From a virus (Duplodnaviria; Heunggongvirae; Uroviricota; Caudoviricetes): DNA of 61,732 nucleotides. Of this stretch, positions 1 through 61,732 are shown piece after piece. The position numbers were made by a program, and so were the translations under genes. The stretch lies in IMG/VR virus record IMGVR_UViG_2534682252_000039. One strand, given 5' to 3'. A model generated the notes under the pieces. That model made no database searches. It had not been told where the DNA came from and was given only the letters and a program-made list of their open reading frames with translations. Position 1 is the first letter of the stretch. Each line of letters starts with the position of its first letter.

Positions 1-189
1 ATGCCGGAAAATCGCAGGATTATTCTGGATAGTAAAGAATCCTGGTTAATAATCTGTGATAGTCAGTTGGGCCATTTAATGCGCAGTATGTATCAGGGAC
101 GCCGTTTTATTCAGCTGAATCTGGAAAAATTGAAAGGGGTACATGATGTCGCCTTGCCAGTGAAATGGGAATTCACACGAAGACAGTGA
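1..189 (+). CDS. Hypothetical protein, possibly 3' part of a gene starting before the window
   Basis: ORF track only; no recognisable motif. Confidence 0.2.
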   Translation: MPENRRIILDSKESWLIICDSQLGHLMRSMYQGRRFIQLNLEKLKGVHDVALPVKWEFTRRQ

Positions 190-305
190 ATAGCTTTCTG
201 TATACGGGAATGGCGAAAAATGGACTGTATGGTGTGAGTGTGAAACATCTTGCGTGTGCGGAGTGATGCTTCTCGTTGCTACAGCGGCAATGATAATGCA
301 GTGAA

Positions 306-336
306 AAAAGGGGAGCAATATGCTCCCCCAAACCGA
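306..336 (-). terminator. Hairpin GGGGAGC-N5-GCTCCCC with A6 on + strand (T-run on minus strand)
   Basis: Seen in sequence; function not established. Confidence 0.3.
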
Positions 337-405
337 AAGAAAATTGCAATAATCAATGAAGTTATTTAGTCATCATCAGAATGTCATGCAAGGCATTTTG
401 TTTCA

Positions 406-2109
406 GTGATGCCGATCGCGATTTTAGCGAATTCCATCATAAATCCCCTGATTTTTAAGCCTGAAGCAGTCAAAGGAATTTCTATGCCCTATATCGATAT
501 CACCACGATGCGTGGGATGATGCCGCGCGTTGTGACATCCATGCTGCCCGAGCATTCCGCTGTACTGGCGGAGGACTGCCATTTCCGGTTTGGTGTTATT
601 ACACCAGAACGTCAGATATCCGGGGTTGAGAAAACATTCACAATTAAGCCAAAAACAATTTTTCATTACCGTGACGATTTCTGGTTTGCATGGCCGGATG
701 TGGTGGATGTGATCCGCAGTCCGATCGCTCAGGACCCCCACGGGCGTATTTACTACACTGACGGGCGTTTTCCTAAAGTGACGGATGCGACTATTGCCAC
801 AAAAGGGGACGGGAATCACCCGACATCATCGTATCGTCTGGGGATCCCCGCGCCGACGACAGCTCCTGTCTGTACTGTTCAGCAGGGCGGTGATGTTTCT
901 GACGATAACCCGAATGATGATGAAACCCGGTTTTATACGGAAACCTTTGTCTCAGATTATGGTGAAGAAGGTCCGCCAGGTCCGGCGTCTCTGGAGGTAA
1001 CACTCCGTACTCCGGGAACTGCGGTACAACTGACGCTGGCTCCGGTGCCATTGCAGAATGCCAGTATTAAACGTCGCCGGATTTATCGCTCTGCATCAGG
1101 TGGAGGGGAGGCGGATTTTTTACTTGTGGCTGAACTGGATGCATCCGTGCTCAGTTACACGGACAAAATACCGGCGAAAAACCTTGGGCCTTCCCTGGCG
1201 ACATGGGATTACCTGCCGCCGCCAGAGAATATGACAGGCCTTTGCCTGATGGCTAACGGTATTGCCGCCGGGTTTGCCGGTAATGAAGTGATGTTTTCGG
1301 AAGCGTATCTGCCGTATGCATGGCCGGAAGTGAATCGTCACACGACGGCAGAAGATATTGTAGCTATCTGTCCGCTGGGAACGTCACTGGTGGTGGCGAC
1401 AAAGGGGGAGCCTTATTTGTTCAGTGGGGTATCACCGTCCACAATTTCTGGTTCCAAAATCCCTTCAATGCAGGCGTGTCTGAGCAGGCGGAGTATGGTT
1501 GCGATGGAGGGTTTTGTGCTGTATGCAGGAACAAATGGCCTGGTGTCTGTTGATGCAAACGGTAATGTCGCGCTGGCGACGGAACAGATTGTTTCACCGG
1601 AACAGTGGCAGAGTCAGTTTAATCCGGCCTCCATTGTGGCTTATCCCTGGCGTGGTGAATACATTGCCTGTTACACGAAACCGGATGGTAAGCAGGATGT
1701 GTTTGTATTCAGTCCGGTGAACATGGATATCCGTTATCTCAGTACACCGTTTGACTGCGCATGGGTTGATCTCGCGAAAGATATGATGCGCGTGGTGACA
1801 GGAGACAAAATGTCAGTGCTTGCCGGGGGGGCTCTGCCCTCCACGATAAGGTGGCATTCAAAAATTTTTTCATTACCTGAAAGAACCTCTTTTTCCTGTA
1901 TCAGGGTGAAATCTCCGGCGCCTGAGCGGGTGGGGATCACCATTATGGCTGATGATGTTCCTGTGATTCATTTTGCGCCGGGTACGTTTAAGGGAAGTGT
2001 GGTGAGACTTCCGGCAGCAACCGGGCAAAACTGGCAGGTGATGGTATCCGGATTCGGGCAGGTGGAACGAATAACCCTGAGTACATCAATGTCGGAGATG
2101 CCGGTATGA
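406..2109 (+). CDS. Phage tail / host-recognition protein, module 1 (likely start at ATG ~484 after AAGGA)
   Basis: Long ORF, 4-nt ATGA overlap with next tail ORF, position upstream of lom; family not identified. Confidence 0.5.
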   Translation: MMPIAILANSIINPLIFKPEAVKGISMPYIDITTMRGMMPRVVTSMLPEHSAVLAEDCHFRFGVITPERQISGVEKTFTIKPKTIFHYRDDFWFAWPDVVDVIRSPIAQDPHGRIYYTDGRFPKVTDATIATKGDGNHPTSSYRLGIPAPTTAPVCTVQQGGDVSDDNPNDDETRFYTETFVSDYGEEGPPGPASLEVTLRTPGTAVQLTLAPVPLQNASIKRRRIYRSASGGGEADFLLVAELDASVLSYTDKIPAKNLGPSLATWDYLPPPENMTGLCLMANGIAAGFAGNEVMFSEAYLPYAWPEVNRHTTAEDIVAICPLGTSLVVATKGEPYLFSGVSPSTISGSKIPSMQACLSRRSMVAMEGFVLYAGTNGLVSVDANGNVALATEQIVSPEQWQSQFNPASIVAYPWRGEYIACYTKPDGKQDVFVFSPVNMDIRYLSTPFDCAWVDLAKDMMRVVTGDKMSVLAGGALPSTIRWHSKIFSLPERTSFSCIRVKSPAPERVGITIMADDVPVIHFAPGTFKGSVVRLPAATGQNWQVMVSGFGQVERITLSTSMSEMPV

Positions 2110-3374
2110 CCAGAAAACCGTGGCGTGCGGGGAAGGATTTATCCACTGTTGTGGAGAATATGGAAATTGGCACCGGGCAGCGTGGTGACGGACGTCACGC
2201 ATTTGTGACCCGTGAGGAACTGGTTGGTCTTAAACTCGCCCGGCGTCGAACATCGGGTGGTGCCTCATATGCACTGAATCCGGGTATTGAGATTGACAGT
2301 ACTTTAATGACTGTTGATTTTCCCACAAAACCGCTGAATTTTAAGGCGACCGGTGGATTTGGCTCGGTTCTTCTTGAATGGGATATGCCTAATTATCGCG
2401 GACATTCACTGACTGAAATCTGGCGGGGTACGGAGGATGACCTTGCTGATGCAGTGCTGGTTGCCACGACGCCGGGGCAGGTTTACGGCGATCCGGTTGA
2501 CCCTGGCTGGTCGGGATTTTACTGGATACGTTTTGTTAACGCGGCAGGAGTGAAAGGTCCATGGAATGCTGAAAAAGGCACTCAGGCACAAACACAGATC
2601 GGCGTGAAGGCCATCATTGACCAGATCCGCGATGAGGCTGCAAAGTCGCCGGTTGTGTCCGAGCTGCGTAAAGAAATAAAAAACGCGCAGGGGCAGGCTG
2701 TAAAGGATGCTGCAATTAAGACAACCGAAGTTGTAGGGACTCTCAGGGAAGAAACGACAAGAACGATTGGTGGTATTGAAACCCGCATTAGCACACTGGA
2801 TTCGTCAACCAGTGAATCGCTTAATGAGGTCGACAAGCGCATCACTAAATTGGATAAAGAAGGCGGTGAAGCTTTTCTTGCAATGTGGTCAAAAAAAGCG
2901 GGAGTTGATGGTATCACTGCGGGGATCGGGATTGTCGCCGGAAAAGACAGTGAAGGCAGGCCTGTAAGTCAGGTTGCAATTTCTGCGTCGCAGTTGTTTG
3001 TCTTTGACCCGAATAATCCGGATAACACAGCCTATCCGTTTGCGGTATCAGGTGGCAAGGTAGTGATCCCGAAAGCGATGATTTATGACGCGGTGATTGA
3101 AACACTGGTGTCGCGGAAGGTTGTGGCGGATGAGGTAAAAGCCGGGGTAAGTATCACTTCGCCAGTTATCCGGAGTGCCGTTATTCAGAACGGAAACTTT
3201 CAGGTTGATTCTCAGGGTAACCTGAATATTGGAGGCCTTTTCAGTGTTACGTCACAAGGGCAACTGACAATTCGTTACTCTAATCAGAATGTAGGACTGG
3301 TGATCCGCAATGATAAAATTGAGGTTTATGACCAGAATGGACGACTGGCTGTTCGCATAGGCAGATTACGCTGA
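2106..3374 (+). CDS. Phage tail fibre / host-specificity-like protein, module 2
   Basis: Translationally coupled to upstream ORF; beta-rich C-terminus; sits where a J C-terminal domain or tail spike would be. Confidence 0.5.
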   Translation: MTRKPWRAGKDLSTVVENMEIGTGQRGDGRHAFVTREELVGLKLARRRTSGGASYALNPGIEIDSTLMTVDFPTKPLNFKATGGFGSVLLEWDMPNYRGHSLTEIWRGTEDDLADAVLVATTPGQVYGDPVDPGWSGFYWIRFVNAAGVKGPWNAEKGTQAQTQIGVKAIIDQIRDEAAKSPVVSELRKEIKNAQGQAVKDAAIKTTEVVGTLREETTRTIGGIETRISTLDSSTSESLNEVDKRITKLDKEGGEAFLAMWSKKAGVDGITAGIGIVAGKDSEGRPVSQVAISASQLFVFDPNNPDNTAYPFAVSGGKVVIPKAMIYDAVIETLVSRKVVADEVKAGVSITSPVIRSAVIQNGNFQVDSQGNLNIGGLFSVTSQGQLTIRYSNQNVGLVIRNDKIEVYDQNGRLAVRIGRLR

Positions 3375-3388
3375 TCAGGAGGTGAGTA

Positions 3389-3667
3389 TTGGAATACGGT
3401 TTTGCCATTTATAACAGAAATAACGTTAATGTTACGGGCGTGCTGACTCCAGTATTTTTCCTGGACAGATTTACAGCGGAGTCTGGCTCAAAGACGTACA
3501 CTAATAAACCCGACGGGAAATCATTGCAGGCTGTATGTTGTTTATTTCCCTGGAATAATGTATTTGCGGATCGGAAAGTACCGAAGATAACCATTAATGA
3601 CAATACGGTGACGTGGTCGAATCTTGAGCAGGGTATGGGATCTTATATTTATACATTCTGGGGATAA
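3389..3667 (+). CDS. Hypothetical protein with YG-x-x-I-Y-N repeat motif (low-GC moron)
   Basis: ORF track; motif MEYGFAIYN shared with next ORF. Confidence 0.35.
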   Translation: MEYGFAIYNRNNVNVTGVLTPVFFLDRFTAESGSKTYTNKPDGKSLQAVCCLFPWNNVFADRKVPKITINDNTVTWSNLEQGMGSYIYTFWG

Positions 3668-3672
3668 GTGTT

Positions 3673-4290
3673 ATGTACGGTTTGAGCATTATGAAGCCGG
3701 ATGGCAGCGTATGGATAAGTCCAGGTTTTACGCCGCAGTGTCTGATCAACAAAGGCACCATACCGGCGACTGAAAAGTCTTTTTTTAAAACATCAATCCC
3801 GTCAGGCAAAAGTTGTTTTTTCTTTATCAGAACAGAGAAGAAGGCCGATGTCATGTACACGCATGAACAGATTGATGGATATCATGCACTAAGGCTTCAT
3901 GTAATTGTCAGGGGAACGAACCCTGGTGTTACGACGGTTTATGCTTTCGCGAATATGGTTACTCCACCTTCTGAGTATGGTATCGCCATGTATAACCCGG
4001 ACGGTGAGATGATTTATCATGGCGAAATGATGCTGCTTGACGCGAAGTTAATACCTGTTGATATCAAATTTGAAAAGGACCTTGGATATCCATGCGCAAT
4101 CATGCCTGCACTGGTCGGGTATTATAACTGGAAAAGAACTCCTTATGATCGACCGATTTATACCACATCCACTGGTGCTACAGGAAATAAAATATATTCC
4201 TGTGAGCATTATTCCGGTGGTGCAACATGGGATATTCGAAAGCCGTATATAGATAAGGTCCTGGTTATTAATACATCAGTATATGATTAG
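3673..4290 (+). CDS. Hypothetical protein with YG-x-x-I/M-Y/K repeats
   Basis: MYGLSIMKPDG and EYGIAMYNPDGEMIY repeats; low GC. Confidence 0.4.
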   Translation: MYGLSIMKPDGSVWISPGFTPQCLINKGTIPATEKSFFKTSIPSGKSCFFFIRTEKKADVMYTHEQIDGYHALRLHVIVRGTNPGVTTVYAFANMVTPPSEYGIAMYNPDGEMIYHGEMMLLDAKLIPVDIKFEKDLGYPCAIMPALVGYYNWKRTPYDRPIYTTSTGATGNKIYSCEHYSGGATWDIRKPYIDKVLVINTSVYD

Positions 4291-4380
4291 TTGAAGCGAG
4301 TCTTTAATATTCATTTAAAATGTCTAAAAAGATGTATTATTAAAAAGTTTAGCGTGTTATCTGAATACAGGATATCTTAA

Positions 4381-5115
4381 ATGAAGAGTATAGCAACACT
4401 GGTTGTGTGTGCAATCTCCGGGATTGCCTGTGTAAATTTATCTGCACATGCAGCAGAAGGAGAGCATACAATTTCTCTGGGGTATGCGCACTTTCAGTTT
4501 CCGGGACTGAAGGATTTTGTAAAGGATGCGACTGCTCATAACAGGGAGACTTTCAGTCATTTCGTCAACAGAAACTACTTTTCTTCATTGGGCGAATATA
4601 CAGATGGTCGGGTCAGTGGATATGAAGGCAAGGATAAAAATCCACAGGGCATTAATATCAGGTATCGCTACGAGATAACGGATGATTTTGGCGTTATCAC
4701 CTCTTTTACATGGACGCGTTCTCTCACTAACTCACAGACATTTATTGATGTGCAGTCAGCCGATCATACCAGGAAGATTAAGAATCCGGCAGCTTCTGCC
4801 AGAACGGATATCAGGGCGAATTACTGGAGTCTGTTAGCGGGGCCTTCATGGCGGGTTAATCAGTACATGAGTTTATATGCGATGGCAGGGATGGGCGTTG
4901 CTAAAGTTAGCGCTGACCTGAAAATTAAGGACAATATTAACAGTAGTGGCGGATTTTCTGAAAGCAACAGCACGAAAAAAACCTCCCTTGCGTGGGCTGC
5001 AGGTGCACAGTTTAACCTGAATGAGAGTGTTACACTGGATGTGGCTTACGAAGGTTCCGGCTCTGGCGACTGGCGCACGAGTGGCGTTACTGCTGGCATT
5101 GGCCTGAAATTCTGA
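4381..5115 (+). CDS. lom: Ail/Lom-family outer membrane beta-barrel protein
   Basis: Signal peptide MKSIATLVVCAISGIACVNLSAHA, aromatic-rich beta-strand pattern, C-terminal GLKF; position after tail genes. Confidence 0.85.
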   Translation: MKSIATLVVCAISGIACVNLSAHAAEGEHTISLGYAHFQFPGLKDFVKDATAHNRETFSHFVNRNYFSSLGEYTDGRVSGYEGKDKNPQGINIRYRYEITDDFGVITSFTWTRSLTNSQTFIDVQSADHTRKIKNPAASARTDIRANYWSLLAGPSWRVNQYMSLYAMAGMGVAKVSADLKIKDNINSSGGFSESNSTKKTSLAWAAGAQFNLNESVTLDVAYEGSGSGDWRTSGVTAGIGLKF

Positions 5116-5137
5116 CCTGTATCCGGTAACCGTTTAC

Positions 5138-5165
5138 TACCCGCTGTGATGGCGGGTTTTTTATT
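5138..5165 (+). terminator. Rho-independent terminator after lom
   Basis: CCCGCtgtgatgGCGGG followed by TTTTTT. Confidence 0.6.
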
Positions 5166-5347
5166 GCCCGTACAGGGCAAAAACCGTAAATTATGCGTGG
5201 GTGCCTTTCGGCTGATGGCTGGAGGGTGAACCTGAAGGCCTGATGTGGAAAGGCCCCGAGTCAACTTAACGTTAACCCGAGGCCCTAACACTTCGTACCT
5301 TAAGCAAGTAGAAGGTTAGCGCCTCTCTGTAAAAGGAGTCAAGCGCT

Positions 5348-5488
5348 ATGTCGCAAAAATCGCTTATCACCGTCACAATTTGCATGACGGTTATCTTCAC
5401 CATCTGGATGTTGCACGGTTCACTGTGTGAGTTCCGGCTGAATTTGTGGGGAGCGGAGTTTGCGGCGTTCTTACAGTGTAAGCAGTAG
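5348..5488 (+). CDS. Hok/Gef-family type I toxin-like small membrane protein (46 aa), absent from the ORF track
   Basis: Hand translation MSQKSLITVTICMTVIFTIWMLHGSLCEFRLNLWGAEFAAFLQCKQ; AAGGAG RBS; resembles HokA as remembered (TWMIRDSLCE...ELAAFLACK). Confidence 0.5.
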   Translation: MSQKSLITVTICMTVIFTIWMLHGSLCEFRLNLWGAEFAAFLQCKQ

Positions 5489-5544
5489 GAAAACCGCGAC
5501 GGGGACGAGAGTCCCCGTCAACTGGTTGCTGAGGTTCAGCCGAT

Positions 5545-5946
5545 ATGGCACCCGTTTCAGGTGAGAGAATGAACGATAAAATTCTCTGGTATATGCAGCG
5601 TGTTGTGAGAAATTCCCGCAACCCTGAATTTATGAATGAAGTTAAAGACGCCTGCCTTAAAAAGCAGGCGTTTTGTTTTGAGGCACCTGATGGCTTTTTG
5701 GTGCTGCGTTCTGTGCTCAGTGCTGATGGTATCCCTTATGTTCTGGTGTTGCTGGGCGTGTGTACGGGGAGTAACAGCGTTGAGCGTTACCTGCCGGAGG
5801 TGAAGACATTAACCCATCTGGCTGGCGGACGCTGGGCTGAGTTCCATACGGCAAGGCGGGGATTTATCCGGCTGGGAAAACGACTGGGCTTTGAGCGAAT
5901 GCCGGATGATGAGGATGGCTTCATGGTGTTCAGGATAGCGGTCTGA
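5545..5946 (+). CDS. Hypothetical protein (start possibly internal at MNDKILWY)
   Basis: ORF track only. Confidence 0.35.
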   Translation: MAPVSGERMNDKILWYMQRVVRNSRNPEFMNEVKDACLKKQAFCFEAPDGFLVLRSVLSADGIPYVLVLLGVCTGSNSVERYLPEVKTLTHLAGGRWAEFHTARRGFIRLGKRLGFERMPDDEDGFMVFRIAV

Positions 5947-5998
5947 CTGCTACAGTTTTCATCATTGTGTTTAAACCAACATTGTAATTCACATTCTG

Positions 5999-6025
5999 AC
6001 CCTGCTCCGGCAGGGTTTTTTGTTA
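5999..6025 (+). terminator. Terminator-like hairpin immediately upstream of the giant-protein operon
   Basis: CCCTGCtccgGCAGGG followed by TTTTTTGTT. Confidence 0.5.
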
Positions 6026-6039
6026 TCCAGGGGGCCATT

Positions 6040-6696
6040 ATGGGTGGAAGTAAAGGCGGTGGTGATACCAAAGTAAAACCAACAGCAGCGCAAATAGCAC
6101 AGGAAGAAGTGGCCTGGAAAGGGTGGCAGGATTACAAAAATATCCTCCGCCCGGCTGAAGATAACTTCATGGAAAAGGTCGATGACCTGAACAGTGAGCA
6201 GCAGTACGACAATATTGCTGGCACCACAAATCTGGGGTATCAGAAACAGTTTGGCGAAGCACGGAAGGAGCTTGCGGGTAATCTTGCTCAGTCCGGCGTT
6301 GACCCATCCAGTGGTCGTTTTAATGCGGTAATGAATGCGAACCAGAGTGACCAGGTAACCGGGCAGATTGACACAACCACACGGGGGCAGGTATCGCAGG
6401 CAGATAAGTATGTTGCCGGGCTACAGGATGTTGCTGCTCTCGGTTCTGGTCAGAAGGCGGATGCGTTACAGAGTTTTAACTCTCTGGCAGACAGCAGTCT
6501 GGCAAAAGCTAAATCGGATGCACAGGCGGCGTTTACGAAACAGCAGGGGCGAGCCTCTCTTGTTGGCGCTGGTCTGGGTGCGGCAGGTGCATATGCGATG
6601 CATAAGGCTGGCGGTAGCGGAGGAAGTGGCGGTGCTAAAACACCTGGCACCGGCGCTAATGCCATTCAGCATCAGGCTCAGAACTGGAGACTGTAA
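6040..6696 (+). CDS. Operon gene 1: Gly/Ala-rich virion-associated-like protein
   Basis: ATG at 6040 after the hairpin (track start 5965 would span the terminator); C-terminal GAGLGAAGAYA...GGSGGSGG. Confidence 0.55.
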   Translation: MGGSKGGGDTKVKPTAAQIAQEEVAWKGWQDYKNILRPAEDNFMEKVDDLNSEQQYDNIAGTTNLGYQKQFGEARKELAGNLAQSGVDPSSGRFNAVMNANQSDQVTGQIDTTTRGQVSQADKYVAGLQDVAALGSGQKADALQSFNSLADSSLAKAKSDAQAAFTKQQGRASLVGAGLGAAGAYAMHKAGGSGGSGGAKTPGTGANAIQHQAQNWRL

Positions 6697-6698
6697 TT

Positions 6699-7145
6699 AT
6701 GGAGTATGGCAAATACGAAACTCTCGCAAGGGCTGGTTATTCAGGAGCAGACCGCCCACAGGGTGACTGGCAGACGTCAGCAGCGCTGACACGCCAACAA
6801 TACGACGACTGGCGAACCAGATATTTGCCCCGCGTGGCAAGGCTGGCTGACCTTGGGGAGAACAACAGTCTGATGAATGCACAGCTTGCACGGGTGGGAG
6901 GCCTTGCCACTTCCAGTCTCCGTACAGCGCAGATGGCGCAGGATAACCAGATGGCGAGATACGGGGTAAACCGCCCGGATAATCCCGACAGTAATACGCT
7001 GGGGTTACGTAATGCCCTGGCAATTGCTGGCGCGAAAAATGGTATCCGTGAAGCCGAACAGGATCGCCAGATGAATATTCTGACGGGGGCTTCTGCACCG
7101 GCAAGACAGAAACTGAGTGTTGGCGGCCAACTGGTGGCAGCGTAA
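6699..7145 (+). CDS. Operon gene 2: hypothetical protein
   Basis: Tightly packed, same strand. Confidence 0.5.
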   Translation: MEYGKYETLARAGYSGADRPQGDWQTSAALTRQQYDDWRTRYLPRVARLADLGENNSLMNAQLARVGGLATSSLRTAQMAQDNQMARYGVNRPDNPDSNTLGLRNALAIAGAKNGIREAEQDRQMNILTGASAPARQKLSVGGQLVAA

Positions 7146-7154
7146 GGGGGCAAT

Positions 7155-7406
7155 ATGGGATACGGTTTACTGGATATTGCAAATCAGTCGCGGCGTGAGG
7201 CATTACAGGGAATAAGTGACGCAGACAGACGACGTGAAGAAATTGAGGCTGCGAACAAACAGATGGCGGCGCAACAGAAAGCGCAGAACAAGCAGAATAT
7301 CGGTACGGGCATTGGTACGGGGGCGGCTATTGGCGCATCCGTTGGTGGTCCTGTTGGTGCTGTTGCTGGAGCAGTAATTGGCGGCATTGCTGGTTCTTTG
7401 TTTTAA
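7155..7406 (+). CDS. Operon gene 3: small membrane protein with C-terminal glycine zipper
   Basis: GTGIGTGAAIGASVGGPVGAVAGAVIGGIAGSLF. Confidence 0.55.
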   Translation: MGYGLLDIANQSRREALQGISDADRRREEIEAANKQMAAQQKAQNKQNIGTGIGTGAAIGASVGGPVGAVAGAVIGGIAGSLF

Positions 7407-7416
7407 GGAGTGGTGA

Positions 7417-8682
7417 ATGAGCGGATTTGCACAGGGGTTACTTGCCGGATTCAGCACCGTTGACCAGGCAATGACCCGTCGTAAGGAGCTTGGTCTGCGT
7501 GAAGCACAGCTTGCCCGGCAACAGAAAAATAACGAGCGCGATTTTGAGTTTGCGCAGTCTCAGTTTGAACATAATAAAAACGTTGATCAGCGGAACTTTG
7601 ATTACAGAGCCAAAGTTGACGACCGTAATTATGCACTGAAGGAGAGGGAGTTTAACGCTAACCAGAATTACCGGAATGCGTCACTGGGTATGGAGCAGCA
7701 GCGACTCCAGTTGCAGAAATACAACCAGCGACGGCTTGAGTATAACGATATGATTGCCCATAGCCAGCCACTAATGGAAGCGCTTGGAAAAGCAATTGAG
7801 GCTGGCGATCAGGAGGCTGCAACGCGTCTGTTCGGGCAGCTGCCAAAGGGACATCCATTAATTCTTATGTCAAACGAAGGCTATGCAGCGAAAGCGGGTC
7901 AGGCCGTGATCAACCTGCAAAAAATCTTTGGTGATAAGCCGGACATGGCGATCGATTCGCTGAATACCCCGGAAAATCTCGATGTGCTTTCCGGCGTGTT
8001 TGCCCCGGAACTACAACAGCGTATTGGCATGCCTGATTCAACCGGGGACAAAACGATAAAAGAGGCCAGGATTGGCAGTATCGTACCAGCGCAGCAGGAA
8101 GGGTACGTACTTATTGGCCTTGATCTCACATACAGCGATGGCTCCACCGCGCATAAACCTGTAACAGAATACGGCAGTGCGCACCCTGATGATCAAACCG
8201 TGCTGGCGATACCCGTTGATAAGGCTATCGCTCAGGTCAGGGATCGCAGCAAATTTGCAGAGATATCGAAAAATTATGGTTATTTTATGCCGAAGCAGCA
8301 GGGACTTTCTCTGAAAGAGCTTCAGAAGGGGGCCAGCAACGTAGCGGCGGACGCGATCAAGAATGGCGGTAATGCTCAGGCTGCGGTGGATGAATATTAT
8401 GCTGCGACTGGTTCACAACCGCATCAACAGAAAATTCAGCAACAAAAACTTCAGCAACAGGTTATCAACTGGGCGGGAGATGATCCTGATAAGCTGTCAT
8501 TTGCCAGAAATGTAGCGGCCCGTCAGCCTGAAATGCTGGAACCTCAGAATCAGAAATTGCTGGAGAACGGGTATGCGAATTTTCTCCGTATTCAAAAGGC
8601 CAGGGGGGAACAGGCCAGAGATGAAAGTGCTTCATCTGCATCTCAGTTTATCCGTGGACTGAAACAGAATTACGCCCAGTAA
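7417..8682 (+). CDS. Operon gene 4: coiled-coil, Q/N-rich protein
   Basis: ORF track; N-terminal hydrophobic GLLAGF then long charged helices. Confidence 0.55.
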   Translation: MSGFAQGLLAGFSTVDQAMTRRKELGLREAQLARQQKNNERDFEFAQSQFEHNKNVDQRNFDYRAKVDDRNYALKEREFNANQNYRNASLGMEQQRLQLQKYNQRRLEYNDMIAHSQPLMEALGKAIEAGDQEAATRLFGQLPKGHPLILMSNEGYAAKAGQAVINLQKIFGDKPDMAIDSLNTPENLDVLSGVFAPELQQRIGMPDSTGDKTIKEARIGSIVPAQQEGYVLIGLDLTYSDGSTAHKPVTEYGSAHPDDQTVLAIPVDKAIAQVRDRSKFAEISKNYGYFMPKQQGLSLKELQKGASNVAADAIKNGGNAQAAVDEYYAATGSQPHQQKIQQQKLQQQVINWAGDDPDKLSFARNVAARQPEMLEPQNQKLLENGYANFLRIQKARGEQARDESASSASQFIRGLKQNYAQ

Positions 8683-8715
8683 TTCACGATATTCCATTAA
8701 TACCATTTCCTGATG

Positions 8716-8740
8716 CCCGGCCATTGTGCCGGGTTTTTTT
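8716..8740 (+). terminator. Intra-operon hairpin with T7 run (possible attenuator) between gene 4 and the giant gene
   Basis: CCCGGCcattgtGCCGGG + TTTTTTT; overlaps the first in-frame ATG at 8713. Confidence 0.5.
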
Positions 8741-8751
8741 ATGGAGTCTGT

Positions 8752-11700
8752 ATGGCCTATTCAGAGGAACAGCGTCCTGAGGCGCAACTCGGTAACCAGA
8801 ATCGTAACAGCCTGAACATTCAGCAACCCGGCGAAACTGACAGCTATGAAGCATTTTTCTCTGATCCGAATCGCTGGAAGGATAACAGTACGTCGTTCAG
8901 CCTGGGCGATGTATTGCCAACAATGGGTAAAGGTTTCGCCCAGTCCGTCCGGGGAACAGGGGAAATGGCCCGTGGACTCGGTGATGCGATGATTCAGAGC
9001 CCGGTAAAAACAGGGGCGCGTATTTTAAATGAGTTCAGCCGTATGGGGCTGCCGGGTGTCGCAACTGTGCAGGATATTTTTGCCGGTGGCAGCAGGGGGG
9101 CTGATGAGGTCATCGATACCCTGCCTGATGGCAAAAACGCGGTTACTGATACTGTCGGTAAAGGTCTGAAGGCAACCGGTAAGGCTGTCAGTGATGGTGC
9201 CAAAGCCACTGATGAATGGCTGACCGGTAAGATGTCGCCGGGTGCAGTTCGTGCGCTGAATACGCCGATGACCGAAGGCTATAATGATTCTGCGGTCTGG
9301 GTGGCGAAGGGTGTAAACCTGATTGGTGCGCTTGTACCTGATATGGTTGCTGGCGGTGTGGCTAGAAAGGTGGGTGATGTCACACTGCGAAAAATGCTGA
9401 CCGCCGGGCTGGAGAAAAAATACATCGCGGCAGGGATGCAGCCGGAAAGAGCCACGGCACTGGCAGCAGAAGCTGTCGATAAAAAAATGCCGGATTTATT
9501 CCAGGCGGGCCTGATCACCCATTCCACTGTAAGTGCACAGGGGCAGAGTGCAATGGCGGCAGCAGATGCTGTTCTTAATGCTGATTACTCTGAGCTGGCG
9601 CAGTCACCGAAATTTCAGCAGACGTTTTTGTCCATTGACGCCGACCCGCAGCACGCACAGCTTACTGATCGCCAGAAAATGGATCTGGCAAAAGAGCGTG
9701 TTGCCGATGAGGTGCGCGCGCAGCTGGCAACCGATCCTGAATTGCTGGCTGTGAATGCCATGGCGGCAAAACTGGGTGACGCACAACTGTTTAATCTGGT
9801 GACACGAGGCACAGCGAAGACCGTTAAAAGCGGCATTGTCAGAAATGCCACGGAACAGGGGGCGATTAATGCGGCGCAGGGCGGCTATTCACGCTATCAG
9901 GAAAACACGGCATTGCGTGAGACCGCCGGAATGGGTGTGTCACCGTGGGAGGGCGTGGCTGACGCAACGATCGAAGGTGCAGCCTTTGGTGCTGCGATGG
10001 GGGCTCCATTCGGTGCGGTTGCCGGATATCGTGGCAGACGTCAGGCCGCAGAAGAAACCGCCATGCGTGATGCTGAAACCGTGCAGCAGGACGACGCAGC
10101 CCCGCAACCAGAATCTGTTGATCCGGTGGCGCAGCAGCGTGAATCCATGCAGGGCATGAATCGCGAGCAGCTTCTGGAGCAGTATGCTGATGCGGATATG
10201 GCAACAGAGGGTGACGCATCCGCAGCTCATCGCCGGGAAGCTGCCAGCCAGTTGTTGAATGAACTGGACGAACAGACGAAGCGACAGGCTGTGATGAATG
10301 AGCTGAAGGCGAAGCCGCGTTCTGAACTGCTTGAGGAATACCGCAGACTCAGCCAGAAAGAGGGGCGCACCGAGACTGAAGAACAACAGTTTCAGGCAAT
10401 ACGAGAAGTCATTCGCCCACAACAGGAAGTGACGCCGGAAGCACAGTCACAGCCTGAAAATGCGGAGGATGGTAACGGGAGCATTTACCCGACGGTGCGG
10501 TTCCGGGACCCGAATGAAGTCCGCATTGAAATTAACGGGAATGGTGCGTCCAGACCAGCGGAACGCATTGAGAAGGTGCGCCCGGACAACCGTTATTTCA
10601 CGGATGAGAAAAGCGCCATGGGGAGTGATGTTTTCCGTAATGCCGCCGCCACCGGCCTGAAACCGTCCGTAGTGAAGAAAGGCGAGAATCAGTATGCCGT
10701 TGAAATGGATAATCCTGCGTTCTCTGAAGATGTGGCAACGGAAACCATTAACACCCTGGCTGACGGAGAGCGTATTGCTGATGCTGACCCGATGGAGCAG
10801 CCCGCGTTCATGCGTGACCCGCGATTCCGTGGTTTCACGGGGGATGATACGGAGGTACAGGCCCGCCTTGCCCGTGGCAACGCGCCGACGGCAGAGGAGC
10901 TTGTACGTTCACAGATGGCTGAAGGTGATGCCGGTCCGACAGCACAGGAGTTAACTGAGCGTCCACGCCTGCCCGCTCCCGGCGATATTCATCCCGGACA
11001 GGGATATCCGTTACCGGGAGAAGTGGCGCGTACGCCGGATGAAAATCAGGCCGGACGTGGTGGTCGTTTTACCACAACCGGTGAGGTTAAGGGCCAGAGT
11101 TTCCAGAAAGGACAAGCTCCGGCACCGGAAAACGCCGCTGGTCGCCAGGGGGAAACACTCGAGGGTGACATGGTTCGTCGTGGTCTGCCGTCACCGGATG
11201 CGCAGAACGCGACAGCACCGGTACGTGAAGGGCTACCGGCTCCTGACATTGCGCGTAATGTTCGTATGCCTCAGCCTGAATCACTTCCCCGCACTGTACG
11301 GGACTCACTGCCTGAGCTTGCACAGCAGGCAGAAGTACGCCGACAGGCCGGAGGAAATCGTGACATCCCGCAGCCTGAGACAATCGCACCTGAATCTGAA
11401 ACAACTGTCTCTACTGACAGGGAAGCTACCGTGCGCGGAGGTGAAGTCAGGGGCAAAAAAATTGAAGACTTTGGTGAAGAAATTAAGGGCGCGGCAAAAC
11501 ACCGTTATGCACAGCTTGCTGAAACACTGGGTAAAACGCTGGAAGACAGGGATTATGCCACGCAGCCGCTGAGCAAACTGTTCCCGAAACCGGACTACGC
11601 AAAACTGGCGAACGAAGGTGCTGATGCTGATACCCTGGCAATGATAGCGCTGTATCGTAGCGATATTCCGGCGAAGACGAAACACAATACGGCAGGCTGG

Positions 11701-14700
11701 GGGGAGAGCATAAAAAAAGTACGACACAGTGTATCGGAAATGCTGAACGGAACGGTCAGCGCGAAACGCCTCGCAGAATGGATGGAAGGCAGAATGCCCT
11801 CCCGTTACGCGGATACCTGGCAACTGTTACGCACTCTGCCACCCTCACAGATGGACAGGGCTTCTGCTTATCGGGTGGTATCGGGTGTGTATCAGGCGGC
11901 AGGAGGGAAGCGTTACGATCCGCCACAGAAACTTTATTCACTGCGCAATAAGGACAATAAGGGGAGTAACCTCTTTTTCTCGGAAAGCAGGGATGAATTA
12001 CTGGCAAAGGCGAAAGTCTGGTTTGCAGAGCAGGAGGAAAAATCACAGGCGAAAGGTGATGAAAAAACAGCACCGTCACCGGATGACAAAATCCGCTTTG
12101 ACGTTTACCGGAATACCCGCAGTGGCGATATTTTTATCGCTTACGGTAAAAACAAAATGCGGGTGAGAGGTGGCTTTAAGTCAGCCAGTGATGCGCGTAA
12201 GTACATTGATTCACATCGTGATGAGCTTGTTCGTCATGTGAAGGAGATGCGGGAGATTTCGCGTGAGGAGCAGCGCAACGCCACCAACCGCGACCGTACC
12301 GGACCAGAACGCCGCAAGGGGAATGTTTCACCGGAGCAGTTCAGTGATGCGTTTGGTTTCCGTGGTGTGCAGTTTGGTAACTACGTGGAAGGTCCGCGTC
12401 GTCAGGCTGATTTGAACCGGGCTTATGACTCGCTGCATGACCTTGCGGAAGTACTGAATGTACCGACAAAAGCGCTTTCCCTGAACGGTCGTCTTGGCCT
12501 GGCATTTGGTGCCCGTGGTAAGGGTAAGGCGGCGGCACACTATGAGTCAGGTGAGGTGGCAATCAACCTGACAAAAGGTAACGGACCGGGTGCGCTGGCG
12601 CACGAATGGTTCCATTCTCTGGATAATTATTTTGGTCGTTATGACGTTTCCAATGACGGGAAAATTACGTCAGGTGGCGACTTTATGACGGAAGCACAGC
12701 GTGTCAGGCGCATATTTAAAGACGGCAGGTATGTTGATGCTGAATATCCGGTACGTCAGGAGGTTTACGACGCTTTTAAAGGTGTGATTCAGGCCATTAA
12801 AAACAGTGACATGCCGCGTCGTTCAGCGCTTCTCGATGAGGTGCGCTCAAAACCGTACTGGTCAACGGATGTTGAAATGGCGGCACGTGCCTTTGAGCGT
12901 TATGTTCAGGATAAGGCGCGTATGGCTGGCGTGGAGAATGATTATCTGGTCAATATCCGTAAGGCACCTGAGCACAACACAGATAACACCTACGCTTATC
13001 CGACGAATGCGGAACTGGATGGCGGTATTCGTGAGGCATTCGATCACCTGTTCCGCACCCTGAAAACCCGTGAGACGGACAAGGGCGTTGCGTTTTATTC
13101 CCGTAAGGGCGTTACCCGCACACCTGAAGGTAATCTCATTTCGGATGTTAACCGTAGTGCGGAAGCCAAAGGCAGCCCGGTCCCGCAGGTTGAAGCGGTT
13201 GCCCGTGGCGTGATGAGCGGCATTAAGGACAGTGACCTGAAGGTCCGTGTGGTGAAGTCACAGAAAGAGGCTGAAGCGCTGGCGGGTGAATTGTTCGATG
13301 GTTACGGCAGGGTGCACGCATTCTATCGTCCGGATAAACGAGAAATTGTCCTGGTGGCGGATAACATCCCTGACGGGCGGACCGTTCGCGAGAAGCTGCG
13401 TCACGAGATCATTCACCATGCCATGGAGCATGTTGTCACACCAGCGGAATATCAGACGATTATCAAAACCGTGCTGAAAACCCGCGACAGTGATAACGTC
13501 ACCATCCGTGAAGCCTGGCGTAAGGTTGATGCTTCCTATGGTAAGGAATCACCGGAAGTACAGGCGGGTGAATTTCTGGCACATATGGCGGAGAAACAGC
13601 CGAATAAATTCGTGGCGGCATGGGAGCGTGTTGTTGCCCTGGTCAAAGGGGTACTGCGTCGTACGGGGTTACTGAAGCCGACGGAACTGAACGATATCAG
13701 ACTTGTTCGCGAGACCATCCGTACGTTAGGCCAGCGTGTGCGGGAAGGTTACACGCCGCGTGAGGATGGCGCGGGCGCATCGTTTCAGTACTCCCGTAGT
13801 GGTAAACGTGATCCGTTCAAAGTGCCGGAAGGTGAGGGCGAGCGTTATCGTGATGACCTTGCCAGAATGATGAAATCTCTGCGCACCACAGATTTAACGG
13901 TAAACATCGGGCGTACGCCGCCGGTATTGCGTCACCTTGGTGCACCGGATTTGCCGCTGGTTATTTCCCGCGATACTGTGCGGAAGGCCACCAATGGTGT
14001 GAAACATGTGGTGCCGATGGATGTTATCGAGAGACTACCGGAACTGATGCACGATCCGGATGCAATTTACCGCTCAGCGACAGAAAGAAATGCGGTTGTG
14101 ATGCTGCTTGATGCCGTGGATAAAAATGGTGATCCGGTGGTGTCAGCGGTACACATGAAGGCTGTCCGGTCGCGTCTGGAAATCAACAAGGTAGCTTCTG
14201 TTTACGGTACAGAAAATGGAAAAAAACTGAAGAGTATGGAAATGACCGGGTTAACGTTGTACCGGAGAGAAAAATTAAGCCGCGATAACCTTCTGCACAG
14301 AGGGCTCCAATTGCCCAAAGGGGAACATTCTTATCGCGGCTCTGCGGATAAAATACTCTATCCTGAAGATATTCGCAAGGGGCCGTATTACTCCCGTACC
14401 AGCAGTCTGACACCGGAAGAGACAATTGCATCGCGTTTTGTGCGCCAGATGCAGGATAAATTCCAGGTGCTGAAAGCTGTTCAGGAGAATATCCGTAAAA
14501 CTGGCGGCAAAGTGGACGACAGTAACAACGCTTATATGGCGGAAGAACTCTTCCACGGGAAGGCGGAAAACGACCTGAACGTGATGAAGGAGCGCTACGT
14601 TCAGCCACTGGCTAAATTACTGGCGGACTACAAAATTGCGCAGGCCGATCTGGATGAGTACCTCTACGCCCGTCACGCGCCGGAACGTAACGCGCATATC

Positions 14701-17133
14701 GCGAAAATCAACCCGAAAATGCCGGACGGCGGTTCGGGGATGACCAACGCGGAAGCGGCGGAAATCATGCAGCGTGTACGTAACAGTGGCAAACAGGCAC
14801 AGTATGACCGTCTGGCAGGGATTATTGACGATATGCTGGCCCGTCGCCGTGAGCTTATCCGTGAGGCCGGACTTGAAGAGAACGGTGTGGTGGATGCCTG
14901 GCAGAACGCCTACCGTTACTACGTTCCCCTGAAAGGTCAGGATGTTGACGGTGTGGTGTCACTGCCCCGTACAGGTAAGGGCTTCACCATCGGCGGACGT
15001 GAAAGCAGGCAGGCCATGGGGCGTGCATCCCGGGCACAGTCTCCGTCCACTCAGGCGATACAGGACCTGAGCGAATCGCTGATCCGCCATCGCAAAAACG
15101 AAGTGGGTAACGCCTTCCTGAAACTGGTGCAGGATAATCCCGACAAGGATTACTGGCAGGTATTCACCGATGACAGACCGGATACCATGCGGACGATTGC
15201 AGAGCGCAAGGACCAGGAAACTGGTGAAACCATTCGCGAAGTTGTCGAACGCCCTGTACCGATGGCAATGATGGCAGACCGGTACTTCACCACCAAAAAG
15301 AACGGCAAAACGTACTACATCAAACTCCATGATCCGCGCCTGATGCGTGCGATGAAGAGTATGGGACCGGAAACCAGCAATGCCTTTGTTCGTACGCTGG
15401 GGAAAGTTAACCGCTTCCTGGCAACGGTGAACACGTCGTATAACCCGGAATTCCTGGTCAGTAACTTCATCCGTGACGTGCAGACGGCGGTGATGAACCT
15501 GAAGGCGGAGCAGGGAAGGAGCGACGGTAAACTGAAAGGGCTGGATAACTTATCCGCCCTGGCTGTGGTGAAAGACAGCCGTTCTGCCATGTCAGCCGTA
15601 TACGCCAGTCTGCGTGGTAAAACCCTCACGGGAAAAGGTGCACAGTGGCAGAAGGTGTGGAAAGAGTTTGTTGAGGACGGAGGGAAAACCGGCTGGTTTA
15701 ACATGGGTGACCTTGAAGGCCAGCAGAAGGAAATGGATCGCCTTGTCTCACTGGCGAAGGGGGGATGGAAAGGCCAGAGTATCGGTGCATGGAATTCGTT
15801 CCTTAACCTTGTCGAGGATGCCAACGGTGCGGTTGAAAACGCTCTGCGTCTTTCTGCCTATAAGCACGCCCGTGATGCCGGTTTGTCACGCCAGCAGGCG
15901 GCGTCTCTTGCCAAAAACATGACGGTGAACTTTAACCGTCGTGGTGAGCAGGGGGCGCTGATGAATTCGCTGTACATGTTCGCCAACGCCAGCATTCAGG
16001 GAACGGCAAATCTGGTGAGAACGCTCGGACATCTTAATGGTGAGGGACCTTTACTGGAGCGCCTTCGCTGGAAGAATCTGAATGTTCCGCAGAAAATCGC
16101 GCTTGCCGCTGTGGGAGCAGGTTATCTGCTTGGCTCGCTTAACCGCAGCGTGGCGGGTGAGGATGATGACGGGGTTAACTGGTATGACAAGGTGCCGTCT
16201 CATGTGAAAGAGCGTAACCTCGTCATTATGAAATCGGTGTTCGGGGGCAAGGCCGGAGAGTACTGGAGTATTCCTCTGCCTTACGGGTACAACGTTTTCT
16301 TCCTGCTCGGGCATACTGCTGAAGGTGTGGCGGCGGGTGACCTGACGGCGTCCCGTGCTGCCGGTAATGTTGTTGGTGGTGTGCTTGGTGCATTCAGCCC
16401 GATTGGCAGTGAGACGTCGGAAACACTGTCCGGGGCATTGCTGAAAAATGCAGCGCCGACCATTCTGCGTCCGTTTGCGAACCTTGCCATGAATGAAAAC
16501 TTCATGGGGGCGCAGATTTACCAGGAGAACATGCCGTTTGGTACACCAAAACCTGACAGCCAGCTGGGAAGACGTTCAACGCCAGAAGCGTACAAGGCGT
16601 TTGCATCCTGGCTGAATGCGTTCTCAGGTGGCAGCCAGTACCGTCCCGGCGCGGTGGATATCACACCGGAATCGCTGAAATTCTGGATTGACTATATCTC
16701 CGGAGGGACAGGGCGCTTCATTTCCAAAACCACGGATGCGGCGGTGAAATCGCTGAATGGTATTGATATACCGGAACAGCAGGTGCCCTTCCTGGGGAAA
16801 ATTTCGGGGGAGGTGATGCCGTATGCAGACCAGCAGAAGATGTACGACCGGATGACAGAGATTGCGCAGTATCACGCAGAGCTGAAGAGTCTGACCGGTG
16901 CAGAAAGAACGGCGTTCATTGACGAGAACAACGGAAAATTGTCGATGAACGGGCTTATGCAGGATACCCGGAAGAGACTGAAGGATTTGCGTAAACAGCG
17001 TGATGCCATTTACGCCGACAGTACTCTCAGTCTGGCGCAACAGTCGGCGATGGTGAAATCGGTAGAGCGGGATATGAAAATTGCCGTGGATCGGTTTAAC
17101 CGCGAGTACAACAAAAAAGTGGGAGTGGATTAA
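8752..17133 (+). CDS. Giant multidomain protein (~2,790 aa) with zincin-like HEWFH motif; candidate virion-packaged polyvalent protein
   Basis: Uninterrupted ORF 8713..17133; preferred start ATG 8752 after GGAG; HEWFH at ~12601-12615; RHEIIHHAMEH at ~13399-13431; glycine-zipper segment near 9975-10030. Confidence 0.8.
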   Translation: MAYSEEQRPEAQLGNQNRNSLNIQQPGETDSYEAFFSDPNRWKDNSTSFSLGDVLPTMGKGFAQSVRGTGEMARGLGDAMIQSPVKTGARILNEFSRMGLPGVATVQDIFAGGSRGADEVIDTLPDGKNAVTDTVGKGLKATGKAVSDGAKATDEWLTGKMSPGAVRALNTPMTEGYNDSAVWVAKGVNLIGALVPDMVAGGVARKVGDVTLRKMLTAGLEKKYIAAGMQPERATALAAEAVDKKMPDLFQAGLITHSTVSAQGQSAMAAADAVLNADYSELAQSPKFQQTFLSIDADPQHAQLTDRQKMDLAKERVADEVRAQLATDPELLAVNAMAAKLGDAQLFNLVTRGTAKTVKSGIVRNATEQGAINAAQGGYSRYQENTALRETAGMGVSPWEGVADATIEGAAFGAAMGAPFGAVAGYRGRRQAAEETAMRDAETVQQDDAAPQPESVDPVAQQRESMQGMNREQLLEQYADADMATEGDASAAHRREAASQLLNELDEQTKRQAVMNELKAKPRSELLEEYRRLSQKEGRTETEEQQFQAIREVIRPQQEVTPEAQSQPENAEDGNGSIYPTVRFRDPNEVRIEINGNGASRPAERIEKVRPDNRYFTDEKSAMGSDVFRNAAATGLKPSVVKKGENQYAVEMDNPAFSEDVATETINTLADGERIADADPMEQPAFMRDPRFRGFTGDDTEVQARLARGNAPTAEELVRSQMAEGDAGPTAQELTERPRLPAPGDIHPGQGYPLPGEVARTPDENQAGRGGRFTTTGEVKGQSFQKGQAPAPENAAGRQGETLEGDMVRRGLPSPDAQNATAPVREGLPAPDIARNVRMPQPESLPRTVRDSLPELAQQAEVRRQAGGNRDIPQPETIAPESETTVSTDREATVRGGEVRGKKIEDFGEEIKGAAKHRYAQLAETLGKTLEDRDYATQPLSKLFPKPDYAKLANEGADADTLAMIALYRSDIPAKTKHNTAGWGESIKKVRHSVSEMLNGTVSAKRLAEWMEGRMPSRYADTWQLLRTLPPSQMDRASAYRVVSGVYQAAGGKRYDPPQKLYSLRNKDNKGSNLFFSESRDELLAKAKVWFAEQEEKSQAKGDEKTAPSPDDKIRFDVYRNTRSGDIFIAYGKNKMRVRGGFKSASDARKYIDSHRDELVRHVKEMREISREEQRNATNRDRTGPERRKGNVSPEQFSDAFGFRGVQFGNYVEGPRRQADLNRAYDSLHDLAEVLNVPTKALSLNGRLGLAFGARGKGKAAAHYESGEVAINLTKGNGPGALAHEWFHSLDNYFGRYDVSNDGKITSGGDFMTEAQRVRRIFKDGRYVDAEYPVRQEVYDAFKGVIQAIKNSDMPRRSALLDEVRSKPYWSTDVEMAARAFERYVQDKARMAGVENDYLVNIRKAPEHNTDNTYAYPTNAELDGGIREAFDHLFRTLKTRETDKGVAFYSRKGVTRTPEGNLISDVNRSAEAKGSPVPQVEAVARGVMSGIKDSDLKVRVVKSQKEAEALAGELFDGYGRVHAFYRPDKREIVLVADNIPDGRTVREKLRHEIIHHAMEHVVTPAEYQTIIKTVLKTRDSDNVTIREAWRKVDASYGKESPEVQAGEFLAHMAEKQPNKFVAAWERVVALVKGVLRRTGLLKPTELNDIRLVRETIRTLGQRVREGYTPREDGAGASFQYSRSGKRDPFKVPEGEGERYRDDLARMMKSLRTTDLTVNIGRTPPVLRHLGAPDLPLVISRDTVRKATNGVKHVVPMDVIERLPELMHDPDAIYRSATERNAVVMLLDAVDKNGDPVVSAVHMKAVRSRLEINKVASVYGTENGKKLKSMEMTGLTLYRREKLSRDNLLHRGLQLPKGEHSYRGSADKILYPEDIRKGPYYSRTSSLTPEETIASRFVRQMQDKFQVLKAVQENIRKTGGKVDDSNNAYMAEELFHGKAENDLNVMKERYVQPLAKLLADYKIAQADLDEYLYARHAPERNAHIAKINPKMPDGGSGMTNAEAAEIMQRVRNSGKQAQYDRLAGIIDDMLARRRELIREAGLEENGVVDAWQNAYRYYVPLKGQDVDGVVSLPRTGKGFTIGGRESRQAMGRASRAQSPSTQAIQDLSESLIRHRKNEVGNAFLKLVQDNPDKDYWQVFTDDRPDTMRTIAERKDQETGETIREVVERPVPMAMMADRYFTTKKNGKTYYIKLHDPRLMRAMKSMGPETSNAFVRTLGKVNRFLATVNTSYNPEFLVSNFIRDVQTAVMNLKAEQGRSDGKLKGLDNLSALAVVKDSRSAMSAVYASLRGKTLTGKGAQWQKVWKEFVEDGGKTGWFNMGDLEGQQKEMDRLVSLAKGGWKGQSIGAWNSFLNLVEDANGAVENALRLSAYKHARDAGLSRQQAASLAKNMTVNFNRRGEQGALMNSLYMFANASIQGTANLVRTLGHLNGEGPLLERLRWKNLNVPQKIALAAVGAGYLLGSLNRSVAGEDDDGVNWYDKVPSHVKERNLVIMKSVFGGKAGEYWSIPLPYGYNVFFLLGHTAEGVAAGDLTASRAAGNVVGGVLGAFSPIGSETSETLSGALLKNAAPTILRPFANLAMNENFMGAQIYQENMPFGTPKPDSQLGRRSTPEAYKAFASWLNAFSGGSQYRPGAVDITPESLKFWIDYISGGTGRFISKTTDAAVKSLNGIDIPEQQVPFLGKISGEVMPYADQQKMYDRMTEIAQYHAELKSLTGAERTAFIDENNGKLSMNGLMQDTRKRLKDLRKQRDAIYADSTLSLAQQSAMVKSVERDMKIAVDRFNREYNKKVGVD

Positions 17134-17140
17134 CAGAAAT

Positions 17141-17165
17141 GGCCCCGTACGGAAGTGCGGGGCTG
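17141..17165 (+). terminator. Hairpin after the giant gene (no strong T-run)
   Basis: CCCCGtacggaagtgCGGGG. Confidence 0.3.
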
Positions 17166-17255
17166 ATTAAGAAATAAACACTCATTGACCTGTAATAACC
17201 GGAGCTATTAACATATAGTCAGAAGAGCATTTCATGTGATACAGAGAGCCGATTT

Positions 17256-17604
17256 ATGTTTAATGAAGAAAAAGTTGCGCAAATGGCAGCGTATTTGCTG
17301 AAAAAGCATGGCGGATCTATGCGTTTCATTAAGCTGAAGCAGCAACGGTAATGGCGAATAGCATTTATGAGCAAAATAATCTTGATATGTTATTAGGCGA
17401 TCTGATGTAACCGGGATGATGTTCACCCCTTATCGCCGGGGAACAATACCGGCAATCAGAATTGCGGATGGAACTATTCAGGCCCACGATGATATCGATG
17501 AGGAGTTTTTTCAGCCAGTATTGGATGGCTTTCTTATATCCAAATATACGCCATTTGACATCCTCCACGCCCTGAAGGACGGGGTTTTACAGCGCACCGG
17601 ATAA
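17256..17604 (+). pseudogene. Degraded GepA/DUF4065-like gene (three out-of-frame fragments)
   Basis: MFNEEKVAQMAAYLLKKHGGSMRFIKLKQQR-stop, then fragments ending ...FDILHALKDGVLQRTG; N-terminal pattern resembles DUF4065 proteins as remembered. Confidence 0.3.
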
Positions 17605-17683
17605 GATTCGGTGTTTTGTTGAAAAATACTGTGATAACAAACAGAAAACCCGTCAGTAAGACGGGCTTAGCAAGCTGGGACGG

Positions 17684-18028
17684 TTACTTTAATAATTTCA
17701 GTGCCTTTACATCCACTTCAACACTGCTCAGGTCTTTATCAATTTCACCCTCAATTCTTACTTTGTCTTTCGGAGAAACATTCTGACCGGCCCATATGCT
17801 GTCATCGATATCCGTGACAATTGTCCCGCTATTGTCACGAAACTCATAACGTTCATCACCCACTTTTTTAACGATGCTCCCTTCAAGGATAACCCATGCA
17901 TCATCCTTCAGTTCTTTTGCCTGCGCTACTGTTGAACGCTCTGCTTCAGGCCCTTGGAAACCGCCCTGCTGTGCAAAAGCGCCAAAAGACACACCAGAAA
18001 TAAGTGCTGCAATCAATACCTTTTTCAT
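17684..18028 (-). CDS. YgiW/YdeI (BOF) family periplasmic OB-fold protein
   Basis: Signal peptide MKKVLIAALISGVSFGAFA; conserved ...DDAWVILEGSIVKKVGDERYEFRDNSG... Confidence 0.8.
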   Translation of the reverse strand: MKKVLIAALISGVSFGAFAQQGGFQGPEAERSTVAQAKELKDDAWVILEGSIVKKVGDERYEFRDNSGTIVTDIDDSIWAGQNVSPKDKVRIEGEIDKDLSSVEVDVKALKLLK

Positions 18029-18147
18029 TCATAGTCCTCTTTCAGAGATGAACATTCAAACAGCATTTTCAGTATGGTAAAGCGCGGGTGCGTTGAGGAT
18101 GCCTGACACATCAGAGGTGGCGGGAGATTACTCCCCCGCTTGGTCTC

Positions 18148-18303
18148 TTACTTCTCAGATTCGTAGTCTACGAAGACAGCGACCTCCGTCTGACCGGTTC
18201 GGATTCGCACCTCGCAGAGGTCTTTCCTCGTTACCAGTGCCGTCACTATGACGGTTAAACAGATGACGATCAGGGCGATTAACATCGCCTTTTGCTGCTT
18301 CAT
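18148..18303 (-). CDS. hok: Hok/Gef-family type I toxin (HokD/RelF-like), with overlapping mok-like frame upstream
   Basis: MKQQKAMLIALIVICLTVIVTALVTRKDLCEVRIRTGQTEVAVF...; track ORF extends to 18360 in the mok-like frame. Confidence 0.85.
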   Translation of the reverse strand: MKQQKAMLIALIVICLTVIVTALVTRKDLCEVRIRTGQTEVAVFVDYESEK

Positions 18304-18593
18304 AGCCTGCTTCTCCTTGCCTTTCGGCACGTAAGAGGCTAACCTACATGTGTTCAGCATGGATTGAGCCTCAGATTAATGTTAAGCGTCTTGCCGGACG
18401 CGTAATGTTAACTGGGGCTTTTCTCTATCTGCCGTTGGTGTTCATGCCCGAGGCAGATAGCCTCAAGCACCCGCAGCAATTCTACTTAACTCTCCTTTTC
18501 CCGCAAACCGTTTTTATCTCCAGCGACAAATCGAATACACAACCAGCACCACCGCCATTACTGTTCCTACATTTGCGAATGCTTCAGGCCAGG

Positions 18594-18989
18594 TCATTGA
18601 TTCACCTTCTGCTCAATATTTTTAAGGTCATTTTCCGCATACAGTATTGCAGTTCTTGCTGCCCGCAACCGTGCTTTGGTGTTCTTTTCTTCACGCTCGA
18701 GGCTGGCAACAGATTCTCGGAGCTGATCGTGTCTGTTATGAAGCTGTCTAATCTCTCTCACCACAGCCTCACCATCGTTCGCACACCGCAGAACATACTG
18801 AAAAGGGTCCACAACACATCCGCACTGCAAGCACAGGATAACGTGATCCTGTTCATGAACCTCAATGGCCCGATGCTTACAGCTCTGTTGTGTGTAGTTT
18901 TTTCTGCCAGTTACTGTAATGTTCAGCAGCTTCTCTTCATCGCGCTTTGGCTGCACCAGTGTGATGATATTATCGCCTTCATTTTCCAT
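18594..18989 (-). CDS. Hypothetical Cys-rich / coiled-coil prophage protein
   Basis: Start MENEGDN overlaps upstream stop; CxxxxxC...CLQCGC motif. Confidence 0.45.
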   Translation of the reverse strand: MENEGDNIITLVQPKRDEEKLLNITVTGRKNYTQQSCKHRAIEVHEQDHVILCLQCGCVVDPFQYVLRCANDGEAVVREIRQLHNRHDQLRESVASLEREEKNTKARLRAARTAILYAENDLKNIEQKVNQ

Positions 18990-19648
18990 CAGTTCACCTC
19001 CTGCGGCGGTTCTGGTAGCGGCATCCAGTGTGACGGTTTCCACGACGCACCAGGAATTATCCACCCATCATTAGCGTCAGGATGCCCCGGGATGTAAGTC
19101 GCCCACTTCATTCGCCAGTCACCTTTCCTGTCAAACTCCACGGCAACAAGAACGGCTGTTTTGGTATCCGGCATTCGCTCACTACAACTTATCCAACCAT
19201 CCGGAGTTACCGGAGAGTTGCCAGACAGCGCATTCTGCAACCGTTCCAGCTTAACGTATTCCTGAACCCTGTTTCCGTCGCACGCCTGAAGCCATTGCTC
19301 AGCCTTTTGCGCATCAGTGTGAAAGGCACAAGTGCGACCGTCATCAAATTGCATTTCGTAGAGGTTAGCAATCTGTTCAAACTGCGTGTGTGGCAACTTG
19401 TAAGTTTGGCTTACGAGTTCGGCTTCCAGTTCTGCTATGCGCTTCTCTGATGCTTCAAGTAACGCCTGCTTATCGCGTAGCGCTTCTTCCAGTTCAGCAA
19501 CATGGCATTCACTATCAATAAGGTTGTTCTCTGCTGCTCCCAGCTCAACTCTCAGCTTCCCAACCGTAAGCGCAATCTCCTCGTTCTCCTGGTCGCGGCG
19601 TTTGATGTATTGCTGGTTTCTTTCCCGTTCATCCAGCAGTTCCAGCAC
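18989..19648 (-). CDS. DUF551-domain protein with Ea22-like coiled-coil N-terminus
   Basis: C-terminal ...PSHWMPLPEPP typical of DUF551. Confidence 0.6.
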   Translation of the reverse strand: MLELLDERERNQQYIKRRDQENEEIALTVGKLRVELGAAENNLIDSECHVAELEEALRDKQALLEASEKRIAELEAELVSQTYKLPHTQFEQIANLYEMQFDDGRTCAFHTDAQKAEQWLQACDGNRVQEYVKLERLQNALSGNSPVTPDGWISCSERMPDTKTAVLVAVEFDRKGDWRMKWATYIPGHPDANDGWIIPGASWKPSHWMPLPEPPQEVN

Positions 19649-19668
19649 GGTAGCCGGGTTAGCCTCTG

Positions 19669-19911
19669 CTATGAATTCAGCGTTGCATAAGCCTGAGCAT
19701 CTGTTTCAACCAGGCAGTTAACATGACATTCTGCAATCACGCCACCGGGTTCTCCTTTCCATTTTTGGCAAACAAAAACTCCTGTTAAATTGCCGTGCTG
19801 GTTAACAGATGTATGCCCTACGATGTAGCTTCCTTTAGTTGCTTTCTCTGCCTTTTCACGCAGTGCCTGATAGTCAATCTTGCTCATTTTTCTCTTCACT
19901 CCGGTATACAA
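19669..19911 (-). CDS. Hypothetical prophage protein
   Basis: ORF track. Confidence 0.4.
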   Translation of the reverse strand: MYTGVKRKMSKIDYQALREKAEKATKGSYIVGHTSVNQHGNLTGVFVCQKWKGEPGGVIAECHVNCLVETDAQAYATLNS

Positions 19912-20158
19912 GGATTACTACGCCCCCTCTGCTAATTGCGCGAGCTGGATCCCCTGGTTCCATGCCGTCAATACCGAAGGCTTCGAAAAATGCATCTATT
20001 GCCTTTTGGCGTTGCTCCTGCTTACGGCGTTTATTCCATTTTTTCATGAACAACAGTGACAGCCATCGTCCGCTGCAGAACATGATGTAGAAATAACCAA
20101 GGAGCGCTAGGCCGGTGTTCAGGGCTGTATCGATCGTTATCGTGGTGTTGATGTTCAC
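19874..20158 (-). CDS. Hypothetical small membrane protein
   Basis: Hydrophobic N-terminal segment. Confidence 0.4.
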   Translation of the reverse strand: MNINTTITIDTALNTGLALLGYFYIMFCSGRWLSLLFMKKWNKRRKQEQRQKAIDAFFEAFGIDGMEPGDPARAISRGGVVILVYRSEEKNEQD

Positions 20159-20376
20159 TTCACACCTCTCTGTTTGTTGATAAGTTCAATATCCTGCTGG
20201 CAACTGGCGCAAGCTCTGCATCCACGAACAGCCAGGCGTCGCCGCTCATCTATCGGATCGCCACACTCGCAACAATGAGTAGCAGATGGGGCATTACTAT
20301 CGGATTTGTATTTTTGCAGGGAGAGATTGCGCTGCAATTCTTCGATTTCAGCGGCGTTGTCGATGATATCTGCCAT
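20155..20376 (-). CDS. TraR/DksA-family C4 zinc-finger protein
   Basis: CCECGDPIDERRRLAVRGCRACASCQ. Confidence 0.6.
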   Translation of the reverse strand: MADIIDNAAEIEELQRNLSLQKYKSDSNAPSATHCCECGDPIDERRRLAVRGCRACASCQQDIELINKQRGVK

Positions 20377-20423
20377 TTTCCTTTCCTTCAGGCATGAAAA
20401 AAGGAGCCGAAGCTCCTTTGGTT

Positions 20424-21053
20424 TTAGAATTCGAATTGCCTTGCCCGCAGGCTTTTCAGCATTGGTCTGGCCCGCTGAACTACGAAACTCGACTGGTCAA
20501 GCCGTGCCGCCTCTCTCAGTAGCACATCTCTGTTCTTCGTCACCATGTAGATGGTCTCAAACGCAATGTCATACAGCTTGTTCGTGTATGAGGAGTTCAG
20601 CTCTTTCATGATCGGATACAGGTGTTTGCTGAGGTCCTGGGCTTTTTCCATCCAGAGTTGCATGTAGCAGAGGAGGATGATTTCCTCGTCTGTGAATTGT
20701 TGCTGTGGTTCTGCTTGTGCCGACTGCATGTTGCGAAGTTTCTTTTCGCACTCGATGAAGTATCTGCGTATCTGTCGGCCTTTTTCGTTACGCTCTACCA
20801 TCGCCGTTTCTTTGGCTGTATCGAGGGTAAGGTGGTAGTCTTTTTTCCCTCGCCCATAACCTATTTCCCGTTTCTGGGAAATAGCTATATAGTCCTGATT
20901 TTCAACGAATCCGTACTCTTCAATACGTTCTGTAATCCACGATGCAAAGCGTTTACCTACTCCAAGAAAAGTATGTAAATCACGGGCATTAACGAGAAGA
21001 GTGGTTTCGTTGGCGATAGTGCCGTTGAATACGGGGATGAGTTGACTGGTCAT
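20424..21053 (-). CDS. Phage antirepressor-like protein (AntA N-terminal domain)
   Basis: N-terminal IPVFNG...ARDLHTFLGVGKRFASWITERIEEYGFVENQDY. Confidence 0.65.
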   Translation of the reverse strand: MTSQLIPVFNGTIANETTLLVNARDLHTFLGVGKRFASWITERIEEYGFVENQDYIAISQKREIGYGRGKKDYHLTLDTAKETAMVERNEKGRQIRRYFIECEKKLRNMQSAQAEPQQQFTDEEIILLCYMQLWMEKAQDLSKHLYPIMKELNSSYTNKLYDIAFETIYMVTKNRDVLLREAARLDQSSFVVQRARPMLKSLRARQFEF

Positions 21054-21080
21054 GATGACCTCCTTATTTGTTTAGTTTAT

Positions 21081-21103
21081 AACCGCCAGTTAGTAGCTGG
21101 CGG
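21081..21103. repeat. Inverted repeat ACCGCCAG-N7-CTGGCGGT upstream of the antA-like gene
   Basis: Seen in sequence. Confidence 0.3.
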
Positions 21104-21350
21104 TCGGGTGTCAACTGAGCCAAATAAGAAGCTCTGGGCATATTCCCCTTGCGGGTGTTGTATTACGCCTCTCCACCCGACCTTTGTACGGATGTAACTA
21201 TGCCAAATTGCAGGCATAAAAAAGCCGCAAAGCTATCGGGTGCGGAGACCGCTTATTTGTTCAGTGCGGTCAGTATGCGATAGCTCTGGAGGATTTGTCA
21301 ATCAGCGGAATATTGATGAACGGGTAACGGTAAATGCCTCATCCAGAAAA

Positions 21351-21383
21351 TTAACGCAAATTCGCATCGCAAACTTGCGTTAA
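21351..21383. repeat. Palindrome TTAACGCAA-N15-TTGCGTTAA (operator-like)
   Basis: Seen in sequence. Confidence 0.3.
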
Positions 21384-21416
21384 TTATCTGAAATATCAAG
21401 TTAAATCCCCTTAAAT

Positions 21417-21476
21417 GTTTGGGGCACTATTGGGGCAAAATGTGGTTGTTTGGGGCATATTTGGGGCAAAAAAGAA
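21417..21476. repeat. Four direct repeats of TTTGGGGCA(a/t) ~110-170 bp from the wrbA junction; candidate integrase arm-type sites
   Basis: tttggggcac / ttggggcaaaa / tttggggcat / tttggggcaaaa. Confidence 0.45.
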
Positions 21477-21585
21477 CGTATAAAGAACGGTGTAAAATTG
21501 ATTTCTTCATGGTCAAAATGAGGTGTAACAGATTGAAAAATATATGCTCTTGGACGATCTTCGGTAATTCTGTGTTTTTAATGCT

Positions 21586-21640
21586 TCATGGTTTCAATAT
21601 GTCCGTACATGGAATAATAAAGCACCAGAACTTTAGCCAT
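21586..21640 (-). pseudogene. wrbA: wrbA 5' fragment (first ~18 codons), interrupted by the lambdoid prophage
   Basis: Minus-strand MAKVLVLYYSMYGHIETM then KH-stop; matches remembered WrbA N-terminus, diverging after ATTGAAAC. Confidence 0.7.
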
Positions 21641-22011
21641 TTCTAACCACTCCTCGTGTTATCTCTATTCCGTAGCGATTCGCTACCACTTATTTAAAGA
21701 TAAGACGTCCTTTTCAGAGTGCAAATTTCACAACCACTTATTTGATTTATAACAACTTTCACAAGCACGCAATTTTGTCGCAAAATGACACATTTTTATC
21801 TCATCGCGTTTTTTTAATCATAAGAGCGGCTTATGGATAATTATTGGAGATGATATCTATTCTCGCTAAGAAGCTGTTGCAGGATATTACCAAACGCGGG
21901 TAGAAACACGTCAGTTCACTAAGCTTAGTCCCACGTAGCGAAAATATGGCAGCCGCCATACGCCGCGTTAATTCTAGCAATATGATGTCTATACCCAGAC
22001 GGAGGTCAGTA

Positions 22012-22119
22012 ATGGCAAACCATCGAGGCGGTTCCGGCAATTTTGCAGAAGACCGCGAAAGAGCATCAGAAGCAGGTAAAAAAGGTGGCAAGAGCAGTCA
22101 CGGCAAAAGCGACAACTAG
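22012..22119 (+). CDS. ymdF: Small KGG-repeat stress protein, YmdF-like (35 aa), absent from the ORF track
   Basis: GGAGGT RBS; MANHRGGSGNFAEDRERASEAGKKGGKSSHGKSDN. Confidence 0.6.
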   Translation: MANHRGGSGNFAEDRERASEAGKKGGKSSHGKSDN

Positions 22120-22201
22120 CCGGGCTAATCAATGACGAATGCATTTTTTTCTTAAGCTCGTCAAAAAGCCATCACCGCCGGTAACCCCGGCGGTTTTCTG
22201 T

Positions 22202-22735
22202 TTATGGCTCCTGATGAACAACTTCTGGCGGTGGAACGTCAACCAACCTTCTGCTTAATAACGCATTGAGTAAAATCGCGCCAAAGGTTGCTGTACCGAT
22301 TCCTCCCAACGTAAAACCGCCCAGCGTGAGAGCAAAATCACCCGCGCCCAGCACTAAGGTTACTGCGACCATAATCAAATTACCGTTCTGGCTTAAATCG
22401 ACACGGTTTTGTACCCATATCCTTGCGCCTGCGACGGCAATCAGCCCGAACACAACAATTGATGCACCACCAATCACCGCGGCCGGAATGGTATGAATCA
22501 GCGCGCCAAATTTCGGTGAAAAGCCCAACAGCATGGCGATGACGGCAGCAGCAACAAACACCAGCGTCGAGTAGACTTTTGTCACGGCCATCACACCGAT
22601 ATTTTCAGCATAGGTGGTGACGCCGCTACTGCCGACAGAACCAGAAAGCATCGTTGCCAGACCATCGCCTACGAATGCTCGCCCCATATACGGGTCCATA
22701 TTGCGTCCGGTCATCCCGGCGACCGCCTTGAGATG
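22202..22735 (-). pseudogene. rutG: NCS2-family nucleobase permease, 3' portion only (rutG-like), 5' part displaced by the Mu-like prophage
   Basis: Multi-TM C-terminal region ...TTYAENIGVMAVTKVYS...; in-frame codons run up to ~22733 and then hit phage-end sequence; wrbA-ymdF-rutG neighbourhood as remembered for E. coli. Confidence 0.6.
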
Positions 22736-22830
22736 TATAGCGCGGCGATTTTTTTGATACCGATTTGCATTTCATTTGATACCGCTGAAAAACGCCGATA
22801 CGCAACTTATTTGATACTAAATCGGCGCTT
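22734..22830. repeat. Mu-type right end: terminal TG followed by three TTTGATAC(C/T) repeats (candidate transposase-binding sites)
   Basis: TGTATAGCGCGGCG... resembles remembered Mu end TGAAGCGGCGCACGAAAA; repeats at ~22751, 22775, 22811. Confidence 0.5.
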
Positions 22831-22863
22831 TTCTTTTGGGTTTTAGAATGAGTTTTTAAGCGT

Positions 22864-23601
22864 TCACTCACTCTCTTTTAAACCAGTTTTAACTGTTTGT
22901 GGTTTTGGGTAAGGCTGGACTTTGAATAGCTTTGTGTTGAGGCGTTTTCTGGCCCTCTTGTTCAGAAACCGGATGTAACGAAACTGACGGAATTTATGAA
23001 CACTGGCTCTGTCGATATTAGCCCTCAGATGTTCACCTCGCTGTCCGCCTCGTTTAATGGCATTCCTGCAAATCTCGTGATACCACTCGCCATCAAGTTC
23101 ATAGAATGTTGATTCGTGGCTGCCTACATAATCAAAATTGCTTGCCTGATACACGACACCAAGACAGCCACAACGCTCATCTGCAAACGACTGAACCCAC
23201 TGTACCTGCGGATAAAGCTGCCTGATTAGCTTGAGCGCGTAACTGATTGCCCTTGATTCGGAGTTTCTCGGCATACAGTCATGCAGCCATAACCGGTTAA
23301 GCTCCATATATTCACGGTTCCGCGTGCCCGTTACGACGCGTGCACCACTGTTTGGATTAAGGGCATAGCCCCATTGCATTACGCCAACCAGCTCCCGTTC
23401 TGAAAATATGCCCAGATGAAGGTAGGAGTTATTTACGAAACGGTGGCTGTAATGTTTATTGACGATGACCAGTCTGGCCAGCCAGCAACTTATTGTCTCA
23501 ACCCGCAACTCACGGGAGCCATAACCAACGATATTGTCGTTATAGCGAATAAGTTCAGGCGTGCTGATGATACGGGATGTGACTTGCTTTCTGTTCCCCA
23601 C
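22864..23601 (-). CDS. mom: Mom-like DNA modification protein
   Basis: Size and position after com at the phage right end; overlaps com 3' end. Confidence 0.8.
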
Positions 23602-23755
23602 GACAGGATTTCCTTGTGTATGTGGGGTGCTCTGTGGCGCTCGGAGATGTGATTTGATTGAGGGTTTTACAGCGCGGACATTTTACTTCCAGATAACTGA
23701 AACTGGCCCGTGCCAGTAGCTTATTGCAGTGTCGGCACCGTATGTTTCGATACAT
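23555..23755 (-). CDS. com: Com zinc-finger translational activator of mom
   Basis: [14 protein letters not shown]...VKCPRCKTL matches the Mu Com Cys4 pattern; track ORF begins at an upstream non-ATG codon. Confidence 0.8.
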
Positions 23756-23950
23756 GGCCGCATAACCTCCTGCTTTGTTGTTGATGCCTTTCTCATGCAA
23801 TCGATCGACAAAAACGATCGATTCGATTTGTTTAATTGATACAACAAATAGATTGAAAAGTCATCAACAATGATTCAGGGCGGTGATTATTTACTTAAAG
23901 AAAACGAAGACTTAGGTGGTGAAAACGATCATAAAATGATCATTTTATTG
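23756..23950 (-). promoter_or_regulatory. mom regulatory region with clustered GATC (Dam) sites
   Basis: TCGATCGAcaaaaaCGATCGAT at ~23801-23822 and GATCATaaaaTGATCA at ~23929-23945. Confidence 0.45.
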
Positions 23951-24015
23951 ACTTTTTATACAGTGAAGGTAGGATCGCGCGTATATGTAGTATGTTTCAA
24001 ATCAACAGGATACTA

Positions 24016-24046
24016 CATAAAGGGAGGTCCAGATAGTTACAGCTAT
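24016..24046. repeat. 11-bp perfect inverted repeat AGGTCCAGATA-N8-TATCTGGACCT upstream of the mom region
   Basis: Seen in sequence. Confidence 0.4.
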
Positions 24047-24156
24047 CTGGACCTGGAACAAATTCGCATCAATGCTTTACTTCGAGCTCGTGTCGTATCC
24101 TATGATATTCCCCGGTCTCCTGTAAAGCAGAGATGCATAAAAAGGAGATCTTTATC

Positions 24157-24327
24157 ATGGATAAAGAGCCTGTTTGCCCTGCCTGTAAGACTCCCTTACA
24201 GCTCATCTATCGCCGTTCTCGATCTCAAAATGGCAAGACATACAAACCCCAAAATGCGTCCTGTTTCAGGATGCTGATATGTCCTGCCTGTTCTCCCCGG
24301 AGGGAAAGTACACAAAACGTGCATTAA
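24157..24327 (+). CDS. Small Cys4 zinc-ribbon protein, convergent with phage genes
   Basis: AAGGAG RBS; MDKEPVCPACKTPL...CPACS. Confidence 0.3.
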   Translation: MDKEPVCPACKTPLQLIYRRSRSQNGKTYKPQNASCFRMLICPACSPRRESTQNVH

Positions 24328-24365
24328 CAAATTCACCCGGCAGGGAAACCTGCCGGTCGGTATTG

Positions 24366-24611
24366 TTACATCATAGTACCGTCAGTTCCGGGCTGAACCG
24401 GCTCTGGTTGCTCTACGGCTTGAGGCTCATTCTCCGTGCTGTTTTCAGCCGGAGAATGGCCAACCATTCGGGCCAGCACTTCATCAACATATGCGTCGAT
24501 TTGTGCCTCAAAATCCTTGCGAACCTGCGCCTTCAGCACGCGGTTCACTTCTTCAGAATAAAGTGCCTGTTTGACAAGCTCTTCAGTAACCGTGCCTTTA
24601 ATCTCTGGCAT
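24366..24611 (-). CDS. Small acidic hypothetical protein (cargo)
   Basis: ORF track. Confidence 0.4.
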   Translation of the reverse strand: MPEIKGTVTEELVKQALYSEEVNRVLKAQVRKDFEAQIDAYVDEVLARMVGHSPAENSTENEPQAVEQPEPVQPGTDGTMM

Positions 24612-24646
24612 GAATATTCTCCTTTTGCAGGTATATTGCCCCGTTA

Positions 24647-24829
24647 TCAGAGCGGGGTCGGGTCGTTTGGGGATGACGGTGCCTGTGCTGTTTTACTGAG
24701 TTTTTCAGCTGCCGCATCATCAATTTTACGGCGAATATAATTTCTGATGACCTTATAACCGCCGCTCACCAGATATAACGCACTGACCACTGCGCAGAAA
24801 TAAAGCAGCATTGTATGAACGAATGTCAT
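24647..24829 (-). CDS. Small membrane protein (cargo)
   Basis: Single hydrophobic helix LLYFCAVVSALYLV. Confidence 0.4.
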   Translation of the reverse strand: MTFVHTMLLYFCAVVSALYLVSGGYKVIRNYIRRKIDDAAAEKLSKTAQAPSSPNDPTPL

Positions 24830-24933
24830 ATAACCTTACCTTTGATATTGACTACATAATTCGTTATCGGGTAAAAACATCGAAGCGACTGATAACCACT
24901 ACTTCGGGAGTATTTTTATTTTCCTTTATGGGT

Positions 24934-24968
24934 TAGGTAGCTCCCGCCAGCCATATCATGACCGGCGG
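24934..24968 (+). terminator. Hairpin CCCGCCag...ccGGCGGG + T7 just beyond the esterase stop, opposite strand
   Basis: Seen in sequence. Confidence 0.4.
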
Positions 24969-24975
24969 GATTTTT

Positions 24976-27015
24976 TTATTCTGTTACCGCTTTTTTCACT
25001 TCCACCACAATGCTGTCAATCAGCACCGGGTAAGTTGCATTTTTTGTGATATCCGTTACGCGGAGTTTGTCCACCGGGAAAGTTCCTACTGGTGACTGCG
25101 TCAGGGTAAACGCGGCACCATCCTGACCATCAATAACCGGAATAACCTGAAGGCTGTTATTTCCTGCAAAACGGAAGGCCAGCGTATGCCATTCATTATC
25201 AAATGCACCAAAGGTTCCCAGTTTCTGGTTATTTGTTGCCACTTTTGCATTGTGGTACATCACATTCAGGTCTTTTGCGTCTGTCTGGATGTAGAACGAT
25301 GCCAGCAGATTATTCCCTGCATCCCCTGTCAGGGTGACACCCTGCGGCAGAGAGGAAACCGGCCAGTAAAGCGCCATGACATACTGGTTTGCCACCAGGT
25401 CGCCCGGTACTTTAAAACGACAACTGATTAAACCACCATTTTTCAGCAGTTCAGCACCAGTACCGGCATCATGATCCAGATACCAGGATGATTTACCTGT
25501 TTCCTTGGTCAGTTTCATTGCCTTACCACCTGTGCCTCCTGTATCACTGATAATTTCAGCTTTACCGCCAGCCGGCTCCCAGCCCTGGGCTTTCAGATTT
25601 CCTTCTGACTCACTGACACGGTAAGACAGCAGTGTTGTGGTTACTGCTTCAGTTTCTGAAGGTGACGGCACTGGTGCTTCAGTTTCAGAAGATGGAACAT
25701 CGGCTTTTACTGTGGTTCGCCCCGCATGAGTCAGAACTGCCGTGGCCAGACGGTCGGAAATAATCCCACGACGTGCCCATGAACTGAAATGGCTGGCCCG
25801 GTCCGTAGATGTCCAGGTGGCGGCACTGTTACGCCACGTTGAGCCGTAATAACCAATGGATTCAATATCCGGGTCTTCTGCCGGATTGTTGGTGGGTACA
25901 TTCGCGCCATTTTCATCTGTCATTAATGGGACGAAATGAATGTTTTTATCTGTTTTATTTTTGTAGCCGTCATAGATTGCCTGGTATGCCTGTTCGTTTT
26001 TCTGTTTCCAGAAATACGTGGTATCACCACAAATCCACGGAACGCCAGCAGCACTGCCACCGGTACACTGTTCCGCCTGTTCAGCCAGGTCTGCGCGGAA
26101 TTTTTCCACCATCGCCAGAAACAGCGCAGAATGCTCCGTCGGCTTCGCATCAATATCAAACTCGCCCTGCATCCACACCACAGCAAGCAGGCGGTTTTTC
26201 GGGTTCTTCGCCAGTGCCGCTTTTGTCCGGCTGATTAAGTCCTTATACAGCGGCTTATCCACACCCCAGCGGGCTGAGTCCTCTGAAGCACCCGTGCTGT
26301 CACTGTACGTGCCGTCAGCACCCGCCGTGAATGCAGAACCACCACGGCAGCAGGGAACCAGCAGAATCCCCGCATCTGCCGGAATAAACGGCAGCAGTTT
26401 TTTGGCAATGTGAAGCCCCTGACCCACGGTGCCATATTGCCCTTTAGCCACATCCGCTTTCGGGTGATTTTTTCCACTCATATCCTGCACATCATGCAGA
26501 CAGTGGTCGGCCAGAATGATGTCGTTATACTGACAGGCTTTACCTCCCGGCGTGACTGTACTGCGACGGGCTAACTGCATAATACGCGGTTCGGGGCGGT
26601 CATATGTCTCCGGCAGTGGCAGACCTTCACCGTAAGCCATACCGTTTGACTGACCAGCAAGAACCACCACGTAATACCAGGAAGGGGAGCTGGAAGCAGT
26701 TTCATTTCCTGACGGACGGGTATGTGTTTCAGCATTATCCCAGTCTGACGGTTCAGCAGTACCGGCAACATCAGCACTTAACGGAATGACCGCACCAATA
26801 CCCGCTCCGGTAATTTCCACACTCGGATCACCGGATACTGGCCTTACCCACAGGCAATCCCGTGTATTAAAACTGATGAGACAGTCAGCAAATGTCATTC
26901 CTCCTTTTGTTTCGGCCGGAGGAAAGGGAGCCTCAAGAAATGCCGCTGTACCACCGGAAACTTTAACAGTAAAGTTTCCGGGCATTGATGATAGTTGAAC
27001 CCATTTGGACGTCAT
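24976..27015 (-). CDS. SASA/SGNH-type carbohydrate O-acetylesterase with C-terminal beta-rich domain (NanS-p-like)
   Basis: Catalytic-block motifs VLAGQSNGMAYGE and VWMQGEFD; C-terminal ~250 aa beta-rich. Confidence 0.7.
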   Translation of the reverse strand: MTSKWVQLSSMPGNFTVKVSGGTAAFLEAPFPPAETKGGMTFADCLISFNTRDCLWVRPVSGDPSVEITGAGIGAVIPLSADVAGTAEPSDWDNAETHTRPSGNETASSSPSWYYVVVLAGQSNGMAYGEGLPLPETYDRPEPRIMQLARRSTVTPGGKACQYNDIILADHCLHDVQDMSGKNHPKADVAKGQYGTVGQGLHIAKKLLPFIPADAGILLVPCCRGGSAFTAGADGTYSDSTGASEDSARWGVDKPLYKDLISRTKAALAKNPKNRLLAVVWMQGEFDIDAKPTEHSALFLAMVEKFRADLAEQAEQCTGGSAAGVPWICGDTTYFWKQKNEQAYQAIYDGYKNKTDKNIHFVPLMTDENGANVPTNNPAEDPDIESIGYYGSTWRNSAATWTSTDRASHFSSWARRGIISDRLATAVLTHAGRTTVKADVPSSETEAPVPSPSETEAVTTTLLSYRVSESEGNLKAQGWEPAGGKAEIISDTGGTGGKAMKLTKETGKSSWYLDHDAGTGAELLKNGGLISCRFKVPGDLVANQYVMALYWPVSSLPQGVTLTGDAGNNLLASFYIQTDAKDLNVMYHNAKVATNNQKLGTFGAFDNEWHTLAFRFAGNNSLQVIPVIDGQDGAAFTLTQSPVGTFPVDKLRVTDITKNATYPVLIDSIVVEVKKAVTE

Positions 27016-27114
27016 AATAATCAGCCTGTTCCTGAATAAACTGAATTATCATATCCACAGACCGATAAACGCCATTTTGCGTTAATTCAGTAAAGGCCCA
27101 ACAAAGAGAGCGTC

Positions 27115-27675
27115 TTATTTTTCCGAAACGCTCGCAGGATAATAACGATAAAGGGTTGAAAGACCGATATCAAAAATAAGTGCCACCTGTCTTCGACTGA
27201 CACCCCCGGCCAGTAAACGCCCGACCTGCTCGTATTGTTCCTGCGTGAGACGGCGGGGTCTGCCGCCGGTTCGTCCCCTTTCACGGGCAGCTGCAAGACC
27301 AGCCCGTGTCCGTTCGACAATTAATTCACGCTCCATTTCTGCCAGCGCACCCATTATGTGAAAAAAGAAGCGCCCCATGGGGGTTGACGTATCAATGTTG
27401 TCAGTAAAACTACGAAAATTTATCCCCTGTTGCTGTAATTCATCTGTCAGCGCAACAAGGTGGCGCATACTGCGCCCCAGCCTGTCCAGTTTCCAGACCA
27501 TCAGCGTGTCACCGGGTTTTAGTTTCTTCAGTGCCCGCTTCAGTCCCGGCCGCTGTGTCGTTTTACCACTCATTTTGTCTTCAAAAATCTGCTCACATCC
27601 TGCACATTCCAGCGCATTTCTTTGTAAACCTGTGTTCTGGTCATTTGTTGATACGCGTATATAGCCAATCAGCAT
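27115..27675 (-). CDS. gin: Serine DNA invertase (Gin/Hin/Pin/Cin family)
   Basis: MLIGYIRVSTNDQNTGLQ with catalytic Ser; C-terminal HTH; adjacent to inversion site. Confidence 0.9.
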   Translation of the reverse strand: MLIGYIRVSTNDQNTGLQRNALECAGCEQIFEDKMSGKTTQRPGLKRALKKLKPGDTLMVWKLDRLGRSMRHLVALTDELQQQGINFRSFTDNIDTSTPMGRFFFHIMGALAEMERELIVERTRAGLAAARERGRTGGRPRRLTQEQYEQVGRLLAGGVSRRQVALIFDIGLSTLYRYYPASVSEK

Positions 27676-27728
27676 GTATTTACCTTCCTTAAAAAGAGGT
27701 GGAAAGGCCTTTTAAAGCAGATATACGG

Positions 27729-27754
27729 CATCCCTGAAACCTCGGTTTACGGGA
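27729..27754. repeat. gix-like crossover site L
   Basis: ATCCCTGAAACC-TC-GGTTTACGGGAT; half-sites fit remembered gix/hix consensus TTnTCnnAAACC. Confidence 0.55.
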
Positions 27755-28109
27755 TACGGTAAACAGGGCCGCGAATGCCCTGCCATCAAACGGTACGGCT
27801 GTTGCAGCAAGCAGGCTGGCAAATGCCCGCAGAATCAATGGTGTCGCCTTTGACGGCACGCAGGATATAAACATTACGTCAGGAATGCCGGAATCAACGG
27901 CCAATCAGCGTTATGTTACAGGGGTAAGACTGGGAGCGCAGGCATTAAGCGGCGGACTGGAATATAATTACTCCCTGTCATCAGGAAATGTGATTACCGG
28001 TTTTAAGACTAACGGAGACTGGGAAATGCGTGGTGGTGATGACCGTGTTTATTACAGACAGATACAATATTGTATTAATGGGCATTGGGTATCCGCTGCA
28101 AGTATTTAA
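27755..28109 (+). CDS. Alternative tail-fibre C-terminal cassette (S' variable part), no own start
   Basis: Frame open from gix-L; ...INGVAFDGTQDINITSGM... homologous to S residues ~177-225, then a different tip. Confidence 0.6.
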
Positions 28110-28230
28110 TTAACGGGGGCATAGCACACAGCAGCCAGCATCTGAAATATGCGTTATTTCAGACAAGCATTGCCTGTATATGGCGATAGTATTATTCCTG
28201 TTTTTATCATTGATTTACATGGTGATGTTT

Positions 28231-28752
28231 ATGCAACTGATTAATGTCAAACGATATTACCCGAAAGACAAACCCTATGGTGAGGATGTTCAGTATTTCC
28301 AGAGTGAGGACGGAAGGGATTTTTATGAATCTATCCCGCTTTTCACAAAGAAATACAAACTCTGTATTTCGCCTGTAACGGGTATTATCTGCTCTGTTGC
28401 TGAAGATGTCTCTGCTTTATATCCGGCAGGTTTTACTGTTGTTGAAGTGGACGAACTGCCGGAAGGTGTGAATATTGACGGTAACTGGCAGTTTTCTGAT
28501 GGCCTGATATCAAAGGTGCCGGTAAACTGGAAGACGGTTGCTGAAAAGCGTCGCTCATCGCTGCTCCAGGAAGCCAACGAAACCGTGGATGACTGGAAAA
28601 CAGAATTAAAACTGGACATGATTAGCGATGAAAATAAATTACAGCTGACGCGCTGGATGGCGTATATCCGACAGCTTAAAGAAATGCACTTTAATGATAT
28701 TGCCAGTGAGGGGCATTACCAGGCGATTCCCTGGCCGGAAAAACCGGAATAA
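28231..28752 (+). CDS. Tail fibre assembly protein (U'/Tfa family) for the alternative cassette
   Basis: Start at MQLINVKRYYP; track ORF begins upstream at 28180. Confidence 0.65.
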   Translation: MQLINVKRYYPKDKPYGEDVQYFQSEDGRDFYESIPLFTKKYKLCISPVTGIICSVAEDVSALYPAGFTVVEVDELPEGVNIDGNWQFSDGLISKVPVNWKTVAEKRRSSLLQEANETVDDWKTELKLDMISDENKLQLTRWMAYIRQLKEMHFNDIASEGHYQAIPWPEKPE

Positions 28753-28786
28753 TTCAGAGGGTGCATTCAGCACCCTTTTCTGTGGT

Positions 28787-29698
28787 TTACACTGAACTTA
28801 CCGATCTCCAGGCATTATTAATATAAATCTGAACCGGGCGATAATAGACCCCACCGATATTGTCCGCAGACCGGGAGCCGGTTTCCTGCACGTTAATACC
28901 GGAAAGCATACAACCGGAAGGTGCGCTGTAATTCCATGATATTTCATTGCCTCCGGGTGAATGATAGCTCTGTGCTCCAAGCTGAACATTCTGTACATAC
29001 CGGCCATCTGCGGTTGACTGCGTCATTCCTGACGTGATGTTGATATCCTGCGTTCCGTCAAAAGGAACGCCATTAATATTTCTTGGGGTGGCGAGTCTGT
29101 TTGCTGCCACGGCGGTTCCACCCGATGGCAGGGCATCAGCAGCCTTATTTACCGTTTCCCGTAAACCGACGTTATCGATAAAAGCGCCTTTATCCGGAAT
29201 GTCTGCGCCGTTCTGCTCCCTGCGCAGGTAACGGTTATCACCTTCGCTCCTGCTGTAAACATCCAGATTATTACGGGCGGTTTCCGCATTCTCCAGGTCG
29301 GCAAGGTTCTGATCCTTCGCCAGGGCATTAACGTCAGCGGGACCAAGACTGTTTTTTGTGGCAAGCGTCCCCAGACCAAGATAACCACGGGCCAGACGCT
29401 GGGCTTCCGCACCGGCATCAGCAATTTCTTTCAGGTTGTTTTTCCGGGAAAAGGCATTCGCAGCGATAATGGCTTTAATGGACAGCGTAAGCTGGTTTAA
29501 CTGCGCCTTATCCGGCTGAATACTGGCTTCAGCCAGAATATTCAGCAGTTCGGCCTGGAGAATATTCAGCCAGTCCTGACCAATCCAGCTGATACCTTTT
29601 TGTCCGTCACCTTCGGTAAACCAGGTGGTGGTATTACTCTGCGCCGGAGCCAGTTCAGGCATATTCGCCACGCCGGAATTATTATCAACATGGAACAT
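28787..29698 (-). CDS. S: Tail fibre protein S (constant N-terminus + current variable tip)
   Basis: Start MFHVDNNSG abuts upstream stop; 303 aa; gix-R lies at codons ~173-181. Confidence 0.8.
   Translation of the reverse strand: MFHVDNNSGVANMPELAPAQSNTTTWFTEGDGQKGISWIGQDWLNILQAELLNILAEASIQPDKAQLNQLTLSIKAIIAANAFSRKNNLKEIADAGAEAQRLARGYLGLGTLATKNSLGPADVNALAKDQNLADLENAETARNNLDVYSRSEGDNRYLRREQNGADIPDKGAFIDNVGLRETVNKAADALPSGGTAVAANRLATPRNINGVPFDGTQDINITSGMTQSTADGRYVQNVQLGAQSYHSPGGNEISWNYSAPSGCMLSGINVQETGSRSADNIGGVYYRPVQIYINNAWRSVSSV
29156..29181. repeat. gix-like crossover site R, inside S
   Basis: Minus strand TTATCGATAACG-TC-GGTTTACGGGAA, inverted relative to site L. Confidence 0.55.
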
Positions 29699-30258
29699 TA
29701 AATAGTCTCCTCTTCGTGACTGTTTGCATATACGTAAATAAACGTCTGCCATGCAGGCTTATAACGGTTCAGAATACATTCCAGCGCACCACCCTCATAA
29801 ATACGCAGCGGGGTGAGAATATCATCCAGCACATTCATATTCCGGTAGCCGGTTTCACTGTTTATCGTGACAATACTGACCCACTGTGAATCCGGTGATG
29901 GCTGAATATCTATTTCATAACCAAACTCTGCCGCAAACCGGATATAAAATTCACGGTTAAGAGAGGGTTTCATCCGGTATTTATTCCCTGCATAACGCTG
30001 ACGTTCCTGAATGGTTGCGCCGGTCATATCACATTCCGGTAACCCCAGATAACGCTCCCAGTCTTCCAGCAGCAGACGGGATGAATCAGGAAAACGTTCT
30101 GCCAGCATCTGGTTACCGGTCCAGGAAACACGCTCCGTGGAATGACTGAGGCCCAGGCACAAAGCTGCAAGAACGGATGACGGCCGCTTATCCCATGCCA
30201 GCCCGTCAGGCAGCAACTGCAACAGGGCGCGCTGATGCGGGGTCAGGGTTACAGCCAT
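29698..30258 (-). CDS. Mu gp48-like tail/baseplate protein
   Basis: Position and size (186 aa). Confidence 0.65.
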   Translation of the reverse strand: MAVTLTPHQRALLQLLPDGLAWDKRPSSVLAALCLGLSHSTERVSWTGNQMLAERFPDSSRLLLEDWERYLGLPECDMTGATIQERQRYAGNKYRMKPSLNREFYIRFAAEFGYEIDIQPSPDSQWVSIVTINSETGYRNMNVLDDILTPLRIYEGGALECILNRYKPAWQTFIYVYANSHEEETI

Positions 30259-31334
30259 GTGATTTCCCCCACAGTCAGCAACTCTGTATCTCCGGCCATC
30301 ACGGACTTCAGCGGACTGCGAACTTCAAAATCCTCCAGTCCTTTCACCCCTGCAACAGCCCGCCAGAATGATGAAGGCAATACAAGTCCACCCGGCCGCG
30401 ATTCGTTATAAAGCAGGTCCGTTAATGCCTGTTTTACGGCAGCCTGATTTTCCGGCGTTTTGGGTACAATCCTGATCTCAAACGCCACCGGCTTATTGGT
30501 CAGCTTAAACACGCTGATTGTCGGCCCAAGTGGCTGACCAACGGGCTGGCCCGTCGCCGGATCATCATGACTGCGGATATAATCCGCCACCCGCTTCACA
30601 TCACCTTCTCCGGGGAAAATGTCAGGGTTATTATCCTGAACAAAAGTCACACCAACACTACCCGCCTCAGGCCATTCAGGCTTACACCATGCCCGCGTCA
30701 CGCCCGGTACTTCCCGTGCCCAGCGTTCAAAATCATACTGTGTTCCCCCTGATGGCGGGTTCTGTACCCGGAATACCAGCCTGGACAGCAACTCCGGCAC
30801 CGTTTCCACATCCGCACCACCGGTGAGTCCCGTGCCGGTAACCGTGGCTGTCTGGTTGATGCCCGCCTGTGGCGTGATAAAGGACAGGCGGGTTCCGGTC
30901 GGGGTATTTCCGGCGCGCCCCGCACTTTCCGCCTCCACATTAACATTCAGTGTTCCGGCTTTTCCGGTCGCAGAGCCGGTGATGCGGTACACAACACCAT
31001 CGCTTCGCTGAAGGAGTACGCCTTCCGTGATCCCTGCATCCGTGGTCAGCATCAGTTGTACCGGTCCGTCAGCGCGGGAAGCCGGTTTACGGATGACACC
31101 CCAGAATGCGCAGTGTTTCAGGAGTTCGGCTTCATCAGCTTCTGTCGGAATTATCTGCCGGGAGATCCAGGCCAGATGTTCATGCTCCTGTGCTGACAGA
31201 CCCGCCAGTGCATACGCAATGGCATTCAGGGTGGTTTCATTCACGCCCGGCTGCGAACCGGGCAGGCGCTGGCTGATATCCTGTTGTGTCTGTGTGATCA
31301 GTTGCGCCAGTGGTAAGGGCTGATAAGGCATCAT
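30249..31334 (-). CDS. Baseplate J-like protein (Mu gp47-like)
   Basis: Position and size (361 aa). Confidence 0.7.
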   Translation of the reverse strand: MMPYQPLPLAQLITQTQQDISQRLPGSQPGVNETTLNAIAYALAGLSAQEHEHLAWISRQIIPTEADEAELLKHCAFWGVIRKPASRADGPVQLMLTTDAGITEGVLLQRSDGVVYRITGSATGKAGTLNVNVEAESAGRAGNTPTGTRLSFITPQAGINQTATVTGTGLTGGADVETVPELLSRLVFRVQNPPSGGTQYDFERWAREVPGVTRAWCKPEWPEAGSVGVTFVQDNNPDIFPGEGDVKRVADYIRSHDDPATGQPVGQPLGPTISVFKLTNKPVAFEIRIVPKTPENQAAVKQALTDLLYNESRPGGLVLPSSFWRAVAGVKGLEDFEVRSPLKSVMAGDTELLTVGEITWL

Positions 31335-31768
31335 TCCCCCTTCATATCAGCATAAAAAATCATCGGATGTCTGCTTCCGTCCGGCAGGGTGATTTTCACG
31401 GAAAGCGAAAGGCGATCATGCCCCACACGCATGGCATGACATACCACGGATGTGGCAACACCGCTTTTATGCAGCCACGCCAGCGCTTCATCAGCATAGG
31501 CCTGTGCACGGCTGACCACGGAGGACAGCGTCTTTTCACGGCTTAACAGCCAGAGACGGGAGCCAATGGGGCGCTCCCGGAAACTGTCTCCCCACCATCC
31601 CCGACGGTCACGGGTGCCGTCAGGGATTTCATCGGAATCCAGCGCCCGCCTGTCCGTAAACAGTGAAATAATGACCGCAGTCAGCAGGCTGTTATCCGTC
31701 AGAAGATCTGCGCCGTTCAGTTGCAGGGAACCACAACCCTGATCCCAGACGACAGCAATATCAGCCAT
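31331..31768 (-). CDS. Mu gp46-like baseplate protein
   Basis: Start MADIAVVWDQG; track ORF extends upstream in overlap. Confidence 0.6.
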   Translation of the reverse strand: MADIAVVWDQGCGSLQLNGADLLTDNSLLTAVIISLFTDRRALDSDEIPDGTRDRRGWWGDSFRERPIGSRLWLLSREKTLSSVVSRAQAYADEALAWLHKSGVATSVVCHAMRVGHDRLSLSVKITLPDGSRHPMIFYADMKGE

Positions 31769-32375
31769 TCTCTGGTCCTCCCGTTTTGCTGCCTTCACCG
31801 TTATCGTGATGCACATGACCTGAATAGGTGATCCCGGCAATAACCGCTTCGGACATCGTGAACGCCCCCTGTGATCTTCCGGTGCCGTCAATGGACACAT
31901 TGCCTTTGACATGCAGGTTCTTATCCACTGTGATATTACCGGTAAAGTGAGCCTCCGGTGTATCCACCTGAACACCTTCATCGGCGTAAATCTCCAGCGT
32001 CTTACAGGTCACAATGATCCGGCCGTTCTTTGTCAGACGTATACGGTGCCCCTCATGGTGATACACGCCGGTATCTCCGGCGGTAAGTCCGGTCGGGCGA
32101 CTGCGGCGGTCTTCCACCACAAGCACCACGGCCTGATCCCGTTGTCCGCCAGCACAGGCCAGAAAAACTTCCGCACCAGGCAGGGGGACGCTGATTTGCC
32201 CGTACTGCTGGGGGCGTTCAACGTCATCAAAGGTTTCACCATCCATACCGGTGATTTGCACATTCTGGATTTTCAGCGTGTCCGTTGTGCCGGTCAGTAC
32301 ACCACGCCCGAACAGCAGACGAACACCCCGCATCACGGGGGCCAGAAGGCGGCTGATGACTTCGTCATTCATCAT
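31761..32375 (-). CDS. Baseplate spike / assembly protein (Mu gp45-like)
   Basis: Position and size. Confidence 0.65.
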   Translation of the reverse strand: MMNDEVISRLLAPVMRGVRLLFGRGVLTGTTDTLKIQNVQITGMDGETFDDVERPQQYGQISVPLPGAEVFLACAGGQRDQAVVLVVEDRRSRPTGLTAGDTGVYHHEGHRIRLTKNGRIIVTCKTLEIYADEGVQVDTPEAHFTGNITVDKNLHVKGNVSIDGTGRSQGAFTMSEAVIAGITYSGHVHHDNGEGSKTGGPENG

Positions 32376-33489
32376 TGAATTTAATCCCCTGTTTTTTCAT
32401 CTGTGCCCGCACGAAGGCGTCCACGTCACCCGCATTTCCGCTTCCGCTGTTTCCCGGCTCTGCCGGAACAATAAAGCCGTCACGGGGTGCCAGAATCAGA
32501 CGGGTGGTTTCGCCGTGATTTGCATCCAGCGAAAACTCCACCTGACAGACAAGAAGATCACGCTCTTCCACTCCGGTGCGGGGAGCCGTGACAGCCGTCA
32601 GCAGGTTGATATCCCACAACTGGCCGTTCTCCCGAAACCAGTGCCGCACGGTGGCTGTCAGGCGCACAGAGCGGGCAACCGCCCGGCGCATTTCCCGGAC
32701 AGCCCTCTGGCGTGCACCGTCTGCATCAACAGCATGATCCGCCAGCACAATTTTCGGTCTGTAACGGTGGATGGCACTGTCTGTCACCGTACCAACTGGT
32801 GCGGCCAGCGTTCCGGCTGTCAGTGCATCCCCGGCATGACCACCACCACGCCCGTGCCCCCGTACACGGTATTCACTGTGGCGCAGACGGTGATCCACGT
32901 TGTGATCCAAATCCAGCAGATTTTCGCCCAGCGTCAGCGTGTCGCCACGCTGACTGCCGGCCTGAGTGAAAACCAGTTCACCGGCGGCATTACTGGTTAC
33001 CAGGACGCCTCTGTGTCTCGCGGCCCGTGTCAGCGCATCTGCCACGGTTTCTGAATTTTCCAGTGTGAAGGTGGAAAAGGGCCGGGCTGCCGTTGCATCA
33101 TTTACCTGCCAGCGCACCGTGACCCCGAACGGAGCACACAAATCTGAAGCAATGTGCTCCAGCGTGCGGTTCCTCCACTGGCTGCCCGGATGAATGGCTG
33201 AACAGTCCACCAGGTCACCGGTTTTATCCCGTCCGCTGAGCGTGATCTGAAAACGCGTGGCGCTGATGCGCTGCCGGACCTGATCCAGCCAGCCAGTGAT
33301 CACAGGCTGACCGTCAATGCGCAATTCCAGAGACTGACCGGCACGGACGGATGACGGAAGGCGTACACCGGGCATCATTACCCCCAGTTCAAAGGAGCCC
33401 GCCAGATGTTCAAGAGAGCGACGAACACTCACCGTCAGCCAGCCGGAAAAAATCTCACCGCCCAGATACAGTTCAACCCTGCTGCTCAC
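32365..33489 (-). CDS. Mu P (gp44)-like baseplate hub protein
   Basis: Position and size (374 aa). Confidence 0.7.
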   Translation of the reverse strand: MSSRVELYLGGEIFSGWLTVSVRRSLEHLAGSFELGVMMPGVRLPSSVRAGQSLELRIDGQPVITGWLDQVRQRISATRFQITLSGRDKTGDLVDCSAIHPGSQWRNRTLEHIASDLCAPFGVTVRWQVNDATAARPFSTFTLENSETVADALTRAARHRGVLVTSNAAGELVFTQAGSQRGDTLTLGENLLDLDHNVDHRLRHSEYRVRGHGRGGGHAGDALTAGTLAAPVGTVTDSAIHRYRPKIVLADHAVDADGARQRAVREMRRAVARSVRLTATVRHWFRENGQLWDINLLTAVTAPRTGVEERDLLVCQVEFSLDANHGETTRLILAPRDGFIVPAEPGNSGSGNAGDVDAFVRAQMKKQGIKFNDE

Positions 33490-34843
33490 TAATCACCTCC
33501 ACTGAATGGCCTCCGGGAATGAACAGCGGATCAACAATACCGTTACGGCGCACAAAACGTTGCCAGCCGGTACTGTTCCCGGTGGCACGGTACAGGGTCA
33601 CCAGTGCAGGCTCGGTGGTACGTACAGTCACTACTGTTGCACCGGGTAGCTGAACTCCCCGTGTATTCAGATCCTCTGTCAGTGCCAGTCTGGCATCACG
33701 AAGCGTCAGCGCCGTGGCGGTATACCCCTGCCCGGACAGTGTCATCACCTGCCGTTCGAGCGCTTCGCTTAAGTCACGGTTAATGCGCTGAAGATCAACT
33801 GAACTTTCCAGCCAGACAGGCCAGGTACGGTGGGCTGCGTCACTGTCCGGCAGGGTTTCCTGACTGAGAACCTGATCCAGCAGTTTTCCCACGGTCTGTG
33901 CCTGGGCCACCACGGCAGCACTCTGCATTACCGCCCGTATCAGACGAATATTCTTTTGTGCTGCCGGTGTCAGACCGATGAGAGTCTGCGGATTATCCTG
34001 CTCATCCAGCACGTAACGCAGGGAAGATAATGTCCTGTACAGTTGTGGCATTCCCTGAGAGACGGCGGATGTCGTCCGGCCGATACTGCCACCGGGCCGG
34101 GTATTCAGGCCTCCTGAAGACAGTGACGGCAGCGATGGCAGGGTGATCAGGGCACTGAAAAGCCCCGCAAAAGATGAGGCCATGCGGGAAGGTGCTGTCA
34201 GTAATGCCGTGGCATTCCCTTTCAGCGCCGTGAACGTGGCAGTAAAGGCACTGATATCCTGTACAATCCCCATGCCGGAAACGGCATTTTCCAGGGCGGA
34301 CACCTTATCACTGATGGTTTCGGTCATTGCCTGGACATCGTGCATTCCGTCAGAGATCACCGTCCAGCCCGCTTCCAGGGTTTCAAAAACCTGCCCGAGC
34401 GCGGTGGTACTCTTCTGCTCCAGAATGGCGGCCGTGTCCTGTGTGACAGCAGGTGCGGTATCATCACTTACCGGCGTGACATTAATGGTGAACTCAACCA
34501 CGCCCTGTTCAGCGGCGTTATAACGACTTTCAAAGCTGTTTATCAGCACATTTAACGTGCCGTAATCCGGGTGAAGCAGCTCCCCGGCACCGGGAGCACG
34601 AAGGGCATCACGCAGACGATTTCGCTGCGTCTGAACATCATCCCCCATCACAAGTACACTGAACGTAAATTCAGCCAGTTTAGGTCCCAGATCGTCTGCC
34701 CCACCGGTTTCCCGTAACGGATATTCCCGACGGACAATGTTTCGCCCGCCACGTTCGCGCTGCTCACGCCAGACGAGGAACGGCACACCACGGAACGCAC
34801 CACGACCGTCACCAGAGGCCATAATTCCCTCCGTTCCAGACAT
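33473..34843 (-). CDS. DNA circularisation protein N (Mu gp43-like)
   Basis: Position after tape measure; size. Confidence 0.7.
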   Translation of the reverse strand: MSGTEGIMASGDGRGAFRGVPFLVWREQRERGGRNIVRREYPLRETGGADDLGPKLAEFTFSVLVMGDDVQTQRNRLRDALRAPGAGELLHPDYGTLNVLINSFESRYNAAEQGVVEFTINVTPVSDDTAPAVTQDTAAILEQKSTTALGQVFETLEAGWTVISDGMHDVQAMTETISDKVSALENAVSGMGIVQDISAFTATFTALKGNATALLTAPSRMASSFAGLFSALITLPSLPSLSSGGLNTRPGGSIGRTTSAVSQGMPQLYRTLSSLRYVLDEQDNPQTLIGLTPAAQKNIRLIRAVMQSAAVVAQAQTVGKLLDQVLSQETLPDSDAAHRTWPVWLESSVDLQRINRDLSEALERQVMTLSGQGYTATALTLRDARLALTEDLNTRGVQLPGATVVTVRTTEPALVTLYRATGNSTGWQRFVRRNGIVDPLFIPGGHSVEVISEQQG

Positions 34844-36884
34844 TCACATCCAGTCCGTGACCGGACGTGTCATCAATATCAATACTGCGAGCCTGCCACC
34901 CTTCCGGGGCAACCAGCTCCACACGGGCAGAGGCTTTTTGTACCGCCTGTCCACTGCTTTCATCATCACTGCCCCGTAATTTCTGCCAGGCTTCAGTCAG
35001 CCATCCCCCCAGATAGTTACCGAGATAGCTGCCCACCGTAGAACCAATGGCAATCCCCACAGGTCCGGCTGCCGCCCCCAGCGCACCACCGGCAATACTG
35101 CCTGCAAGAGAGCCGACCGCTTCTCCCTTGTCTGTGGCACTGGCGCTGCCATCCAGCAGAACCGGGGCTGCCATCGCGCCAGCCCACAGGGCACCGCCAC
35201 CCAGCCGGCCGGCCAGTCCACCGGCACTGCGGAAAAAGCCGGAGAAACGCCCCAGCCCCATGCGGCTACCGACAGACGAAAGTAACCCACCGGCGCGCCC
35301 CATCATGCGCCCCCAGAACCCTGCCCCACCAGAAGAGGGAGACGGTGGCACTGGGGACGGTGGCAGGGGAGGCGTGACCGGTCTTCCGCGCCCCGGTCCG
35401 CGTTTCCTGCGGCCCCGCCCCTGACGTCCGCCTGAGGAAGTATCGGTCGCGCCGGTGCCGGACAGTCCTCCTGTGGGCCAGTTTGTTACAAGTACTGGCT
35501 GAACGGCTGCCGGATTTACCCCGGTAAGAAAGTTTATAAAACGTTGCCCTCGTCCCTGAGATGTGCCTGGTGGTGTTCCGGCCGGAGGAGAGCGCCGGAA
35601 AGGTGAAGTCAGGAAGGCCGCCGCTGATAATCCGTATCCCAGCAATGCAGCACCCGGACGTATAATCCCCATTCCGACAGCCCGCGCCATTTTCAGGGCA
35701 CGGGTGGCGAGATACATGTACAGCAGGTATTTCGCGGCGGTCTGTGCCCCCTGACCAATGCGATCCAGCGCATCACCATAGCCCGCATCCCGCAGAGCCT
35801 GAAGCGTGTCGCGTACCTTTCTGATCGCCTGATAAAACCCTGTCACTGCATCACGGGCATACTCAAAGCCCTGGTTCATGGCTGATGCCGTGCTTTCCGC
35901 CAGGGAATGGTAACTGCCATCAGATTTGGCACTGTCAACCCATGAAAGAAATCCCCTGAGATTACCCTTCAGTTTTTCAAATGGCCCACTGTCCATCACA
36001 TCCCGGGCAAACTGATCCCAGACGTCACCCATCATGGCCGTCAGGCCACTCCAGGAATTCATTGCGTCCTTTTGTGCTCCCCTGGCCTGTTCCGCCAGCG
36101 TCTGAAATAACAGGCGAATACTGTCCGGCCCAAGCAGCCCTTTTTCACCAAGTTTTCTGACCACTTTCTGGTCCACACCCAGACGATCAGCCAGCACGCG
36201 GTAGGCATTAATGCCGTAGGTGGCAAGAATATTTGCATCCGCCGCCTGAATACTGCCTCTTGCATACATCTGTTTCAGTTGCAGGGATGCCCCCTGTGCA
36301 TCGGACAGTGACCAGCCGCCCACGGCACCCTGATCCTGAAGCATGGTGACAAAATTTCGGGCCTCCCTGTCACTCATACCAAAGCCCAGACTGGACGTAT
36401 ATTCCTGCATGACGCCAGCCAGCCCCCAGGTGGTTTCCTTCGCATTCTGTATTGCCCACCTGCGGACATCATCAGTTTTCGCCCGATCCCCTTTGTAAAG
36501 GGAGTTCAGGCGAATCATATAGGTTTCCATCTCCGCTGCCGGGCGAATAAATCCCCGGTTAAAGCCATATACAGCAGCACCACCGGCCAGCATTCCGTAA
36601 AGATTGCTGATCCGCCCGATGGTGCCGGTAATACTGCCCTGAAGACGGTCAAAATCAGAAGTGACATGGCGGATACTGCCCCGCACCCCGGCCAGCGTGC
36701 GCTGCATCCTGCTTCCGAGTACATCTGTTTCCTGCCCGGCACGGCGGGCCGCATTTCCCAGACCACCCAGCCCCGCCTGGCCGGAGCGTGAGAATGCCCC
36801 CAGCTCCTGAGACCACTGGCGGGATTTGGCTGAGATATTGCCGAGCAAATCAACTATCAGAGATGCTCTGAGATTTCGGGCCAT
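34809..36884 (-). CDS. Tail tape measure protein
   Basis: 691 aa; Gly-rich repeats; C-terminal Pro/Gly-rich region. Confidence 0.8.
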   Translation of the reverse strand: MARNLRASLIVDLLGNISAKSRQWSQELGAFSRSGQAGLGGLGNAARRAGQETDVLGSRMQRTLAGVRGSIRHVTSDFDRLQGSITGTIGRISNLYGMLAGGAAVYGFNRGFIRPAAEMETYMIRLNSLYKGDRAKTDDVRRWAIQNAKETTWGLAGVMQEYTSSLGFGMSDREARNFVTMLQDQGAVGGWSLSDAQGASLQLKQMYARGSIQAADANILATYGINAYRVLADRLGVDQKVVRKLGEKGLLGPDSIRLLFQTLAEQARGAQKDAMNSWSGLTAMMGDVWDQFARDVMDSGPFEKLKGNLRGFLSWVDSAKSDGSYHSLAESTASAMNQGFEYARDAVTGFYQAIRKVRDTLQALRDAGYGDALDRIGQGAQTAAKYLLYMYLATRALKMARAVGMGIIRPGAALLGYGLSAAAFLTSPFRRSPPAGTPPGTSQGRGQRFINFLTGVNPAAVQPVLVTNWPTGGLSGTGATDTSSGGRQGRGRRKRGPGRGRPVTPPLPPSPVPPSPSSGGAGFWGRMMGRAGGLLSSVGSRMGLGRFSGFFRSAGGLAGRLGGGALWAGAMAAPVLLDGSASATDKGEAVGSLAGSIAGGALGAAAGPVGIAIGSTVGSYLGNYLGGWLTEAWQKLRGSDDESSGQAVQKASARVELVAPEGWQARSIDIDDTSGHGLDVNVWNGGNYGLW

Positions 36885-37010
36885 ACTTACTGCTTCGTTC
36901 TGATGATTTTTTCTGTCTGTCGGCAGTGCCGGTAAAGTTGCGACAGGGGGAGGTTAAGCGCCCATTCCGGGCCACTTTTTGTCACCATCCCCAGGATAAT
37001 TGCCGCTTCT

Positions 37011-37505
37011 TCAATCTGATCCCGACACTGCGCCTGATCGCCCCCGGTCAGCTGCCAGCTTTCCGGCAAGCGCGGTATCCAGCAGGCTGACCGCTGCCAT
37101 CAGGCGGGAGAGATCGCGCTCGCTTAACTGTCCAATCTGACGGGGTGACAACGGACCTTCAATGTCTCCCACTGCGGCAATCTGACGGCGCAGCAGTGCA
37201 ACACCGCGTAACGACGGAGACGCTATCAGCATCGGGCCATTGTTTGTCTCCACCACGCGCTCGGCTTCTGCTTCTGCGTCAATACTGTCTTTCGCTGTCA
37301 GTTCCCGGAACGTGACACGATATTCACGGGTCTCACCAAACGGCAGACCATCAAGCAGATCCACATATCCCTTTGCCAGTTGCTCTGTCAGCCCGGCAGT
37401 GCGTGGATCAGCCCCCTCAAGTGCTTCCCGGATTGCCTCCATCACGGCTGCCTCGGAAACTGCCGTTTTTTTCTTACGTGTGGTCATTTTATTTTTCCTG
37501 ATCAC
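37011..37505 (-). CDS. Tail assembly chaperone-like protein (Mu gp41 position)
   Basis: Position between tube and tape measure. Confidence 0.45.
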   Translation of the reverse strand: MIRKNKMTTRKKKTAVSEAAVMEAIREALEGADPRTAGLTEQLAKGYVDLLDGLPFGETREYRVTFRELTAKDSIDAEAEAERVVETNNGPMLIASPSLRGVALLRRQIAAVGDIEGPLSPRQIGQLSERDLSRLMAAVSLLDTALAGKLAADRGRSGAVSGSD

Positions 37506-37867
37506 TGAACACGGGTACTGGTGGCGCTGGCGAACTTCACGGAGATCTCCCCGCCACCGTCAAGCGAGGCCGGTTCACTGCTCCAGGCCTTCGTCATCAT
37601 GTGGACTTCGCCGGTATCCGCCACAAACTCGATAGTGACAGCAGTCCAGTTGTTGATTTCATCGGCGGCTGGTGAACCTTCTCCGCCTGCCGGAAATTTG
37701 CAGTCCAGCGTCGCTTCACGTGGTTTCTGGCGGTAACCATAGACTTTCGCGCCTTTCACCACTTCACGTTCAAAACCTGACGGAGAAAATGTAGCCCCCT
37801 CAAGCGTCTCGTATTCCTGACCGTTCACACGGATAGTGGCCGTGCCCTGATACTGTTTTCCGCTCAT
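37502..37867 (-). CDS. Tail tube protein
   Basis: 121 aa after sheath. Confidence 0.7.
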   Translation of the reverse strand: MSGKQYQGTATIRVNGQEYETLEGATFSPSGFEREVVKGAKVYGYRQKPREATLDCKFPAGGEGSPAADEINNWTAVTIEFVADTGEVHMMTKAWSSEPASLDGGGEISVKFASATSTRVQ

Positions 37868-37875
37868 GCCTTACC

Positions 37876-39375
37876 TCACAAAATGAAACGGATCTGTGCT
37901 GCCAGGAAGCGGAACTGGTTAACCAGATCCGGCGTGCATAACACGTCAAGACGGTTTCGATCTGACGCATTACGCTCCACAAGCAGATTCTTTTTAAAGG
38001 TGTCCAGATTTTCGACCAGCCCGAGTTCCACCCACTCTTCACCCAGCGAAATTAACTGAAGCTTCATGATCTCCGGCGTCACGATATTCTGACCGGCACG
38101 AACGGGCGTCCCGTCATCAGCCAGTTTATGGCGCGGAAAACGTTGTGTGATAAAAGTACGCAGGGAATAACGCAGCCAGGAGAGGGTGTAGATGGTTTCC
38201 ACATCCAGATAGCTGGGATCACTTTCGCCGTACACGTTCTGGCGATACATGGTCACCTGACGTTCGATCTGAACCACATCACCGGCAGCCACACTGACCG
38301 TGGCAATCCCTCCCCACAGCAGACTGTTACGCTCTTCACGCGTCAGACGATCGGCCGGGGCCGGGGCCATGCGTGACGGAAGCGCCAGCGTCTGAAGCGG
38401 ACGCGCAGGATCTGCCCCCAGAGACGGCGCACAGGTGGCGCAGACCGCCGCTGCCCAGAGGTAATCCGGTTCAGGGGCTTTGGGAATGAATGTGCAGGTC
38501 GCCAGAAAATCATTGCGTTTTGCCCCGAATGCCTGCACCTCACCAAACGTGCCGGTATGCGCCATCCACAGCACACCGTCAGACATTTTGGCCGGTCCCC
38601 AGCGTTTCAGAAGCTCATCACTGATGATTTTCAGGTTTGCATCATCCTTATAGGGCATGACGACATAGTTGTACTGGCGATCGCCCATACCCGCCACGCT
38701 TCGGGTGATATCCGGGTTAGTGGCTTTTGTTTTGGGATACCCAAGTTCAATGGTCAGTCCACCCGGTGTGGTTTCTCCGTCATGATAATTAACACGGATA
38801 TCATGTACGGAACATTCACCGGTAAAACGGGCATTAATTCCCATACTTCCCTTGAGTCCGCTGGCGTTATCTGCTACCTGACCTGCATAAGCACTGAAGG
38901 GCGCATCAGCATCGGCATTAATAACAGAGACCAGAGCGTCAATAAGCTCCTTACCCTTCTGCCCTTTCGTGACAGCCAGCAGATAACGCCGACCGCCGAT
39001 ATAAATGTGCAGAACACCATCCTGAGAGGCGGTGCCAATTATATTCATGAGACATGCCTGAGCCTGACCGGTGCCGCTCCCCTGAGCAATGGCATACAGT
39101 TCAGCATCAGGATTGATGGCGATAAATTCCGCCACCATCAGGGCAATCATGGAGCCGCGCCCCCAGAATTCTGTTGCCTGAGACGCACGGGTGATCCTGA
39201 CCGGAACATCCAGAACACCGGCACCGTCCACGGCATTCTCTTTCATTCTCGCCTGACCAAACAGCAGCACACACTGACGCTGTGCCGGAGTGCCGGTGAC
39301 AGCCATGGAGTTATTAAACTCAACCTCAATCAGCGGTATACGGCGGTCATTACCGATCCCGTCAAAATTAATCAT
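37876..39375 (-). CDS. Contractile tail sheath protein
   Basis: 499 aa; Mu L position. Confidence 0.85.
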   Translation of the reverse strand: MINFDGIGNDRRIPLIEVEFNNSMAVTGTPAQRQCVLLFGQARMKENAVDGAGVLDVPVRITRASQATEFWGRGSMIALMVAEFIAINPDAELYAIAQGSGTGQAQACLMNIIGTASQDGVLHIYIGGRRYLLAVTKGQKGKELIDALVSVINADADAPFSAYAGQVADNASGLKGSMGINARFTGECSVHDIRVNYHDGETTPGGLTIELGYPKTKATNPDITRSVAGMGDRQYNYVVMPYKDDANLKIISDELLKRWGPAKMSDGVLWMAHTGTFGEVQAFGAKRNDFLATCTFIPKAPEPDYLWAAAVCATCAPSLGADPARPLQTLALPSRMAPAPADRLTREERNSLLWGGIATVSVAAGDVVQIERQVTMYRQNVYGESDPSYLDVETIYTLSWLRYSLRTFITQRFPRHKLADDGTPVRAGQNIVTPEIMKLQLISLGEEWVELGLVENLDTFKKNLLVERNASDRNRLDVLCTPDLVNQFRFLAAQIRFIL

Positions 39376-39617
39376 TGCGGTTTCTCCTTATCGGATGCCG
39401 GTTGGGCGACCGGTTTTTCTGTCGCAGTCGTTGCATCCGCAGATACAGCCGGAGCCTCTTCAGCGGATTTTTCAGCCTGAATGACATCGCCGTCATCAAG
39501 ACGCCGACACCAGAACGGCGTAAAGGGCTTTTCCTCCCCCTCCTGTGCCAGCAGGCGCATTGTGTCGGGATCACGAATCAGGCGTCCCGGCGCGGGTTTG
39601 ATAAAGATGGTTTTCAT
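39372..39617 (-). CDS. Small Mu-like structural protein
   Basis: Position. Confidence 0.5.
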   Translation of the reverse strand: MKTIFIKPAPGRLIRDPDTMRLLAQEGEEKPFTPFWCRRLDDGDVIQAEKSAEEAPAVSADATTATEKPVAQPASDKEKPQ

Positions 39618-40178
39618 TTACAGTTCCTCCGGCGGTTCGACCGCCGTTGTCGTGTTCCCCGGCAAATCAATATGTGCCTCAAACGGCGGCGTACCGGGCG
39701 GCTCCACAAAGGTTTCGTAATGACGCAGGAAGTCGTCCAGCGAGCTGATATCGGTCAGCGGTGCGATCATTTCCTCGCAGGAGAAATAAAGCGCATACAT
39801 CACCGCACCACTGTCCGCCTGGGTTTCGGTGTAACCGTTGACCGCCTTTTCAAAGTAAAGCGGTGAGGTTTTTTCTGTTCTGAAGCCGTTAAGCACGGCA
39901 ATCAGCCGGGCCACAATCTGATACAGTCCGGGACGGCTGGCCTCACGCCCGTTGAGCATGTCGCCGATGACGTAGAACACCCAGTGACTGACCAGGCGAC
40001 CACGGGTACGGCCTTCACCGGCACCCAGCCAGGCAACGTAGATCGCCGGGGCGTTAATCAGCATGCTGCGCAGTACGCCGTCGCTCCAGTCGCCGGGATG
40101 CGTGTCAACAGACACAAGTTCATTCCCGAAATACTCACGGATACGGGCGATGTATGCCTGTTCGGTTTCCGTAATCAT
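39618..40178 (-). CDS. Mu gp37-like virion protein
   Basis: Position and size. Confidence 0.55.
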   Translation of the reverse strand: MITETEQAYIARIREYFGNELVSVDTHPGDWSDGVLRSMLINAPAIYVAWLGAGEGRTRGRLVSHWVFYVIGDMLNGREASRPGLYQIVARLIAVLNGFRTEKTSPLYFEKAVNGYTETQADSGAVMYALYFSCEEMIAPLTDISSLDDFLRHYETFVEPPGTPPFEAHIDLPGNTTTAVEPPEEL

Positions 40179-40594
40179 ATGAAGCCCTTCTGGTTGCGCC
40201 CGAATACCGCTGCATCAGACTGAACCTGTGGTAAATCCCCGGATTCAGGGGCCGCACCGTTCGTATCCACACCGACCGGCACATTGCCGTTCATGACATC
40301 TTTCAGCCAGGCCAGCGCTTCACGGTAACGGTCACGCGCCTGATCGGAGGCTCGCTGATCGCACAGGTAATAAAAGGCAATCGCGCAACAGTGCTGAACA
40401 AGAACGGCCGGAATAACCTCCAGCGGCAACGTGTAACGGGCGGACAGATAGCTGTCGATAAGGGCTGACGCATCTGTCAGCGCCCGGTTCAGCTTGCGCG
40501 TGTCCGGCTCATCCGAACGGGGCACAGCCAGTAACGGCCTGAGCAAATCCTCGCGGTAACGCGCCCGCATATCGGTTTCAGTGGCGTAATTCAT
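40175..40594 (-). CDS. Mu gp36-like head-tail protein
   Basis: Position and size. Confidence 0.55.
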   Translation of the reverse strand: MNYATETDMRARYREDLLRPLLAVPRSDEPDTRKLNRALTDASALIDSYLSARYTLPLEVIPAVLVQHCCAIAFYYLCDQRASDQARDRYREALAWLKDVMNGNVPVGVDTNGAAPESGDLPQVQSDAAVFGRNQKGFI

Positions 40595-40950
40595 GCGCGG
40601 GCCTTTTTCGCCTGTTTCGCTTTGTTACCGGTCTTTTTCCGGGGAGCATCCTGTCCGGCTTCAGCTTCGGCTAAATCTGTACCGGCCACTGCATGAACCA
40701 CACCCGCCACGCTCCCCGCATCATCAGCAGACGTCTGTAGTATTCGCACAGTGAGGCATGGCTCCGCCTCCAGTCGGGCAAGCTGCTCCGGGGTGACCTC
40801 AACCTGCTGACGTCCACGCGTGAACAGGAACCCCGCACGACGAAACGCCGAACGACTGCAACGCACTTCTGCCAGCACCGTGACAGAATTGTCACCACTG
40901 ACCTGAAGACCTGAATCATCTGTTGCTGCCACAGTGTGATGTTCATTCAT
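40591..40950 (-). CDS. Mu gp35-like protein with basic C-terminal tail
   Basis: C-terminal KKTGNKAKQAKKARA. Confidence 0.5.
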   Translation of the reverse strand: MNEHHTVAATDDSGLQVSGDNSVTVLAEVRCSRSAFRRAGFLFTRGRQQVEVTPEQLARLEAEPCLTVRILQTSADDAGSVAGVVHAVAGTDLAEAEAGQDAPRKKTGNKAKQAKKARA

Positions 40951-40993
40951 ATTTGCCCTCCGCAGGGGCCGGGCCGTAAACCCGGCTCACCGT

Positions 40994-41941
40994 TTACAGA
41001 TAATCCGCGACAACCAGCTCCAGCTTGCCCTTCATCTCGTTAGAGACGGTTGCGTTTCCGTCTGCGAACAGTTCACGCTCCAGCAGCTGCACCGCCTGTT
41101 TTTCCAGCGAGGTGGGGACAACAATATGGGTGGGTTTGATGCCGAGTTTGCGGCCACCGTCAGCGGTAAACTCACGCATGGCTGACCAGCCATGCCACAG
41201 CGCATCCAGCGTCAGCGGTGACTGCATCATGTAGGCCATCTGCCAGAAGCCGTAGCCCACATTGCGACGGGCGGAAGCACCGAACACAAATTCGTTATCG
41301 GTGAATGCGCGACCTTCATCGACTTTGGTCTGGGCAACCAGTTCAGCCTTACGGCGATCCTGATAAATCAGCGGTTTGATTGCGCGTGAACAGTCGAGCA
41401 GATACCAGGCAGGACCGCTGTAATCCGCCTGTGCACCGACAGAGCCGGTTTTTGCCACAAACATATTGCTGACCATCTGCGCATCACCGGAGCCATCCAC
41501 TTTGGGGTAAACCGGGTGTTCGGTATCAAAGAAGTTCTGGCCGTCATAGCAGGCCGCACTGATCCCGTCACCCAGTGCAGCAAAGACCAGTTCATCCGGT
41601 TGTGCCGCCGCAGCGCGCCCCATCTCCTGGAACAACGGGGAGTAGATGCCAAGATTGTCGTCTTCGAAGTCATCGCGGCTAATGGCGACGGTGCCTTCGA
41701 AGGTTTTGTTCACGATGGCGTAGCCATAGGCTTTCATCTTCTCGATGACGCGGGAGCCGATCCACTCACGGAACTGCGGGAACTGCCCCAGCCAGCCGTA
41801 GGTGTTGGATTTCGACGTGGACGGCACGGTCATCGCAATTTTCTGGTACTGCGACGGAGCCATGGACATCCCGGCCTGAAAATCAGAACGGTAGCCCGTC
41901 ATCAGGGCGGTGATCATCGCCGGTGTAATCGGGGTAGGCAT
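40994..41941 (-). CDS. T: Major head subunit T
   Basis: 315 aa after the protease/scaffold gene. Confidence 0.85.
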   Translation of the reverse strand: MPTPITPAMITALMTGYRSDFQAGMSMAPSQYQKIAMTVPSTSKSNTYGWLGQFPQFREWIGSRVIEKMKAYGYAIVNKTFEGTVAISRDDFEDDNLGIYSPLFQEMGRAAAAQPDELVFAALGDGISAACYDGQNFFDTEHPVYPKVDGSGDAQMVSNMFVAKTGSVGAQADYSGPAWYLLDCSRAIKPLIYQDRRKAELVAQTKVDEGRAFTDNEFVFGASARRNVGYGFWQMAYMMQSPLTLDALWHGWSAMREFTADGGRKLGIKPTHIVVPTSLEKQAVQLLERELFADGNATVSNEMKGKLELVVADYL

Positions 41942-43065
41942 TATTGCATTTCCTCTTTCATTTTCAGGAACTCGGCTTCGGTTTTACCCAGCAGACGGGC
42001 GGCGGCGATATCTTCAGCCGACAGCGCAGCGGTGGCGGTCTTTTTATCCGGCACGGTTACGGTGTCGGTCTGAAGAGTAGTCAGAGCCGCAACCGGCTGA
42101 CGGGCGTCAAGCTGTGCAGAAAGTGCCGCAACACCAATCTGTTGTCCGAGTCCTTCCATGTATCCGCGTTCGCTTTTGAAAATGCGTCCTTCGGACTCGG
42201 CCTTATCCAGCAACTGCTCCAGCGTGGTGCTGCCGTGCTGTGCCGACAGCGCGACATATTCGGTACGCAGGGCGTTATACGTCTCAACGGGCACATATTT
42301 CGTCAGATCAATAGTGCCGCCAGTTGGTGTGCCTTTTGCGGTTTCCAGCTCTGCCGACAAACTGGCGACCTGTGTTTTCAGGTTGTCGTGTGCATCCGCA
42401 CGGGTTTTGATCCCGGTGAGGGCAGACAGCGCCGCCGTGCCCAGCTCCGGCGTAAATTCGTCACCGTCAGCCACGGTCAGACCGAGCGCCGTCAGCAACT
42501 GGCGTAATTGCTCATTCATGGAGGTATCCTTTAAAGGAGGGTTTAAGGCGTTATAAAGGTCATCCGCCGACAGCGCGGCGACAGGATTCATGCCGGTCAG
42601 ACCGGGGTCACCGGTAATAGCCAGCATCCGAAGTTCGACAGGTTCGCCGGTGTTCTCGTCATAGCCAATCACCGGTGAAAACCAGGGGAATTCGTTATTA
42701 CGCAGATGTTCAAGGGCCGGAGGGTTCCACTTCGGGCGCACCTCGAAGCCACGCTCTTCACTGAAGCGAAAATTCTCCGGTGAGGCCATCACAAAACCGG
42801 CAGCCGGTGCCTGATGCCCCTTAATCAGGGTCTGGTGGTTGTAGTCAATTTTCACCGGCTGATTGAGCGCCACAACCCGGGAGACCATGCGCTCAACGGC
42901 TGCATGGTTGATCAGCCAGCCCTCGGCCGGTTTTTCCGGGCGACCGTCACGGGCCTTTACCCGACCGGCTGGCATGATCTGACACCAGTCACCGTCCCCG
43001 TCTGCGGACAGGCTGATGGCATTCAGAATGGCATAAGCAAGTTTGGGCGTGTTTTTCGTCTTCAT
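41941..43065 (-). CDS. I: Head maturation protease / scaffold I
   Basis: 374 aa; N-terminal protease-like, C-terminal Ala-rich coiled coil. Confidence 0.8.
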   Translation of the reverse strand: MKTKNTPKLAYAILNAISLSADGDGDWCQIMPAGRVKARDGRPEKPAEGWLINHAAVERMVSRVVALNQPVKIDYNHQTLIKGHQAPAAGFVMASPENFRFSEERGFEVRPKWNPPALEHLRNNEFPWFSPVIGYDENTGEPVELRMLAITGDPGLTGMNPVAALSADDLYNALNPPLKDTSMNEQLRQLLTALGLTVADGDEFTPELGTAALSALTGIKTRADAHDNLKTQVASLSAELETAKGTPTGGTIDLTKYVPVETYNALRTEYVALSAQHGSTTLEQLLDKAESEGRIFKSERGYMEGLGQQIGVAALSAQLDARQPVAALTTLQTDTVTVPDKKTATAALSAEDIAAARLLGKTEAEFLKMKEEMQ

Positions 43066-43241
43066 TCCGGCAGCATAAGCCGGGAATTTTCAGGGCGGGT
43101 TTTGCGGGATTTCAGGAAGTGCTTCCAGGGGAAAAATACAAAGGCGCTTCACGCAGATTTTAAAGCCCGTTAAATACAGGTTAGAAAATCACGACACGCG
43201 CCTGAAGGGGGTAAGGTAATGCATTTGCATACCTTAAACAA

Positions 43242-43715
43242 TTAAGGCGTTTCTGTGGCCTTTTTAAAGCGTTTTCTGATTTCGTCCATGATCTCCTGCT
43301 CTGCCACCTGATCAAAGCCCATATACGGACGTGCACCAATGGCCGCCGGTCCAGGCGGCATACCTGGCAGGCCACCCCACTGATGAATGGCCGCATAAGG
43401 CTCATTTGATCCAATCAGCGCCCAGGTATCGCCATAATCCGTGGTCAGGCGTCGGGCCAGATCGCCGTTCAGCGTCAGGATTTTGCCGGGCATGTATCCC
43501 TTACGGGTACGCCACTTGCGGTAAGGATCTGACCAGTCATGCCAGCGTTCGCCGTCCGGCTCTTTTTCCTGTTCAAACGCCATTTCTGACGATGACAGAA
43601 GACTCGCCGCCACACTGCGGGCCAGGTCTTTCCCTCCACCCACAAACTGAAGCCGGGCAAAGACCCGCTGGAGACGCGTAACGTCAACAACGACAGCGGC
43701 ATCAATGGATGACAT
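43242..43715 (-). CDS. G: Virion morphogenesis protein G
   Basis: 157 aa between F and I. Confidence 0.7.
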   Translation of the reverse strand: MSSIDAAVVVDVTRLQRVFARLQFVGGGKDLARSVAASLLSSSEMAFEQEKEPDGERWHDWSDPYRKWRTRKGYMPGKILTLNGDLARRLTTDYGDTWALIGSNEPYAAIHQWGGLPGMPPGPAAIGARPYMGFDQVAEQEIMDEIRKRFKKATETP

Positions 43716-43836
43716 ATTGCCTCCGCATAAAGGATGAATATAAAATAAACAGGCGGTCAGTGTACGCTTAACTGGTAAAGTCGGTGCCTGCCTCCGGGTG
43801 GATCATGTATGCGGGTTCAACCCCCGCCACTGACCG

Positions 43837-45168
43837 TTAATCAATATCTCCTTCCAGTACCTCAAGCATTCCACCCCGGATATCCGATTTCAGCTTATCC
43901 ATATTGATAACCCGGTAAGCATTCACAATCACATCCAGTTTATCCGGCTGACGCTTCAGGCTGTACGGCGCATTAACGGCAATCTGCACACTGCTATCCT
44001 TACTTTCCACGATATACATCAGATTGTTGTGGCGTTTGTCCCACAGCACCGCTTTTGGCTTTGCCAGCATTGCCGGTAATCGACCGAAATCCTCCGGCGT
44101 CAGGGCGATACCGTCATTCTGATGTTTCATGCTGTCCGCATGGAGCACATTTTTACCGCTCATCGCCAGCAGGCGGGCCGGTGGCGTTCCCGTCCGGCTT
44201 TCCACCGCCTGCGCAATACTTTCGGTCATAAAGCCCAGCGTGCGGATATCGTTACCGCCTCGCCGGGTTTTCATGATGTTTTTTGCCCAGATGCGGAACG
44301 CCAGCTGCCGCTCCGGGCTGTTGTTCATCTCCTGCACCACCATTTCCCGCAGCGCCGGGCTTTTCACCTCGATCAGTTTACGGATCAACGCCTGGTCTGT
44401 GCCGAACGCCGCCGAGCCGGGGTTATATGACCAGCCCACATCCGGTGTCATGGTTCTGGTGCCATCTGAATATGTGGTCACCGGCATTTCTCTGACTTCT
44501 CCGGTCTGCTTATCCACGCCAGCCTCAACATTGCGGGTGGAAAGATGATCCTGACCGGATGAAACAGACAGCCCCATCGCATCCAGACGGGCCTGAGACA
44601 ATGGCCGGACACGGCAGCGGCAGTTCCAGCCATTGGGTGGGTAGTGTGTATTCCAGAACGGATCGTCATAGCGGAATACCAGCCCGTTAAGGGCGGAATG
44701 CGCCGGGCGGGTGCGGCTGTCCATCACCGCCACATACTGCCAGAACGGATGCGTGTCCGTGTTGTTCATCATCTGCGTGTAACGCCCGGCATTGTAAGCC
44801 ACGCGGGTGTTCACGTTGTAAATCAGCGCCAGACGGCGGGGACTGCCCAGTTGCACTTCTTCTGCGTTACCGGCGCTGTCCACCACAATCTGCTTTCCCC
44901 ACCATCCCAGCTTTTGCAGGCGGGGTGTCAGTGTGCGGATAAATGCTTTCTGTGAAATCCCCTCATCAACAGCACGCTGCACTTCCGCCTGTAGTGTGGT
45001 CAGTACGTCCAGGCGTGCCGCTTTTGCCGCCGTGAATGAACGGGCATGAACATCCGCGTCTGTTTCGAACCAGTTCCAGCTGATATGCGCCCCTTTGGCG
45101 CGGAAGTATGCCACCGCCTCTTTTGAGGGAAGCGTGGCGGCATAACCTAAATCAATCCCCTGTGCCAT
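43837..45168 (-). CDS. F: Head morphogenesis protein F (MuF)
   Basis: 443 aa after portal. Confidence 0.8.
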   Translation of the reverse strand: MAQGIDLGYAATLPSKEAVAYFRAKGAHISWNWFETDADVHARSFTAAKAARLDVLTTLQAEVQRAVDEGISQKAFIRTLTPRLQKLGWWGKQIVVDSAGNAEEVQLGSPRRLALIYNVNTRVAYNAGRYTQMMNNTDTHPFWQYVAVMDSRTRPAHSALNGLVFRYDDPFWNTHYPPNGWNCRCRVRPLSQARLDAMGLSVSSGQDHLSTRNVEAGVDKQTGEVREMPVTTYSDGTRTMTPDVGWSYNPGSAAFGTDQALIRKLIEVKSPALREMVVQEMNNSPERQLAFRIWAKNIMKTRRGGNDIRTLGFMTESIAQAVESRTGTPPARLLAMSGKNVLHADSMKHQNDGIALTPEDFGRLPAMLAKPKAVLWDKRHNNLMYIVESKDSSVQIAVNAPYSLKRQPDKLDVIVNAYRVINMDKLKSDIRGGMLEVLEGDID

Positions 45169-46750
45169 CCAGCATCCCCTTCATTTCCGCAGCAAACATG
45201 GCATCACTGAGCAGCGTCATCAGGCGGGAATCATCCATTTCACGGTAAAGGGCAGGCAGGTCTGCCAGTGCCTCCGCCAGCCCCCGCGTTCTGATGGCTT
45301 CAATGACCGGCTCCAGTACCGGGTCGATGGCCTCCTGTAACCGGCGGGCAGGCACCGCGTCCCCCATGTCGTCCAGTTCATCTCGGGGGCTGCTCTTCGC
45401 TTCCGGCAGTCTGGCAGCCAGCGCTGTCTGCTCTGTCTTCTCCTGTTTTTCCGGTGGCATCTCTTTGTCTGTCTGAGCAGGTTCATTGCCACTCTGACGG
45501 ACACGGAAGATGGCTTCACCGGGGGCAGGCTGTGGAATACCGGTCTGCTCCCGTACCCAGGGATCAGGAATATCCATCCCCGTACTGAGCTGCATCACCG
45601 CACTGGTGATTTTGGTGATATCCCCCGGCTCTTTTGTCTGGAAACAGATACGCGGCAGGCGACGGATATCTATGGCGTGGGCGGTGTTCAGGGCATACAG
45701 CGGATACACCAGATCGCGGTTCAGCGTGGCGGCCAGCTGACGTAAATCAGAATCCCTGATTTCCCGGCGCACCTCGTTATGCACTTCACCCAGCGAGCGC
45801 GCGCCCTTGTCTCCGGCTTCCGTGGTCAGCGTGCCGCCGAGGATAGCTTTGGAGATGGAACGCTCCCCCCACGAAATCATGGTTTCAAACGGATCGGCCT
45901 GACCGTTCGCTGCCGCCTGAAACTCCAGCGACATCCCGGCCGGGATGATCCCGCCTGTACGTCGACCGATATCCATCACCGCCCGCATCAGGGCGCTTTT
46001 CTGCTCCGGTGTTGCCCCGGACGGGTATTTCCCGACCTTCATCGGCAGGCCGTACACCTCCAGAAATTCAGCCAGATCACGCACGGAATAGTTTTTGAAA
46101 ATGAACGGCCAGATAAGCGTCCTGACAAGCCCCGTTGCGCCGCCGTAACCGGTGCGTGAACGTGACTGATGCACTATCCAGCCAAAGGGCTGAAACGCCA
46201 CCCCGGCATGGCTGCCGTCACGCAGCCGCAGTTCGCTCAAATCATCCGGGTTAAGGCAGAAATGCCCGCTGTCACGCCAGCGGATGGCGCGGATGATGTG
46301 CATTTTACCGAGCATCCCGTGCTCAATCTCCATACAGGAATAGCCCTTCAGGATGGCATCGGTGGCATCAAACAGCATGGCATCAAACCAGTCGGCGGAA
46401 TGAAGATATTCGTCGAGCATTTCCGCGTCCTTTTTCTCATTCGCGCTGGCGTTCGGTGGCGGCTCAATACTCCAGGGCACGCCCTGAATGGCAAGACGTC
46501 GCTTGCCCAGCTCTGCAAAAAGGTGGGTATCCTTTTCTTCAATGTCAGCGGCCAGATCGGACTGGGCAATCAGATCGCCACGTTCAGCCCCGCGAAGGCA
46601 CTGCGCCGCCCGGTTCGGGGTGATACCCGAGGCCGGATGTTCAATATAACGGCTGGCAATCTGCGGAATATCCAGCACGGCACTCTGCATCTCCGGGTCA
46701 AAGGAGAAAGGTTTTCCGTCAAGATCAATTATGCGTCCCACTACCAGCAC
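45152..46750 (-). CDS. Portal protein (Mu gp29-like)
   Basis: 532 aa after terminase. Confidence 0.8.
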   Translation of the reverse strand: MLVVGRIIDLDGKPFSFDPEMQSAVLDIPQIASRYIEHPASGITPNRAAQCLRGAERGDLIAQSDLAADIEEKDTHLFAELGKRRLAIQGVPWSIEPPPNASANEKKDAEMLDEYLHSADWFDAMLFDATDAILKGYSCMEIEHGMLGKMHIIRAIRWRDSGHFCLNPDDLSELRLRDGSHAGVAFQPFGWIVHQSRSRTGYGGATGLVRTLIWPFIFKNYSVRDLAEFLEVYGLPMKVGKYPSGATPEQKSALMRAVMDIGRRTGGIIPAGMSLEFQAAANGQADPFETMISWGERSISKAILGGTLTTEAGDKGARSLGEVHNEVRREIRDSDLRQLAATLNRDLVYPLYALNTAHAIDIRRLPRICFQTKEPGDITKITSAVMQLSTGMDIPDPWVREQTGIPQPAPGEAIFRVRQSGNEPAQTDKEMPPEKQEKTEQTALAARLPEAKSSPRDELDDMGDAVPARRLQEAIDPVLEPVIEAIRTRGLAEALADLPALYREMDDSRLMTLLSDAMFAAEMKGMLDGTGD

Positions 46751-48405
46751 CCCCGATCAAATTCATGATATGCCTCATCGTCATCACGATAACCGCCCTC
46801 CATGGCCCGCGACCGCTCCGGCAGCGCCTGACAGGCTGATTCATCCAGGATGAAACCCTCCATGTATGACGCCCGGTTTGCCATACAGAGCGCCACGGCA
46901 AAATCACCATGGCGGCGGGCGTTCACAGCCGTTGCGTTCTGGTCCTTCGTGCGCCCCTTGTCGATTTGCGGGATACCGTTCACCACCTTCACATGGCGCA
47001 AATCATCAAGCGTGGTCTGATGGCGGGCGACGAGGATATTCTGATCTTCAAACTCGGCCTTCAGTTTTGGCATCCACTCGCCGTACCACTTCGGCGATAA
47101 CATCACGCAGTCGATGATGTCCGGGCCAAAGGCCAGCAGCGCGGCTTCGGCCAGATAGCCGCCGTTACCGGTGGCATCGAACGCCGCGCCAGTCAGCGCC
47201 GGAACGCGGGTCAGGATGTACATCATCACCTGCTCCTGCTGGGCATATGGCAGGTTACGCAGCTCCACGCGAAACACCTCGCGTTTTGCCAGGGATTCGG
47301 TGATTTCCAGCAGCACAAAGCAGGACAGGTCACCGGTGCGGGCAAAATCTTCCCCGAAGCTGAAGCGGGAACGGGGATTTAATTTCTCTGTAAGCGGTTT
47401 TAAATGTTCTTCACACCAGGTTAAAACTTCCGATTCACGCAGCCATGCGGCACGGCTGATGAAGTCGTCCGGGGCTTCAAACGTCAGAATCGGGATGTCG
47501 CGGATCATCGCCATTTCAATAAGCGCGTGAGGAATATAGGCACCGCCGGATTTTTTCGGGATACAGCCGTATTCCTCGTCGGCATCCTCACGGGTCGGGG
47601 CGTTTTTGTAGAGATCATCACGCCACTTCTGCTCGCTTTCCGGTGACCATTCGCGGCCGGTGACATAACAGATACGACGGTACAGCCCGTCCGCAATGGC
47701 ATCATCCAGGGTAATGCGGTGGACGCTGTAATCCTTGCGCCCTTCGCGGGCTTCCTGAATGTACTGATTAAACAGATTATCGACGCCGTTATGCGTGGAG
47801 ATAATACGCACGCGCGCGCCCCACATGGTAAGCGCCATTGCCGCCTTGAGAAGCTCATCCAGTGACTCGTGGAACGCGGCTTCATCAATCACCACATCCC
47901 CCTGAAGGCCGCGCAGGTTTGATGGACGGGAAGACAGTGCCTGAATTTTGAATCCACTGTTCGGAAAGCGGATCATGTAGGTCAGAATTTCTTCTTTTTT
48001 ATCCCGATCCCAGAAGGTCTGCTCATACACATCAGCATCTGCCAGCTGGTTAAAGGCACGGGAGAACAGTGCACAGGCAGAAATATATTCCAGCGCCATC
48101 TCCTGCTTTGACCCCACATAAAACACATTGCGGCCACCGCGCCGCTTCGGTTTTGCAGCGGTAATGACGTTACGCCCGGCTTCCGCCCAGGTAAGCCCGG
48201 TGCGGCGGGATTTTTCCGCGATGCAGACCTCGCTTTCATCCTCAAACCAGCGGGCCTGATAATCCAGAAATACCGGCATATCACCGGGCAAATCAAGGCT
48301 GTCCGGCACATCCACGCCCAGCAGGGCTTTTTCACCGGCCAGATCAATTTTGCGGGTGGAGACGGTATTCGTCAGTAAGGGGGAGAGTTCTTCGGCGTTA
48401 TTCAT
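46741..48405 (-). CDS. Terminase large subunit (Mu gp28-like)
   Basis: 554 aa; acidic nuclease-like C-terminus. Confidence 0.85.
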   Translation of the reverse strand: MNNAEELSPLLTNTVSTRKIDLAGEKALLGVDVPDSLDLPGDMPVFLDYQARWFEDESEVCIAEKSRRTGLTWAEAGRNVITAAKPKRRGGRNVFYVGSKQEMALEYISACALFSRAFNQLADADVYEQTFWDRDKKEEILTYMIRFPNSGFKIQALSSRPSNLRGLQGDVVIDEAAFHESLDELLKAAMALTMWGARVRIISTHNGVDNLFNQYIQEAREGRKDYSVHRITLDDAIADGLYRRICYVTGREWSPESEQKWRDDLYKNAPTREDADEEYGCIPKKSGGAYIPHALIEMAMIRDIPILTFEAPDDFISRAAWLRESEVLTWCEEHLKPLTEKLNPRSRFSFGEDFARTGDLSCFVLLEITESLAKREVFRVELRNLPYAQQEQVMMYILTRVPALTGAAFDATGNGGYLAEAALLAFGPDIIDCVMLSPKWYGEWMPKLKAEFEDQNILVARHQTTLDDLRHVKVVNGIPQIDKGRTKDQNATAVNARRHGDFAVALCMANRASYMEGFILDESACQALPERSRAMEGGYRDDDEAYHEFDRGCW

Positions 48406-48986
48406 CAGACTTTACCCAACAGAATCCCCTTAATACGGGACTCAAGCTGTTCACTCATCCCGTCCACGCCGCGCAGCTCGTCGGTGACGGCGTTTGCCAT
48501 CTCTTCAGCAAATGCAGCCCTGATTTCTTTTTCACGCTTAATGCTGCGCTCGGCGGCACTTTCCGCACGCTGTGCTGACAGGAGGATGTCCTTAATAAGA
48601 CGCATATCCACGTCGCTGTCACTGTTCAGGGATTCGGTCGCGGCACGCAGACGGCGGTACATCAGGGCGCGGGACATCTCCAGGATCAATGCAGTGGTTT
48701 CACCGGTTGGCTTGTCCCCCAGTTCGGCCATCATGGCTTTTGTCTGCTCGCGTAAATCACGCAGGTTACGGGCAATCAGCTCATTACGGGAGGCTTCCCG
48801 GCTGATGGCCGCCGGTGAAAGCTGCTGCTCTTCCGGCAGGCCCGCCTCACGGATCAGACGGTTGATTTCCTCGCGTATCTGGACCTGCGTCAGACGTTTT
48901 TCACGCAGCATTTCCAGCAGTGGCTTACGGATGCTGTCGGGGAGCAAATCCACCTTGCGCACGCGGCCACGCGTCGGCTTGTCCAT
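48405..48986 (-). CDS. Mu gp27-like protein (candidate small terminase)
   Basis: Directly upstream of large terminase. Confidence 0.6.
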   Translation of the reverse strand: MDKPTRGRVRKVDLLPDSIRKPLLEMLREKRLTQVQIREEINRLIREAGLPEEQQLSPAAISREASRNELIARNLRDLREQTKAMMAELGDKPTGETTALILEMSRALMYRRLRAATESLNSDSDVDMRLIKDILLSAQRAESAAERSIKREKEIRAAFAEEMANAVTDELRGVDGMSEQLESRIKGILLGKV

Positions 48987-48988
48987 CG

Positions 48989-49279
48989 TTACCCCCTTGC
49001 GCGTGGTTTCTTCACACCCGGAACGCTGGCGCGGCCTTCCGCCACATCCTGCCCCCGGCCGGTCAGTTCCGCGATGAAATAACCGTTAATCAGAACGCGT
49101 TTGCGCACCAGTCCCTGCTCGGCAAGCCAGGCAATGTGGGTGTGAACGGTGTCGCGGGACACGCGGTGGCCGTAATCATCCAGACAGTCCTGGAGCACGG
49201 ATTCACCCAGTTCACCGTTGTAATCTGCCAGCGACCGCAGAATGACCAGACGCTGATCTTCAGTAATGAAATCACTCAT
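48989..49279 (-). CDS. Mu gp26-like small protein
   Basis: Position. Confidence 0.5.
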   Translation of the reverse strand: MSDFITEDQRLVILRSLADYNGELGESVLQDCLDDYGHRVSRDTVHTHIAWLAEQGLVRKRVLINGYFIAELTGRGQDVAEGRASVPGVKKPRARG

Positions 49280-49583
49280 TCGTTTTTTTCCTTACAGCCT
49301 GCTCCAGCAGCAGTTCGTTCTGATAGGAGACAGAGCGGAGCGTGGCGTTCGTGGTTTTCAGTTCACCCCGCAGGGTCACGATTTCCACATTCAGACGGTT
49401 GACCTCGGCTTCTGTCGGCAGTGACGACAGGCGGGTTTCCACCTTCTCAACGCGGTCGGAGAGTTTTTCAAAGGCCTCGCGGGGGACAAACGTTTTGCGC
49501 ATCAGCGCCATGAATATCCCGCCAGCGGTTGCCGTCGCCGAAAGGATCGGCACAACATAATCTTTAACGATGCTGACCCACAT
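49272..49583 (-). CDS. Membrane + coiled-coil protein (Mu gp25-like; possible lysis accessory)
   Basis: N-terminal TM helix then coiled coil. Confidence 0.5.
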   Translation of the reverse strand: MWVSIVKDYVVPILSATATAGGIFMALMRKTFVPREAFEKLSDRVEKVETRLSSLPTEAEVNRLNVEIVTLRGELKTTNATLRSVSYQNELLLEQAVRKKTNE

Positions 49584-49791
49584 GACGGGCCTCCATGATG
49601 TTCTGGCAGTTCACACAACGGATGGCATCCGGCACAGCAACAAGACGCGCGGCGGGGATCTCTCCGCCACAGTCCGCGCAAATACGTCTACCCGGAGCAT
49701 CCATTGCCCGGCGCTTACGTGTCAGCCGGTTACAAAGGGCGCGTTCTGATCCCCGCTCCATCACAGCCTGAGCACGATCTGAATCATCCAT
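49564..49791 (-). CDS. TraR/DksA-family C4 zinc-finger protein
   Basis: CADCGGEIPAARLVAVPDAIRCVNCQ. Confidence 0.6.
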   Translation of the reverse strand: MDDSDRAQAVMERGSERALCNRLTRKRRAMDAPGRRICADCGGEIPAARLVAVPDAIRCVNCQNIMEARHVGQHR

Positions 49792-49801
49792 ACCTTTTTC
49801 C

Positions 49802-50173
49802 TTACTTCGTCTTTCCTGCCGGAACAGCAGGCGTTCCGGCCATATCAGTAAATTCATGTTGTCGCCGCGCCTCCAGACGACGAATACTGGCCTTGTCCAC
49901 GTTGCAGTTCTTGATCACCGCCAGCAGTTGCAGGTTGTAAGTGACCGATGCCCCAAACGTGAACGGCTCCGGCGCAGGAGGGACCAGGCAGTCAGCCAGC
50001 CATTCAGCGGGGATCGGCACCGGCTTCACAGGCACGTATTTCACAGACGGCCCGGCGCACCCGATCAGCCACATCATCAGGAACAGGGGCAGAGGCAGCA
50101 GGCACTGCTGCCAGCGACCGGCGGACAACGCTCTGTTGCTCCTCGGTGTGCTGAATGTTCTGTTGCTTTTCAT
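49802..50173 (-). CDS. Candidate o-spanin (Pro-rich outer-membrane lipoprotein); start uncertain
   Basis: Lipobox-like LIGC after a hydrophobic stretch, Pro-rich mature part; overlaps i-spanin 3' end in another frame. Confidence 0.4.
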   Translation of the reverse strand: MKSNRTFSTPRSNRALSAGRWQQCLLPLPLFLMMWLIGCAGPSVKYVPVKPVPIPAEWLADCLVPPAPEPFTFGASVTYNLQLLAVIKNCNVDKASIRRLEARRQHEFTDMAGTPAVPAGKTK

Positions 50174-50354
50174 TCGTGGCCGCCTCACTGATTTGTGAAA
50201 TGAGTTGCAGGGTGTGCTGCTGATTTGCCAGCACCTGACGCGCCTCATCCCGCTCACGTACAAGTACCTGATTATTGTCCTCAAGGCGCTGCGTCTTCTG
50301 GTGCATTCCCCATATCGCAGCAACCAGTACAGCGATAATCCCCAGCGCCGCCAT
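50004..50354 (-). CDS. Candidate i-spanin
   Basis: TM helix MAALGIIAVLVAAIWGM then long coiled coil. Confidence 0.5.
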   Translation of the reverse strand: MAALGIIAVLVAAIWGMHQKTQRLEDNNQVLVRERDEARQVLANQQHTLQLISQISEAATNEKQQNIQHTEEQQSVVRRSLAAVPAASAPVPDDVADRVRRAVCEIRACEAGADPR

Positions 50355-50466
50355 GCACGCCCCGGCAATCAGGGCCGGTAAGGCGTTATTCACCGCAGCC
50401 ACAGGACACCCCGTAACAGCAGTACCGCACACAGCAGCGCTATCATGAGCGGTCGCCAGAAGCGGT

Positions 50467-50967
50467 TCAGACTTTCGGCAAGTCGTAGCGACATAACCAT
50501 TCATCCGCCGAACGGCGGGCCTCAAGGCCGGGAAGTTTCACCCCCTTTGAATAAATCCAGCGGATATACTGCTTACAGGACGCGGGCATCTGCCCGGCAT
50601 TGATCAGGCGCAGAAGCGTGGAGTTGCGGAAGTTCGTTTCACCAGCCCAGAAGATCCACGAAGCCAGCGCCACCGTCTGACCACGGGTAAGCGGCACCTG
50701 AACACGCCGATCAATGGCCGCAAAGGCCCATTTCATGTCCTTTTCCAGTAGTTCCAGGCATTCTTCATCCGTCAGGGTCATACCCGGTTTCACATCCGGG
50801 CCGGTATGGCCGTAACAGATGGTGGGTGTACCGGTGGGATCGATATACGTGGAGTTTTCTTTCCCTTCCCAGTAACCGGTGTAATGCGTGGCAATCGTGA
50901 ACGTCCCGGCACCGGCCAGAACAAGGGCAATCAGCTTTTTACGCAGTGGTGCGGGGAGTTTTGGCAT
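50467..50967 (-). CDS. lys: SAR endolysin (GH24 lysozyme)
   Basis: Weakly hydrophobic N-terminal anchor LIALVLAGAGTFTIA; motif YWEGKENSTYIDPTGTPTICYGHTG. Confidence 0.85.
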   Translation of the reverse strand: MPKLPAPLRKKLIALVLAGAGTFTIATHYTGYWEGKENSTYIDPTGTPTICYGHTGPDVKPGMTLTDEECLELLEKDMKWAFAAIDRRVQVPLTRGQTVALASWIFWAGETNFRNSTLLRLINAGQMPASCKQYIRWIYSKGVKLPGLEARRSADEWLCRYDLPKV

Positions 50968-51038
50968 TGTTACGCTGTCTCATGATGTTCTCTGAGTCAG
51001 CGTAACGGTGAAGGAAAGGCGGCAGGCTTTGCGGAATA

Positions 51039-51464
51039 TCAGAAAAGTGGCGGTTGCGTTCTTGCCAGATGCAGACGGCGCTGTTCACGTATGACGGTAT
51101 AAATCTGGGTTTCTGACATCCGGTAATGTCGGCGAAGGGATTCAATTTTCTCGCCCCGGTCCCAGCGCGAAAATATCTCATTGTTTCGCAGCTCGGCAAA
51201 GAGAGATTCCCCGACCGGCAGGTAATAACCCCGTCCGCCCATATAGGCGGCCTGAGCCGCAGCCACCTTGCGTGCCAGTTTACCGGCCAGTACCGGCTCA
51301 ATCCCCTGACGCTGAAGTTCTGCGCCGGTGACTTCAACCAGTTCTGACAGGGTCCGTGGCCAGTTCTTTTTGAGAACATCATCAGGGATGTCATCAAGGC
51401 GGTCGATAAGGGCGTGCAGTTGCTCACTGTCACCACCAAACATGCTCATCTGAGTTTCTGCCAT
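51039..51464 (-). CDS. mor: Mor/C-family transcriptional activator
   Basis: 141 aa between gemA and lys; C-terminal HTH. Confidence 0.7.
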   Translation of the reverse strand: MAETQMSMFGGDSEQLHALIDRLDDIPDDVLKKNWPRTLSELVEVTGAELQRQGIEPVLAGKLARKVAAAQAAYMGGRGYYLPVGESLFAELRNNEIFSRWDRGEKIESLRRHYRMSETQIYTVIREQRRLHLARTQPPLF

Positions 51465-51533
51465 ATCAGCCTCCGGTTCTCGCGTTCCCGGTAAGTTTAA
51501 AATAAAAATCCCGCGCTGTGGCGGGATTTGGGG

Positions 51534-52043
51534 TTAACGGGGAAGTGATTTTTCATACTGCCTGCAAACGGCGTCATACCCCATCAGCGTGCGTTCGGGC
51601 ATTCCCATCGCGGCCAGCATTTTGCGGCGGTGCCATCGCTTGAGACGCTCCAGCACATCTGAGGCCAGGGCGGGGTGTTGCTCCAGCCACTGCCAGTTTG
51701 CCACACCTTCGCCACCGTTCTGCGCGGCCGTCTGCGATTTCACCCAGCGGTTAAGGGCGGTTTCCGCACCATCAGAGATAAAGCCCTGCCGGTGCATCAC
51801 CCTCCAGATGGCACGAATTTTGGCGGTCACCGTACCCGGTTTTAAGGCCTGGTTAACCGGCTTCTGGCGCACTTTAAAACCGCGTTTTTTGAAAACATCC
51901 AGCACGCGGGATAACTCATCCGGTGACATATCCCGGCAGCTGGTTTTGCCGGTGGCTGCCAGCAGCGCGGATGTATAAGTCTCATCATCCAGGGCAAGCT
52001 CGCGCTTTGCCACATGAATGGCGGATATCAGTTTTCCTCTCAT
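51534..52043 (-). CDS. gemA: GemA (Mu gp16-like)
   Basis: Size and position upstream of mor. Confidence 0.7.
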   Translation of the reverse strand: MRGKLISAIHVAKRELALDDETYTSALLAATGKTSCRDMSPDELSRVLDVFKKRGFKVRQKPVNQALKPGTVTAKIRAIWRVMHRQGFISDGAETALNRWVKSQTAAQNGGEGVANWQWLEQHPALASDVLERLKRWHRRKMLAAMGMPERTLMGYDAVCRQYEKSLPR

Positions 52044-52336
52044 ACCGTATTTACCTTTTTACGGACATGGAAAGCCTTTTCTGCCTCATCCCACCGGGCA
52101 TGGTGTGTTGGTGGAATAATCATTATGTGCCAGCCATCTCTGGTTGTTATTCGGCAGAAAAATTCACCGCTATATAACACAATGGCCTGCTGAATGAGCG
52201 CATCAGCCGCCCGTTCAACCGGATGTCTTTTATCAAAAAAGCAGATGATTTTTCGACATAACCACCGGGTAATAACAAATGCGCCGAAAAAGGATGTGAT
52301 ATATAAGCACCAGAACAACAGAGAACTATTGTCCAT
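52040..52336 (-). CDS. Hypothetical membrane-anchored protein (AT-rich accessory cluster)
   Basis: N-terminal TM helix; low GC. Confidence 0.4.
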   Translation of the reverse strand: MDNSSLLFWCLYITSFFGAFVITRWLCRKIICFFDKRHPVERAADALIQQAIVLYSGEFFCRITTRDGWHIMIIPPTHHARWDEAEKAFHVRKKVNTV

Positions 52337-52523
52337 TATCTTTCTCCTTATTCACTCTTCTGCGGCATTCGGCACAGTCATCAGGGCTTTCAAATGTATC
52401 CGGCTCGCGATTATGAGCCAGATATAACCACCGTCCACATATACTGATATTTTCGCCTGTTTTAAAAAAATGATGCTTCCTGGCCATTAGTGGCCGCGCC
52501 CATCCAGCGGGTAGACTATTCAT
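52326..52523 (-). CDS. Small Cys-containing protein (AT-rich cluster)
   Basis: C...CxxC pattern. Confidence 0.35.
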   Translation of the reverse strand: MNSLPAGWARPLMARKHHFFKTGENISICGRWLYLAHNREPDTFESPDDCAECRRRVNKEKDNGQ

Positions 52524-52851
52524 TTGCTTTATCCTCCATACTGGAGAGAATCATATGTATTAATGTCGGGCGTGGAGATATACGCATTTCATTAAGCGTC
52601 TGAAGGGCAGCAACAGCTGCCTGTTTATCGGTGCCTTTGGCAATTTCAGCAAGAGAATGCACAATCCATAACGGGCTTAACGCTACGGCTGAATGCAGAA
52701 TCATGTCATCCATAATAATTTCTGGCATATCCCGTTTGTCACATTCTTTATCCATAAAAGAAACAATTTTTTCTGCATCTTCCGGTTTCATGCCTCCGGC
52801 GATGAGAATTTTACGATATTCATAAGACGATCTTAATTCAATACTCATCAT
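52516..52851 (-). CDS. Hypothetical protein (AT-rich cluster)
   Basis: ORF track. Confidence 0.45.
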   Translation of the reverse strand: MMSIELRSSYEYRKILIAGGMKPEDAEKIVSFMDKECDKRDMPEIIMDDMILHSAVALSPLWIVHSLAEIAKGTDKQAAVAALQTLNEMRISPRPTLIHMILSSMEDKANE

Positions 52852-52863
52852 TCACCTGCCTGT

Positions 52864-53256
52864 TTAATCAGTTTCCAGTGCTTTGCTACGGGCAACAGCC
52901 TCACACTCAAAAAATACCGACTCCGGCACACGCTCCTTTAATTCACGAACAAGAAAATCATTAACGAGTTCATGACGTCTTATATTTCTTTCCTTTTCCT
53001 CCTGGCGCAATACAGCAAGGCGGTATTCAACAGTCCGGCGTTGTTTCTGAAAGACAGCCAGTGCTTTTCTGGCAGAGTTACGCCATGTATCATCGCCACA
53101 GGGTTCGTATTCAAGCTGAAATTTAATCTCTTCAATGGTTTCTTTTATTTTTGCCAGCAAGCTAAGACAGTCGCTGATTGTCTTCAGTTTTTCATTATCA
53201 ATATAACTTCTCACGCATTCACCTCCCGTCATTCCGGTAAAGCTGAAATATGGCAC
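52864..53256 (-). CDS. Hypothetical coiled-coil protein (AT-rich cluster)
   Basis: ORF track. Confidence 0.45.
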   Translation of the reverse strand: MPYFSFTGMTGGECVRSYIDNEKLKTISDCLSLLAKIKETIEEIKFQLEYEPCGDDTWRNSARKALAVFQKQRRTVEYRLAVLRQEEKERNIRRHELVNDFLVRELKERVPESVFFECEAVARSKALETD

Positions 53257-53540
53257 CAGTGCGTCACCTGTCCGTCCTCATCTTCAAGGCAGGCTCCGGT
53301 TTCTTCATCAATAAAAAAGCCTTCATACCCCATATGGCCGATGCGCAGTTCCTGTTGGTCACCATACTGAACAATCAGCACGACAGCCTCCATATCAGGC
53401 GGGAAAGCATCATTCAGTGAATGCCAGGGATAACCGCGCAAATCCCCGAAATAAACACCGGTCAGCGTTCCGCCACAGACCGGCATTCCGACGGTACACA
53501 CAAGGGGTTCATCTGATTCAACAAATAATGTCGTTATCAT
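53229..53540 (-). CDS. Hypothetical Mu-like early protein
   Basis: ORF track. Confidence 0.45.
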   Translation of the reverse strand: MITTLFVESDEPLVCTVGMPVCGGTLTGVYFGDLRGYPWHSLNDAFPPDMEAVVLIVQYGDQQELRIGHMGYEGFFIDEETGACLEDEDGQVTHWCHISALPE

Positions 53541-54088
53541 GGCATTAATTCCCGTAATACAACATCTTCGGCAGTCCGACGACGGTGATAAATAAAACTC
53601 ACCGTGCCCTCGGATAATTCAAATTTCTCGCCGATTTCCCTAAAGGTAAGACGCCGTGGTGATTCAGCATCCCGTAATTCACGAATAAGACGAACATCAT
53701 CGTCAGGTATGCGGGTGAAGGGCAGCAACTCTCCGTATTTTTTCATGCTTACGCCAATATATCGCGCCCGATTGTGGACAGAATCCCGGTCTCGCCCCAG
53801 ATATTCTCCTATTTGCTTACCGGTCATTGTTCTGGCATTTTTTCGGATAAATTTATCTTCATCAGGTTTAAATCTGAGGCGTTTGCATTTGAGCAACTCC
53901 GGGTAAGTACCGCGTAATAAAACAATCCGGTTATGTACACCCCAGAAACTTCTTTTTATCCTGACAGCAATATCCTTAACCGGGGTGGATGGATAAAGCG
54001 CAATCAGCAGCGCATCTTCTTCAGGTGTCCATGCGCGAACATGAGCGGGTGCACGGCCTTTTCTCCCCATGGGTTGTAATATCATCAT
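53537..54088 (-). CDS. Putative DNA-binding early protein with two HTH-like segments
   Basis: ...MTGKQIGEYLGRDRDSVHNRARYIG... and ...LTFREIGEKFELSEGTVSFIYHRRR. Confidence 0.5.
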   Translation of the reverse strand: MMILQPMGRKGRAPAHVRAWTPEEDALLIALYPSTPVKDIAVRIKRSFWGVHNRIVLLRGTYPELLKCKRLRFKPDEDKFIRKNARTMTGKQIGEYLGRDRDSVHNRARYIGVSMKKYGELLPFTRIPDDDVRLIRELRDAESPRRLTFREIGEKFELSEGTVSFIYHRRRTAEDVVLRELMP

Positions 54089-54091
54089 GCA

Positions 54092-54607
54092 TCACCCCCT
54101 GACTCGCTTTTCAGCAGCATAAAACTCATCAGACAGAATTTCGGTCATTTTCTGTTTTGCGGGTTTTACGCCGCACTGAAGGTAAATCACATCGTCAACG
54201 CAGAACCACTCCACAGGGCCAAACAGGATTGCCGAGAAATCAATGCCCAGCCAGAACAACAGTGCATCGGTTCTGGCATACGTGACGGGCGAATATTCAC
54301 GCCACAGACTGTTAAGTTCGTCAGAGGCAACGCGCAGGGCTTTGGGAATACGTGATGTGCGCGGTGTGCAGCTCCAGCCATTCGACGCAGTTGGTTTTCG
54401 CCATAAATCACGATGAAAAGGATATTTGTCCTCCGTAAAACGCAGTCCCTTAAAACAAAAACCACTGATACTGAATTCAAATACCGACCGGCACGCAACA
54501 TTCAGCACGGCCTCAAGGCGTTTCGCCTCATCTTTTACCGTCTGGCAGTCCTGCTGGTATTTTTGCCACGCAGCCAGCGCGGAAGGGTTTGATGTTTTAA
54601 AGAACAT
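54092..54607 (-). CDS. Hypothetical Mu-like early protein
   Basis: ORF track. Confidence 0.5.
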   Translation of the reverse strand: MFFKTSNPSALAAWQKYQQDCQTVKDEAKRLEAVLNVACRSVFEFSISGFCFKGLRFTEDKYPFHRDLWRKPTASNGWSCTPRTSRIPKALRVASDELNSLWREYSPVTYARTDALLFWLGIDFSAILFGPVEWFCVDDVIYLQCGVKPAKQKMTEILSDEFYAAEKRVRG

Positions 54608-55140
54608 TACGCCACCTCCGCTGATATCCCGGCAGGCGCGGCCGTCCGGTCAACAATCAGGTAACGCAGAACGCGCGAGGTGATATTCCAGCCGCTTAAA
54701 CCGCAGATAATGACGCCCAGGCGGATGTCGATATACGACATCACAAACTGGGGCACGCCTTCTTTCATGGCCTGCTCATCAACTTCAGCCACCACATAAA
54801 CGGTTTCACAGGTCAGCACGCCCTGAGCAAATTCCCACGCCATCGACGGAATATCATGCCCTTCAATCCACGGCAGGGATTTTCTGAAGCTGCACCACTG
54901 AACATCATCAGCCGCAGACTCCTGGCTGCATTTGCGACGAACCGGCTGCACCGGGCGGGGACGCGGAATATCATAAAAACCGTTACATTCCGTCAGCACG
55001 CCTGCATCAACCGCATCACGCAGAAAATAAACCATGGAGGATGGCGGCATATTCATTTTTTCAGCCAGAATACCGCAGGTCAGACGTCCGTAAATACGCA
55101 GCCAGTTTTTAACCCCTTCAAGCACTTTTGCATCAATCAT
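54607..55140 (-). CDS. Hypothetical Mu-like early protein
   Basis: ORF track. Confidence 0.5.
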   Translation of the reverse strand: MIDAKVLEGVKNWLRIYGRLTCGILAEKMNMPPSSMVYFLRDAVDAGVLTECNGFYDIPRPRPVQPVRRKCSQESAADDVQWCSFRKSLPWIEGHDIPSMAWEFAQGVLTCETVYVVAEVDEQAMKEGVPQFVMSYIDIRLGVIICGLSGWNITSRVLRYLIVDRTAAPAGISAEVA

Positions 55141-55143
55141 GAA

Positions 55144-55686
55144 TTATTCCTCCGTCAGCGCCACATATTCAGAATGTTTAATCTCCTGGCATTCTTCAGG
55201 AATACCCCCTTTTATTTCCCTGCCATAAGTTCCTACTTTAAACACCACGCACAGGGCATCACGGGAGAGTGACGGGGTCCACCAGGAGTCCGTGTTAAAC
55301 ATGGAGGGGATTCTCATTACCCCCAGCTTTTCACAGAGCCAGACAAGGAAATCAGGACGCTTTCTTAACTCGCGTTCAGCGGCTTCAACCATTGCGGCAA
55401 TCGCCGGACCTTCAGGGCATGACTCATCAGGTCTGGCAATAAAGCACGGTCCGCCCCCGATAAAAGCCACATCATCGCGCTTACGCCAGCCCGCAGGCAG
55501 AGAACCAGAAAAATAAAACTCACTGATTACGTCCATGGCGAACGGCTTTAAGCGCAATCCGGCAGCGCCTGTATTTTTCAGTAATGCCCGAAGAATACTG
55601 TTGCGTAGCGGTAAAACATCCCGCTGATATTCGGTTAAATATTTATTTGTGTACACTATGTCTAATTTGAAATAAAAATATGCCAT
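55144..55686 (-). CDS. Hypothetical Mu-like early protein
   Basis: ORF track. Confidence 0.5.
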   Translation of the reverse strand: MAYFYFKLDIVYTNKYLTEYQRDVLPLRNSILRALLKNTGAAGLRLKPFAMDVISEFYFSGSLPAGWRKRDDVAFIGGGPCFIARPDESCPEGPAIAAMVEAAERELRKRPDFLVWLCEKLGVMRIPSMFNTDSWWTPSLSRDALCVVFKVGTYGREIKGGIPEECQEIKHSEYVALTEE

Positions 55687-55783
55687 GTTTCCGATTCCTT
55701 ATTTTCAGCTTTCAGGCGCAGGCAGTCCCCTGACGCGAGCGCCATAATTAAAACGATGTGATATTTAAAGATTTAATGTGGTG

Positions 55784-56314
55784 TTATTTATTCAGTCCGG
55801 CGTCCTGTTCAAAAGGCTCGACATAAAAACTTTCAGCGCCTTTATTCACCTTTATACCGGCAATGCCTTTCACCGCATCCGGCTCCGCCAGGACGGCTTC
55901 CTTGTTCACTTCCTCTTTCGTGCGGATGAATCGCTCAAGCCCCATAAGGCGCAGCATTTCAATCACGCCTTCCACATCACGGCTGACGCTGCATGATGGA
56001 TTTCCCAGCCGCCATGACACCGTGCCGGTGGTCAGATTGGCAGTTTTTGTTTTGCCGCCGTTCGTCAGCTCATCTCGGTTGGTTTTGCACCAGTCCTGAA
56101 TCCCCTTAAAAAGCACTTTGATTTCTTTTTTAAGGTTTTCAATTTGCGGCGTATAACGGGCGGTGATTTCTGCCACTTCATCATTCATCGCCGTTTCCAG
56201 CCGCAGCGCCTCTCGCTGAATATCGCCCAGGGTGCGGATATCGCGGCTGACCTCTTCGCGGGTCTGCGGTGCAGCCTCGGCTGCGGCCTTTAATTTTGTA
56301 ACGCGTTTTGCCAT
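55784..56314 (-). CDS. gam: Host-nuclease inhibitor Gam (Ku-like)
   Basis: MAKRVTKLKAA...RLETAMNDEVAEITARY...NRDELTNGGKTKTANLTTGTVSWR...FIRTKEEVNKEAVL matches remembered Mu Gam. Confidence 0.85.
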   Translation of the reverse strand: MAKRVTKLKAAAEAAPQTREEVSRDIRTLGDIQREALRLETAMNDEVAEITARYTPQIENLKKEIKVLFKGIQDWCKTNRDELTNGGKTKTANLTTGTVSWRLGNPSCSVSRDVEGVIEMLRLMGLERFIRTKEEVNKEAVLAEPDAVKGIAGIKVNKGAESFYVEPFEQDAGLNK

Positions 56315-56325
56315 TTTGTTTTTCC

Positions 56326-56619
56326 TTATTGCAGTGTGCCTGATGCTTTATGCACGCGGTGGCGTTTAATGATGGCATCCGCCCCAAAAGCCTGTACAGA
56401 TGCCTGAAATTCCGCTGAGAGAAACTGAATAATTTCAGGACTGTGATACTGGAGAATACTTACATAAACGTCACAGAGTGACGTCGGCCTGTTATTCGTA
56501 TCACGTTCTGTTTTTACATCCACACCAATCTTTTCATGCACTTCAACACAGTCATTGCCTGCCGGTTTTTCGTCATGCGAAACATGCTTAAATTCAAAAA
56601 TAACGCGTACTTTGCTCAT
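56326..56619 (-). CDS. Small early protein, tandem paralogue 2
   Basis: MSKVRVIFEFKHV... similar to the next gene. Confidence 0.5.
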   Translation of the reverse strand: MSKVRVIFEFKHVSHDEKPAGNDCVEVHEKIGVDVKTERDTNNRPTSLCDVYVSILQYHSPEIIQFLSAEFQASVQAFGADAIIKRHRVHKASGTLQ

Positions 56620-56623
56620 GGAA

Positions 56624-56896
56624 TTACCCCTGCTGATTAAATTCATTACCTTTAATAACCCCGGAACGCATGCTCATATCTTTCATGAGCGCACTGGCTT
56701 TCATTGCCACAAGTTCAGCAAAGTCTCTGCTTTCCGCGAGCATAACCACCCCAAAAATCATGGCAGGTCCATCACCTTTCTGCTTTATCCCGGTTGAACG
56801 TATGTCCAGACTTATCCCCATGCGCACTGTTCCATCCGCGTTTTTATGGATAACGTGCTCCTTGTATTCGAAAATAATGCGTACGACTTTACTCAT
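56624..56896 (-). CDS. Small early protein, tandem paralogue 1
   Basis: MSKVVRIIFEYKEHV... Confidence 0.5.
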   Translation of the reverse strand: MSKVVRIIFEYKEHVIHKNADGTVRMGISLDIRSTGIKQKGDGPAMIFGVVMLAESRDFAELVAMKASALMKDMSMRSGVIKGNEFNQQG

Positions 56897-57174
56897 CCTC
56901 TGGTCCTCGTTCTGTTTGGATAACTGACCCGGCGTCTGACCTCACGGCAGAACCGAATCATGGCATTAAAGGCTTCTTCCTCCGTCACCGCTTCCGGTAT
57001 CCCCGGAACCAGTAACTGCTCCTGTTCATCACGTCCATGACGCGCCATAACCTCAATCACATGCCGTACCGTGGCAGGCTTTCCGGCAACTATCGGCAAT
57101 GCACCTTCCGGCAGGACGTAACCAAACTCAATAAGACCACTCGACCACGCCCATGCAATGAGATTTTTTTTCAC
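56893..57174 (-). CDS. Hypothetical early protein
   Basis: ORF track. Confidence 0.45.
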   Translation of the reverse strand: MKKNLIAWAWSSGLIEFGYVLPEGALPIVAGKPATVRHVIEVMARHGRDEQEQLLVPGIPEAVTEEEAFNAMIRFCREVRRRVSYPNRTRTRG

Positions 57175-57175
57175 C

Positions 57176-57442
57176 TCACACCTCCCAGTAAACCGTGCAG
57201 CCGCTGATGCGGGTGGCCTTCACACGGCGGCGCAGGCCGTTGGTCTGTATGGTGATTTCAATTTCACCGGTTCCCTGCACGTTGCCTACCGGCGGCGTGG
57301 TTTTCAGTGCAAAACGTTGCGGATAGCGCTTACTGCGTTCCAGTACCGCACCGGCAAGTTCGGTCAGACGGCGCGCGCTGTTCAGGGAGTCGAATAAATT
57401 CATTTTGTTACCGCAGGATTGCATATTCATATAACACCTCAT
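57176..57442 (-). CDS. Hypothetical early protein
   Basis: ORF track. Confidence 0.4.
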   Translation of the reverse strand: MRCYMNMQSCGNKMNLFDSLNSARRLTELAGAVLERSKRYPQRFALKTTPPVGNVQGTGEIEITIQTNGLRRRVKATRISGCTVYWEV

Positions 57443-57670
57443 TTAGCTGACTTGTTTCGCACCAACAGAACGGCATATTCCGCTGTAAACTTCTGTCGCA
57501 CCTTCGCGATCAAGTCCGGCAGATATCACCATTCGTGTGCGGTCATTAAATTCAAAAAGTAAATCGCCACATTCTTTATTTTCGGCCAGTGAAATCACCT
57601 TCACGTTATCGAAATTAACCAGGTAAAAGCGTCCGTAAATATCAGGAATATAAAATACCGCCATAATCAC
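57443..57670 (-). CDS. Hypothetical early protein
   Basis: ORF track. Confidence 0.45.
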   Translation of the reverse strand: MIMAVFYIPDIYGRFYLVNFDNVKVISLAENKECGDLLFEFNDRTRMVISAGLDREGATEVYSGICRSVGAKQVS

Positions 57671-58599
57671 ACCTGTGAGAGTAATTCAGGGTTGGTATAA
57701 ACCTCTTTAAAGGCCGCATTAATATGTTTTTCTGTCAGCGCCGCACCTTCACCGCTGGCGGTGAGCCACGCCTGGTTAAGCGTATGTGTCAGAACGCGTA
57801 ACGCTCCCGGCTTTTCAGCGATAGCCTGCATGACGGCCAGCTCGGCCTCACCACTGATCCCCCACGCCCTGGCAATGGCCAGCACATCCGCCTTTTTGGC
57901 CTTGCGAAGTTGTTTTGTACGGGCAAGACGGCTGAACAGGCGCGATAAATCATCAAAGGCGCGGCGTCCACCTTTAAACAATCCGCGCGGGTTACCAATA
58001 AGCACCATCCCGATCCCCGTGGCGTCCTGAATTGCCCGGAGTTGCTCCAGACCGTCAATACCAAGATGATCCGCCTCATCCACAATCACCAGTCCACGCG
58101 TTCCCATCAGGCGACGGCGGATGGCGCGGGATAATGCCCCTTTGTTCGCGCGGGTGTAATCAATCCCCAGCGCATCGGCCAGCTCCAGCAGACACTCCGT
58201 GACGCTGGAGTGCGCGGGTGACAGGGTGATCATCCAGGTGTTTGGTTGCTCCTGGCAGTAATTACGGGCAGTGGCCGTTTTACCCACACCCGGTACGCCC
58301 ACAATAACGTTAATACAGCCCATCAGACGAACCGCCTGAAACAGTGTGCGCAGCTCCTGGACTGTCTGCGTTTCCACAAACTGCGGCGGTTCCGGCAGTG
58401 CGCTTTGTTTATTCCAGTTCTCATACCAGGAACGCAGGGAAGCAGCCACAGCAGCGTTATCGCCTTTATATTTTCCCTTACGGAAAGCCGATAATGTGCC
58501 GTCGGAAATTCCCGCCTCTCTGGCGATGGCATACTGTGTCAGTACGCCGCCATCAATAAGTTCATCAATGGTCTTGATTACATCGTTAATATCAGTCAT
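57667..58599 (-). CDS. B: Transposition protein B (AAA+ ATPase)
   Basis: N-terminal HTH, Walker A VGVPGVGKT; 310 aa. Confidence 0.85.
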   Translation of the reverse strand: MTDINDVIKTIDELIDGGVLTQYAIAREAGISDGTLSAFRKGKYKGDNAAVAASLRSWYENWNKQSALPEPPQFVETQTVQELRTLFQAVRLMGCINVIVGVPGVGKTATARNYCQEQPNTWMITLSPAHSSVTECLLELADALGIDYTRANKGALSRAIRRRLMGTRGLVIVDEADHLGIDGLEQLRAIQDATGIGMVLIGNPRGLFKGGRRAFDDLSRLFSRLARTKQLRKAKKADVLAIARAWGISGEAELAVMQAIAEKPGALRVLTHTLNQAWLTASGEGAALTEKHINAAFKEVYTNPELLSQV

Positions 58600-58604
58600 A
58601 TTAT

Positions 58605-58668
58605 TAACCTCTCATTTGATACCTTGTTTAATCAAATAACCTGAGTCGCCGCTCGGGTTATTTTTTTA
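58605..58668 (-). terminator. Hairpin between A and B (possible partial terminator)
   Basis: Minus-strand AACCCGAGcggcgaCTCAGGTT then ATTTGATT. Confidence 0.3.
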
Positions 58669-58670
58669 TT

Positions 58671-60761
58671 TCAGGCCAGCGGGTCATTTTCTTTTAATTT
58701 CGCTTCCAGCAACTGCAATCCCCGCTGGAAATTACGCTCGTATTCTTCATCAGGTTCATCGTCAGCGACCGGTTGCTGAACGGTCACCGTATTACCCACA
58801 GGGCGGTATATGTTTTCCAGCCAGGGCTCCTGCGGCTTGTGCTCCAGCACGTTGACAACCTCATCCTCGGCATCACGGATTTTTTCCTCTGCGCGTTTAC
58901 GCATGCCTTTAAGGCGTTGCTGCTGTTTGTAGTATTCCGCGCTAACCGGGAAGGCTTCGCGTTTATTACCGTCCCATACCGCCTCGCAAATCACGCTGCC
59001 ATCCAGGCGACGTACGGTAATTCGTTCGGCATCATGAATGTCATAGCTGATAAGCACCTTACGGCCATGCTCGTCACGCAGCTCGGGCGCGTAGTAAATA
59101 TTATTCAGCCAGCGTATTTCACAGCGTCTTACAGGGCGTTCCACCATCGGCCGGAACATATCCCGCAGCTCAACATCGGACAGCCATTCAATTTCCGTGT
59201 CCTCTTCCGCCAGGCGTTTTTTTCTGAACTCCGCCGGGCTGTAATGCTTGCCGTTCGGCTTCACCGGTAATTCATCGTGCGGCCGGTTGTTGTACCACTC
59301 AACACCATCACGAATGGCATCAATCAGTTCAGCCCAGGACGGTAAATCACGCATCGCTGACTGTTGCCGGGCGTTCAGCCGTTTGCCCTGTTGCAGGGCG
59401 GTAAATGCCGAGCGTAAATCGCGGTTGGTTTTGCGTAACGTCTCGCGATCTGCACCTTTCCCGAAATAGGTGCGGTATTTACGGGCTATGCGCATCGGTA
59501 ATGTGCGGTTAAGCCGTTCGATAATGCCCCGTCCCTGCGGGTTACCGGCAATCCCGGTCGGGTGATTAATCCCCAGTCGCGGCAGTATCCCCACAACCTC
59601 CTTATCCAGGATGTCGGCGGTTTCCCCGGAGCCGTTATCCGAGTAATACAGAAACGGTTTGCCGTGATGGCGAATGCCGTGCTGTATGGCACCGGCTACG
59701 GCGAAAACATTTTCAGCCAGGTCAAGGCTCCAGCCCACCACAAAGCGCGTGCCACCGTCGATAACAAAGGTCACTTCCGGTGCAAATGGCCGACCGTGAA
59801 CCGGGTGTGCGCATTTCAGCTTCATGCCGTGACCGTCACCAATCCAGACATAATTCACCGGCATTTTTGACCAGTCGCGGCGCGTGAATCCCTCAAGCTG
59901 GCGGTATTCACTGCCGGTCACCCGGCCTTTTTGTTTCACCACTTCCGGCAGTTTCTTCATTGCGCGGCGAATGGTGTCATAAGACGGCATGATATCGAGC
60001 ATATAAGGCTCATCAGCGTGCCGGTGCTGCCATTCAGCGACAAAATCCTCGTAAGCCTCGGTCATTGGTCGGCCGTTTGACTGGCGATACTGCGCCAGAA
60101 ATTCGGGCAGCCAGTTAATATCTTCGGCTTTTATTTCCTGGCGCTTACCCGGTGCCAGTAAAAGCAGGCGTTCAGCGGCGTTCTGCGCCTTGTTAAAGGC
60201 CGCAATCCAGCGTTTCAGCGTGATTTCACTTAACGCGCGGCTGTTTCCCTTTTTGGCGTTCGCCGTCTCAACCATTGCCACAATGCGCTCGTCCAGCTGC
60301 GAACGTGCCAGGTTGTCAACGATAAACCGGATAGCCTTCGCACAGCTGAAACCAGGTTGTTGCGCGACTTTCAGAACTTCGCTGACGATCGCGATTCGTG
60401 CATCAGCCACCTGGCGCTGGTTTTCAGTCAGGGCATTAAGGCGTTCGACCATCAGTTGTGGTGATCCGCGATATGCCTCCACCGCATCAACCACGGCAGG
60501 CGAGCGTCTGGCCTTTGTCACCACCGGAGCCGGTGATTCATCGACTTTTTGCGTCATCAGTTGCAGGGCGTAGCGTTCACGTAATGCCTGCTGCGTCACT
60601 TCAGGTAAACAGTCGATGCTGTATTCAGTTGCTTTAGAGCCTGAGCGACGACGGGAACAACAGCTTTTCCCTTGTACGTAACGTTGTAATGCCTGGCGAA
60701 TACCTTTTGTTGTAGCAGGCATTCCGGGCGCGCCAATCAGTTCTTTTGCAATGACATACAT
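58671..60761 (-). CDS. A: DDE transposase A (MuA-like)
   Basis: 696 aa downstream of ner; N-terminal DNA-binding region, central catalytic core. Confidence 0.9.
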   Translation of the reverse strand: MYVIAKELIGAPGMPATTKGIRQALQRYVQGKSCCSRRRSGSKATEYSIDCLPEVTQQALRERYALQLMTQKVDESPAPVVTKARRSPAVVDAVEAYRGSPQLMVERLNALTENQRQVADARIAIVSEVLKVAQQPGFSCAKAIRFIVDNLARSQLDERIVAMVETANAKKGNSRALSEITLKRWIAAFNKAQNAAERLLLLAPGKRQEIKAEDINWLPEFLAQYRQSNGRPMTEAYEDFVAEWQHRHADEPYMLDIMPSYDTIRRAMKKLPEVVKQKGRVTGSEYRQLEGFTRRDWSKMPVNYVWIGDGHGMKLKCAHPVHGRPFAPEVTFVIDGGTRFVVGWSLDLAENVFAVAGAIQHGIRHHGKPFLYYSDNGSGETADILDKEVVGILPRLGINHPTGIAGNPQGRGIIERLNRTLPMRIARKYRTYFGKGADRETLRKTNRDLRSAFTALQQGKRLNARQQSAMRDLPSWAELIDAIRDGVEWYNNRPHDELPVKPNGKHYSPAEFRKKRLAEEDTEIEWLSDVELRDMFRPMVERPVRRCEIRWLNNIYYAPELRDEHGRKVLISYDIHDAERITVRRLDGSVICEAVWDGNKREAFPVSAEYYKQQQRLKGMRKRAEEKIRDAEDEVVNVLEHKPQEPWLENIYRPVGNTVTVQQPVADDEPDEEYERNFQRGLQLLEAKLKENDPLA

Positions 60762-60762
60762 A

Positions 60763-61011
60763 TCATGACGCCTTTCTCATATAGCTCTTAACCTGGTATC
60801 GACTGGGCCAGATTTCTTCAGGCGATACCCCAAGAGCATCAGCAATTATTTGCTGATACGGTCGGCAAGGAGTACGTAATACGCTTTTCAGCGAATCCCT
60901 GCTGTAACCAGCCTTTAAAGATAAAGAGCGCAGTGATAAGCCAGCCATGTGTAAGCGCGCCTTGATGATTTCAGGCGGCCAATCGTGATCTGAAACTTCT
61001 CTTCTACTCAT
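60763..61011 (-). CDS. ner: Ner-like DNA-binding protein
   Basis: ...DWPPEIIKARL...IIADALGVSPEEIWPSRYQ matches remembered Mu Ner. Confidence 0.85.
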   Translation of the reverse strand: MSRREVSDHDWPPEIIKARLHMAGLSLRSLSLKAGYSRDSLKSVLRTPCRPYQQIIADALGVSPEEIWPSRYQVKSYMRKAS

Positions 61012-61201
61012 ACTTCCTCTATTCTAAAAAGTTACCCGCGCGGATATTCGTGCGGATATCTGCACGGGTAAATAATGCATCACTAAAAATACCAAATCAA
61101 GGTATTTTTGGTATTTTGGCTAATTTTTGCTTTTGTCCTTATTTTTCAATTGGATAAATAGAAAGAAACCTTTCCTTAGAAAAGCACCAAGAGGTATCTT
61201 T
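61012..61201. promoter_or_regulatory. Divergent c/ner control region with operator-like inverted repeat
   Basis: AAAATACCAAA-N10-TTTGGTATTTT; AT-rich; between divergent repressor and ner. Confidence 0.5.
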
Positions 61202-61732
61202 ATGTCGCAGGGAAAAGAACCTGTTATTGAACGTATTGGAATGCTTACAAAGCGCTACCCTTCAAGAAGTGCAGCTGCCAGAGCGTGGGGAATCAATATC
61301 AACACATTAAACAGCTATTTCAAGGGAGGACAAACACAACCAGCCCCCAGAGAAAGTATCCTTATACGAATTTCTGAAAGTGAAGGAGTTAGTCTTGAGT
61401 GGCTTAAAGAGGGCAAGGGTGAATCACCAAACGATGTTGGTATTTGTGGTAATTTTGGTTGTTCTGGTGATAAGGGAGATCAACTTACACAGATGCTTTC
61501 ATTCCTTACGAAAGACGAACGAGAACAGTTAACCAATCTCCTTGCTCGCAAAGGTGTAGAGACGGTTCTGACACTGCTGGATAAAGAAAACCAGGATTTA
61601 TTACAACTAGAAGGCAGGAAGCGCCTGGCTGCGTTGATGATTGTAGATATGCCAGACGATTGCGTCAGAGAGATTTTGGAAAAAACCGAGACAAGTAGGC
61701 AATCAAATCCGGTAGAATCTAAAGCGGGTTAG
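61202..61732 (+). CDS. c: Mu-type repressor c
   Basis: Divergent from ner; ATG 61202 after AGAGG (track start 61127); stop at window end. Confidence 0.7.
   Translation: MSQGKEPVIERIGMLTKRYPSRSAAARAWGININTLNSYFKGGQTQPAPRESILIRISESEGVSLEWLKEGKGESPNDVGICGNFGCSGDKGDQLTQMLSFLTKDEREQLTNLLARKGVETVLTLLDKENQDLLQLEGRKRLAALMIVDMPDDCVREILEKTETSRQSNPVESKAG

Follow-up and report, generated by a model that had tools for sequence, protein, structure and literature searches.

Can one chaperone gene serve both tips of an invertible tail-fibre switch when, in one orientation, that gene faces the fibre gene being expressed? The question is raised by a 61.7-kb stretch of DNA (hereafter the window), which is a Mu-like prophage of Shiga-toxin-producing E. 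coli, of the Sp18 type. It is usual to treat a tail-fibre chaperone as the partner of a single tip, a view that limits the re-engineering of phage and tailocin host range; here, a natural and widespread switch appears to rely on one chaperone for two or three unrelated tips. An earlier, sequence-only reading of this locus had offered two solutions, namely that the expressed tip needs no chaperone or that one orientation is defective, and neither fits the evidence well. The best reading, which we regard as reasonably probable from the comparisons described below, is that one generalist chaperone is transcribed in whichever orientation the segment lies and serves both tips.

Anatomy and natural inversion of the segment

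The features of the locus, in window coordinates, are as follows.

27115–27675, minus strand: gene for a Gin-type serine DNA invertase (gin), 186 aa, with Ser9 in a GYIRVST motif
27730–27755: gix-like crossover site L, 26 bp, adjoining gin; core TC at 27742–27743
27742–29169: invertible segment, 1,428 bp from core to core; its inversion matches natural genomes
27744–28109, plus strand: Sv', the silent alternative tip, 121 aa, 'W type', without a promoter or start codon of its own
28110–28230, plus strand: AT-rich spacer of 121 nt between Sv' and Tfa; candidate site of a putative orientation-independent Tfa promoter
28231–28752, plus strand: gene for the single tail-fibre assembly chaperone, Tfa, 173 aa; co-directional with Sv', convergent with S
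28756–28778: GC-rich hairpin separating the Tfa and S stop codons, terminator-like in both directions
28787–29698, minus strand: tail fibre gene S in its current form, 303 aa; constant part 29170–29698, Sv tip 28787–29167
29156–29181: crossover site R, gix-like, within S; core GA, which reads TC on the opposite strand, at 29168–29169

Over residues 1–182, the invertase matched Mu Gin (structures 3UJ3 and 4M6F) at E about 7e-91; it also matched the Pfam families Resolvase (5.8e-51) and HTH_7 (1.7e-14) and the PHROG DNA invertase family (4e-94), in agreement with the Gin-type segment that the sequence-only reading had proposed. In Mu, the Fis-dependent recombinational enhancer of Gin lies in the 5' part of the invertase gene; the first ~200 nt of the present gene are ~75–80% identical to Mu gin, and Fis sites are too degenerate for sequence alone to reveal them. 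Sites L and R resemble the Mu gix site, which we take to be TTATCCAAAACC-TC-GGTTTACAGGAA and used as a lead. Site L has the letters ATCCCTGAAACC-TC-GGTTTACGGGAT and the reverse complement of site R has the letters TTATCGATAACG-TC-GGTTTACGGGAA; the two lie in inverted orientation, share an identical central TC and each consist of two imperfect 12-bp half-sites. The sequence-only reading had placed two such inverted sites about 1.43 kb apart, with the second inside S and an in-frame stop before the first. The pair, the distance, the position within S and the stop (a TGA at 27735–27737) all proved correct, and only the coordinates given for site L, 27729–27754, were off by one. Site R encodes part of the peptide FIDNVGLRETV, and both sites stand at the outer ends of a 179-nt inverted repeat (27738–27916 and 28995–29173) that is 75% complementary. 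There was no third gix site in the segment: in a search of the window, the core AAACCNNGGTTT was matched exactly only at site L and differed from site R by 2 mismatches. We therefore rejected the idea of a third site that would flip Tfa alone.

Between the crossover cores, the segment contains two homologous fibre tips and a single Tfa gene. The S protein matched the PHROG tail fiber family (2e-165) and, over the whole protein, Mu S (PDB 5YVQ_A; E 1.4e-48), with residues 1–198 aligned to Mu S 1–191 and residues 228–302 to Mu S 434–503. Over its last 75 aligned residues, Sv' shares 59% identity with the Mu S tip; in Sakai-type copies it is replaced by an 'L3-type' tip. Inversion of 27742–29169 in silico joined the constant part of S, its N-terminal 177 residues, to the alternative tip in frame and gave a 298-aa protein, S', compared with the 303 aa of current S; both forms are open to a stop codon. 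This is the promoterless alternative tip of the sequence-only reading, which has no promoter of its own and comes into frame upon inversion.

Among complete E. coli genomes, 182 had the orientation of the window and 26 were flipped, the latter counted by a match to the in-silico inverted version at a coverage of at least 80%. The best match among the flipped copies, Z869, aligns with the simulated inversion as a single piece, with 99.2% identity. In this genome, the inner half-sites (...GGGAT and ...GGGAA) have traded places and the outer halves have not moved, as crossover at the core predicts, and the naturally inverted copy L002 shows the outer half of site L unchanged and its inner half swapped; the natural inversion is exact to the half-site. 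Site L is kept in all sub-lineages, and each of the sub-lineages represented in IMG/VR has both states (16 present-state and 5 flipped copies). Flipped copies therefore do occur among natural genomes, and this comparison of near-identical natural copies indicates that the segment inverts in nature. We read the locus as a functional Gin/gix host-range switch of an Sp18-type Mu-like prophage. In the mechanism that we propose, recombination by Gin between the TC cores of the gix sites would flip the 1,428-bp segment, and each flip would join the N-terminal part of S to Sv, as at present, or to Sv'.

One chaperone gene between two tips

Tfa matched Caudo_TAP (PF02413; 1.9e-18), Mu U (PDB 5YVQ_B; 1e-15) and PHROG 136, tail fiber assembly protein (3e-57), which places it in a family whose N-terminal domain binds the fibre and whose helical C-terminal domain is conserved. 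When ten Tfa proteins were used as tblastn queries, no second Tfa was found in the 61.7-kb window and the sole match was the gene at 28231–28752. The sequence-only reading was therefore right to report a U'-type chaperone on the opposite strand and only one of them, compared to two in Mu, and no second chaperone ORF lies downstream of S. Minus-strand ORFs of 44 and 98 aa are present 3' of S, antisense to Tfa; because both are missing in a diverged relative (L020), we took them as spurious and rejected them as a second chaperone. Every relative inspected has one Tfa, including copies that are 84% identical and a sub-lineage in which Tfa is 60% and gin 81% identical. Placement on the same strand directly behind the fibre gene holds for silent Sv', with a gap of 121 nt, and does not hold for expressed S.

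It is unlikely, in our judgement, that Sv folds without a chaperone and that Tfa serves Sv' only, with inversion toggling between a chaperone-independent and a chaperone-dependent fibre. Such a toggle would account for a Tfa gene that is co-directional only with Sv' and that, in the present state, is antisense to the late operon with no promoter consensus upstream. However, when loci were collected with the Sv tip as query, a Tfa gene was present beside the stop codon of the tip in 80 of 80, with no locus lacking one; Tfa was co-directional in 64 of these loci and convergent in 16 prophages of the present type, and annotated examples of an Sv-like tip with Tfa include SfMu, two P2-like phages and Rac-SA53. 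For the Mu-U-like group in this set, split alignments made the gap lengths unreliable, and these lengths were set aside. These neighbourhoods suggest that Sv probably needs a chaperone, and they run against the first of the two solutions that had been offered. Moreover, Tfa does not co-vary with Sv': proteins that are 97–100% identical lie behind the W-type and L3-type tips, which are just ~36% identical to each other.

Relatives without gin bear on the same point. In these, found in seven complete genomes, the order is esterase, Tfa, S, with Tfa and S convergent and Sv' lost, and they are evidently locked in the same layout as the window; S1-CAM-01-A has one such prophage. Their Tfa is nonetheless intact in four alleles, with dN/dS values of 0.10–0.23, which is hard to reconcile with a chaperone that serves Sv' only. 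Some of the Tfa diversity in these copies could be recombination import from invertible relatives, and the dN/dS argument is weaker for it.

The second solution, a defective orientation, corresponds to a model in which the Sv orientation is an OFF state: unchaperoned fibres would misfold, particles would be non-infectious and the segment would be an on/off switch rather than a host-range switch. The lack of a co-directional chaperone and of a detectable promoter in this state is what such a model would predict. Nevertheless, we consider it quite improbable. The dN/dS of Sv is 0.06–0.12 at dS values of 0.6–2, indicating strong purifying selection, most genome copies (182 of 208) are in the Sv state, and gin-less relatives, which on this model would be permanently off, have kept both S and Tfa intact in several alleles.

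How broad the specificity of Tfa might be can be gauged from its partners elsewhere. Sv-like tips pair with two different Tfa families. The N-terminal domain of Tfa, which corresponds to the fibre-binding domain in Mu (PMC9608196, citing North 2019), is 60–76% identical across the partners of at least four tip classes. The Rac-SA53 locus, in which the tail1 tip is 66% identical to Sv and tail2 is 51% identical to Tfa overall and 67% identical in the N-terminal domain, had suggested that Tfa is the cognate of Sv specifically. We dropped this idea because N-terminal domain similarity is near-equal (60–67%) across tip classes and because chaperones of the Mu-U-like kind are also found with Sv-like tips. 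On the strength of these pairings, and of the near-identical Tfa behind W-type and L3-type tips, Tfa is probably a generalist chaperone that pairs with several tip classes. If so, Tfa specificity is far less strict than would be expected from Mu and P1, where each tip has its own chaperone, and a swap of about 120 codons would be enough to retarget such fibres.

Proposed expression of Tfa in the convergent state

We infer that Tfa acts on both tips and that it has its own promoter. In the shared-chaperone reading that we favour, the single Tfa encoded between the two tips would fold both and probably stay bound to both. In the flipped state, transcription of the late tail operon would run through S' and Tfa together. 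Because Tfa is convergent with S in the present state, a promoter of its own would be required there, and we propose that it lies in the AT-rich spacer and is carried along when the segment flips. Both transcripts would end at the hairpin that lies between the stop codons. This hairpin has a minus-strand folding energy of −16.9 kcal/mol (z = −3.6) and is terminator-like on the plus strand, and a hairpin occurs at the same place in three relatives (L011, L020 and L028).

The spacer between tip and chaperone was 51–121 nt long in 24 single-Tfa loci (21 with a convergent tip in the stretch and three cut-off contigs) compared to 5–17 nt in 48 ordinary tip–Tfa pairs. The ordinary pairs include two-chaperone invertible segments with the same Tfa subfamily. 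The last 65 nt of the spacer are 89–95% identical where the Tfa coding DNA is just 66–67% identical, although this conservation could reflect a recombination mosaic rather than constraint. The three spacer types, with lengths of 121, 79 and 51 nt, are unrelated in sequence and may have come with swapped tip cassettes; because the three sub-lineages share ancestry, they do not count as independent evidence.

Searches for a recognisable signal in the spacer gave the following results. Upstream of Tfa, none of the three spacer types yielded a sigma-70 consensus, the number of hits there being at the level of shuffled sequence, and we rejected a sigma-70 promoter in the spacer, since the W, L3, group C and gin-less versions gave no matches beyond chance. 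The spacer contains a palindrome, CTGAAATA-N5-TATTTCAG, at 28142–28162; because it occurs once in the window, we rejected it as a repeated late-operator or late-activator site. The window encodes a Mor-family activator at 51039–51464. Words that the spacer shares with sequence upstream of lys, I, the esterase gene and other genes were near chance level, no Rfam match was obtained in the segment at E ≤ 1, and the RNA fold of the spacer was no better than that of shuffles (z = −1.3).

A supply of the Sv chaperone in trans, from the Tfa of a co-resident prophage or from flipped sister copies of the replicating Mu-like genome in the cell, is a rather unlikely explanation of the convergent state. 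Members of the Tfa subfamily are common beside fibre genes on other E. coli phage contigs, where 38 co-directional cases were counted, and Montag and Henning reportedly found in 1987 that lambda Tfa can replace T4 gp38, a cross-complementation that would favour this route. Gin-less relatives, however, cannot make flipped copies and yet keep a constrained Tfa, dependence on the prophage content of the host would make infectivity unreliable, and the long spacer of single-Tfa segments would be left unexplained.

Taken further, the shared-chaperone reading would make this segment a minimal switch, in which a single generalist Tfa with its own segment-borne promoter serves two freely exchangeable tip cassettes; we give this fuller version about an even chance. 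On this account, chaperone expression would be uncoupled from the late tail operon, and the chaperone gene would face the fibre gene it serves both in the majority state and in relatives without gin. The convergent, apparently self-promoted chaperone gene is also a simple system in which to ask how the supply of chaperone is matched to fibre synthesis.

Relation to Mu and other fibre switches

The locus is organised like the G segment of Mu with Gin, and like the C segment of P1 with Cin, the P segment of e14 with Pin and the B segment of Shigella with PinB, in that a serine invertase is encoded just outside the segment. As in Mu, the gix sites are 26 bp with a TC core, one lies inside the fibre gene, and the constant N-terminal region of S is continued in frame by one or the other of two inverted variable parts; the baseplate genes, S and Tfa have their Mu homologues in gp47, gp48, S and U. 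The segment is, however, 1.43 kb rather than about 3 kb, and its variable parts are about 121–126 aa compared to about 335 aa in Mu. Mu (U and U') and SfMu have two chaperones, whereas the present segment has one, and for that reason fibre and chaperone genes are convergent in one state. Tfa is preceded by a 121-nt spacer, whereas 2 nt separate S and U in Mu. In P2 H–G, lambda Stf–Tfa and Rac-SA53 tail1–tail2, the chaperone gene lies 5–17 nt behind the fibre gene, on the same strand; here, by contrast, it faces the expressed fibre gene. We found no published discussion of a single chaperone or of convergent placement in open-access papers.

Deletion of one chaperone from the Mu order Sv-U-U'-Sv' would produce exactly the present gene order, and Pin-type remnants are common in E. 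coli prophages. The segment might then be a recent, degenerate and non-adaptive remnant of a two-chaperone G-type segment that lost its Sv-linked chaperone by accident. We consider this highly improbable, as the layout is kept where Tfa has diverged to 60–64% and gin to 81% identity, is present in both orientations across about 200 complete E. coli genomes, including many from STEC, and has all three coding parts intact and constrained. The switch is also relevant to the host range of a transposable prophage able to move DNA between pathogenic strains.

A described counterpart is Sp18, the Mu-like prophage of E. coli O157:H7 Sakai, whose invertible region was already noted in 2009 (Asadulghani et al.). 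Sp18 is of the same phage type, and Sakai-type copies differ mainly in the Sv' tip, which is of the L3 type in Sp18 and of the W type in the window. Downstream of gin, an esterase/DUF6645 gene takes the place of the com-mom genes of Mu.

Anatomy and inversion of the segment

This DNA comes from a Mu-like prophage carried by Shiga-toxin-producing E. coli, of the phage type of Sp18 in O157 Sakai. Over positions 27000-29800, strain 2010C-3347 matches at 100% identity and several O157:H7 genomes at 99% or more. The minus strand carries all late genes, and homologues of Mu gp46, V and P are further tail-gene neighbours of S, the tail fibre gene.

Features of the invertible segment and its neighbours
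24976-27015 (27015 down to 24976), minus: esterase/DUF6645 gene, 679 aa, downstream of gin
27115-27675 (27675 down to 27115), minus: invertase gene, gin
27730-27755: site L, ATCCCTGAAACC TC GGTTTACGGGAT
27744-28109, plus, strand of Tfa: Sv', silent alternative fibre tip, an open frame without promoter or start codon
28110-28230: spacer of 121 nt between Sv' and Tfa
28231-28752, plus, opposite S: Tfa, tail-fibre assembly chaperone, 173 aa
28756-28778: GC-rich hairpin within the 34-nt gap between S and Tfa
28787-29698 (29698 down to 28787), minus: S, 303 aa, ending in its present tip, Sv
29156-29181: site R, reverse complement TTATCGATAACG TC GGTTTACGGGAA
29698-30258: gp48, Mu tail gene neighbour of S
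30249-31334: baseplate J/gp47, Mu tail gene neighbour

The crossover (gix) sites flank 1,428 bp, core to core. Each lies at an end of a 179-nt inverted repeat, 75% complementary, which encodes the conserved beginnings of the two variable parts. Site L is preceded by an in-frame TGA, and simulated inversion of 27742-29169 yielded an open S' of 298 aa. This anatomy confirmed the invertible segment proposed in the sequence-only reading, with site L shifted by one base. RefSeq annotates a 61-aa hypothetical protein at 27689-27874 on the minus strand (WP_001497588.1), which is probably a spurious call because its frame overlaps gix L and runs antisense to the conserved beginning of Sv'.

The invertase matched Mu Gin structures at about 7e-91, and Tfa matched Mu U of the solved fibre-chaperone complex 5YVQ. 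Two stretches of S aligned to Mu S (residues 1-198 to Mu 1-191 and 228-302 to Mu 434-503); compared to the Mu protein, S lacks roughly 240 residues of shaft, making it a 'mini' Mu fibre. Sv and Sv' are 56% identical, mostly in the first 50 residues and a C-terminal YYRxxQxxINxxW motif. Sv' is similar to the Mu S tip (59%), and Sv to the tips of SfMu S', Rac-SA53 tail1 and some P2-like H proteins (60-66%).

The window arrangement and a simulated inverted arrangement each served as query against 5,426 complete E. coli genomes; the search joins matches on one strand only, so query coverage of at least 80% gives the orientation. The predicted inversion was borne out, with the present orientation in 182 genomes and the inverted one in 26, among them O157:H7 Z869 (99.2%, matched without a break). 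The two sites are told apart by the innermost base of their inner halves (...GGGAT vs ...GGGAA), and in Z869 these inner halves are exchanged with the outer halves unmoved, a pattern diagnostic of crossover at the central dinucleotide. Among IMG/VR contigs, each sub-lineage contains both states (16 present-state, 5 flipped). A search of the segment for a third gix site found none. Judged from these genome comparisons, the switch is active in nature.

The skew among complete genomes, about 7 to 1 towards the Sv-expressing state, could stem from clonal sampling or from a real inversion bias. At the related locus in E. coli 95NR1 (L003; sites at 3731 and 5106), the cores differ, TC on the gin side vs TT inside S; in another contig, L013, each of the two sites carries TT. 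Unlike gix cores should block productive inversion in Gin-type systems, and this may represent a locked intermediate. Decaying copies also occur, one with a frameshift in the alternative tip (L031) and one with its invertase match split in two pieces (L036). Two Stx-converting phage records, LC727881.1 and LC727895.1, contain an inserted Mu-like phage of Sp18-like type, and thus the switch also travels within Stx phage genomes.

A single chaperone and its pairing with tips

As claimed from the sequence alone, there is a single chaperone gene: tblastn with ten Tfa proteins gave one locus in the whole window. Every relative inspected likewise has a single Tfa, including copies 84% identical in DNA and a sub-lineage in which Tfa is 60% and gin 81% identical, whereas Mu and SfMu have two chaperones each. 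The segment works like the Mu G/Gin switch, with a matching invertase, paired gix sites and inversion, but does not have its provision of one chaperone per tip. The interpretation as a Mu G/Gin-like switch with a single chaperone stood; the accompanying choice, that the Sv tip needs no chaperone or that one orientation is defective, was not supported. The best explanation, which we hold with moderate confidence, is that one chaperone would be common to both tips and would be expressed whichever way the segment lies.

A 2009 paper noted an invertible 'host-specificity region' in Sp18 and remarked that the genes there are unlike those of Mu (PMC2669165). In the literature that could be searched, we found no discussion of a single convergent chaperone. 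The arrangement is unexpected for fibre-assembly specialists, can be tested directly and has some practical value for fibre engineering.

Copies of the Sp18-type prophage carry either the W-type Sv' of the window or the L3 type of Sakai-type copies, which are about 36% identical in the tip proper, and the Tfa proteins behind the two types are 97-100% identical. In a comparison of window 27800-28270 with L003/L011, the two versions are wholly different between about 27800 and about 28220; the exchanged cassette takes in the tip, the spacer and roughly 12 codons at the beginning of Tfa, and outside it Tfa and Sv are almost the same in both. On these alignments, the alternative tip is a cassette that can be exchanged. 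Whatever the tip class, the N-terminal domain of the Tfa subfamily is 60-76% identical to that of the window's Tfa across 80 loci; in Mu, according to a passage of PMC9608196 citing North et al. 2019, this domain of the chaperone binds the fibre. Conversely, the Tfa partners of Sv-like tips come from two families. Constancy of Tfa across tips, together with these two families, indicates that tip-Tfa pairing is loose in both directions. An initial idea, that Tfa is the specific partner of Sv, came from its nearest phage homologue, Rac-SA53 tail2, which follows an Sv-like tip; the wider locus data do not support it.

Probable chaperone need and function of the Sv state

Our first locus set was gathered with Tfa as query and is uninformative on whether Sv needs a chaperone. 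A second set, gathered with the Sv tip, comprised 80 loci whose tips share 56-99% identity with Sv. Other phage types accounted for 64, and in all 64 a Tfa gene lies beside the tip on the same strand (38 of the window's Tfa subfamily, 26 Mu-U-like); the remaining 16 are prophages of the window's type, in which Tfa is convergent and lies 34 nt away from the tip's stop codon. Because none of the 80 loci lacks Tfa, a chaperone-independent Sv appears unlikely.

Against a defective Sv state stand its majority status, an Sv dN/dS of 0.06-0.12 at dS 0.6-2, and the constrained Tfa of gin-less relatives (loci L018-L022, L024, L029 and L037). In these phages the invertase and Sv' are absent, and the order is esterase (minus), an intergenic region of roughly 300 nt, Tfa (plus) and S (minus), so that S and Tfa are fixed in the convergent arrangement. 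The layout occurs in seven complete genomes from human and mouse sources (carriers E. coli S1-CAM-01-A, JE86-ST02/05, M1/M3/M18 and CI5). Tfa of the gin-less phages is nevertheless intact in four alleles, at dN/dS 0.10-0.23. A short remnant resembling a tip end (..ACCGCATATTACCGG..TTTAATTAACG) suggests that gin and Sv' were deleted. A chaperone serving Sv' alone would have no use in such phages.

Proposed expression of Tfa facing S

A shared chaperone would have to be expressed while convergent with S, independently of orientation. Several features favour such expression. In 48 ordinary tip-Tfa pairs of the window's subfamily, including the two-chaperone invertible segments L070, L084 and L089, the gap is 5-17 nt, room for a ribosome-binding site only. 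In all 24 single-Tfa-type loci (convergent tip visible in 21; 3 contigs end before the tip), it is AT-rich and 51, 79 or 120-121 nt long. Lineages that share 66-67% identity in Tfa coding DNA are 89-95% identical over the 65 nt immediately ahead of the Tfa start. The hairpin between the S and Tfa stop codons is stable (z = -3.6) and occurs in all lineages; a pair of convergent transcription units would need just such an element.

Other results speak against such independent expression: a scan of every spacer type found no sigma-70 consensus promoter, the spacer palindrome occurs once in the window, and similarity of the spacer to other late-gene upstream regions is near chance. The three spacers show no sequence relationship to one another and may just have been carried along by the tip cassettes. 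A late promoter that depends on an activator, as in Mu, would be missed by a consensus scan.

One Mor/C-family activator gene (51039-51464, minus), directly upstream of the lysozyme gene and next to GemA, was the only one among the ORFs scanned; Mu has two such activators, Mor and C. The esterase/DUF6645 gene occupies the position of com-mom in Mu; it is kept in all relatives and is divergent from Tfa in the gin-less ones. Its product has a SASA/SGNH sialate-O-acetylesterase-like domain at residues 116-312 and a C-terminal DUF6645, and could be a receptor-modifying or tail-associated enzyme.

Follow-up and report, generated by a model that had tools for sequence, protein, structure and literature searches.

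Between genes B and mor, Mu carries dispensable host-directed functions, for example Kil, Gam, and GemA. The Mu-like prophage studied here has five small genes in the same part of its early operon, and the question is what these genes do. An earlier note on this DNA had regarded their position as an accessory early slot of the kind in which anti-defence or exclusion genes typically lie. In the following, the window is the whole stretch of DNA that was analysed (61,732 nucleotides). The element that hosts the cluster is a Sp18-type Mu-like prophage of Shiga-toxigenic E. coli. About 4% of the complete E. coli genomes have a prophage of this type, most of them genomes of Shiga-toxigenic strains of cattle or human origin; the region is present in 232 of 5426 complete genomes, and 114 of them have all five genes. 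We suggest, with moderate confidence, that the cluster is the distal portion of the early operon, variable and exchanged horizontally, and that it encodes early, non-enzymatic binders of factors of the host or of competing elements.

Five small genes packed into the early operon

The region 52040–53540 is filled on the minus strand by exactly five co-oriented small open reading frames, here called o5 to o1 in minus-strand order, where the earlier note had counted four or five. It had also placed them correctly between gemA and the conserved early genes. The slot reaches from o6 (53537–54088, minus strand), which codes for a basic HTH/Myb-like DNA-binding protein of 183 aa and is the upstream border of the variable part, to the gemA homologue (51534–52043, minus strand; PF06252 GemA, 5e-30), with which the early operon ends. 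The identical five genes are found in the RefSeq annotation of an E. coli chromosome with 99.9–100% identity and are annotated in more than 100 E. coli genomes. For o6 there are sub-threshold Pfam HTH matches, an assignment to phrog_323 ("transcriptional regulator, D5-like"), and the RefSeq names DNA-binding, AsnC, or SANT/Myb-like. A counterpart of o6 in Mu was not found by tblastn, and relatives of the prophage carry an o6 allele with 72–73% identity.

On the minus strand, the order is ner-like gene, A, B, small open reading frames, gam, the homologues of gp11 and gp12, o6, o5–o1, gemA, a terminator-like hairpin, and a Mor/C-like activator. The cluster thus lies on the same strand as A, B, and gam, which precede it, and as gemA and mor, which follow it; this is the position of the semi-essential region of Mu. 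The five genes are tightly packed, as they are separated by at most 15 nt or else overlap, and Shine–Dalgarno sequences precede them. The start of o5 overlaps the stop of o6 (ATGA), the stop of o1 overlaps the start of gemA (ATGA), and the last 11 nt of o2 are at the same time the start of o1; the cluster genes are translationally coupled.

The GC content of the cluster is 0.443, compared to a mean of 0.550 (sd 0.038) for 1.5-kb stretches of the prophage and 0.570 (sd 0.015, 1.5-kb stretches) for its late region. Equally low values are found in 0.7% of the 1.5-kb stretches, and the minimum of 0.441 falls inside the cluster. The visibly lower GC content reported earlier is thus indeed the lowest of the prophage at this scale and not a typical value. 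Codon usage agrees, with a GC3 of 0.35–0.47 for the cluster genes versus 0.58–0.64 for A, B, and gemA. Low GC extends beyond the cluster to o6 and to several small genes upstream of gam (0.42–0.46). At other loci the homologues of o3 (23 of 25 loci) and of o2 (30 of 42) also lie below their flanks in GC.

Small reading frames without known domains might be decaying or spurious frames within AT-rich filler DNA, and frameshifted variants of o2 do exist in the databases (P0031–P0033). However, pN/pS is 0.19 for o5, 0.15 for o4, 0.14 for o3, 0.13 for o2, and 0.09 for o1 (within allele), a purifying selection resembling that on gemA, gp11, and gp12, and internal stops are found in none of the full-length alleles. 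These values and the lack of internal stops effectively refute this explanation, which is hardly credible. The Shine–Dalgarno sequences, the coupling, and the homologues of 30–70% identity that every gene has in other phages speak against it as well. All five open reading frames are real genes.

Directly after gemA lies an intrinsic-terminator-like hairpin (51506–51529, minus strand) with a 9-bp stem and a T-rich tail. In a consensus scan, it is the T-tailed hairpin with the longest stem in the scanned stretch, and it is probably the end of the early transcript that covers the cluster. An Rfam scan of 50500–57500 found no RNA families. Several sigma-70-like hexamer pairs are present on the coding strand inside the AT-rich coding sequence, and some expression in the lysogen may start from these internal hexamers. 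This raises the possibility that the genes are "morons" for lysogenic conversion or superinfection exclusion which the resident prophage expresses, for example the membrane-anchored o1 as an exclusion protein. In one variant of the slot an opposite-strand DUF2513 gene could in fact be expressed independently. Nevertheless, the number of promoter-like sites is that expected by chance (6 versus 6.2 in shuffled sequence, consensus scan), the five co-oriented genes are packed into the early operon, where the scan shows no terminator–promoter unit of their own, PADLOC gives no match, and the soluble domain of o1 would face the cytoplasm. Because the genes lie in a repressor-controlled early operon without intergenic room, exclusion in the lysogen is unlikely, and we regard the expression of morons by the prophage as very improbable. 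Of the earlier proposal, the accessory, low-GC, and horizontally exchanged character of the slot holds, whereas exclusion is unlikely.

Turnover of the slot and its relatives in other phages

Three units of the slot can be exchanged, namely o5–o4, o3, and o2–o1. Prophages with more than 90% identity elsewhere differ in the content of the slot: o5–o4 is missing from roughly every second E. coli relative, with o4 gained or lost jointly with o5, and o2–o1 is missing from others. This natural loss suggests that the genes are dispensable. In some variants a 61-aa open reading frame stands in place of o5–o4, in others there is an extra pair of 61 aa and 75 aa, and in others the DUF2513 gene replaces o2–o1; viral contigs show three main gene combinations in the slot. 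The alternative slot genes (the DUF2513 gene, the 61-aa and 75-aa open reading frames, and gp15 and gp16 of SfMu) were negative against PADLOC.

Operon, strand logic, and flanks are as in the semi-essential region of Mu (gp11–gp15 and gemA, upstream of mor), with 67% identity to gp11 and 55% to gp12 upstream and 43% to Mu GemA downstream. Mu likewise has a run of small open reading frames with unassigned function between gp12 and gemA. These are, however, gp13, gp14, and gp15, whereas the window has the HTH gene and o5–o1 with no detectable similarity to them. In addition, the Mu record annotates a separate semi-early promoter before gemA, whereas gemA of the window overlaps o1. Neither tblastn nor profile comparison (hhalign, at most 0.25%) found homologues of Mu gp13, gp14, or gp15 in the cluster, and the idea that o3 or o2 is a diverged form of one of them was rejected on hhalign probabilities of at most 0.25%. 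The earlier statement that the genes have no obvious Mu counterparts is therefore right for Mu itself but not for Mu-like phages, as o3 demonstrates.

Gene o3 (52516–52848/52851, minus strand; 110/111 aa) has the conserved motifs LIAGG, LSPxWI, and DKxAAVAAL. About 30 diverse Mu-like viral contigs have a homologue with 32–51% identity between a gp12-like gene and gemA, and SfMu and Yersinia Mu-like phages have one in the identical slot. The SfMu homologue, ORF14 (gp14), is 34% identical; it has no counterpart in Mu and D108 and no assigned function (PMC4406740). SfMu shares o3 only, and gp13, gp15, and the opposite-strand gp16 replace o5, o4, o2, and o1. Within the slot, o3 is thus the member that stays constant; among Mu-like phages it is a semi-conserved early gene, and Mu itself does not have it. 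No relation of o3 to Pfam or PDB entries was found; the label "HEAT repeat domain-containing", which NCBI gives to one cluster, was not substantiated by profile comparison with Pfam and PDB. Pattern scans of species-representative genomes found no relatives of o3 or o1, with patterns that are too specific.

The family of o5 also recurs in the slot between the gp12-like gene and gemA of distant Mu-like phages. Since o3 and the o5 family are syntenic in such distant phages, the cluster is in part a pan-Mu-like early gene pool and in part mobile cargo. The earlier note had named conservation at this position with known functions as one finding that would speak against it. The conservation exists for o3 and the o5 family, but the searches revealed no functionally characterised homologue of o1–o5.

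The mobile part is seen in the single-gene homologues that sit in unrelated phages. Fraca and AsXd-1, both Hendrixvirinae phages, carry homologues of o4 with 32–45% identity, as do other viral contigs. In Fraca the homologue lies just upstream of the annotated excisionase and integrase, and in AsXd-1 unannotated open reading frames of equal size are found downstream of it at the place of xis and int of Fraca. This occurrence of o4 beside xis/int in HK97-like phages is newly described here. Homologues of o2 with 60–70% identity are found in non-Mu contexts, in lambdoid and Klebsiella phages among the small open reading frames after the replication genes or beside methyltransferases. One of them is located in a lambdoid replication/nin region and adjoins a gene for a MazZ-like dATP/dGTP pyrophosphohydrolase with a DUF551 domain (L028); another adjoins a DNA methyltransferase in a Klebsiella phage. 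The accessory regions of lambdoid and HK97-like phages (exo–xis, nin) likewise consist of tightly packed, exchangeable, and early-transcribed small genes. Phage architecture and mode of replication are different, however, and the gene combination of the window is specific to E. coli Mu-like prophages.

The constant position of o3 and of the o5 family also fits a role intrinsic to the phage. The proteins, o3 and o5 especially, could be auxiliary or regulatory factors which act via phage proteins or DNA and tune transposition-replication or the switch from early to middle expression, comparable to the genetically defined functions Arm, Cim, and Lig of Mu. The neighbours are regulators (the HTH gene o6, gemA, and the Mor/C-like activator), and the purifying selection is on a par with that on core early genes. 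On the contrary, Mu is fully functional with none of the five genes, ORF14 of SfMu is absent from Mu and D108 (PMC4406740), the E. coli relatives lose either o5–o4 or o2–o1, and o2 and o4 have their homologues in lambdoid and HK97-like phages that do not transpose. We consider an intrinsic role to be unlikely for the cluster.

Properties of the encoded proteins

Searches of o1–o5 against Pfam, NCBIfam, and PADLOC gave no usable family match; the few hits are generic helical or coiled-coil families, and the best E value with the PADLOC models is not under 0.035. At the sequence level, o2 by itself and the profiles of o5, o3, and o4 retrieved nothing usable from PDB. Thus, no catalytic or known-family signature (Pfam, NCBIfam, PADLOC, PDB) and no similarity to a characterised anti-defence protein such as DNA mimics, Lar, or Acr (Pfam, NCBIfam, PDB sequences) was found in the five proteins. 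Homology searches with o5, o2, and o3 returned close enterobacterial relatives without names or domains. All five proteins belong to PHROGs of unassigned function (phrog_6925 for o5, phrog_6158 for o4, phrog_1988 for o3, phrog_2358 for o2, and phrog_17269 for o1). A literature search for the RefSeq accessions of the cluster genes found no mention of them, and the literature on Sp18 and Mu-like phages covers the prophage and not these genes.

The first gene, o5 (53229–53540, minus strand; 103 aa from open reading frame and sequence), encodes a protein with a pI of 4.05 and a net charge of about −16. An N-terminal piece of about 36 residues is followed by a DUF551-like domain (residues 37–103) which ends with VTHW...LPE. 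When the o5 alignment (A5) was compared to a DUF551 alignment (A6) with hhalign, the probability was 94.7% (E 5.8e-8, 63 columns, residues 37–103), where A6 consists of no more than five DUF551 sequences, and Pfam confirms or implies this assignment for three. The N-terminal W...P and C-terminal THW..P motifs of DUF551 are visible in the alignments. With PF04448 itself, o5 and its close homologues give nothing even at E up to 10 (gathering threshold 22 bits). An exhaustive profile search with o5 retrieved 15 proteins among 1.84 billion, of which P0051 and P0054 are informative. These distant homologues reach sub-threshold PF04448 scores (15.9 and 15.2 bits), and their genes sit between the Gp11_C and GemA genes of other Mu-like contigs. 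The fn3 and BNR-repeat matches of the same search are spurious repeats. The AF2 model of o5 (pLDDT 55, all-beta) is too poor to use, and a fold search with it in BFVD found nothing at E up to 0.001.

Throughout the o5 family the net charge is −9 to −18, and this is kept even at 31–37% identity, whereas the ordinary DUF551 domains that were compared are less acidic with −2 to −6. Thus, o5 is a distant, strongly acidic DUF551-like protein according to its sequence, a relationship described here for the first time. To our knowledge, the function of the DUF551 domain itself is unassigned. DUF551 (PF04448) is a portable domain that is found in Ea22-V2 of Stx phages, where it is C-terminal, in YfdS of CPS-53, and fused to a MazZ pyrophosphohydrolase (PMC10834534; PMC4776307). 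It is known from early accessory regions of temperate phages (PMC10834534), which is also the setting of o5. The likeness consists in the profile–profile match and the THW...P ending; on the other hand o5 remains under the Pfam threshold, has its own 36-residue N-terminal piece, stands alone, and is much more acidic than the examples compared. The window also holds a canonical gene with Ead_Ea22 and DUF551 domains at 18989–19648.

Gene o4 (52864–53214, minus strand) codes for a helical protein of 116 aa with the invariant motif LAVLRxEEKExN. Its ATG at 53214 is preceded by the ribosome-binding site GGGAGGTGA and is identical to the RefSeq start; the mechanical open reading frame begins with a GTG at 53256 and would give 130 aa. 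Residues 7–34 have a possible heptad pattern which 6% of shuffled sequences reach, and the matches to coiled-coil and helical-repeat families are weak. The earlier designation of coiled-coil proteins is thus weakly supported for o4 and not supported for o3. We also considered whether o4 and o5 are a split Ea22-like protein and rejected this: the o4 alignment (A9) scores 0.2% in hhalign against the Ead_Ea22–DUF551 protein of the window, o4 has no PF13935 match, and the gene order is reversed.

The Cys-containing protein of 65 aa noticed earlier is o2 (52326–52523, minus strand). It is basic, and all 13 aligned sequences (alignments A3, A4) have H17, H18, C29, C50, and C53. This His/Cys set suggests a zinc-binding mini-domain, which is proposed here for the first time, and a zinc ribbon or a treble clef would be candidates for it. 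The AF2 model (pLDDT 64) shows strands and then a helix at residues 51–64, with the C50–C53 CxxC at the start of the helix. When the model was compared to PDB folds no significant match was found, and the top non-significant ones are small zinc proteins. Profile comparison of the individual proteins has placed o5 near DUF551; the models of o5 and o2 are too poor to use.

The protein with the membrane anchor noticed earlier is o1 (52040–52336, minus strand; 98 aa). Residues 5–23 form an N-terminal hydrophobic stretch (Kyte–Doolittle mean of 1.82 over 19 residues), and the protein is predicted to be membrane-tethered by this single helix. Because basic residues follow the helix, the positive-inside rule places the C-terminal domain of about 65 residues probably in the cytoplasm. 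Two alleles of o1 exist in otherwise near-identical prophages. Over codons 1–32 they have 88% protein identity with saturated synonymous sites and a dN/dS of 0.02, over codons 33–98 the identity is 32%. The combination of an almost invariant membrane helix with a divergent tail is newly described here.

Proposed binding of host factors and a possible role against defences

How the cluster acts may be sketched as follows, where we infer the timing of expression, the mode of binding, and the targets. In the lysogen the genes would be silent. Upon induction they would be made together with transposase, MuB, and Gam from a single transcript ending at the hairpin after gemA. The products would be small binders, namely the acidic o5, the helical o4, the Mu-like early protein o3, the His/Cys protein o2, which probably binds zinc, and o1, tethered in the inner membrane by its sequence-constrained helix. 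Stoichiometric binding of factors of the host or of a competing element early in lytic growth appears to be the most likely mechanism. The cell would in this way be prepared for transpositional replication, and host defences might be neutralised as part of it. We call the binders non-enzymatic because of the small size of the proteins and the absence of motifs; the models (pLDDT 55 and 64) are of low confidence. Small early-operon proteins that bind host proteins are Tip of D3112 and Aqs1 of DMS3 from Pseudomonas Mu-like phages. These phages are of a different lineage, and homology is not expected.

A narrower explanation is that the units are counter-defence cassettes. In this case o5 would serve as an acidic decoy or mimic of DNA and thereby block restriction or some other defence that targets nucleic acids, the modules o5–o4 and o2–o1 would be matched to the defences of the respective lineages, and o1 would be directed against a membrane-embedded effector. 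By its position the cluster would be expressed early, the cassettes are present, absent, or allele-swapped between prophages of more than 90% identity, and the charge of the o5 family sets it apart from ordinary DUF551 domains. Mu-type phages invest in DNA protection, as Gam and Mom illustrate. A gene of the Lar_restr_allev family (PF14354) is located in the corresponding early region of a related Mu-like contig, and a DUF551-containing phage MazZ pyrophosphohydrolase is cited in PMC10834534 as inhibiting host restriction enzymes. With DNA mimics of the Ocr and ArdA type, o5 has in common that it is small, early, and very acidic, and o2 resembles Lar as a small Cys/His protein. There is, however, no sequence or profile similarity to these proteins or to any known anti-defence family (Pfam, NCBIfam, PDB), o2 is devoid of the paired CxxC of Lar, and acidity alone is unspecific. 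In addition, o3 and the o5 family keep their synteny over large evolutionary distances, which is unlike the fast turnover that is typical of anti-defence genes, pN/pS is low throughout, and dS is saturated between the two o1 alleles, which are old lineages and not products of recent diversifying selection. An anti-defence role of the cluster is plausible on the circumstantial evidence of the cassette turnover, the conserved acidity of o5, and the Lar-family gene, whereas dedicated counter-defence cassettes are a possibility that we hold only tentatively.

In its most specific form, which is speculative and rather unlikely, the o5 family would be a hitherto unnoticed, strongly acidic offshoot of DUF551 that counters a host nuclease or a nucleoid-based defence by serving as a decoy or by mimicking DNA, and o5–o4 and o2–o1 would be swappable counter-defence cassettes. 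The invariant helix of o1 would then dock to a membrane-embedded host protein, possibly a defence protein, and its divergent domain would set the specificity. Nature provides variants for comparison, namely prophages with and without o5–o4, the two alleles of o1, and the exchange of o2–o1 for the opposite-strand DUF2513 gene.

At present the cluster, a proposed early source of binders for host or competing factors, is ordinary phage dark matter and leaves the current understanding unchanged. If the decoy reading of o5 is true, it would be the first mechanism for DUF551, a widespread phage domain. If any gene of the cluster blocks a defence or another host process, it would add to the short list of known early functions of transposable phages and could reveal a role for DUF551 and for PHROG families that occur in lambdoid as well as in Mu-like phages.

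The cluster genes in the early operon

The Mu-like prophage occupies the right half of the window on the minus strand and extends from a Mom homologue (22864–23601), which marks its right end, to a repressor-like ORF ending at the window edge. Its late genes (∼57% GC) are followed by a lysis block, a Mor/C-like activator (51039–51464, minus strand) and the early operon. The activator is present in a single copy and has 39% identity to C of Mu versus 27% to Mor.

Within the early operon five co-oriented small ORFs fill positions 52040–53540, and the same five are annotated in RefSeq as hypothetical proteins. All lie on the minus strand, in the order o5 (53229–53540), o4 (52864–53214), o3 (52516–52848/52851), o2 (52326–52523), and o1 (52040–52336). 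The stop codon of o6, the HTH gene upstream, and the start codon of o5 overlap, the start of o2 shares 8 nt with the end of o3, the start of o1 overlaps the end of o2, and the gemA start overlaps the o1 stop. The pairs o5–o4 and o4–o3 are spaced by 12–15 nt, each with GGAGG-type sites. Among distinct alleles in the fetched loci all five genes have pN/pS values of 0.09–0.19 and no internal stops, the values falling in the same range as those of gemA and the gp11 and gp12 homologues. Thus, the five ORFs are real genes, and spurious ORFs can be ruled out.

The low GC content which had been noticed earlier holds on calculation: in 1.5-kb windows the cluster has a GC content of 0.443 versus means of 0.550 (sd 0.038) for the prophage and 0.570 (sd 0.015) for the late region, and it is the lowest-GC window of the prophage. 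Codon usage agrees, with GC3 of 0.35–0.47 in the cluster versus 0.58–0.64 in A, B, and gemA. As low GC is also seen in o6 and in some small genes located upstream of gam, it is a general trait of the accessory early genes. Homologues elsewhere also lie below their flanks in GC (23 of 25 loci for o3 and 30 of 42 for o2), and therefore part of the AT-richness travels with the genes.

In tblastn searches against Mu, counterparts were found for Gam (57% identity), for gp11 (o8, 54607–55140, 67%) and gp12 (o7, 54092–54607, 55%), for GemA (43%) and for MuB (49%). In agreement with the earlier note, o1–o5 have no match in Mu by this search; o6 and the further early gene o9 are also unmatched. Profile comparison revealed no relation of the o3 and o2 families to gp13, gp14, or gp15 of Mu. 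Thus, the stretch between gp12 and gemA differs in gene content between Mu and this phage. The o6 gene (53537–54088, minus strand) encodes a basic HTH/Myb-like protein, for which otherwise near-identical prophages have a 72–73% identical allele. The 180-aa product of o9 (55144–55686, minus strand) is carried by some relatives and missing from others, and other Mu-like contigs match it at 23–40% only.

The prophage is of the Sp18 type of O157 Sakai, and Sp18 has been predicted to be intact (PMC2669165). The 1.5-kb cluster region is 99.9% identical to the chromosomes of E. coli 2010C-3347 and O157:H7 strains, and positions 51039–55140 are 100.0% identical to 2010C-3347. The region was found in 232 of 5426 complete E. 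coli genomes, and at least 80% of it is covered in just 114 of the 233 matching E. coli records.

Some observations concern other parts of the window. At 24976–27015 and 27115–27675 (both minus strand) the prophage has a Gin-like invertase and, between it and mom, an ORF of 679 aa in which a sialate O-acetylesterase (SASA) domain and DUF6645 are present; this ORF seems to be cargo carried in the late region or at the right end. Immediately outside the prophage, the ORF at 22202–22714 (minus strand) has a match to a xanthine/uracil permease that is limited to the C-terminal third (profile positions 259–386 of 389), and it may be a gene cut short by insertion. An AntA/P22-type antirepressor (20424–21053, minus strand) and a canonical Ead_Ea22 plus DUF551 protein of the Ea22 “V2” type of Stx phages (18989–19648, minus strand) together look like a lambdoid remnant just beyond the right end. 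The left part of the window contains one ORF of 2806 aa (8713–17133, plus strand).

Exchangeable units and their distribution

The concatenated proteins were searched by tblastn against 50,697 phage records, supplemented by viral-contig scans and context look-ups. These searches show that the five genes have five independent histories. The stretch between the gp12-like and HTH genes and gemA is a slot composed of the three units o5–o4, o3, and o2–o1. In FRIK2455 a 61-aa ORF substitutes for o5–o4, and in OkiPb01712 an additional pair of 61 and 75 aa precedes o5. In E. coli AF39 (NZ_OZ547136.1) o5–o4–o3 are kept and a DUF2513 gene on the opposite strand (1371–1718 of the fetched locus, plus strand), directly upstream of gemA, substitutes for o2–o1. 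This is the sole slot gene for which expression independent of the early operon would be possible; a PADLOC scan of it gave no match. The same three main combinations occur in IMG/VR contigs, and o3 was found in every slot variant seen in E. coli-type prophages.

Homologues of o3 with 32–51% identity are located between the gp12-like gene and gemA in ∼30 diverse Mu-like contigs, and further ones are found in Yersinia Mu-like phages and in SfMu (gp14). According to the authors of the SfMu study, gp14 has no counterpart in Mu or D108 and its function is unknown (PMC4406740). Homologues of o4 (32–45% identity) occur in the HK97-like phages Fraca and AsXd-1 and in other contigs. In Fraca the gene is directly upstream of an annotated excisionase and integrase, and in AsXd-1 directly upstream of unannotated ORFs of the corresponding sizes. 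The motif LAVLRxEEKExN is invariant among the o4 homologues.

Close homologues of o5 are confined to E. coli and Salmonella, and ∼80% identical ones are found in a second Mu-like lineage devoid of o4. An exhaustive profile search yielded 15 proteins, of which the distant homologues P0051 and P0054 are encoded in other Mu-like contigs between the genes for Gp11_C and GemA. Homologues of o2 (60–70% identity) are mostly found beyond Mu-like phages: in a lambdoid contig one is found amid small ORFs that follow the DnaB-type helicase and adjoins a dATP/dGTP pyrophosphohydrolase–DUF551 gene, and in a Klebsiella phage another adjoins a DNA methyltransferase. The database copies P0031–P0033 carry a frameshift after residue ∼22 followed by an unrelated tail, which shows occasional gene decay. 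The gene o1 was seen solely in E. coli Mu-like prophages.

Sequence features of the proteins

The o5 protein is strongly acidic (pI 4.05, net charge about −16), and this acidity (−9 to −18) is retained in homologues down to 31% identity. Its C-terminus (VTHW...LPE) resembles DUF551. Pfam does not detect this domain in o5, and the PF04448 matches of P0051 and P0054 are sub-threshold. In a profile–profile comparison residues 37–103 match five DUF551 domains, including that of the Ead_Ea22–DUF551 gene of the window, with 94.7% probability (E 5.8e-8). We therefore call o5 DUF551-like and not a member in the sense of Pfam. DUF551, whose function is unknown, is a portable domain present in Ea22-V2 of Stx phages, in YfdS, and in a MazZ pyrophosphohydrolase (PMC10834534; PMC4776307). 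The idea that o4 and o5 are a split Ea22-like protein failed on testing. The coiled coils proposed earlier are marginally supported for o4 and not supported for o3 by a crude heptad test.

In the o2 family H17, H18, C29, C50, and C53 are invariant. The o2 model, of moderate quality (pLDDT 64), places a CxxC at the start of the C-terminal helix and would be compatible with a small putative zinc-binding domain; a fold search with this model gave no significant match.

The membrane-anchored protein mentioned in the earlier note is o1, which has a single hydrophobic helix with basic residues after it. This arrangement suggests that its C-terminal domain is cytoplasmic and tethered to the inner membrane. 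Two o1 alleles exist among otherwise near-identical prophages. Codons 1–32, which include the helix, have 88% protein identity between the alleles at saturated synonymous sites (dS about 2, dN/dS 0.02), and the remaining 66 codons have 32% identity. Given this saturation in otherwise near-identical prophages, the alleles are old lineages swapped by recombination. The constraint on the helix sequence exceeds the need of a simple anchor.

Possible function of the cluster

None of the five proteins has a match in Pfam, NCBIfam, PADLOC, or PDB sequences, and each belongs to its own PHROG of unknown function. In consensus scans, promoter-like sites occur in the cluster at chance frequency, and the longest-stem terminator-like hairpin with a T-rich tail in the scanned stretch, a strong one with a 9-bp stem, lies just after gemA, between gemA and the activator (51506–51529, minus strand). 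The tight packing of the cluster within the early operon leaves it no space for separate control elements. The genes would be silent in the lysogen and be made at lytic onset alongside the transposition proteins and Gam. Given this operon anatomy, exclusion by the lysogen, as suggested earlier, is unlikely.

Kil, Gam, and GemA, the known products of the Mu region, act by stoichiometric binding of host factors. As the cluster proteins are small and devoid of catalytic motifs, and in view of the features of o5, o2, and o1, we suggest that they most likely also bind host factors stoichiometrically. Anti-defence, which would be a subset of such binding, is plausible: the cassettes turn over among close relatives, the acidity of o5 is conserved, and a related Mu-like contig (Logan SRR25400173) carries in its early region a Lar-family restriction-alleviation zinc-ribbon gene (Lar_restr_allev, PF14354; 4061–4297, plus strand) just upstream of the gp11 homologue. 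On this contig an o5-family gene also precedes gemA, and a Kil_protein gene follows MuB. However, o3 and the o5 family are syntenic over a long range, which suits a phage-intrinsic role equally well, and the ancient age of the two o1 alleles and the low pN/pS of all five genes also speak against anti-defence.

The cluster is a variable accessory part of the early operon of a transposable phage, and its gene families are already catalogued in RefSeq and PHROGs, though uncharacterised. The DUF551 relationship of o5 and its conserved acidity, the composition of the slot from three units, the synteny of o3 across Mu-like phages, and the constraint on the sequence of the o1 membrane helix are new, though modest, and would come as no surprise to phage biologists. 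The natural slot variants lend themselves to easy experiments.
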